From contig NIVC01003670.1 of the NCBI GenBank assembly GCA_002269645.1, forward strand, positions 1 to 64,000: a stretch of 64,000 bases of DNA, read 5' to 3'. Within the stretch, counting starts at the first letter, position 1, and the number at the start of each line of letters is the position of its first letter. The notes under the pieces were generated by a model. That model was not told the DNA's origin. It ran no database searches and worked only from the letters and a program-made list of their open reading frames with translations. Position numbers and translations under genes: made by a program. Origin of the DNA: Macrostomum lignano (Eukaryota). This document shows positions 1-64,000 of this stretch, piece after piece.

Positions 1-3000
1 CTGGAGGCTGCTGTTGAGCAGGCGGAATGGCACTAGCTAGTTCAGCGACAAGGCTTGAACCAGTGGCGTCTGTGCTTGCGGAGACCGCATTCAAGTTGGG
101 CTCAATCCGCGACGCGTCAGCGGAACTCTCGACTTCAGAAGCTGTGTGAAAGGAGTTGTGTAGTGTAGACACACTTCATGAACGTAATCATTGGCTGAGC
201 AAAGTTTCACAGATTCCCAAACTCAAACTCGAGCTACTTAGAAAGCTACTATTCTGTTTTGTTTATTTAGAGAGAGCTATGCTTTGCTGGCTCAACTACA
301 AGAACCATTTTCTAGTCACAGCCAGAGCCGCGCGTTAAAAATAACAGACTCCATGTCCCATTAAGTGCGTCCCAATAAATGCCTCAAACATCACATCCGC
401 ACAATGTTGTCCCAATAAGTGCCCAAGTGTATGTGTTTTTCTGTCCTGCCGATGCCCGCCCAAAATATCCATTGCCTTATTTGCCAAGGCTCCCAAACAC
501 TCCCGCTTAAAGTACATGTACCTTCATGCAGACAAAGCAATGCTCATGCAGTGCTCACCTTGAGCAGATCGCCGTTTCCTCTTAGCATTTGCACTTTCGC
601 TTGAATGACTTTCTGTAGCACCACTTGGGAGCTGACTAACTGTCTGGCTGAAGCCGGCTGGAGGCTGCTGTTGAGCAGGCGGAATGGCACTAGCTAGTTC
701 AGCGACAAGGCTTGAACCAGTGGCGTCTGTGCTTGCGGAGACCGCATTCAAGTTGGGCTCAATCGCGACGCGTCAGCGGAACTCTCGACTTCAGAAGCTG
801 TGTCAAAGGAGTTGTGTAGTGTAGACACACTTCATGAACGTAATCATTGGCTGAGCAAAGTTTCACAGATTCCCAAACTCAAACTCGAGCTACTTAGAAA
901 GCTACTATTCTGTTTTGTTTATTTAGAGAGAGCTATGCTTTGCTGGCTCAACTACAAGAACCATTTTCTAGTCACAGCCAGAGCCGCGTTAAAAATAACA
1001 GACTCCATGTCCCATTAAGTGCGTCCCAATAAATGCCTCAAACATCACATCCGCACAATGTTGTCCCAATAAGTGCCCAAGTGTATGTGTTTTTCTGTCC
1101 TGCCGATGCCCGCCCAAAATATCCATTGCCTTATTTGCCAAGGCTCCCAAACACTCCCGCTTAAAGTACATGTACCTTCATGCAGACAAAGCAATGCTCA
1201 TGCAGTGCTCACCTTGAGCAGATCGCCGTTTCCTCTTAGCATTTGCACTTTCGCTTGAATGACTTTCTGTAGCACCACTTGGGAGCTGACTAACTGTCTG
1301 GCTGAAGCCGGCTGGAGGCTGCTGTTGAGCAGGCGGAATGGCACTAGCTAGTTCAGCGACAAGGCTTGAACCAGTGGCGTCTGTGCTTGCGGAGACCGCA
1401 TTCAAGTTGGGCTCAATCCGCGACGCGTCAGCGGAACTCTCGACTTCAGAAGCTGTGTGAAAGGAGTTGTGTAGTGTAGACACACTTCATGAACGTAATC
1501 ATTGGCTGAGCAAAGTTTCACAGATTCCCAAACTCAAACTCGAGCTACTTAGAAAGCTACTATTCTGTTTTGTTTATTTAGAGAGAGCTATGCTTTGCTG
1601 GCTCAACTACAAGAACCATTTTCTAGTCACAGCCAGAGCCGCGTTAAAAATAACAGACTCCATGTCCCATTAAGTGCGTCCCAATAAATGCCTCAAACAT
1701 CACATCCGCACAATGTTGTCCCAATAAGTGCCCAAGTGTATGTGTTTTTCTGTCCTGCCGATGCCCGCCCAAAATATCCATTGCCTTATTTGCCAAGGCT
1801 CCCAAACACTCCGCTTAAAGTACATGTACCTTCATGCAGACAAAGCAATGCTCATGCAGTGCTCACCTTGAGCAGATCGCCGTTTCCTCTTAGCATTTGC
1901 ACTTTCGCTTGAATGACTTTCTGTAGCACCACTTGGGAGCTGACTAACTGTCTGGCTGAAGCCGGCTGGAGGCTGCTGTTGAGCAGGCGGAATGGCACTA
2001 GCTAGTTCAGCGACAAGGCTTGAACCAGTGGCGTCTGTGCTTGCGGAGACCGCATTCAAGTTGGGCTCAATCCGCGACGCGTCAGCGGAACTCTCGACTT
2101 CAGAAGCTGTGTCAAAGGAGTTGTGTAGTGTAGACACACTTCATGAACGTAATCATTGGCTGAGCAAAGTTTCACAGATTCCCAAACTCAAACTCGAGCT
2201 ACTTAGAAAGCTACTATTCTGTTTTGTTTATTTAGAGAGAGCTATGCTTTGCTGGCTCAACTACAAGAACCATTTTCTAGTCACAGCCAGAGCCGCGTTA
2301 AAAATAACAGACTCCATGTCCCATTAAGTGCGTCCCAATAAATGCCTCAAACATCACATCCGCACAATGTTGTCCCAATAAGTGCCCAAGTGTATGTGTT
2401 TTTCTGTCCTGCCGATGCCCGCCCAAAATATCCATTGCCTTATTTGCCAAGGCTCCCAAACACTCCCGCTTAAAGTACATGTACCTTCATGCAGACAAAG
2501 CAATGCTCATGCAGTGCTCACCTTGAGCAGATCGCCGTTTCCTCTTAGCATTTGCACTTTCGCTTGAATGACTTTCTGTAGCACCACTTGGGAGCTGACT
2601 AACTGTCTGGCTGAAGCCGGCTGGAGGCTGCTGTTGAGCAGGCGGAATGGCACTAGCTAGTTCAGCGACAAGGCTTGAACCAGTGGCGTCTGTGCTTGCG
2701 GAGACCGCATTCAAGTTGGGCTCAATCCGCGACGCGTCAGCGGAACTCTCGACTTCAGAAGCTGTGTGAAAGGAGTTGTGTAGTGTAGACACACTTCATG
2801 AACGTAATCATTGGCTGAGCAAAGTTTCACAGATTCCCAAACTCAAACTCGAGCTACTTAGAAAGCTACTATTCTGTTTTGTTTATTTAGAGAGAGCTAT
2901 GCTTTGCTGGCTCAACTACAAGAACCATTTTCTAGTCACAGCCAGAGCCGCGTTAAAAATAACAGACTCCATGTCCCATTAAGTGCGTCCCAATAAATGC

Positions 3001-5653
3001 CTCAAACATCACATCCGCACAATGTTGTCCCAATAAGTGCCCAAGTGTATGTGTTTTTCTGTCCTGCCGATGCCCGCCCAAAATATCCATTGCCTTATTT
3101 GCCAAGGCTCCCAAACACTCCCGCTTAAAGTACATGTACCTTCATGCAGACAAAGCAATGCTCATGCAGTGCTCACCTTGAGCAGATCGCCGTTTCCTCT
3201 TAGCATTTGCACTTTCGCTTGAATGACTTTCTGTAGCACCACTTGGGAGCTGACTAACTGTCTGGCTGAAGCCGGCTGGAGGCTGCTGTTGAGCAGGCGA
3301 ATGGCACTAGCTAGTTCAGCGACAAGGCTTGAACCAGTGGCGTCTGTGCTTGCGGAGACCGCATTCAAGTTGGGCTCAATCCGCGACGCGTCAGCGGAAC
3401 TCTCGACTTCAGAAGCTGTGTCAAAGGAGTTGTGTAGTGTAGACACACTTCATGAACGTAATCATTGGCTGAGCAAAGTTTCACAGATTCCCAAACTCAA
3501 ACTCGAGCTACTTAGAAAGCTACTATTCTGTTTTGTTTATTTAGAGAGAGCTATGCTTTGCTGGCTCAACTACAAGAACCATTTTCTAGTCACAGCCAGA
3601 GCCGCGTTAAAAATAACAGACTCCATGTCCCATTAAGTGCGTCCCAATAAATGCCTCAAACATCACATCCGCACAATGTTGTCCCAATAAGTGCCCAAGT
3701 GTATGTGTTTTTCTGTCCTGCCGATGCCCGCCCAAAATATCCATTGCCTTATTTGCCAAGGCTCCCAAACACTCCCGCTTAAAGTACATGTACCTTCATG
3801 CAGACAAAGCAATGCTCATGCAGTGCTCACCTTGAGCAGATCGCCGTTTCCTCTTAGCATTTGCACTTTCGCTTGAATGACTTTCTGTAGCACCACTTGG
3901 GAGCTGACTAACTGTCTGGCTGAAGCCGGCTGGAGGCTGCTGTTGAGCAGGCGGAATGGCACTAGCTAGTTCAGCGACAAGGCTTGAACCAGTGGCGTCT
4001 GTGCTTGCGGAGACCGCATTCAAGTTGGGCTCAATCCGCGACGCGTCAGCGGAACTCTCGACTTCAGAAGCTGTGTCAAAGGAGTTGTGTAGTGTAGACA
4101 CACTTCATGAACGTAATCATTGGCTGAGCAAAGTTTCACAGATTCCCAAACTCAAACTCGAGCTACTTAGAAAGCTACTATTCTGTTTTGTTTATTTAGA
4201 GAGAGCTATGCTTTGCTGGCTCAACTACAAGAACCATTTTCTAGTCACAGCCAGAGCCGCGTTAAAAATAACAGACTCCATGTCCCATTAAGTGCGTCCC
4301 AATAAATGCCTCAAACATCACATCCGCACAATGTTGTCCCAATAAGTGCCCAAGTGTATGTGTTTTTCTGTCCTGCCGATGCCCGCCCAAAATATCCATT
4401 GCCTTATTTGCCAAGGCTCCCAAACACTCCCGCTTAAAGTACATGTACCTTCATGCAGACAAAGCAATGCTCATGCAGTGCTCACCTTGAGCAGATCGCC
4501 GTTTCCTCTTAGCATTTGCACTTTCGCTTGAATGACTTTCTGTAGCACCACTTGGGAGCTGACTAACTGTCTGGCTGAAGCCGGCTGGAGGCTGCTGTTG
4601 AGCAGGCGGAATGGCACTAGCTAGTTCAGCGACAAGGCTTGAACCAGTGGCGTCTGTGCTTGCGGAGACCGCATTCAAGTTGGGCTCAATCTGCGACGCG
4701 TCAGCGGAACTCTCGACTTCAGAAGCTGTGTGAAAGGAGTTGTGTAGTGTAGACACACTTCATGAACGTAATCATTGGCTGAGCAAAGTTTCACAGATTC
4801 CCAAACTCAAACTCGAGCTACTTAGAAAGCTACTATTCTGTTTTGTTTATTTAGAGAGAGCTATGCTTTGCTGGCTCAACTACAAGAACCATTTTCTAGT
4901 CACAGCCAGAGCCGCGTTAAAAATAACAGACTCCATGTCCCATTAAGTGCGTCCCAATAAATGCCTCAAACATCACATCCGCACAATGTTGTCCCAATAA
5001 GTGCCCAAGTGTATGTGTTTTTCTGTCCTGCCGATGCCCGCCCAAAATATCCATTGCCTTATTTGCCAAGGCTCCCAAACACTCCCGCTTAAAGTACATG
5101 TACCTTCATGCAGACAAAGCAATGCTCATGCAGTGCTCACCTTGAGCAGATCGCCGTTTCCTCTTAGCATTTGCACTTTCGCTTGAATGACTTTCTGTAG
5201 CACCACTTGGGAGCTGACTAACTGTCTGGCTGAAGCCGGCTGGAGGCTGCTGTTGAGCAGGCGGAATGGCACTAGCTAGTTCAGCGACAAGGCTTGAACC
5301 AGTGGCGTCTGTGCTTGCGGAGACCGCATTCAAGTTGGGCTCAATCCGCGACGCGTCAGCGGAACTCTCGACTTCAGAAGCTGTGTGAAAGGAGTTGTGT
5401 AGTGTAGACACACTTCATGAACGTAATCATTGGCTGAGCAAAGTTTCACAGATTCCCAAACTCAAACTCGAGCTACTTAGAAAGCTACTATTCTGTTTTG
5501 TTTATTTAGAGAGAGCTATGCTTTGCTGGCTCAACTACAAGAACCATTTTCTAGTCACAGCCAGAGCCGCGTTAAAAATAACAGACTCCATGTCCCATTA
5601 AGTGCGTCCCAATAAATGCCTCAAACATCACATCCGCACAATGTTGTCCCAAT
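1..5653. repeat. Tandem array of a ~655-bp unit, about 8.6 copies visible, continuing off the left edge
   Basis: The same ORF set recurs every 654-657 bp and copies differ only by single substitutions or 1-2 nt indels. The array ends at gttgtcccaat (5653). Confidence 0.98.
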
Positions 5654-6612
5654 GATTGCTCCACATTTGAGCTTTGCTTGTATATACCAGTGCAATGTGT
5701 TTGTTTTTCTGTCCGACCGTTGCCACTAAAAATGTTTTTTTTGTGCTTTTCTTTTCTACGTTTGATGTGTAAATAATATGGTTAATATGTGCTTTTCTAT
5801 GTGAAATACAGTTTCTGCAGTCAAAGTACCTGCATTGGATCGATGTTTTTTAAGCTTGAAGATGCTGCGAAATTGCTTTTCTTCCATCTCTACAAAGTTT
5901 TAGTTTTCGCTTTCAAGGGAATTTCAAGGCTTTTACGGAGGTACATTTAAGATTTAGAGTATTATGTTTTTTCTTACCAATGTAGTATTTTTCAAACGCA
6001 CGGCCACTATATGAGACGTTTCGATTTGCTAATTGTTCCTCTATAAAATTGAAAATTGATTTAAGGGATCTCTTTTCACCTAAACATCATTGCTATTTTT
6101 TCGGGCATTGATAAGTAAGAAGTAAGATTGATAGTCTTTATGAGTATACTCTTCGTGGATAAGTAATTGAATGTTTAACATAGGCATACATACCTGTTAG
6201 AGTTGGTAGCCCTTTAGTAACGGCTTCAAACGGTAGTGGGTCTGCATCAATGTATCTGCAGTAAATTACATATTTGTGTTAATTTACGCAAAGTACAGTG
6301 TGCACGTAATTGTGTTATTTAGAAATCAATAAGACTAGTATAGGAAGATATAGTTTTTTTTAATGTCACTTACATGTTAGTCACCGTGCCGCTCCACTCC
6401 TTTCCCTTCCACTGCATCACGACTCGTGTTCCATGGCATAGTTGACCTTTAAACTTTAGGTCGCTTAGATATACAACGTTGGTCTGGCCGTAGGCGGGAT
6501 GCCTTTTATCAAATTTCACTTCCACTCTTCGGTTGGCATGGCCATTAACCTCTAGTGGCCTCTTTCTTACTTTTCTTTGGGCCTTCAGCTTCTTAGCGGC
6601 CTTCTGCCGCAT
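1..6612 (-). CDS. Uncharacterised multi-exon gene: basic N-terminus with a small beta-rich (Tudor/SH3-like?) module, then a tandemly repeated 80-aa S/A/P/Q-rich exon; 3' end lies outside the window
   Basis: Exons join in frame through GT-AG sites: 6612..6374 (MRQKAAKK..WKGKEWSGTVTN, donor AT|gtaagt, phase 2), 6255..6194 (ctgcag|..CAG|gtatgt), 5889..5830 (tttgtag|..CAG|gtac), then 240-nt phase-1/1 exons at 5380..5141, 4725..4486, 4070..3831, 3415..3177 (239 nt), 2761..2522, 2106..1867, 1452..1213, 797..559 (239 nt) and 141..<1. Each has cacag| and AAG|gtgagc. The domain label is an inference. Confidence 0.65.
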
Positions 6613-8049
6613 TGTTTTAAGTATGTAGCTACGAGTATTTTGACTAGATCAAATTCAGAATGGCTTATAGTAAATAGAATAGTATCGGGAAGTCAATGTA
6701 TTGTACAAAATTGTCTCAATCTAGATTTAGTTTGGTTCTTCCGATTGGCCTTTGAAAGAGGTTTGTGGGGGCTCTAAATAGGGGTGGCTTGGCTGTCCTA
6801 ACACTTCTGAATGTACACTCAATTGGCCTGGAGAGAAGGTTGATTGGGTTTTATTTGTGCGTGTCCCCACACTTCAGAATGTACACACGCGCGTTAGCTC
6901 GATTATCGATCGAAGCTGGGACAAAGTTCTTTACCAAGCTGTTTAGCCTGGCCAAAACGTTTTGTGAGAGAGGGATTGAGGCCTAGGGGCTTATTTTGCT
7001 CTGTAATCTCTCCGTAAGAAAAAGAATGCAAGAATTTTAATTGTGGTTGTTAAAATTTTAAGCTCTATATTAATATGCTCGCGAATCGCTGATAGGTGAA
7101 ATAGGGAGAAGAGTACGTTGGAACAATAGAAACAATACACCTGTAGTGGAGCGATAAAGTTACTAAGTGTTAGTAGTGTTGAACATTGTCCCAATTTTAG
7201 TATACTTCAGAGTTGAAAATTTTACAATTAGAATGTAGAATTTTATAGATTAGAGTGTATATGAGATAAACTAACAGTTCTTACAGCAAAACATCCTGGA
7301 AAACTTATGTAGCCACGACCACGCTGCCAAATGATATCTGATCTCTTCAGCTTTAGACAGGCTCCTTATTAAGCATTCAGCTTTACTTTAAGTAGACCTT
7401 TTAGAATATTACATGATAAAAAGACGAGACATGAAAGTATGATTAAAGTCCCAATTGTTCTATTGAACCAAAAATGGTTTTGCATGATTTTCCTAACCTG
7501 TTGGGACATTGTTAATCGCTAAATTACTCATGTATCGTAAGAAATATGGTTTCTGTTGTTTGGTTTCTGAAAAGGGAATCGAACGACGGTTCGAACGAAT
7601 ATTTTTTTAATTTAGTAGCCTTGATTTTTAGAAGTGTCGGGACGCACATATTGGGCCTGGCCCAACACATTTTTGGTCCTAATAGCACGGGTCAGTTTAT
7701 ACACGCTTGTCCCAAGAAATGCCTAATGCACAAACACACACACACACACCCCAGCAACAGAGAATATTTGCGCAGCAGGCGCGAAATGGCGGTGAAACAA
7801 TTGAGTTTAATCACGTCAAGGTCACTGCTTTATAGTCAAAGCGACCAACCGTTGACTGGCGGAAACTACAAAGTACGCTGGAATGGCAGTCCTCTCTATT
7901 GATTGATTTAGTCTCGAGCGCAGTTCGCCATACGGCAAGCATTAGTCGATTTGTCCCTGCTTTGCGTGCCAACTTAGCCTGACTGAAGGCTTATATGAAT
8001 ATTTTGTTATAATCCTCGCATGTTACTGACGGGGTATCTATCATTACGA

Positions 8050-8331
8050 GGGGGGCTGTAGCCCAGCGGTAGCGCAGCTGCTCTGGTGTGCCAGCGACCC
8101 AGGCTCGATTCCAAGTGCAGTCACATTAATTTGGGGCTGAATTGGAATCTCGGCTTGGCTCTGCTCGTGCAATTAACGGCCTTGAAAGCCAACCCCCAAG
8201 GCGCAGTGAAGTGTACATGCCTAACGATAAAATAAAGTTAGGGCCGCTGTACACTCCTGTGTGAGTGTGTGCCTGCGTACGTATCCGCGCGCTTGTATGC
8301 CTGCTCAGGGGAGTCGGCGGAATGGGCAGTA
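8050..8331 (+). mobile_element. tRNA-derived SINE, family A
   Basis: Head GGGGGCTGTAGCCCAGCGG (A box) ... GGCTCGATTCC (B box), followed by a non-tRNA body. A homologous copy lies in reverse orientation at 48976..49219. Confidence 0.8.
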
Positions 8332-9262
8332 ATGCCTCTCGCCGGTTGTGTGCCCATGTCGCTTAAAGTGCGCCAGGGTGCACACAACCCCTCTGCCTCT
8401 AATACTAATAAAAAATCTACCATGACGAGCGTAATATTGATTTTTTAGAGATTGCTAGCTATAGCTTTGCTGAATTTAAGATACAAGGGGCGTCCGTTTA
8501 GATTATCTAGGAAATAAATAAGGGATCAAGATAGCTCTGCCTGAAAAGTGATTTCGTTTGCAAATAAATATTTGCGAGTGGGCACGCACTCATGCACACG
8601 CTCACACAGGGTGTACAGCGACCCTTTGACTTTCTATTCGCTACGCATGTGCACTCTCTGCGTTATGGTGGTTGGCCCTCATGGGTGCGAATCACACAAC
8701 AACCCCCTGGATTTGGATAGCAACTTTTATCAGTTTAAAAAGCCACTTGGATGCAAGGTGCAAACCGATCATCCGCTTGAAAAAGTCTGGGATACCGGGA
8801 TTTAAGGGTCAGTTGGGCAAGTAATTGATGGCTGTAATGCCGACCTGTTGGGCATGGCTGTATATGACTGTGCCAATTCAATTTTCCCCTTCAGTACGTT
8901 TCTAACTAATTTTTTGTTGGCTATAGCTACCCCTGAACTATAGCGTTCTGGCCAAGAGAAATGAAGGAAAAGTCGCAAGGGGTGCCATTGGGCGGTGGCA
9001 AGTAAGAGGGGAAATGAGAGAGGAGAGGGAGAGACAGGGAGAGAGGCGAGGGCAGAGAAGAGGGTGCAAGCGATTGGATCAGTGTGGAAAGTTCGGTGAA
9101 GGTAAGCAAGCTTATAAGGTATTACAGCAACATTTGCTAGAAAAGCTGATATATTCATAATAGTTTTTATACATTTATATATATACAAATACCTAGACAT
9201 TTCTTCCATTTGAAATTCTCCTCTTCTCAGCCGGACACTTCATTCGAATTCGAAACACAGGC

Positions 9263-14911
<5,649 letters not shown>

Positions 14912-15592
14912 TACCTACTGTATAAGGATCGAAGATGAATCGTTGGAAAATCGTCTGCTTTTATTCAGTACGAGAATTACAATTTCGATAAACATTATTG
15001 AACGAGACAATAAATTATTATTGCTACATGTATGCATTGCAATATAATCCACATATACTAAATGTCTAACTGTCTTTAAGGGTGGGGACCCCTTTGTTAT
15101 AGCACTTAGTTTCATCGTCATAGACTGGTAAAGCAGAAGATCTAGCGATCCCTACTTACATTTTATATGCTTGTATATGTTGTTGATTAATGATAAAATG
15201 GAATACTAGTAGTTGCGCTGGCAGTCGAGATAAATATAGATTATCAAAAATCATTTTTATTTATTAGAAATTACAAATTGTAATTAATAACAATGTTAAT
15301 ATATTAAACAATACTGCATATGAGAGTATACAGAAGTAATGAAATAAACGGTTTAAACTGAATTTTTACTGCACTGTGCATTGAAAAAGGTAAATGAGGT
15401 AAATCTTCTAAGGATGTTTTATTATCAATATTTTTCTATGCATCCAACAGAAGACGCAATAGAGATCTTTGCCTACTTTTACATGCTAAAATTAAAGCTT
15501 CAGGTTAATATGTAAGCTAGGCATACGATTGATTGCTTGTTGAAAAGTTAAAATTGAGAGAGTTGACGCTCCAGTGAGGAAGGATAAGGGGT

Positions 15593-16524
15593 AGTTTGGG
15601 TACAAGGAGTGAGGTGGGTGCAGGGAGCGAGGAGGGTGCAGGGAGTGAAGTGGGTACAGGGAGTGAAGTGGATTCAGGGAGCGAGGTGGGTGCAGGGAGT
15701 GAGGTGAGTGCAGGGAGTGAAGTGGGTGCAGGGAGCGAGGTGGGTGCAGGGAGTGAGGTAGGTGCAAATGGGTGCAGGGAGTGAGGTGGGTGCAGGGAGT
15801 GAAGTGGGTGCAGGGAGTGGGGTGGGTGCAGGGAGTGAGGTGGGTGCAGGGAGTGAGGTGGGTGCAAATGGGTGCAGGGAGTGAGGTGAGTGCAAATGGG
15901 TGCAGGGAGTGGGGTGGGTGCAGGGAGTGAGGTGGATGCAGGGAGTGAGGTGGGTGCAAATGGGTGCAGGGAGTTGGGTGGGTGCAGGGAGTGAGGTGGG
16001 TTCAGGGAGTGAGGTGGGTGCAGGGAGTGAGGTGGGTTCAGGGAGTGAGGTGGGTGCAGGGAGTGAGGTGGGTTCAGGGAGTGAGGTGGGTGCAGGGAGT
16101 GAGGTGGGTGCAAATGGGTGCAGGGAGTGAGGTGGGTGCAGGGAGTGAGGTGGGTTCAGGGAGTGAGGTGGGTTCAGGGAGTGAGGTGGGTTCAGGGAGT
16201 GAGGTGGGTGCAGGGAGTGAGGTGGGTGCAGGGAGTGAGGTGGGTGCAAATGGGTGCAGGGAGTGAGGTGGGTGCAGGGAGTGAGGTGGGTTCAGGGAGT
16301 GAGGTGGGTTCAGGGAGTGAGGTGGGTGCAGGGAGTGAGGTGGGTTCAGGGAGTGAGGTGGGTGCAGGGAGTGAGGTGGGTTCAGGGAGTGAGGTGGGTG
16401 CAGGGAGTGAGGTGGGTGCAAATGGGTGCAGGGAGTGAGGTGGGTGCAGGGAGTGAGGTGGGTTCAGGGAGTGAGGTGGGTTCAGGGAGTGAGGTGGGTG
16501 CAAATGGGTGCAGGGAGTGAGGTC
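15593..16524 (-). repeat. Inverted copy of the same 18-bp minisatellite
   Basis: (GGGAGTGAGGTGGGTGCA)n on +, with added GCAAATGGGT variant units. Confidence 0.95.
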
Positions 16525-16647
16525 CACTTCGTCCAAAGTACGACATGCATGTTGTTAGGTATTCTCAACTCATTTGTAAAATTCACATGCAGCTGCGTGT
16601 AACATTCGAAATGACCAAGATCAACACCAACGGGTTAGTGTAGTCAG

Positions 16648-18334
16648 CTACGCATCCTCTCCGGTGTCCAGGGTCCCACCGGCAGCCGGATACAGCTCGG
16701 AGAATCGTGGCGGCGGTTGTCCCCAGTCTGGCAGAGCAGTGGAACTTTCGTACGACGGGGGCAAGCATTTGGCCCGTCGCCGGTGCACCACAGCCTGCGG
16801 TCGTTGCCGACTTGCCAACAGCCGGGAGGCCGCCAAAGCAAGGACTACAACTCCGGCCATTGCTAGAACGGCTACGGAAGCGGCTAGAACTATTGAAGTT
16901 CGTCCGACATCGCCAAGACGCCACCATGGCTGAGTAAAGTCCGTTGACCCGGTGCGAGCATCCGCTTCTAGTTGAAGTCGAATGCTGGCTGAAAACTTCT
17001 TATTAGCCGCCGACGAGGTGACTAATCTGGCCGCACCTGAGCAGGTGTACAAACCTATTAGGCTGGGCGGCATTCGATCGATAGTTAATCGGGTCACGTG
17101 ATATGCAGGCCGGTCCACCGATATGTAGGTTGCGGCGTTTAGACTCGACTGGCTATGAATTGGGTCAGTGAGGAGTGATAGAACTTTAAATTGAGAATGA
17201 AGGGATTAAGAATGAAGATTTTGAGATTAGCACGTCAGGGTTCTTAGGAGCGAAGTATCAGCACTCCTTGAAGTCTCAGCACTCCTTGAAGTCTCAGCAC
17301 TCCTTGAAGTCTCAGCACTCCTTGAAGTCTCAGCACTCCTTGAAGTCTCAGCACTCCTTGAAGTCTCAGCACTCCTTGAAGTCTCAGCACTCCTTGAAGT
17401 CTCAGCACTCCTTGAAGTCTCAGCACTCCTTGAAGTCTCAGCACTCCTTGAAGTCTCAGCACTCCTTGAAGTCTCAGCACTCCTTGAAGTCTCAGTACTC
17501 CTTGAAGTCTCAGCACTCCTTGAAGTCTCAGCACTCCTTGAAGTCTCAGCACTCCTTGAAGTCTCAGCACTCCTTGAAGTCTCAGCACTCCTTGAAGTCT
17601 CAGCACTCCTTGAAGTCTCAGCACTCCTTGAAGTCTCAGCACTCCTTGAAGTCTCAGCACTCCTTGAAGTCTCAGCACTCCTTGAAGTCTCAGCACTCCT
17701 TGAAGTCTCAGCACTCCTTGAAGTCTCAGCACTCCTTGAAGTCTCAGCACTCCTTGAAGTCTCAGCACTCCTTGAAGTCTCAGCACTCCTTGAAGTCTCA
17801 GCACTCCTTGAAGTCTCAGCACTCCTTGAAGTCTCAGCACTCCTTGAAGTCTCAGCACTCCTTGAAGTCTCAGCACTCCTTGAAGTCTCAGCACTCCTTG
17901 AAGTCTCAGCACTCCTTGAAGTCTCAGCACTCCTTGAAGTCTCAGCACTCCTTGAAGTCTCAGCACTCCTTGAAGTCTCAGCACTCCTTGAAGTCTCAGC
18001 ACTCCTTGAAGTCTCAGCTCCTTTTAAGTGCTGGCGTCTCAGTACTCACCCTTTAACATTAGAATCAATCAGTATACACCCACTGTGCCTTGAAACTTGG
18101 TCATCCTTATATAAGGCGCAAATAAAAACTAGCATAAATCACAGAATACAACCGATCAAAATAAACAAATCGTCACCTGTCAATACCACCGAGTCTCCAA
18201 CGAACAGTGTCCGGCAGAACAAAGGAAATGTTTACTAGGCAGAGCAGCCGGACAGTTGCTCCAATAGCAACCGTGAAACTGTCCGAAGGAATGGTTTCTA
18301 TGGCCGATAGGCTAGCGGGTTGTTGGCTCAGCAT
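16648..18334 (-). CDS. Single Ig-like domain, transmembrane helix and PPxY cytoplasmic tail (~233 aa; N-terminus uncertain)
   Basis: In-frame exons 18334..18177 (VRLLC..VRW), 18088..18050 (39 nt) and 17152..16648 (LTI..GLYTC, TM IVLAASVAVLAMAGVVVLALAA, PPSY, PPPRF). No signal peptide was found, so the true start may be elsewhere. Confidence 0.6.
17259..18018. repeat. 18-bp minisatellite (CACTCCTTGAAGTCTCAG)n, ~42 near-identical copies, intronic
   Basis: Read directly. It lies between exons 18050 and 17152 of the Ig-TM model. Confidence 0.98.
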
Positions 18335-18592
18335 TTTTGGCCTAGTTTTTGGATTAAGTATTTGACTATCGAAAATTTCAAATTTCAAATGTCAAAAGGA
18401 GGGCTGCAAAATTGGAGCGTTGTTTGTTGGGTATCAATGTAGCTACATAAATACTGTTGAAATTAGCACAGCTGAGTCAGACAACTCTCAGACTTGATTG
18501 GACGAAAGACGAAAGTGAAGCCTCCGTTTCTGCCACAGCCTGCGCCAACCACAATTCGTGCTCCCCTTGCCATCTCGCGTCATCTCGGCTGC

Positions 18593-18712
18593 TGTCTGTC
18601 TGCCTCTGTCTGTCTTTGTCTGTCTGTCTCTGTCTGCTTCTGTCTGTCTCTGTCTGTCTGTCTCTGTCTGTCTCTGTCTGTCTCTGTCTGTCTCTGTCTG
18701 TCTCTGTCTGTC

Positions 18713-18745
<33 letters not shown>

Positions 18746-19206
18746 GTCTGTCTGTCTCTGCCTGTCTCTGTCTGTCTGTCTGTCTGTCTCTGTCTGATTC
18801 TGTCTGTCTGTCTCTGCCTGTCTCTGTCTGTCTCTGTCTGTCTCTGTCTGTCTCTGTCTGTCTGTCTCTGCCTGTCTCTGTCTGTCTCAGTCTGTCTCAG
18901 TCTGTCTCTATCTGTCTGTCTGTCTCTGTCTGTCTGTCTCTGTCTGTCTCTGTCTGTCTGTCTCTGTCTGTCTCTGTCTGTCTGTCTCTGTCTGTCTGTC
19001 TGTCTCTGTCTGTCGCTGTCTGTCTGTCTCTGTCTGATTCTGTCTGTCTGTCTCTGCCTGTCTCTGTCTGTCTCTGTCTGTCTCTGTCTGTCTCAGTCTG
19101 TCTCAGTCTGTCTCTGTCTGTCTGTCTGTCTCTGTCTGTCTGTCTGTCTGTCTCTGTCTGTCTGTCTCTGTCTGTCTCTGTCTGTCTCTGTCTGTCTCTG
19201 TCTGTT

Positions 19207-19245
<39 letters not shown>

Positions 19246-19248
19246 GCC

Positions 19249-19283
<35 letters not shown>

Positions 19284-19325
19284 GTCTGCCTCTGTCTGTC
19301 TCTGTCTGTCTCTGTCTTTCTGTCC

Positions 19326-19359
<34 letters not shown>

Positions 19360-19740
19360 GTCTGTCTCTGTCTGTCTCTGTCTGTCTCTGTCTGTCTCTG
19401 TCTGTCTCTGTCTGTCTCTGTCTGTCTCTGTTTGTCTCTGTCTGTATGTCTCTGTCTGTCTCTGTCTTTCTGTCTCACTCTGTCTCCCTCACTCTGTCTC
19501 CCTCACTCTGTCTCCCTCACTCTGTCTCCCTCACTCTGTCTCCCTCACTTTGTCTCCCTCACTTTGGCTCTCTCACTTTCTCTTCCTCACTTTGTCTCCC
19601 TCACTCTGTCTCCCTCATTCTGTCTCCCTCACTCTGCGTCCCTCTCACTCCCTCTCCCTCTCACTCCTTCTCCCTCTCACTCCCTCTCCCTCTCACTGTC
19701 CCCATCTCTGCATATCCACTTCCCCATCCCCATCCCATCT
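18593..19740. repeat. (TCTG/TC)n compound microsatellite grading into a CT-rich tract
   Basis: Read directly. Confidence 0.97.
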
Positions 19741-20330
19741 CTTCGTCTGTTTTCAAATCTATATCATCCGAATTTCTCACTATTACCGTTAGCTTAGGTA
19801 CTTCGTACATACCTTGTCGCTAGTCGTTAAGAGAGGTCAGAAAGGCAAAAACATCGGAGCTGTATAAGCAGTTTAACTAGCAAGTTTATTGATTACAATT
19901 CAGATCTTGCCTCACTCCGCTCGTGAGGATCAATCCGTACAGATAAGATTCTCCATGGATACTATACAGAGCTGACCAACCCAGCCAACTTAAGTGGATG
20001 ACTTAAACAGCTTGCTCAGCCGATGCAAAGCTTAATCCAAATGTGAGTCAGCCCTCCAGCTTGAAGTTTTGATTTATCTTTCTATAGGCATGAGTCAACC
20101 CTTATCCAAATTATATTGCTCTCAGGCAGCAAACTTTGCTCAGCAATTGCCCGGGGGATTTATTCTGGTAATTTGGGAGCCAAAAAGAAATCAGGGCCAA
20201 TTATGTGCAGAGATTGAGCTGAATCTGAGCAGGGTTGACTTTGTTTGGTGAGTACAGTGTGCGCTGGTGTCAGTGGGTTTTAAGCTATTTGGAACTCAAT
20301 TCTGATTGAAGCAGATTTACAATATCTACA

Positions 20331-20756
20331 TGTGTGTGTGTGTGGGCTGTGTGTGTGTGTGTGTGTGTGTGTGTCAAGGACATCTAAAGTAGAAAGACAA
20401 CTTCTGAAAGAAAATTTTTGTTGACTAAAAGGGTAACCCTGTTTTTGTCGTCAAAATTACGTTTTACAGTTTATAATAAGATGAGAAGATAAGAGGAGAG
20501 AAGGGGAGAGAGGAGAGAAAAAAGGAGAGGAAAGAGAGCGGAGTGGAAGAGGAAAGGGGAGAGGGAGAGAGAGGAAAAAGGAGAGAAGAGGGAAGAAAGG
20601 AGAGGGGAAAAAGGAGAGAAGAGGGAAGAAAGGAGAGGGGAAAAAGGAGAGGGGAGAGGAGAAAGGGGGAGAAGAGAGGTGAGGGGGGAGAGAGGAGAGG
20701 AGAGAGGGGAGGGGGAGATGAAAGGGGAGCGGGAGAGAAGGGAGAAAGGAGAGGGG

Positions 20757-20791
<35 letters not shown>

Positions 20792-20792
20792 C
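20331..20792. repeat. (TG)n run followed by a GA-rich low-complexity tract
   Basis: (TG)n at 20331..20374 and a purine tract at ~20485..20792. Confidence 0.9.
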
Positions 20793-20794
20793 AT

Positions 20795-20880
20795 GAACAT
20801 TGAGCGGGGTCGGATTGCTATTGTAAATTGTATCACAGGAGGCCGCATGTGGTCCGCGGGCCGCAGTTCGCCGACCCCTG
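20795..20880 (+). mobile_element. Right terminus of a hAT/Charlie-type MITE
   Basis: GGCCGCATGTGGTCCGCGGGCCGCAGTTCGCCGACCCCTG matches the typical CAGGGGT-ended hAT subterminus. A matching left-end motif CAGGGGTGGG..GCAAACTTTTT..GGCCGCAGGCCAGAT starts at 21574, downstream rather than upstream. Confidence 0.5.
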
Positions 20881-21639
20881 GTTTAGATAGACATCTTCTG
20901 GTGCATTAAAATATGTTTTGAAAGCATTTATAATTTAGAGAAACACAAGTTTACTAAAAAATACCGAATAAAAATGGAAACAAAATACAATAGGAAAGTT
21001 TTATATGTATTTATTTACGTGTAGTCAGGCCGTTTAGATGAATAAGTTACTACTTTCACTAGCAAAGATAGGCTCCGGTGTAGAATTCAACTTAAAAAAA
21101 ATTGGATGTTGAAAGCAAAGAAAATTCGAGCCGATCGAGTCGTACTGCCCACAGCCGGTGCAAGAGGTGGACGACAGACGAACACTGTCCCAACACTTAA
21201 CACTTAACACGTGAAAAGTAAGAAGCCAGTTTTGATCTTTGAATACGTTATTTTTATTACATTAAAATTTGTTTGTACTAAGCTTTTTGAAAAAATGTAC
21301 GAAACTCCTGCTTTAAAAGGATTAGGATGTTTTTTTTTAAATTGACGACGTTTAAAAGCAGCAGTGCAACTTGAAACAAAGTATAAGAGGAAGATAACTC
21401 AAGTTTGTTAATTGTATAGATCTGGTTAAAAATAGCATTTAGATTTCATAGAAAAAACTTTAAAGGAAAGTATAGATACAAATAAATAGAAATAAATAGC
21501 TCGTAGATATAATCGACAGTTACTACTTATAGTAGCTCAGCTATGACTTCGAACACATTTCCTTTCTCTACGCCAGGGGTGGGTAAGCAAACTTTTTACC
21601 ATGGCCGCAGGCCAGATGAGAGTGGAAAGCAGAGTGAAT

Positions 21640-21930
21640 AGATGAGTTATGAGAGAGGAGATAGAAGATGAGAGAAAAGGCGTGAGTGGAGAGGGGAGAG
21701 GGGAGAGAGGGGAGAGAGGTGAGGGGAGAGGAGAGAGAGAGAGTATAGATAGGAGAGGAGAGTGGAAAGAGGAGAGTGCAGAGAAGAAAGGGGAGAGAGG
21801 AGAGGAGAAAGAGGAGAGAGAGGAGAGAGAGGAGAGAAGAGGATAGAGAAGAGAGGAGAGTTGAGAGGGGAGAGAAGAGGAAAGAGAAGAGAGACGAGGG
21901 AAGAAGTAAGAGAAGGAAGCAAATGAAAGG
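21640..21930. repeat. GA-rich low-complexity tract
   Basis: Read directly. Confidence 0.9.
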
Positions 21931-21963
21931 AAATGTCAAAAGCAAAGAAAATTCTAAAACGGC

Positions 21964-22719
21964 TCAGTACACGCTGAACTTGACCCAGTCGGCGCTCGTC
22001 TCGATCTCCGCCTCCACCTGAGCGTCGGTGAACAGCAGCAGGCGGCAGGTTTTCAGCTTGCTGTTGTACAGCACGTGTCTGCAGTAACTTCTGGAGTTCA
22101 TAGCAGCCGCCATGCACTCGAGTGAGTTGGCCACCTGCAGCAGGTCAGTGCGGCAGTAATCCGTGCTGGGGTTGGAGCTGGTGCGCTTGAACGGAGTTCG
22201 CTTCCACGAGGCTGAGGCGAGAGGCTGAGGCGGAGCTGCATCTGCTACGAACTCGCAGACGAATCCAGCCAGAACGGAGCAATCAAAGTCAACAAGCTTT
22301 CCATAGTGGGCGCTATACTGAGCAATGCAGTTTTCTTTTCTATTACCGTTTGGATCACCGCCATACCATAGCGAGTCATTGTCAGGCAGCAGGCTTTTGC
22401 CGTTGACCAGCTGCCAGCCCGACTTGCTTGTGTTTCTCTCATCGGCCAGGTCAGCCACTCCCAGCCAGATGTTGCAGTGGCAGTTCAGTCTCAGAATGCT
22501 GCCCAGCAGCTGCAGTGAGCTGTACGAGTTGAGCAGCTCGCCTCCCATTGATGCACACTGACGATTTGCTGAGCACCAGCTGTGGCTCTGAGCTGTGCTC
22601 ACGAACAAGCATCTGCCGGCCTCGAGGCTGAACGGAGCTGGGCACGGCTGAGCCCACACTGTCAGCAGACTGCTGAGCAGACTGGTCAATGTTAAAAATT
22701 TTTGAATTCTGAAATCCAT
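21964..22719 (-). CDS. Secreted C-type lectin domain plus degenerate PAN/apple-like domain protein, 251 aa, intronless
   Basis: Hydrophobic N-terminus ending in VWA-Q. CTLD motifs CP..F....C, W..A...C..MGGEL, WLGV, W..GDPNG..ENC and D.DC....FVCE. C-terminal C..C...Y.....C.L pattern. Confidence 0.85.
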   Translation of the reverse strand: MDFRIQKFLTLTSLLSSLLTVWAQPCPAPFSLEAGRCLFVSTAQSHSWCSANRQCASMGGELLNSYSSLQLLGSILRLNCHCNIWLGVADLADERNTSKSGWQLVNGKSLLPDNDSLWYGGDPNGNRKENCIAQYSAHYGKLVDFDCSVLAGFVCEFVADAAPPQPLASASWKRTPFKRTSSNPSTDYCRTDLLQVANSLECMAAAMNSRSYCRHVLYNSKLKTCRLLLFTDAQVEAEIETSADWVKFSVY

Positions 22720-23745
22720 TAGCGATTCAACCGGTTGATTTTACATTTGGTTTTCGAATCGTTTTCTATAACAAAGATTTTTCACAGCTTCATAGTCTGT
22801 GTAAATAGCTTTCTCAGCAGGCAATATAGCTGGTTTTTGGCTGTTTATTCTGTGATCAGAACCGTGTTAATACGTTAATACGGAATTAAGTCAACACGAG
22901 TTCTGTCGTATTTGGCTTAACACCTGCTTAATGCATTCTCAAATATTCTCCAAAGCTTCTCCAAGCAGCTGATTGCGATGCCAGAGAGCTGTCCTACCAT
23001 GGAGTCCTATAAAGTGTGCACCTGGAGCGGAAGGTAATAATTTTAATTTTGCCCGCAATGCATTTTTTCTGCAGCGCATTGCCTCCCCAATGCTTAGTAA
23101 TTAAATCTTAATTAAAGAGATTTACACGATCAACACGGTTTGATAGTAACTTAATTTCAACCAAACAAAATGGTGACTAGTTTTGGCCCAAAGATAGAGG
23201 ACGGGTGGATCGATAAGAAAAATAAGTAAGCAGTCAAGTGATGACATTTGTACATAGGGTAAATGTACATCGGTAAGCGACTGAGGAATAATGGCCCAAC
23301 CAAGCAATTGCCATTGTTTCTGGGTGAAATGTAAATGTTCAGTTAAAGTGGCCAGAAAAATCGAGCGCAATACAACACAGTCTACCATTGTAAATTATGA
23401 ATTTTCATCGATCGAAAGTAACGTAAATTTGTCTTAATTACACAGCTTCGCTTCCTTTTCAGACTCTTTATTGAGAAATCCATGTACATGAAGATGTAGC
23501 TTAACATCCCGTAAATGGATAATTCCAAATTGTCCAGGACAAATAAAAACCTGTTGACAATTATGGATAACTGACAGACGTATTTGGTCAACAAAATCCA
23601 TTTATGCCATGCTTTTACGTCTCGTTTGCATTATATGTTGGTAAATAGTACCATCCCTGACAATTAGAAAGTTAAATGGCCGCTGTACGATCGAAGGTGG
23701 TCAGGAGTCAGTGGAATGGGAAAATTTTCCCCAGTGCTGCTTTCC

Positions 23746-24772
23746 TCAGCTGCAAGGCCTGCACAAACACAGCCGAATTGAAGGCAGCCCCACTTCAGCC
23801 GACTGAGCTGCCGCAGGGGCCGTGGCTAGAGCTGGGCCTAGACTTCCTGGGACCGATCAGAGGCCACATGCTGCTGGTGTGCACCGACTATTTTTCACGT
23901 TTCTCACTGGTACAGACGATGTCGGGGTCGACAGCGGCAGCTCCGGTCATCCGAACCCTCCGCCAGTGGTTCAGCACGTTCGGCCAGCCAGTCAAGATCA
24001 CCACCGACAACGGCCCGCCATTCTCGTCCGCAGAATTCAACGCCTTCCTGCGCAGCCAGGGCGTCCACCACCATCGGACTACGCCGCTGCATCCCCAAGC
24101 CAACGGACTCGTAGAGCGATGCAACCGAGGCCTCAATAAGGCAATCAGAGCGGCGATCCTGGAAGGCAGTGACTGGCAGGCGGCACTGGACGACTACCTG
24201 GCTGCATACCGGCGAACACCGCACGCAGCAACCGGCATGGCCCCAGCCGACCTGCTATTCAGCCGACAGCTCAATGACACGATCCCCAGCTTGCGCCACT
24301 CCCGGCCGGTTGACGCCAGGCGACAGACCGTCCGCGGCCACGACTCCAGGGAAAGGAGCGGATGAAGGCCTTCGCCGACAGCAAGAGGGGCGCCACCGAC
24401 CACCAGATCACCGTAGGCGACCTCGTACTCCGCCGGCTCACCAACCGTAGCAAGACCGACCCCTTCTTCGAGGCCTCGCCATGGACCGTGACAGAAGTCC
24501 GCGGCAACACCCTGCAGCTCCAACGGGCCGGCCAGAGGTGCTCCAGGCACACCACCCACGTCAAGCGAGTCTCCCAGGCAGCCGACAAGTGGCCGGGTGA
24601 CCCCGGAGAACGCGACAGCGGACAGGACAGCCGGCCGGATGAACCAACCCAACCGCCCGAGCCAACCGGCGACCAGGACGTCCCGCTCGCCAACAGGCCG
24701 CACCCCCGACAGGCCAAGGAGACGCCGAAACGCTACGAAGAGGGCGACCGGCGAAAGGCTCTGGACATCTGA
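23746..24772 (+). pseudogene. 5'-truncated Ty3/Gypsy pol: integrase core and GPY/F-like C-terminus, with a frameshift near 24360
   Basis: CKAC..PW..LGLDF.GP, DYFSRF, TDNGPPF.S.EF..F and P.HPQANG.VER motifs. The C-terminal part continues in another frame (MKAFAD..VGDLVL). Confidence 0.88.
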
Positions 24773-24901
24773 CAGCTGGCGGAACAGCAGCAAGGACTGA
24801 TCATTGACTCTAATGACTGACACTGGTTGCTCGATCGCGCGTGACATGAACCCAATGTTGTACCCAACCCCACCCCGGGTTACAATCCACCAGACGAGGG
24901 A

Positions 24902-25160
24902 TGTAGCATGCGCAGGCAGGCAGTTCGGGCACCTAGTTTGCACTCCGTGACCGCCATCCAGCCTATCCACTTCCCTCTGCTCGAGCATTTCCCAACGCGC
25001 ATTCAATGAACAATAAATAAACAATAAACAATAAACAATAAAACAATAAATCTTGTGTTCTGCCAGACAATAAATATACAGGCACAGGCACATTCTATTT
25101 CTCCACCTTTCTGAGTGGCTAACTAACACTCGCAACAACCAGCTAGAGTTGCTCGCTACA
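24902..25160 (+). mobile_element. 3' LTR (259 bp) of the Gypsy element
   Basis: Polypurine tract GACGAGGGGA directly precedes TGTAGC. The LTR ends in its inverse GCTACA and contains several AATAAA signals. Confidence 0.8.
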
Positions 25161-25837
25161 AGGTATAAAAATAAACAAACAAATATATTGTTATTAATAT
25201 TTTTAGTATATATTTAGTATATTTAGATTTGTATAATAACGAATTAACATCATATTTTCATTAATATACTATTGTAGTATATTATATAATATATATTTTT
25301 CTGTATATTAATATGGTATAGATTCATAAAAATTTTAAGGAGAAAGCAAAAATTGAGGCGATTTTTATCCTCTAAAAAGTAAAAAATCTCAATAACTAAT
25401 AAAAACGATAGTAGCTAACATGCTGTCGATGGGGAAAAAGAAAAAAAATTATTTTCAGCTACAAGATAAATATTTGATAACTATTGGGATAATATTTATA
25501 GTAATTAGATCTTGACACAGTCAGCAAACGCGAAAAAAAACAGTATTGATTTGAATTAGCTTGCGATAAAAATTAATATTAATAATTTGTTGCCTTGGTT
25601 TCGGACACAGAAGTGTATCAATATAAAAAAGTGTATTGATTTTTCCATGTTTAAATAAGAAAAGTGCTTGCTTATGGTCTAAGTAGGATAATTTGGTAAT
25701 GAAAATCGATGTTAATAATGTTAAATATCACGATTCACAAATAAGTCAACGCTCATTGGTTCTGGCAGTCAACCACCTCACTCCGCTGTATGACGTCATC
25801 GCCCTAGACGCTCTTTGATTGGTCGGTGCGCATTTAT

Positions 25838-40758
<14,921 letters not shown>

Positions 40759-41614
40759 CGTTGATCGTTATTATTATTATTCAACAATAATAATTAATGC
40801 CAAATAAAGTTACAAATAGAAGAATATTAAGTTTGAAAAGCTCTGAGTCTGGGTATATACAGTATATACCTGGTTAGAATTTTAATAGCTTTAGGTCTGT
40901 ATAATACAATGCTACCCCATTGATTGGCCAGGTGTGAGAGAAGCAGGACTTGAGACTGGGGGAGCGAGCGAGGACTGTGAGGGTAGAGGGGTGAAAATTA
41001 CAGTAGAAAGTTGCCATGGAGACGGTATAGCAAGACACAAGTGTATTATAGGCTGGCCTCGGAGGGCCTCTCCCAGGCAAAGATTGACACTAGGAATTTT
41101 TCCTACCGCAGACGCCCCTGCACATGCTTATGAGTACTATACAGCTTTGCCATTCTCTCTCCTCTTATGAGTACTATACAGCTTTGCCATTCTCTCTCCT
41201 CTTCCAGTTCAGCTCCGGAGCGACTGGTCTGTTTTCCTTGAGCTTAGCTGGCGCTCCCTGCCAAGGAGGCCTTCAACAGAGAATTTGGAGTGCTTAATTT
41301 TTAGATTTTTTTCCATTCGTCACAACTGACAGTGTTGGTCTAAAAGTTTTTTGAATTTAATCATTGTACCTATTGTGTCGGCTCTAAACAAGATGCACAG
41401 AAATAAATAGGATTTTGTCGCAGACAATTTTGGGACGAAAGAAAAGCCGGACAAGAAAAAATAAATCATTAGCACGATTGAATGTGACTTTAACGTCGCT
41501 AGATATATGCAGTTTACGCATTTAGTCTATGGAAAACTAACTTGACCGAGTGACGGTACACAACAATTGAGTTATATTGAGTTATTGAGTTAGGCATAGG
41601 CAACTGCGAGTTAT

Positions 41615-41915
41615 AATATGGTCTATGGTCTATGATGGTCGATGGAATATATATCGTCTATGGCTAAGAGTCTATGGCCTACGGTCTATAGTCTATTGTT
41701 CATAGTCTATGACCTACGGTCTTTAGTCAATGGCCTTACGGTCTATTTTCTATGGCCTACAGTCAATAGTCTATGGCCTACGGTCAATAGTCTATGATCT
41801 ACGGTCAATAGATTAGTCAATAGTTTAAAGTCTATGGTCTACGGTCTATAGTCTATGGTTTATAGTTTATGGCCTTACGGTCTATAGTCAATGGCCTTAC
41901 GGTCTATATTCTATG
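41615..41915. repeat. Degenerate ~20-bp minisatellite (GTCTATGGCCTACGGTCAATA-like)
   Basis: Read directly. Confidence 0.85.
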
Positions 41916-42639
41916 AACTGTTCCCTTCCTCATTAAAGATTTAAAGCACCAATTGATGTGTTCGTTTTGACAGTCTTCAATTACCATTTTCCTGAACTCT
42001 AAATCCATAAACTGGATCAAACGCATTCACATAAATTATCCATAGATGAATGAGTGCCCGCTCCAAATTCTCTTTCCAGATCTCCTTGGCGATCTTTATG
42101 CTCGAATGTTTACTTACTATAGTCGCTTTGTTTGAGCATTTGCCAACCAAGCATGCCTTACTTTTAGAACAAACACACTGAGCTCTCAGTACTATATTTT
42201 GCGCTGTGTAAACAAATAGGAAAACCCCCTGGAAAACGTAACCACTACGTTTAAGCTTTAATTTATAACTAAGAAATAATGAATGCCCCGAAAGTAAGCT
42301 ATAGTAGAAAAACAGCCCAGGTACCAAAACTCGACACCTGATAAAGTAAGGAGTGATGACTGATGAGTGTCTGGCAGCTGGATAATTGGAGCATATCATA
42401 TAGAATAACATGCCGCAGCTCGAAGACGCTAAGAAACTAAAAACAACACAAAAGCAGAAACGTGCTCAATTGGTGAATCACCTGAAACTCGCTATAGCCT
42501 GCTAAATTAGATCTGAGTGTCTTGTCTACTTCACTTGACAAGAGAGAGGGGCAGGTAGAAATTGAAGACAGAATTAATATTTTTTAAAGTAGAGAATGAA
42601 TGTGAGAAACTGAGAATAGAGGTGAGAGAATAAAAATAG

Positions 42640-43310
42640 AGGCGAACGAATGTCAATGAGAATAAAGGTAATAAAATGAGATTAGAGGTTAGAGAATGAG
42701 AATAGAGGTAATAAAATGAGATTAGAGGTTAGAGAATGAGAATAGAGGTAATAAAATGAGATTAGAGATGAGAGAATGAGAATAGAGGTGAGAGAATGAG
42801 AATAAAGGTGAGAGAATGAGAATATAGGTGAGAGAATGAGAATAGAGGTGAGAGAATGAGAATAAAGGTGACAGAATGAGAATAGAGGTGAGAGAATGAG
42901 AATAGAGGTGATAGAATGAGAATAGAGGTGAGAATGAGAATAGAGGTGAGAATGAGAATAAAGGTGAGAGAATGAGAATAGAGGTGAGAGAATGAGAATA
43001 AAGGTGATATAATGAGAATATAGGTGACAGAATGAGAATAGAGGTGAGAGAATGAGAATAGAGGTAACAGAATGAGAATAGAGGTAACAGAATGAGAATA
43101 GAGGTGAGAGAATGAGAATAGAGGTGACAAAAAAGAATAGAGGTGACAGAATGAGAATAGAGGTAACAAAATGAGAATAGAGGTGATAGAATGAGAGTAA
43201 AGGTGAACGAATGAGAATAGAGGTGATAGAAGAAGAATAGAGGTGAAAGAAGGAGATAGGAGGTGAGAGAATGCCAATGAGAATATAGGTGAGAGAATGA
43301 GAACAGAGAT
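42640..43310. repeat. 20-bp minisatellite (GAGAATAGAGGTGAGAGAAT)n
   Basis: Read directly. Confidence 0.93.
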
Positions 43311-43749
43311 GACAAAAATGCCACTGAGAATTTGCAGAATTACTGAGTTACAAAATTAACCGTAAAATCAAAGTCCAAGCAAAAGAATCTATGTTTAGGT
43401 GACCAACAAGAATCACAAGTGAAAGCTTTTGCTCAGCAATATATTTGTTTATGCTTTCGCAAAGCAAAAATAAGAGTAACTTGGATTGCGATCAACAATC
43501 AATATGTGCATTAAAAACCAATTATAAGCTGATGGCTTGAATGACACAGAACAGCGATGGGTGCAATGCTATTTTTTTGTCACAAGTACACGAGGGTTAA
43601 ATGTAGGCACAACAGGCTTTCAGACAGAACAGAATAACTTATTTGCGAGTAAAACAGGTTCGCTGTGAGGATATTGACACAGATTTTGTATACATTTATT
43701 TGTCTCGCATAGTCATTTGAGAATGCCATTTGAGAAGCTAAAGTGAGGC

Positions 43750-44725
43750 AGGACCAGCAACTGAGAATCTGGGACGCTAGTGACCCAGTAACTGAGGATC
43801 TGGGAGGCTGGCCCAGCAACTGACACTCTGGGAGGCTGGCCCAGCAACTGAGGATCTGGGAGGCTGGCCCAGCAACTGAGGATCTGGGAGGCTGGCCCAG
43901 CAACTGAGGATCTGGGAGGCTGGCCCAGCAACTGACACTCTGGGAGGCTGGCCCAGCAACTGAGGATCTGGGAGGCTGGCCCAGCAACTGAGGATCTGGG
44001 AGGCTGGCCCAGCAACTGAGGATCTGGGAGGCTGGCCCAGCAACTGAGGATCTGGGAGGCTGGCCCAGCAACTGACACTCTGGGAGGCTGGCCCAGCAAC
44101 TGAGGATCTGGGAGGCTGGCCCAGCAACTGAGGATCTGGGAGGCTGGCCCAGCAACTGAGGATCTGGGAGGCTGGCCCAGCAACTGACACTCTGGGAGGC
44201 TGGCCCAGCAACTGACACTCTGGGAGGCTGGCCCAGCAACTGAGGATCTGGGAGGCTGGCCCAGCAACTGAGGATCTGGGAGGCTGGCCCAGCAACTGAC
44301 ACTCTGGGAGGCTGGCCCAGCAACTGACACTCTGGGAGGCTGGCCCAGCAACTGAGGATCTGGGAGGCTGGCCCAGCAACTGAGGATCTGGGAGGCTGGC
44401 CCAGCAACTGAGGATCTGGGAGGCTGGCCCAGCAACTGACACTCTGGGAGGCTGGCCCAGCAACTGAGGATCTGGGAGGCTGGCCCAGCAACTGACACTC
44501 TGGGAGGCTGGCCCAGCAACTGAGGATCTGGGAGGCTGGCCCAGCAACTGAGGATCTGGGAGGCTGGCCCAGCAACTGAGGATCTGGGAGGCTGGCCCAG
44601 CACCTGAGGATCTGGGAGGCTGGCCCAGCACCTGAGGATCTGGGAGGCTGGCCCAGCAACTGAGGATCTGGGAGGCTGGCCCAGCACCTGAGGATCTGGG
44701 AGGCTGGCCCAGGACCTGAGGATCT
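43750..44725. repeat. 28-bp minisatellite (CTGGGAGGCTGGCCCAGCAACTGAGGAT)n with GACACT variant units
   Basis: Read directly. The ORFs cycle every 28 aa (3 units). Confidence 0.97.
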
Positions 44726-45305
44726 GGCAGTGTAAACTCAAAAAATTCTTTTAATCAATAGACTAATCAATAGATTAGGCAAAAGTTAGTCAGAGCGCAT
44801 TCAGGCAGAAAAACAGCTGTTTCATAGTAAAGCTGCAAAGCTATACAAAGCAAAAATAATACAGTTTCTGTTTTCCAACACGAAGAAAAACAACGCTTAG
44901 AAGAGATTACACAGCAAGCTGAAATAAAGCGAGATGCGAAAAAACGGCAAAACAGAATAGAGGTCTGTTAAAGTTTAAAAAACCATTGGCTCAACTCTTA
45001 ATTAGAGATTGACACATTGTGACAGACAACAAATCTATAAGCATCAACGGCTATTGTTTATTGTATGCTTGTATAAAAAGTTCAGAAAATTTATAATTTA
45101 GTAAATTAATATGCATTGCTCTCGAGATACTACTTATAAGCGTTCACGTCGAATAGTAGGAAGGAAGGACATTTAAAAAAGCAAATTTATCAATATTCAT
45201 TTTTATAGATTTCGGATCCAAATTTCGAATTCGTTGTTGCACTGCAGACTACTATGAGTAGGGTAGAGTACATGCAATGAGATAGATAGCAAAGGAAGTT
45301 AGAAA

Positions 45306-47517
45306 TCAACCCATACAGGCTGAGAATGCATTCTTAATAGCGGTTCTAGCGTACGGTATGTAGCTAATAGAATACCAGACCAGTGCTAGGAACTGCAGCA
45401 GGCAGAAGATTACGGCTAACACGCTTTTCTTCCACCAGATAGCGGCCATCAATGTCAGGGCCATAAACAGCAGCATCAGTAGGGTGGCAATTAGTCGAGT
45501 TGGGGCGAACATCTTCTTTAACTGATTAATTGGACCCATGAGGAAACAGGTGGACGCCAGTGACAGGACGTTGCCAATAGTGTAAAATGTGGCAAATATG
45601 ACCAATCCGTGAGGTAATGCGATCAGTGCGCTGCCCTGCAAGTAGCGACGGTGTGGGTTGCGACAGGTGTCATTTTGGTGTACAGGTGCACTGCAGATAT
45701 TATAGAATGCCAAAATCAAAGTCACAGTATCAAAATCTAAGTCTGAGTATCAAAATCAAAGTCAGAATGCCAAAATCAGTCACAGTAGCAAAATCAAACT
45801 CAGAATGCCAAAATCAAAGTCAGGATGCCAAAACCAAAGCCAGGATGCCAAAATCAAAGTCAGAATGCGAAAATCAAAGTCAGAATGCCAAAATCAAAGT
45901 CAGAGTATCAAAATCAAAGTCAGAGTATCAAAATCAAAGTCAGAATGCCAAAATCAAGGTCAGGATGCTAAAATCAAGGTCAGGATGCCAAAATCAAAGT
46001 CAGAATGCTAAAATCAAGGTCAGGATGCCAAAATCAAGGTCAGGATGCCAAAATCAAGGTCAGAATGCTAAAATCAAGGTCAGGATGCCAAAATCAAGGT
46101 CAGAATGCTAAAATCAAGGTCAGGATGCCAAAATCAAGGTCAGGATACCAAAATCAAAGTCAGAATGCTAAAATCAAGGTCAGGATGCCAAAATCAAGGT
46201 CAGGATGCCAAAATCAAAGTCAGAATGCTAAAATCAAGGTCAGGATGCCAAAATCAAGGTCAGGATGCCAAAACCAAGGTCAGGATGCCAAAATAAAAGT
46301 CAGAATGCTAAAATCAAGGTCAGGATGCCAAAATCAAGGTCAGGATGCCAAAATCAAGGTCAGGATGCCAAAATCAAAGTCAGAATGCTAAAATCAAGGT
46401 CAGGATGCCAAAATCAAGGTCAGGATGCCAAAATCAAAGTCAGAATGCTAAAATCAAGGTCAGGATGCCAAAATCAAGGTCAGGATGCCAAAACCAAAGT
46501 CAGGATGCCAAAATCAAGGTCAGGATGCCAAAATCAAGGTCAGGATGCCAAAATCAAGGTCAGGATGCCAAAACCAAAGTCAGGATGCCAAAATCAAGGT
46601 CAGGATGCCAAAATCAAGGTCAGGATGCCAAAATCAAGGTCAGGATGCTATTGTGTCAATGAAAGCAACTTGAAACACATTTGTTTGCTACAAAAGCCTC
46701 AACTTTCCATTCAGTACTAAGGTGAGTGCATGCTAGTTGATGGTAATTCTATCCAACAGGTATTTACTTAGAAAAGCAGCAAGGCACAGATACAATTGCA
46801 ACTTACTAGCAGGGAAAAAATCCAGCCAATAACGAAGCAGGCTATGAATCCTTTAATCCGCGAGCTCCAACTGAATGTTGTTCTGTCGCTGAACTGTTTG
46901 AAATTGTGAAATTCAAATAGATTTTTTGAGAATTAGGACAGTATAAAAATATAGCTTCTAGAATGAATGTTAAACAATTAGTAATAAAATTCGACAATAT
47001 TTGAAATAATAAGAAAACAAAAAACAAATAACAATTAACAGTACAAACTTTAATTTAAAAAGTGCATAATACTTAGTACATAAAACAACACAACATTTTT
47101 CTCTTGGGAGCGAACAAAACCAGAACTAGAGATCTACATTGATTGGGAAACTGTTATTTAGTTATAACAATCAACAACAGAATTTTTTATTAACGTGTTA
47201 TAGCAAATGGCTCTACCCACCCTCCAGAGTAGTGGCATATCATCATCATTGTCCTAGGGATTTTAATCAAGCCAATAAATATATTAAAATAAAATAAAAA
47301 TAAAAAAATAACTAGGACATAATTCAGAATGTTCTAGTTCTAGCCTTGGCTGGACTTGGCTGGCTTTCATGGCTTATATACTCGTATGTCTATGGCACTG
47401 AACCTACAAACACCAAAATGTGTTTTCCTTAAATCAAATACTTACCTCTGTCATGATTCCTTCTCTATCAGTGTTATCATCATCATTGCCAGATAGAACT
47501 TTCTTTAACTTGTCCAT
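45306..47517 (-). CDS. SFT2D2: Vesicle transport protein SFT2 (Got1/Sft2 family), 162 aa
   Basis: Exons 47517..47446 (MDKLKKVLSG..), 46893..46807 (SWSSRIKGFIACF..) and 45635..45306 (FYTIGN..FLMGP.NQLKKMF.PTRLIAT..WYS.SYIPYAR), all phase 0 with GT-AG sites. Confidence 0.93.
45706..46648. repeat. 20-bp minisatellite (GCCAAAATCAAGGTCAGGAT)n in SFT2 intron 2
   Basis: Read directly. Confidence 0.96.
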
Positions 47518-47834
47518 GCTTGTCAATTCAGAAATATTTTATATTGTAGCAAGAATAAAAAAGAAGTAGTTGATATAGTATAAAAATGCTATGCAATGTA
47601 AAAAAGATGCCCCTTCTTCCTATTAATGTTATTCAATTATATAAGATCACGAGGCCAACTCCTCCGTTGGCAGAGTAAGGGGATAGAACTCCCATCGCCA
47701 GAATTTCATTCCCTGAAATCCATCAGCTGAATCCAATGACACAAATCCCATTGTCCAAATCCTCTATTAACCTCCCAAAAACCATTGTTTTACCTGCTTG
47801 CGAAAATTGACTGCCTGCCATCGTCCAGACTGAG

Positions 47835-48255
47835 ACTCTCGTCTGTCTCCTCTCTCCTCTTTGCTCTCTCATCTCTAATCTCTCCTATCTGCTCTCTTCT
47901 CCTCGCTTATCTATCATTTCTCATCTCATATCTACTCTCTTATCTCTCCTCTCTGCACTCTCATATCTCTACTTTCTCCCCTCTCCTCTCTCCCTTATCC
48001 TCTCACTTCTCTCTCCTTTATCCCCTCATCTCTACTCATTTATCTCTTCTCTCTCATCTTTCAGCTCTACTCCCTTCTGTCTCCTCTTTCTTCTCTCTTA
48101 ACCCCCTCTCCTCTCTCCTCTCAATTCTCTCATCTCTTCTCTCGCCTTTATTATCTTTTTTTTCTCTTCTATTATCTGTCCCTTTTAACTCTCTCTTTTC
48201 ATGTTCTCTTTTATCAAATCTTTTATTTTCTCTTCCCTTTTCTCTTTTCTGAGCT
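47835..48255. repeat. CT-rich low-complexity tract
   Basis: Read directly. Confidence 0.9.
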
Positions 48256-48384
48256 ATTCCCTTTCATTTAGCCATTTCATCCTCTCCATAAAACAGATAT
48301 CATCAGAGATCATTTCTATATGTAACATGCCTATATATTTCTTGTTTGACCACACTGGGACCAAGAGGGTAATAACCTAGTGAA

Positions 48385-48540
48385 GGGGGTTGTAGCCTAG
48401 TGGTTGGAGTATTAGACTTGCAACTTGAAGGTCAGGGGTTCAATTCCCAATCCCATTGGGATTGTCTTATTTAAGCAAGACACTTAACTCTATATTGCTT
48501 TATTTTACCTAGCCATAAATGGGTATCAGTATTAGCTGGG
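48385..48540 (+). mobile_element. tRNA-derived SINE, family B
   Basis: A box TAGCCTAGTGG and B box GGTTCAATTCC, then AGCAAGACACTTAAC and AATGGGTA motifs typical of conserved-core SINE bodies. Confidence 0.7.
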
Positions 48541-48837
48541 ATAATTAAAATGGCTTACTAATACTAATATTACTGGCAAAAGCAATATATCTTTCTAAAT
48601 AGTAGCAATGCAATATAACTTTAAATATTTGACATATATGTTAAACAATATATGTTTTATATGCTCTGTGCTCTATTCTGAAGTCCTAGATACTAGGCAT
48701 AGAGTGTGGCTATTTTAGGCAGTTGTGTTGAGACCATTTTATTATTTAATGCTAAGACTTAGACCCTAATAGATATTTTGGAGATATAGCTAGATGCTAG
48801 ATTGGCATTTAGAAAGCATAGCAGTCTAGGCAGGGAG

Positions 48838-49612
48838 GGTGCACATCAAAATGGTCATACGCAAAATGGCCTTACAATGGAACGGCCACACCATCAAAAT
48901 GGCCATATGTCAAAATGGCCACATATAACAAATTTGGATAGCCGCACCGTCAAAATTGCCACACTGTCAAAATGGTTATTGCCTAGGCCGCCAAGACTCC
49001 CCAGAGCAGGCATACACACAGAAGTGTACAGCAGCCCTAACTTCATTTTATCGTTAGGCATATACACTTCACTGGGCCTTGGGGTTGGCTCTCAATGCTG
49101 CTAATTGCATGAGTGAGCCAAGCCGAGATTCCAATTTAGCCCAAATTAATGACTACACTTGGAATTGAGCCTGGGTCGCTGGCACACCAGAGTAGCTACA
49201 CCTGGGCTATGCCCCCCCCTCAACTATTACTCTATATACTCAAGAAAAGTGTATTTGTTGTGCAGCATAAAAGGTTCACAATTGACACATTGCCTAAGTT
49301 AAAAACTATGAATATGTGCATAGTGCAGTATGCACTAAACATATTTAAATATATTTGCACATATATAAACATATTTGCACATTGTATTATAAACTAATGT
49401 TGTGTCACATCTTATAAAAATTTGTTATATGTGGCCGTTTTGATGGTGTGGCCATCCAAATTTGTTATATGTGGCCATTTTGACATGTGGCTATTTTGAT
49501 AATGCAGCCATCCAAATCTATTATATGTGGCCATATTGATGTGTGGCCATTTTGACAGTGTGGTCATTCTATCGTGAAGCCATTTTGTGTCTGGCCATTT
49601 TGACATAAATTT
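48838..49612. mobile_element. Foldback/MULE-like non-autonomous element with a SINE inserted
   Basis: CAAAATGGCC motif arrays in inverted orientation at each end, flanked by the 9-bp direct repeat GGCAGGGAG (48829..48837, 49613..49621). The extreme termini match poorly. Confidence 0.55.
48976..49219 (-). mobile_element. tRNA-derived SINE, family A (second copy)
   Basis: The reverse complement aligns along its length with 8050..8331. Confidence 0.8.
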
Positions 49613-49701
49613 GGCAGGGAGACCAATGTTGCATTCTATGCAAGGGAATGCCTGATAAAGCCTTTTAACATGTTGCATAAGTGACAAATTTGACTGGCTA
49701 G

Positions 49702-50003
49702 TAGAGGTTAGATAGGAGTGAAATCTTCAGGTGGGATTAGGATTGGGAATAATTTTTTTCTTGGGATCGAGATTGGGATCAGGATTCGGGAATCAGGATC
49801 AGGTCTTCTAGTGTATTGTAGCTTGTAGGTCTATATAAAGTTAAATCACTAATTAGTAATCACTAATTCTATAAATTTTTAATCAAAAGACCTGTTCCCG
49901 TTTCTTGTGTTTTTTAGGGTTGGGATTCTAGTCTCGCAGGAATCCAATTTTCCTCAGGATCCCAAGATTTTGGGATTGGGATCGGGATCCCATCTGACCT
50001 CTA
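49702..50003. mobile_element. hAT-like MITE, 302 bp
   Basis: TIR TAGAGGT(T/C)AGAT. 8-bp TSD CTGGCTAG / CTGGCTGG (7/8). Confidence 0.65.
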
Positions 50004-53000
50004 CTGGCTGGCTATGCCATCCACTTGGAGGCCTACTACCTTGAGCTTTAAATAAAATACTTTTGTTTAAGTTGCAAAGACATATAGCCAAGACAAAGGG
50101 TGAATGGAGAGATATACTAATAGGCTTTGTCTAATTCTGGCACCCTAGCTAGAGGCGACTTTTTAAAAAAGAGTTTTTTTATAAAAAAAGCTAAAAATTA
50201 AAATAAATAGCTCAACTTGCAATTTGCCAAATTAAGTACTTATCCAGTACCTAATGCAGCCTTTCCTAAAAGTCAGTGTTGGGCACCAGTCCATTAATAA
50301 GCATTAATCCATTAATAAGCATTAATAAGCATTAAAATTTTTCATTAACGTTAATGGACTGTCGTTAAGATTTTTTTGAACTAATGGACTAACGAATTTG
50401 CATTAAAAATTTTGTGAATTAACAATAAATTCATAGTTAATGGTAGTGTTATATCAATGACCAAAGATGCAAAGAAGGAACGAAAAATAGAAGTCTTACA
50501 AGAAGTTTAAACATTACAAACATATTTGAGCTTACCTATATATATGCCTAAATATAATCTCTTTTATTATGACGATGATCATACAGACGTACATGTAATT
50601 AACAACTTCTTACAAATAAACTTTAAAATAATGAATTAAAATAGTGTGAAACTTTATTTCTTGCGCGTGAGCATCAATTGCTTTGATTCACTTCTGTCCC
50701 AATCTTTCGCAACTTTCTGCTGCGCCTGCTAATGGTACTGAAACAACCTTCCTATGTGTATTTAATTATGAATTTTTTCATTATTAGCTTTTAAGTTTCA
50801 AATAAAATAAGTTACTTTTTTACCATATGCTTTACTTTTAGTAGTATTATGCATGCAAGTTTTTAAAATGATTATTTATTAAACTTTTAGCTTTCAAATC
50901 GCTTAGATGACTTCTATGTTTCGCTAAAAAGATGGAATAGCAAAGACGTGCATTACGAAGTCTGTTTTGGAAAAAATGTGCAAGATTTCCATATTTTCTA
51001 TGTTAACTTTAACGGATTAATGCTTATTAACGATTATCAGTGAAATTTCAGTTAACTTAACAAAATTAGGAGTTAAAAAGTTAAGATTTTTTTGTTTCAA
51101 TGCTAACGCTTTTGCTATTAATGGAAGTTAAGATTTTCATTAAGGCAGTTGGTTTTTGTCCGGTGACCGGACAAATAGCGACATGGTTATTTGTCCGGTT
51201 ACTGGACAAATAGCCATTTTATATAATAAAATTATTTATTTAGAAAAGATAAATTATCCATAGAATAGATAATTATTTAGAATAATATGTTATTATACTA
51301 GTGTCCAGTTGGCTCCTTTATAGTTACGATTTAGCAATTCATTGGAACGCTTTTACCTATTGGAATGCTGAATTTCAAACTAAAGGTCACACTTCTCTAA
51401 TAAATAAAAGCCAATGAACCAAAGTTTATTGTGCATATTAAAGTTAAGACTTGCATCTATTTTTTTTCCATATGGGGCACAATTATACTGCGCCAATACA
51501 GAGCAATTCTCTAGCCCCCTTCCAGCCACCCTTTAGCTGCCCTAAAGCCAACTTTCACTGCCAGATTTTCATAGAAACAGCATTGACCATGTGAAACATG
51601 TTTTGGGGCAATCAATTAAGAGAATATGTGAATCATTTTTATAAAAATTACACCTGGGGCACTCATTTAAAATTTTGGTGTGGCTGGAAGGTAGCAACGG
51701 ACATGTCAGTCCTGCAAGCTAAATTTTAAGTGAAACTAATTGCGCGTGTAGTTCATGTACACTAGTATAACAGGGTCCATGAGAAATGCCCGCAGACAAA
51801 TTGCCCGCCGAGATTTGCCCGCAGGAGATTTGCCCGCAGAGATTTGCCCGCTGAGCTTTTCCTGCCGAGATTTGCCCGCAGTGCAATTTGCCCGCAGTGC
51901 AATTTGCCCGCAGGAGATTTGCCCGCAGGGGGTTTGCCCGCCGAGCTTTTCCCGCCGTAATTTGCCCGCAATGCAATCTGCCCGCAAGTGAATTGCCCGC
52001 CGAGATTTGCCCGCCGAGATTTGCCCGCGGTGATTTGCCCGCGGAGATTTGCCCGCGGAGATTTGCCCGCGGAGATTTGCCCGCGGAGATTTGCCCGCGA
52101 GCGAATTGCCCGCCGAGATTTGCCCGCGGAGATTTCCGCAATGCCTTTTCCTTTAGTGTTGCACTTACTCGTACATGTAGCCTTGCGAGTAGCGACAGAT
52201 TTGCCTGCATTGCGTTTTGTCAACACCCAATGCTAAGTAATGTCATTTTTAATAAAAATATTTAGCCAATCAAATTGCTCCTGTAGTATAGATGTAACTG
52301 TATTTCAAATTTCTCTATGCAGATTTTTCTTGTGGGAGAAGTTTTCATTTCTATAGCGGCACATCAGTGAGCCACATATATTCTATATAGCTAATGCCCC
52401 CCTAGACTAGAGCATGCTCGATGCAATTTTTGGTGCTGCAGTTGAGATTTTTTCGTGGGAAATGAAAAAACTAAAAAACTAAAATTTCTTTTGCAACAAC
52501 TTTTCCACAATTGTGTCTTGTCAATGGAGGAAAGAATAAATTGGAGTGCTAATCTGAGCCAGTTATTTTTATCTCGCTCGATCTTTACTTCTAACATCCC
52601 TTCCCCCCGTTCCTTCCTATTGGCTGAAAGCATATTTTGATGCGAGCTCATACTATGCTGGGACAGACCTTTCAGAGGGGAACGAAAGCGAAAATGAGCC
52701 AAAAAATACTTTGTCTATGGCAGTCACGAGCCAATGTATGTAGCATACATGTATTAGCTATAATAGTAAAAATGTAGTGAGAAAAGACAGAATACAGTAG
52801 AGCTGCTGCTAATTGGGACAAAACAAACATTTTCTACGCAAAATTGTAACTATTATTTAAACAAAGTAACCGTCGAATTAAGTGAAATTTTTATAACATG
52901 CAAAAATGACAAGGAGATTTATCATTTAATTAATTTAGTAGTTTATCATACATTTGTAAGTAGCTTTACTTAATGATAAATCTCCTTAAGTTACAGTACA

Positions 53001-53306
53001 TGTAGTTGAAATTAAGGCTGCTATTGAAAATATAAGTGTATTATTGCATTTATATAGATGATAGAGGAAATAAGACAGTAGTAGACAGTGGATATTATCA
53101 GATATATATATATATATATATATATAAAACACAATTTATAATCAAGTGTCAACAATGGGCCAAGGAAAAAAACAATCGCATCATGTGCATGTAAGCCATA
53201 TAGGTCAAAGTCAACTTAAAATGAATGAATAATAAAACCAATTAAACAGGCAGTAGTCATAGATATGCCGATATGGTATTTCGATTTTAGTTTAACTTCT
53301 ACCATA

Positions 53307-53480
53307 CAGTGGCGCAGCCAGGGGGCCTGTCTCCCTCCCCTCGAAATTTACCCCCCCCCCAATTCCGGAGAAAAAATTGCTGCTCCCCCTGAAATTCTGG
53401 AGAAAAAACCCCGCCCTCCTATACCCCCTCCTCCGGGTGTTGAATGCCCCCCCACAAAAAAATTTCTGGCTGCGCCACTG
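53307..53480. mobile_element. hAT MITE, 174 bp, innermost insertion
   Basis: Perfect 15-bp TIR CAGTGGCGCAGCCAG and perfect 8-bp TSD CTACCATA (53299..53306, 53481..53488). Confidence 0.92.
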
Positions 53481-53834
53481 CTACCATAACTCTTCTCACT
53501 TCTTATTTGCCTCAGAATGAATAGGGAATAGAAATAGACACAATGACTTAAAATGAAATTTCAATTTTAAAAACTTGAACTTCTACTTTCATCATTCTAA
53601 TTTATGTTCCGCTGGGATTTTGTGATTTGAATCTTAGGGCACCAACACTAAAAGTTGTTTCCAGTTTCCATATACGGTTTCTGTAAAATCTCAAGCATTA
53701 AAATTGGAGTCCTGATAGGGTATAACAAACTAAGTTAAATTCATTTTGCAACTTAGTAAAATGTAAACTAAACATCTAATATATATAGTCAGAATTGGAA
53801 ACTGTACGTCCAATTCAATTACAATCGTTGCAAC

Positions 53835-55274
53835 TCACTTCTTCAAATGATGAGCGATGCCCCTTAGAAATGAATGCAAAGGGAAGTTCGCGGGCAGACC
53901 TCCACCTTCAGCATTCCAGCGTTGCGTGACTTCAAGAACCATATTGTCGTTCTGGGCGTACTTTGTCTTCTTCTTAGGAGTTTCACCGGCAGCAGCTCTG
54001 GCAATCAATAGTGACTGATGGTCGACTTCTTTCTTGAGTTCGTTGATAAGCCGAAACAAATTCGGATTGCTGCAGCCCAGAATTGACTGAAGCCTTCTGT
54101 GCCAGGCTTCAACGGAGTTGTTGGTGGGATGCAGTCCATTCAGGGTTCGCTCACGAACGTTCCAGATTGAAGGCGCGAATCGTGGCTGCCGTCTTCTTCC
54201 ATTAGGCAGCCTCCGACCAATCCACTGTGCCTCGAAGTAGTCAGCAGTCGAAATCATGGCCTCAGGGAAGTCGGGAAGCATTATCAACTGATCAAACGCA
54301 GCAGGAACGCTATTGAGAGGAACAAACGCCAGTGCTGAAAGGGAGCGAAGCCAGAGTGACATTTCGCCATCCTCTTCTTCAAGTTGGCCTTTTAACCCTT
54401 CAGCAACCGCCCTTCTATAAACGCACTGAATAAGGTGAAATAGACAGCCTGTTGGCTCAACGCTAAAGACCTGCTGAACTGCGTTCATATTAGCTCGCTC
54501 AAAATCTGACATCCAGCGAAGTGGTCTAATATTTGGCGCTAATTGAAGGATAGCCTCGTAAAGTCGACAATAAGTTGCCTCATTCTTGTTGGGTAGTAAA
54601 GCATAGATGAGGGGCCTCACGAAGCGTTGAATTTCAGCATGGACTGTCACTAGCTGAGCGAAAAGTGGTGGTGAAGCGTCAAATGTGCCATCGGAAAAAA
54701 AGTCGGTAGCTCCTTGCAAAGCATGGAGGCTTTCTTCACTACCAAATAATAAAATTCGGTTGTTGTTTTGTCCAGAGTCGTAAAGCAAAAATGGTGCACC
54801 ATTATGCAGACGAAACTCATCTGGTATAATGAGCTCGGCAAGGGTGGCCGGCTGTACTGGGAGACCCTGGTGGGTCTGTCGAACGTCTTGAACTAGCCGC
54901 TTTAGAGTACTCTGAGTTGGAAGGGCTATGCCAGCAGATTCAGATAACCCATTAGTGTGCTCTGTAACTATATTCGCAGTCAAATTGAAGGTGTTTCTGG
55001 CATCCGACTTTATCATCCTAATTGCTTCCAAAACTTGGAACCGAGAACCATCTGGTCCGTGATTGTGCACGTTCAACTGTCGAATTTTAAGACCATTTCG
55101 GATGTGAATTCGGGCCGGACAGGATCCTAGACGCCGCTCTTCGCACTGCCAGAAGCTTACTTCTATATCGACCGCGCTGGCTCGTTCGAATGTATAATAA
55201 TATCCTTCGCATGCTGCTTTACGTTTGCCACGATTTGTTGCACTAAATCGCACAGCGATCGGAGGAGCTTCCAT
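53835..55274 (-). CDS. MULE transposase with FLYWCH zinc finger (479 aa from the ATG at 55274)
   Basis: GYYY..FWQC..CPARI..HNH (FLYWCH), DGTF, YALLPNK, SDFE, GCLFHLIQ and TNNSVEAWH. The ORF is uninterrupted and all D-D-E motifs are present. Confidence 0.93.
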   Translation of the reverse strand: MEAPPIAVRFSATNRGKRKAACEGYYYTFERASAVDIEVSFWQCEERRLGSCPARIHIRNGLKIRQLNVHNHGPDGSRFQVLEAIRMIKSDARNTFNLTANIVTEHTNGLSESAGIALPTQSTLKRLVQDVRQTHQGLPVQPATLAELIIPDEFRLHNGAPFLLYDSGQNNNRILLFGSEESLHALQGATDFFSDGTFDASPPLFAQLVTVHAEIQRFVRPLIYALLPNKNEATYCRLYEAILQLAPNIRPLRWMSDFERANMNAVQQVFSVEPTGCLFHLIQCVYRRAVAEGLKGQLEEEDGEMSLWLRSLSALAFVPLNSVPAAFDQLIMLPDFPEAMISTADYFEAQWIGRRLPNGRRRQPRFAPSIWNVRERTLNGLHPTNNSVEAWHRRLQSILGCSNPNLFRLINELKKEVDHQSLLIARAAAGETPKKKTKYAQNDNMVLEVTQRWNAEGGGLPANFPLHSFLRGIAHHLKK

Positions 55275-57816
55275 ATTATTTGTCAATAGCAAGTTGAGCA
55301 ACCAAATAGATTCAGTTAATTCCAGAATCCAGACAAACTATTTATTGGGCTTATATACTTAGTTGTAAGAAGGCAATCAATAAAAGCCCAAACAGCTATA
55401 GCTTAAGGAGAGGACGAGACCCAGACGGTTTTTATTACCATAGGGTGATCGACTTTAGAAAAAGGGGTGGGGGTATGGGCCTCTGTGGGTAAGGTGGTCT
55501 GTGCTGGGGCAGAGGGCCTAGGGAGCACCAGCTCAGCGGGGCAATCTTAATAGGCAGAGGGAAGAGGGAAAGTGTACATTGACAATGTACAATAAGCGCC
55601 GAACACTCAACATTGGATAAGGACAAGAAAGCAATCTTCTAACCTTGATCTTGGATTGGTTTTATAACTTTAATACTATAGTAACTTTATAGTAATGATA
55701 CGAAACGTGACTTGCGGATGGATAAACAGGTGTATTTCGTGTATGAATCACCTTGTCTTGTGTGTGTCTGTGGTCAGCAAAAGTCAAACTTTGCGACCCA
55801 AACGCGGCGCCAAAAATTGCATCGAGCATGCTCTAGTCTAGGGGGGCATTAGCTATATAGAATATATGTGGCTCACTGATGTGCCGCTATAGAAATGAAA
55901 ACTTCTCCCACAAGAAAAATCTGCATAGAGAAATTTGAAATACAGTTACATCTATACTACAGGAGCAATTTGATTGGCTAAATATTTTTATTAAAAATGA
56001 CATTACTTAGCATTGGGTGTTGACAAAACGCAATGCAGGCAAATCTGTCGCTACTCGCAAGGCTACATGTACGAGTAAGTGCAACACTAAAGGAAAAGGC
56101 ATTGCGGAAATCTCCGCGGGCAAATCTCGGCGGGCAATTCGCTCGCGGGCAAATCTCCGCGGGCAAATCTCCGCGGGCAAATCTCCGCGGGCAAATCACC
56201 GCGGGCAAATCTCGGCGGGCAAATCTCCGCGGGCAATTCACTCGCGGGCAGATTGCATTGCGGGCAAATTACGGCGGGAAAAGCTCGGCGGGCAAACCCC
56301 CTGCGGGCAAATCTCCTGCGGGCAAATTGCACTGCGGGCAAATCTCGGCAGGAAAAGCTCGGCGGGCAAATCTCCGCGGGCAAATCTCCTGCGGGCAAAT
56401 CTCGGTGGGCAATTTGTCTGCGGGCATTTCTCGTGCTCCCAGTATAACAATATATTGATCAAGATACGAGTAAGAAGCCGTTAAAAACCAGACATATTCC
56501 TTACAAGTAGATAGTACTAGTAATATATATATTTAACCAAACGAATAACAAAATGGCTATTTGTCCGGTAAAATAACCGGACGAATAGTGAAATGGCTAT
56601 TTGTCTGGTAACCAGACGAATAACCATGTCACTACGACGCTATTCGTCCAGTCACCGGACAAATAACAACTGCCTTTCATTAATGATGCCCAACACTGCT
56701 AATAATAGTCCATTTTATTATGACAAAACATCTAGTCTTTACTTTTCTATTTAGAAAATTATATTTATTAAATATATATAAAATAAAAGACTAGCATTTG
56801 TTATTGTTATAATATTAATAGTGACAATAAAAATAGTAAAAGTTTTTTTATAGTCAAAACATAAAGCAAAAATGCTTATATTATCTGGGCTTATCTAAGT
56901 ACTGACGTGGAGTATGAAATACATTAGTAAACTATTATTTTTGTGGTCCATACAAAAAATACTAATATATATATATATGTAGTCAATGGTTATAGGAAAA
57001 AAAAATTCATTTCATTAGGCTTTAAAATACACTTTTAAACAGTAAATAAGCTTCTTTAGTTAGAGGCCGCGATAGAACGTTTCGGTGAATCACAAAAATC
57101 AAACTTGTTTAAAAAATGTTTTTTTTAAAATAATATTGCCCGTACAGTAGAGTATACTAATAAATAGATAAAGCCTATATTAAAAAAAGTAAACTTAATT
57201 TTTGGCTAAGGTTGTACAGTTTTAGTGATTTTTTGTTTTACTAATTATAACCAGTATATATTTTTAAATTGCGCATGCTCTAAACTTCGTTACTGCTTAC
57301 TGCCGTCGTAGCTGTGCTGCCGGCCCTGCCGCCAACTCGTCAACTCTTTGATGAGTTGTCTCCATCTAAAAAGTAGAGAAGAGGAGTTTGTATAATTCAG
57401 TAAGTCAATTGTTGTAACAGCCTGCACTGCACTGCAGGCATGAGTGATAAGTCTTCTGTGTACTTCACAGTACAGTACCTAGGCACCTAGATCATAGCTC
57501 GTAGCTGTCACATGCGTGTATTATTTTAATTTTTGTGTTTATTTATTGGACTTGGAAAAATGTATATACAGGTACGACAAACAATAAACACTTCGCCTTG
57601 ATTGAACGACATGTTTTACACGTACAGTTTCGGTTACATTGAACTGAAACTAAACCAAGTGTACTGAGTAGGCCATATAATAGTCAGAAGCCTTAGGGTA
57701 GGGTAGGGTAGGGCTGCGCATCTTGATAGGCCTACAAAAATCATCCTAGTAGTAGTAAATCTAATCCATTGCTCTTAATTACTATTTTTACATGGTAGTG
57801 CATATCCACACGGCAC

Positions 57817-58325
57817 CCACACTCTCGAATCTGTTATATGGTACGCCGGAAAAAATGACCCCTTACGCCATAAATTTAAGTTTACGCCAGAAAAAATTTT
57901 TGTACATGATATGTACGCCGGAACGAAATTGCAACGTTACGCCAAATTGAAACTCAAATTTTAGGTCCCTTTTCTTTTTGAGTAAAATTACTTTTTACTT
58001 TAAGTTTAATAAACACAAAAATCTGAAAATAAATAAATAGTAACTGTTGTATAGTGTTTCTTGTTTTGTATTTTGTTTTAACATTTTGTTCGTAAAACCA
58101 TTTATTAAACGTTTTTTGTACGTCAATTGAACATACAATACGTGAATACGTCATTTTATACGTCTATTGCCATGCCAGACATCTACGCCAGACACCGATA
58201 CGCCGGCGCAGTGGCGCACAATTGGCATAGCTGTTGTGTTACGCCGGATGTTATACGCCAAGCATATTTTCAGGTCTACTGTACGCCGGGATTTTCCGGC
58301 GTATATGTAAGATTCGGGAGTGGGG
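57817..58325. mobile_element. MITE (509 bp) with TACGCC subterminal repeats
   Basis: TIR CCACACTCTCGAATC / CCCCACTCCCGAATC (13/15), extended by TACGCCGGAAAA. 8-bp direct repeat CACGGCAC at 57809..57816 and 58326..58333. Confidence 0.65.
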
Positions 58326-59104
58326 CACGGCACACACCCACTGGGAAGCAAGCTGTCGAAACGACGTCAGTTTTCCACGTCGATTCGACGGATGCAAATG
58401 TTGCGGTGCAATGACGTTGTTTCGAGGTGGGTGGTACACCTTCATTTCGACGTGGATGCTGTGTCGTTTTGCCTTCGTTCTGCGACGTCGATTCGACGTT
58501 GCTTTAGATTATTCATTACACGTATATGTACACACATGTACAATCGATTTGAATAGTATCATTGCACCCACAAGGAAAATAACGAATGCAAGACAGGAAG
58601 TCCCAGACAGAGTTCATATGCATGTGCAACATGCACGGCAACAGTTTGAGGAAATCATTGACCACAAGTATAATTGCTAGGACCGTGACGAAACAAATAT
58701 ATGAGCATATGTGCATTATATGTACATGTATTTGACACTCACACGATCACGTATTGTATTAATTTGCTCAGGTGACATGTAAAAATCAACTAAAATATAG
58801 TAATAATACTTTACGAGTATAAAATTGAATAGGAATGTAAAGGATCAGCGAGTCCACAAACACCAACAGACTGCTCACGCAACAAATTGACACTTTGAAG
58901 ACAGTTACAATAATAGGCTCGTAAAGAAAATATCATTGCCTTATCAATTTCGGCGCAACTGTGATTACACACAACAGGCTATGTACAGAATCTACAGATG
59001 TGTTTGTGATTCATTCACTACCAGATACACGCATATGCTACTGCCCATGCAGCTGACTGACAATAACATGATGAGCGAATTAAACTCGAGATGGAGATTA
59101 CAAA

Positions 59105-60705
59105 TTATTGCAAAACGGAATTCGCAAATGGAACCACATAGTAATCGCTGGCACCACGAGGTATTAATATACACTTTCGCTCAGGCTCAACAGAGCTCAC
59201 TGTATGCAATGCAAGTTTGTAGGTACCAATGCCCAAAACACCAGATTTGTATGGGTGCTCATAGAGATCTTTGCAGAAGTGTAGAATTTTCCCACAGACA
59301 AGGATGAATTCATCAGCAAGAGAAACCGAGCTTATTAAAACAACACGACCGTCCTTCGTCACACAGCAGTTATCGGGAGACTTTAGGGAGTAAAAAGGAA
59401 GCACAGCGATAGAGGAATGACAGAAAACGTCGCGAATGATTGACATGGTATTCAGAGTAGCTCGTATGTTGAAAAACTTTTCGGGTGGAGCGAAGACGAC
59501 GCTTTAGGATACCATTGTAGTTTTCAAAGGCAAATGCAGACCATTCATCCAAGGGCCCATGAACTTAGACAAAATACGCTATATGCTGCAGATGTGTATT
59601 ATAGGATTGAAGCTTGTTTTCATACAGTACTTCGGCACGCTGACAAAAAAGGTCCAAGCAGCTGGCTGCGTGGTCAAAGTAAGTAGTACAATAGTCACGC
59701 GAAGAGTAACAGTAAATGGAAAAGTGCAGTTGCATCAGATGGTCAAAAAACGCATTTGAAAGGCATGTACGAAATATTATTGGAGAGAGATATGCAATCA
59801 AGGTACGAAATTCAGAGGCCTTGTAGTTTTCAAATTCGTCCAGTGGGCGAAGCTTACAATGAAATTCGCGAGGAAGGAATTTCGCTACAGCTTTAATAAG
59901 CGATGAGACTTGCATTCGTTGGGCAGGAGGAATATGGCACGGCAAACGTACGCCCTTTACACGCGAAAAGAAATATGTACACATACGCTTAACAACGCCA
60001 AGACAAACAGAGTGCATGTAATCAGGTGGAATGTCGCATTCAAAGTTGACAAGCCCCAGGAGAGGAGAACGAGAAACCTGATTGTTTTCTCTACATGCCT
60101 TATATGCAATGTCAGTCCGTGGCTCACATCTCTGAAACGGGAAACACATCCTTCCGGATAAAAATCTCCCTTCAATCTTACAGTACGCACAAGCAAGCTT
60201 GGCAGAATGAGAAAGAATGCACTACAAAAACGATCTTGCAGGATCATCGGCAACAATCACACAGCGTGTCACTTTAAAAAAACTGATCGCCTATGGCAAC
60301 AAAACCGCTTGACAGGTGGCTCAGCTCCTGGACGAAGGAGGATAGAAACGTATCGAGAGGCAGCTTTCCTGTGCCACAAAATACTGCGAAAGGGAGAGTA
60401 ATTGGGTATTGGCAGCTGGTAATAGTGAGCAAAATGGGCCAAAGTCCAAGCTTAGACGCGTTAAAAAGTGGAACACCATCAACATTGACAGTTATTTGTA
60501 AATTATTATACAAATCCTTCAGGGTCAGCATACCTTGCTGCACACAAAATAGGATGTTCTCAAAGATACCACAGTACGCAAATTGGCCGTTGCTTACAGT
60601 CATAGTATTGAAGACAGCTCTGTGTCTGCAATTTTTCCTCAGTGTCTAGACAGAACGGGGCACCGCATATCCACGCTTTGCCCAAATTGCCAGACAGAAC
60701 TCCAT
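59105..60705 (-). pseudogene. EnSpm/CMC-type transposase pseudogene
   Basis: Motifs NVDGVPLF..LWPI, AD.PARSFL, DYMHSVCLGV, KASEFR, SYN.H and GPL..WSAFAFEN. In-frame stops near 60647, 60233 and 59566, plus frameshifts near 60275 and ~59420. Confidence 0.85.
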
Positions 60706-61457
60706 GGCCCTCTTGTTGATCGAAAAATGGATCATCAAAAACAGTAGATTGTTAGATGCATATTAGGTTTAGCATTGCATTTCCAATATCAATTCCTTCC
60801 TATATACTAATCTTAACTACTATAAACTTAATATACATTTGTTTAATCTATAATATATAATATATATTAAGTAACAAAATAATATAACTCAATCAACTAA
60901 ACACATTTTATATTATTGACTATATATGGTATAGCTAAATTGCATTGGATATATTATCAATATATCAACATTTTACAAGTTACTTATAGTCAAATGAGTA
61001 TCCAAGGTACATTTTAATTAAGTTAGATTTTTTCTATTGCAAAAAATACACTATGTGGCTAATATGGATAAATTTAAAATTTAATATAGTAGCCTTTTAC
61101 ACTAACTTTTTGGCTATAGGCATATTAACTAAGAAAACAAGATGGATATAATTTGACAGTTATACAAATTTAGATGTCAAAATAATTAAACAATTAGAAA
61201 TTACAATTGCCCAATCTATTTTTTAATCTATCTCAAACTCAAGATATTATCTATCTTCTTTTTTTCTATATACTAAAATTAATCTTTTATGCATACTAAA
61301 AATATAAACTCAAATTCAACCTATTTAAAACTAACTTCTTATCTTAAACTATTTTCTAAATACTATTTTCTAATGATAATATGCTATAATAGGTAGGCTT
61401 ACATAGGCCTTAGCCAATTTCTATCAAGAAAAAAACAATTTATGTATATAGCTTTAG

Positions 61458-62271
61458 GGACTTCTTGAACTTTAGGTAAATAAAATTGTTTTAGTTTTAA
61501 TATGATCATAACTTTGTCTCTATAAGGGTTTTGATAGTGCTGATTTCAAATTTGAGCTTCATTTTTTGTAGCTTAAAGCCAACCATCAGAGCATGGGCAA
61601 TGGGGGGCTTTAGGGTGGGGAGAAACTTCATGGGTTTGATTTTATCTTATCTACCTAAACTTCAATAGAGGCATAGGGTTATAAAACACCTCCATGGAGA
61701 AAAAATTATAATCTTATCAATCTAATTGATATCAGCAGCTATTATCACCTTTTAGAATAGAGATGACAATGCAAATTAGTAGAAATTAGGTATAGGTAAA
61801 CAAGTAAGAATGTATAGCTAGTTACAACCATGAAAGAATGACAGCAAATCTTTTTTGCTTTGGTGAGGGTGGTGGCAAACTGTGAATGAGCATTTTAAAA
61901 ACACTAATTTGATGTGGCACTCTCACTGCTCTATAACAAACTGAGTGAAGAAAAATTAGAAAAGATACTCTTTTATTGGAATTAAAAATCTAACCCTCTA
62001 AATAATTTAGAATGAACTCATTAAACTGTTAAAAATATTTACCTTTAAAAGTCATGATTCTAAAAAAGTTTAATTTTCAAACATACAATTCTCAAAAACT
62101 AAAATACAATATTAACAAATTGAGCTCCTGTTAACTTTGAAGATATTTTTTGTAGTTTTTTTGCTTTAAATGCCTTTATTATCATTTTGGATAACCTCTA
62201 AGATTCTGGCAAAAGTTTTAGAAAAATAGGAAAATTGGAAGTATTTTATATACCTAAAGTTCAAGAAGTCC
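61458..62271. mobile_element. MITE (814 bp) inserted in the EnSpm element; GG termini with 8-bp TSD (Merlin- or MULE-like)
   Basis: 29-bp TIR GGACTTCTTGAACTTTAGGTA(A/T)ATAAAAT with 1 mismatch. Perfect TSD AGCTTTAG (61450..61457, 62272..62279). Confidence 0.85.
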
Positions 62272-63884
62272 AGCTTTAGTCTAATAAGTCTAAAGGACTA
62301 ATATAAAAAGTCTAACACTATGGCTTACCTGGGATGCATTGCATAGCATTGATTAGGCTTTGTAAATAAGCATGGCTTAATTAAGCTTAAACTCTAGGAC
62401 TAATACTTTGTAAAAAGAAATCCCTATTGCAACCAAGGTCTAGACTATGCCAAATGCCCTTTTCCCCTTACAATGGTGCTGCATATCCAATGCCAATAAA
62501 TGATCTACCCTAGATGCTATCTACAAAAATAGCCATGGCATTGGCTGCAATACTTAGGAAAAGAAATGAATAGTCAATAGATAGATTTTTCTACAATAGG
62601 CCTACAGCCTAAAAATGGGTATTATTAAATAATATGAATAAGATTAAACATAGCTAAGATATATAAAATATTTTTGAAGTAATGCTTCAAGAAGAAATTT
62701 TTTGAAGAATATTTAATATTGATGCAAGTTCAATTTTCATGAATGTAGAGGCTAGATTAAAGCCACACCCACAGGCTCTTATTTAGTTATAATCATATAT
62801 TTTATATTTGACTTAGAGCACCAAAACAAAAATTGTGTTATTTGCATATTATATTTAGGCCTACAAATGCTAGACCAATTAGTTATCTTAACAATAACAA
62901 ATACAAAGACTGGAAAAGAATTCAATAATTATGTGAGGCTGCCAGTGTTAGGTCCAATGCAATAAACATGCACAACCAATACCATAGCCCATAGGCCCTA
63001 TTATATAATTGCTATTCTTTCTATCCAGTAAGCAGATTAGCTATTATATTAGGCCTAGCCTATTTATTAAGGTTATCAGATGTGGTTTTCAATCCAAAGT
63101 GAGCATGCTTCACTTCACCATGTTTAAAAACCCTTAGTATTCTAAGCATTGTTAGTATTCATGGATCTCATAGAAGTGACTTGATAAGTTGACATACAGT
63201 AATGAATCTATCTAGAATATAACACTTCATTATATTTTTATATTATATATATATATATATATACAAATAATACAATTTATTCTATTCTATACCTATTCTA
63301 AGACCAGGAAGTATACAATAACAATACTATTTATCTTCTAGTGGCAATAACAAGGCAATAGGAAAATTAATGAATAGCTCTTTGCCTCTTTAGGACTAAC
63401 AGGGCACCATGTAGCTATCAAGAATGTCGATAAAGGGATAATTTTTTAATTTGTTTCTCCGCAGTTTATATTTTTCAGATCTCCCAAAATGATAAACATT
63501 AAACAAAACAAATAGTCAAATGACTCGCGCAAACACAATAGCAAACAATATTCAATCCACATGAACATTTTTTCTATTAATTTAACCACTTTAATATCCT
63601 GATACCGAGCTCAAACTACTGCACTTAGAATTACAAAAATGTAACCATCGAATTGATGGTGAATCAGCTCTAGAAGTGCGACGTTGAAAAAAATCATCAT
63701 ATCGTCATGCCTCTAAATTCATTTCTACACCTCCATTGAACACAGGAACCATTTTTATTATGTATTTTATCTCTCCTGATGGCATACAACTCGATTTGCT
63801 CCCACGACATGGATTCGCCATGACACTGTCGATTCGACTTCGAAACAATGGATACCTTCCCAGTGGGCAGTCCCATGTGATAAG

Positions 63885-64000
63885 TGCAATCAAGTGCAGT
63901 AATCCTTGGTTTAGGCCTATCAAGTGCAGTAATCCTTGGCTTAGGGCCTATCAAGTGCAATAATCCTTGGTTTATCAATTGTAGTAGTCCTTGGTTTTTC
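63885..64000. repeat. ~30-bp tandem repeat (ATCAAGTGCAGTAATCCTTGGTTTAGGCCT), 3-4 copies, running to the window edge
   Basis: Read directly. Confidence 0.85.

What the first reader, a model, noticed from the sequence alone, without database searches (positions are those of the whole stretch)
1..6612. The 655-bp 'satellite' is a tandem array of a symmetric coding exon
Seen: each unit holds a 240-nt segment bounded on the minus strand by ttt(c/g)acacag| and AAG|gtgagc. It is phase 1 at both ends and stop-free, encoding 80 aa (ASEVESS..PPAQQQPP..NAKRKRRSAQ). Three unique upstream exons (6612..6374, 6255..6194, 5889..5830) splice into it with matching phases 2-1-1. Inference: the gene can make a protein with at least 9 disordered modules, each ending in an NLS-like KRKRR. 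Because the exons are symmetric, any number can be skipped, giving length-tunable isoforms or copy-number alleles.
Basis: partly seen in the sequence, partly recalled or inferred. Interest (0 to 1): 0.8.

Follow-up and report, generated by a model that had tools for sequence, protein, structure and literature searches.

The report
Tandemly repeated exon in flatworm gene
A 655-bp tandem repeat at the start of this window (Macrostomum lignano flatworm DNA) carries in every unit an exon-like 240-nt piece. It sits just downstream of a small gene already modelled in public databases, so it is probably a recently amplified coding exon, an ordinary kind of gene architecture, but no RNA evidence could be checked.

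Summary
The array is real. There are 8 complete units and 1 cut unit of 654-656 bp, about 99.8% identical, and the array runs off the window start. Each unit holds a minus-strand segment with a strong acceptor and donor. Such a pair is absent from the other 57 kb and arose in 1 of 3000 shuffled units.

Only 6 of the 8 complete copies are 240 nt and open. Copies 4 and 8 are 239 nt and break the frame. A stop-free frame of this length is not unusual by itself.

Exon 1 and exon 2 match three Macrostomum lignano UniProt models. One model has the same ATG and the same exon 1-exon 2 junction. Two models stop at the exon 2 donor without a stop codon, in phase 1, and phase 1 is the phase that opens the repeat exon.

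No transcript, homolog or selection evidence for the repeat exon could be obtained.

Best reading: a lineage-restricted gene with a basic tail and an SH3/Tudor-like barrel, extended by tandem duplication of an exon-plus-intron segment, as in SmPoMuc exon 2 or LPA KIV-2. Length-tunable isoforms remain speculation.

The parts
6613..7185 (-). 5' flank and putative promoter / 5' UTR of the gene. It holds no ATG over 574 nt, CCAAT boxes at 6847, 6826 and 6748, TATTTAG at 6780, and a direct repeat GTGTACATTC... at 6886 and 6818.
   Evidence: Only 8 of 20000 shuffles of this stretch lack an ATG. Promoter function is inferred from motifs only.
6374..6612 (-). Exon 1 (239 nt). It starts at ATG 6612 with A at -3 and ends at donor CAT|GTAAGT. 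It encodes a basic tail (MRQKAAKKLKAQRKVRKRP) and a predicted four-strand SH3/Tudor-like barrel. An alternative donor ACG|GTGACT follows 6385.
   Evidence: It is identical to M. lignano UniProt models P0004, P0001 and P0002. AlphaFold2 core pLDDT is about 80. The top Foldseek hits are Tudor and Sac7d at E 0.14-0.4.
6194..6255 (-). Exon 2 (62 nt). Acceptor is ...TTTACTGCAG| and donor is CAG|GTATGT. It ends in intron phase 1.
   Evidence: The junction VTN|IYIDADPLPFEAVTKGLPTLT is present in P0004 and P0002, and both models end here without a stop.
5978..6040 (-). Acceptor is TTTCAATTTTATAG| and donor is TTG|GTAAGA.
   Evidence: It is the best-scoring in-phase AG..GT pair between exon 2 and the array (8.1 / 7.5), and it is open in phase 1. 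No external evidence.
5830..5889 (-). It is in phase and open, but its sites are weak.
   Evidence: acceptor 2.9, donor 5.1. No external evidence.
1..5653 (-). Tandem array of a 654-656-bp unit: the last 273 nt of an intron, a 240-nt exon and the first 142 nt of the next intron. There are 8.6 units, cut by the window start. A degenerate edge extends to about 5724.
5141..5380 (-). Module exon copy 1 (240 nt, open, phase 1-1).
4486..4725 (-). Module exon copy 2 (240 nt, open). It carries one G>A change at a CpG, giving R>Q.
3831..4070 (-). Module exon copy 3 (240 nt, open). Its acceptor is the G variant.
3177..3415 (-). Module exon copy 4 (239 nt). A 1-nt deletion (CC>C) shifts the frame.
2522..2761 (-). 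Module exon copy 5 (240 nt, open).
1867..2106 (-). Module exon copy 6 (240 nt, open).
1213..1452 (-). Module exon copy 7 (240 nt, open).
559..797 (-). Module exon copy 8 (239 nt). A 1-nt deletion (GG>G) shifts the frame.
1..141 (-). Module exon copy 9. Only the first 141 nt are in the window, and they are open.

Best explanation
The window is Macrostomum lignano DNA (free-living flatworm). On the minus strand a small, lineage-restricted gene starts at ATG 6612.

Shown:
- Exons 1 and 2 encode a very basic N-terminal tail and a small beta-barrel. Public models contain both exons.

Inferred:
- The reading frame continues in intron phase 1, optionally through one or two short symmetric exons (6040..5978 and 5889..5830), into a 240-nt phase 1-1 exon.
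- That exon, with 273 nt of upstream intron and 142 nt of downstream intron, was amplified by tandem duplication and unequal crossing-over into an array of at least 9 nearly identical 655-bp units.
- If the copies are spliced in series, the product is a basic tail and SH3/Tudor-like barrel followed by n copies of an 80-aa module. The module is Ser/Ala-rich and acidic, and probably disordered. Each copy ends in KRKRR.
- Such a protein would most likely be nuclear and multivalent, binding nucleic acid or chromatin.
- The array is young or continuously homogenised, so selection on the module cannot be read from it.
- Two of the eight complete copies are frame-broken in this assembly. These are assembly indel errors, recent decay, or copies that must be skipped.
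For: - Array anatomy and near-identity, introns included.
- The array edge falls inside the intron, and the edge copy is degenerate, as expected for unequal crossing-over.
- Splice-like sites are far beyond chance.
- Exons 1 and 2, the ATG and their junction are identical to M. lignano UniProt models. Two of these lack a stop and end at the exon 2 donor.
- Exon 2 ends in phase 1, the one phase of three in which the module is open.
- Between exon 2 and the array, only two candidate exons pass the site thresholds and are open. Both are symmetric.
- A 574-nt ATG-free stretch lies upstream of the start codon (8 of 20000 shuffles).
- The exon 1 fold prediction has four strands and core pLDDT about 80. 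Its nearest structures are Tudor domains and Sac7d/Sso7d.
- Intron sizes are plausible for a species with mean intron length 1.1-1.4 kb. Transcripts overlapping repeats were filtered from the GenBank annotation, which could explain the lack of a full model: PMC5730564.
- Precedent in another flatworm: SmPoMuc exon 2 lies in roughly 1-kb genomic repeats, up to about 20 copies, with introns over 94% identical: PMC2576457.
Against: - No transcript, EST, peptide or homolog contains the module. Two word-indexed protein searches found nothing, although that index also missed the identical M. lignano proteins.
- Two of 8 copies are frameshifted. Indels are no rarer in the exon (2 in 240 nt) than in the intron (2 in 415 nt), so there is no sign of coding constraint.
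- The only exonic substitution is nonsynonymous.
- A stop-free 80-codon frame is expected by chance, and the antisense strand is open for 114 codons.
- One public model (P0001) ends after 78 aa through an alternative donor.
- The 3' end of the gene is outside the window.
- The fold assignment rests on single-sequence models with Foldseek E above 0.1. Pfam and the PDB sequence search gave nothing.
Confidence: 0.58

Rival explanations
1. The gene is short and the array is non-coding. Exons 1 and 2 make a small protein, such as the 78-aa A0A1I8HCD9 form or an exon 2 read-through form. The 655-bp array would then be one of the many tandem repeats of this genome lying downstream. At most it is transcribed as a 3' UTR, as an NMD substrate or as a non-coding spliced RNA. 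Its exon-like look would be a relic of one ancestral exon copied along with its surroundings.
For: - P0001 ends TIH* through the alternative donor at 6385.
- Read-through of the exon 2 donor ends after 18 more codons.
- Two of 8 copies are frame-broken and there is no excess of exon conservation.
- 15% of the genome is simple or tandem repeat (PMC5730564).
- No protein containing the module was found.
- Every inter-module intron holds an AATAAA.
Against: - Two public models are open-ended at the exon 2 donor and need downstream coding exons.
- The main donor (9.1) is stronger than the alternative one (6.05).
- The module has top-percentile splice sites, is open in exactly the phase exon 2 delivers, and has the right strand and position.
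Confidence: 0.27
2. The modules are coding, but the product is a secreted polyprotein. KRKRR would be a furin/Kex2-type site (R-X-K/R-R) that releases about 75-aa acidic peptides, as in multi-copy peptide precursors.
For: RKRR|S fits the proprotein-convertase consensus (established knowledge). Identical modules in series are typical of such precursors (sequence).
Against: The N-terminus from ATG 6612 is strongly basic, has no hydrophobic signal-peptide core, and is followed by a barrel domain. No upstream ATG exists for 574 nt that could supply another N-terminus.
Confidence: 0.03
3. The array as shown is largely an assembly product. The copy number and the single-base differences would then reflect long-read consensus errors or collapse/expansion of a repeat, so counts of 'intact' and 'broken' modules are unreliable.
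For: - All four length differences are run-length changes of short repeats: CC>C, GG>G, GGG>GG and CGCG>CGCGCG.
- Indels outnumber substitution sites 4 to 2, the reverse of normal variation.
- The species is a hidden polyploid with a hard-to-assemble, repeat-rich genome (PMC5730564; PMC10468722 abstract).
Against: The unit structure is consistent across nine copies. A shared C/G polymorphism recurs in four or five copies each, and the unique-to-repeat junction is clean. This rival concerns numbers, not the existence of the array, and it is compatible with the best explanation.
Confidence: 0.1

Closest known systems
SmPoMuc polymorphic mucin genes of Schistosoma mansoni (exon 2 genomic repeats)
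   Same: It is also a flatworm gene. One exon with its flanking intron is repeated in tandem as a roughly 1-kb genomic unit, up to about 20 copies. Introns are highly homogenised, and the repeat region was hard to assemble (PMC2576457). The exon is symmetric, so copy number sets the number of protein repeats.
   Different: The SmPoMuc exon is 27 bp and encodes a secreted, glycosylated mucin repeat. Its units are separated by microsatellites, and transcripts and copy-number variation are documented. Here the exon is 240 nt, the protein has no signal peptide, there is no sequence similarity, and there is no expression evidence.
Human LPA kringle IV type 2 repeat
   Same: It is an intragenic tandem array of exon-plus-intron units with very little sequence variation between copies. 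Copy number determines protein length (PMC4378929 and PMC11515395 abstracts).
   Different: The KIV-2 unit is 5.5 kb with two exons that encode a folded kringle domain of a secreted protein. Here the unit is 655 bp with one exon that encodes a low-complexity module. Copy-number polymorphism was not tested.
Tandem duplication of phase 1-1 symmetric exons (exon-shuffling modules; titin PEVK, spider silk Flag-type exon-intron repeats)
   Same: A symmetric phase 1-1 exon was duplicated in tandem, so any number of copies keeps the frame. Concerted evolution homogenises introns and exons together. The spider silk case is cited in PMC2576457; titin PEVK is from my own knowledge.
   Different: Those cases have transcript evidence, and some have proven differential inclusion. 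Here inclusion is only inferred.
Schistosoma micro-exon genes (MEGs)
   Same: This is a flatworm precedent for protein variation by skipping symmetric exons (bioRxiv 10.1101/2023.06.21.545858 abstract).
   Different: MEG exons are 3-81 bp, they are not tandem copies of one unit, and the proteins are secreted. The present gene is not a member.
Tudor / Sac7d-type SH3-like barrels
   Same: The predicted four-strand barrel of exons 1-2 superposes best on the ARID4B, RBBP1 and KDM4A Tudor domains and on Sac7d/Sso7d. It is preceded by a basic tail, as in nucleic-acid or chromatin binders.
   Different: Foldseek E is 0.14-0.4. There is no Pfam or PDB sequence match, and an aromatic cage was not examined. 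This is a resemblance of fold only.

Membership tests
Intragenic exon-plus-intron tandem repeat (coding macrosatellite / VNTR of the LPA KIV-2 or SmPoMuc type) | Head-to-tail genomic units, each holding a complete exon with both splice sites plus intron sequence | tested here: met
   There are nine units of 654-656 bp. Each has an acceptor (7.2-9.0) and a donor (10.8). The array edge lies inside the intron.
Intragenic exon-plus-intron tandem repeat (coding macrosatellite / VNTR of the LPA KIV-2 or SmPoMuc type) | Exon length is a multiple of three, with the same intron phase on both sides, and the exon is open in that phase | tested here: inconclusive
   This holds in 6 of 8 complete copies. 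Copies 4 and 8 are 239 nt. Real mutation and assembly error cannot be told apart.
Intragenic exon-plus-intron tandem repeat (coding macrosatellite / VNTR of the LPA KIV-2 or SmPoMuc type) | The array lies inside a transcribed protein-coding gene, in frame with its unique exons | tested here: inconclusive
   The upstream exons 1-2 match public gene models that are open-ended in phase 1. The downstream end of the gene is outside the window, and there is no RNA evidence.
Intragenic exon-plus-intron tandem repeat (coding macrosatellite / VNTR of the LPA KIV-2 or SmPoMuc type) | Repeat exons are spliced to each other in mature mRNA | not testable with these tools
   No M. lignano transcript data were reachable. 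Protein searches were negative but blind to this species' entries. Exact-sequence contig look-ups found nothing.
Intragenic exon-plus-intron tandem repeat (coding macrosatellite / VNTR of the LPA KIV-2 or SmPoMuc type) | Copy number varies between alleles or individuals | not testable with these tools
   Only one assembly of the locus is available.
Non-coding satellite DNA | Long homogeneous arrays, usually at many loci or in heterochromatin, with no contribution to mature mRNA | tested here: inconclusive
   The array is at least 5.65 kb and cut by the window edge. There is no other copy in the remaining 58 kb. Genome-wide copy number is unknown. The strong splice-site pair argues against a featureless satellite.
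Intron-hosted small-RNA repeat cluster (SNORD116-like) | Each unit's intron encodes a structured small RNA | tested here: not met
   There was no Rfam match at E up to 5 in 4000-7000. The intron fold z-score is 0.08.
Ribosomal protein L24 / KOW and DUF3553 (names attached to the UniProt entries) | Significant match to the family profile | tested here: not met
   The Pfam scan at E up to 10 lists neither KOW nor DUF3553. The best hits are E 0.07-0.2 to unrelated families.
Tudor-type SH3-like barrel | A barrel of four to five antiparallel strands that superposes on solved Tudor domains with significant scores | tested here: inconclusive
   Single-sequence AlphaFold2 models have mean pLDDT 66-71 and four strands. 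The top Foldseek hits are ARID4B, RBBP1 and KDM4A Tudor with TM 0.43-0.50 and E 0.14-0.6.
Classical monopartite nuclear localisation signal | K-(K/R)-X-(K/R) basic cluster in an accessible region | tested here: met
   KRKRR is present in every intact module, and KVRKRP is in the N-terminal tail. Only the pattern is shown. Import was not tested.
Proprotein-convertase-processed polyprotein | N-terminal signal peptide that brings the R-X-K/R-R sites into the secretory pathway | tested here: not met
   The N-terminus is basic and hydrophilic (pI 10.3 for the unique part). There is no hydrophobic core, and no alternative upstream ATG.

The most novel reading that the evidence does not exclude
A species-restricted nuclear 'accordion' protein. 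It would consist of one SH3/Tudor-like reader domain followed by a variable number of identical acidic, NLS-tipped 80-aa modules. The number of modules would be set both by copy number of a 655-bp macrosatellite and by skipping of individual symmetric exons. Skipping would include obligatory skipping of the frame-broken copies and weaker inclusion of the G-variant acceptors. The valency of a chromatin or RNA-binding scaffold would then differ between individuals and tissues.
Probability: 0.15. Interest if true: 0.55.

Novelty: new member of a known kind. Interest (0 to 1): 0.35.

Why it matters
If the module exons are spliced in series, this would be a clean, very young example of a gene body being built by macrosatellite expansion. 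It lies in an experimentally tractable flatworm, where transgenesis and RNAi exist (PMC5730564). Such a locus could be used to watch how copy number, concerted evolution and exon inclusion shape a repetitive disordered protein.

It also flags an annotation blind spot. Pipelines that discard transcripts overlapping tandem repeats, as was done for the GenBank submission of Mlig_3_7, will miss genes of this kind in a genome that is 15% tandem repeat.

If the array is not expressed, it is simply one more tandem repeat next to a small orphan gene.

Tried and rejected
- Pfam on the unique N-terminal 120 aa and on the module gave nothing significant.
- A PDB sequence search found nothing.
- Two word-indexed searches of 5.8 billion proteins found nothing: the unique part plus one module, and exon 3 plus two modules. 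These negatives are weak. The same index missed the 100%-identical M. lignano UniRef entries that the exhaustive HMMER search found with exon 1.
- Exact-sequence contig look-ups found nothing on record. They covered the lectin ORF, P0001, P0002 and the exon 1 ORF.
- A metagenome DNA scan for a 31-nt exonic word gave no match.
- I considered an intron-hosted ncRNA cluster and rejected it. There were no Rfam hits and no excess folding.
- I considered the antisense 114-codon open stretch. It depends on the C/G polymorphism, has no start context or splice frame, and is the usual antisense shadow of an open frame.
- P0002 joins 1921 aa of cadherin repeats to exon 1 through a weak internal acceptor. 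None of the cadherin part is in this window. I treat the join as a chimeric or paralogous model, not as evidence that exon 1 is internal.
- P0003 (rodent repeat protein, E 1e-4 over four repeated stretches) is treated as spurious.
- dN/dS or exon-versus-intron conservation cannot be computed. Only six columns vary among the units.
Full report
**What is in the sequence.**
- The first 5.65 kb of the window is a head-to-tail array of a 654-656-bp unit. There are eight complete units and a ninth cut by the window start.
- Aligned on the minus strand, the units differ at only six columns:
  - one G>A change at a CpG (R>Q in copy 2);
  - three 1-nt deletions;
  - one CG insertion;
  - a C/G polymorphism eight bases before the acceptor, which splits the copies about evenly.
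- In six of the eight complete copies the segment is 240 nt. It is open in the frame entered with one carried base (intron phase 1 on both sides) and gives ASEVESS...PPAQQQPP...NAKRKRRSAQ.
- Copies 4 (3415..3177) and 8 (797..559) are 239 nt and shift the frame. With all copies included, the conceptual product stops at residue 457. With those two copies left out, it is open to the window edge.

**Is it more than chance?**
- The open frame is not. Eighty stop-free codons are common at this composition, and the plus strand of the same units has open stretches of 114-137 codons.
- The pair of splice sites is. I scored sites with a generic metazoan position weight matrix that I wrote from textbook consensus frequencies. 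The donor scores 10.8 and the acceptor 9.0 (7.2 for the G variant).
- No other open AG..GT segment of 200-400 nt reaches acceptor 7.2 and donor 9.0 anywhere in the other 57 kb on either strand. Only 1 of 3000 shuffled units produced one.

**Whose DNA, and is there a gene?**
- An exhaustive HMMER search with the translation of exon 1 returned two strong matches, at 99 and 100% identity. A 99-aa protein shares the first match's 90% cluster. All three are Macrostomum lignano UniProt entries:
It ends at the last full codons of exon 2 without a stop.
  - A0A1I8J8U0 (2018 aa) is a cadherin-repeat model whose last 97 residues are exon 1 (from residue 4) plus exon 2. It also ends at the exon 2 donor.
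  - A0A1I8HCD9 (78 aa) uses an alternative donor 11 nt upstream (ACG|GTGACT, score 6.05 against 9.11). It therefore reads TIH-stop in exon 2.
- None of the cadherin part of A0A1I8J8U0 is in this window, so that join is chimeric or comes from another copy of the locus.
- The start codon is preceded by an in-frame stop 12 codons upstream.
- More tellingly, 574 nt upstream of it hold no ATG in any frame. Only 8 of 20000 shuffles match this. The other long ATG-free gaps in the window are minisatellite arrays.
- Three CCAAT boxes and a TATTTAG lie 135-235 nt upstream.
- Exons 1 and 2 are therefore well supported as the start of a real gene.

**The link between the gene and the array.**
- Two public models are open-ended at the exon 2 donor, so coding exons must follow.
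- Exon 2 ends in phase 1, the one phase of three in which the module is open. Exon 2 could join the module directly.
- In the 813 nt between exon 2 and the first module, only five AG..GT pairs pass modest thresholds. Only two of these are open in phase 1, and both are symmetric:
- The array's 5' edge lies inside the intron. Identity to the inter-module intron is perfect from 5653 to 5381, degenerate with a 31-nt indel back to about 5724, and absent further upstream.
- So the amplified segment is 273 nt of intron, the exon, and 142 nt of the next intron. The more diverged edge copy is the usual signature of unequal crossing-over.

**What the protein would be.**
- The unique part is very basic (pI 10.3). 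The module is acidic (pI 5.2), 40% Ser plus Ala, and ends in KRKRR.
- Single-sequence AlphaFold2 models of exon 1 and of exons 1-2 give a four-strand sheet with core pLDDT of about 80 (mean 71 and 66).
- Their nearest solved structures are the ARID4B, RBBP1 and KDM4A Tudor domains and Sac7d/Sso7d. Scores are weak: E 0.14-0.6 and TM 0.43-0.50.
- Pfam and the PDB sequence search gave nothing. The names on the UniProt entries ('50S ribosomal protein L24', 'DUF3553') were not reproduced.
- A basic tail, an SH3-like barrel and repeated basic clusters, with no signal peptide, point to a nuclear protein that binds nucleic acid or chromatin. This is inference.
- The furin-site reading of RKRR|S is unlikely without a signal peptide.

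**What could not be shown.**
- No transcript or protein containing the module was found. The two word-indexed searches are weak negatives, because they also missed the identical M. lignano entries.
- Exact-sequence contig look-ups and a metagenome DNA scan were empty.
- With six variable columns there is no power to test purifying selection. What little there is does not favour it: two of four indels fall in the exon, and the only exonic substitution is nonsynonymous.
- All four indels are run-length changes of short repeats, and indels outnumber substitutions. That pattern fits long-read consensus error as well as real slippage.
- The Mlig_3_7 GenBank annotation excluded transcripts overlapping repeat annotations (PMC5730564). 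A full model of this gene would have been filtered out.

**Alternatives examined.**
- An intron-hosted small-RNA cluster is not supported. There was no Rfam match at E up to 5, and the intron fold z-score is 0.08.
- A short-gene reading remains a serious rival. It would use the 78-aa form, or exon 2 read-through, which ends after 18 more codons.
- Each inter-module intron has an AATAAA, and read-through of a module donor ends after 11 codons (…SAQGEHCMSIALSA-stop). Any unit could therefore serve as a terminal exon.

**Comparison with what is known.**
- Tandem arrays of exon-plus-intron units inside genes are an established architecture.
- The closest parallel is in another flatworm. Exon 2 of the Schistosoma mansoni SmPoMuc genes lies in roughly 1-kb genomic repeats, up to about 20 copies. 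Their introns are over 94% identical and the region resists assembly (PMC2576457). That paper also cites spider-silk exon-intron repeats under concerted evolution.
- Human LPA KIV-2 (5.5-kb units) is the textbook case of copy number setting protein length.
- Schistosome micro-exon genes show isoform variation by skipping symmetric exons.
- The present locus shares the architecture but no sequence with any of them, and it lacks the expression and polymorphism evidence they have.

**Verdict.**
Exons 1-2 are supported and the module is plausible. Exon 3 is weak, and a better candidate exon was missed.
- The functional ideas are untested.
- This is most likely a new member of a known kind, of moderate interest.

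Noticed in passing
window 51770-56443: An ORF with FLYWCH zinc-finger and MULE transposase domains (53835-55301, minus strand) is flanked by terminal inverted repeats of about 675 nt (51770-52444 and 55799-56443, 95-99% complementary). Each repeat contains a 14-nt minisatellite (TTGCCCGCGGAGAT). It looks like a young, possibly intact Mutator-like DNA transposon.
   Followed up: partly
window 10715-16502: An ORF with EF-hand domains (Pfam) on the plus strand runs straight into a 3.4-kb array of an 18-nt minisatellite (11239-14686, 192 copies, 92% matches). The reverse complement of the same 18-mer forms a second array at 15597-16502.
   Followed up: no
window 7218-49567 (whole window): Minisatellite density is extreme. 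More than fifteen separate arrays with units of 14-56 nt are each 0.3-3.4 kb long, for example the 48-mer array at 31837-35175, the 21-mer at 27338-28771 and the 28-mer at 43745-44727. This fits the reported 15% simple and tandem repeat content of M. lignano (PMC5730564).
   Followed up: no
window 6748-6886, minus strand: Upstream of exon 1 there are three CCAAT boxes (6847, 6826, 6748), a TATTTAG (6780) and a direct repeat of about 28 nt starting GTGTACATTC at 6886 and 6818. This is a promoter-like arrangement.
   Followed up: partly
window 5506, 4851, 4196, 3541, 2887, 2232, 1578, 923, 267 (minus strand): Every intron in the array, including the one before the first module, contains an AATAAA hexamer. 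Read-through of the module donor stops after 11 codons. Each unit could therefore act as an alternative terminal exon.
   Followed up: no
window 6385: An alternative donor ACG|GTGACT lies 11 nt upstream of the main exon 1 donor. The public 78-aa model A0A1I8HCD9 uses it, which shifts the frame to an early stop in exon 2.
   Followed up: partly
window 21964-22719, 23676-24365, 30724-31500, 48386-48455: Other recognisable features:
- a single-ORF C-type lectin with a weak PAN match (minus strand);
- a retroelement integrase-core fragment (plus strand);
- a 258-codon exon of a xanthine dehydrogenase / aldehyde oxidase-type molybdopterin enzyme (minus strand);
- one tRNA gene (plus strand).
Sources.
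   Followed up: no
tool behaviour: The word-indexed protein search did not return M. lignano UniRef entries that are 100% identical to part of the query. The exhaustive HMMER search found them. Negative results from the word-indexed search for this species should not be relied on.
   Followed up: partly
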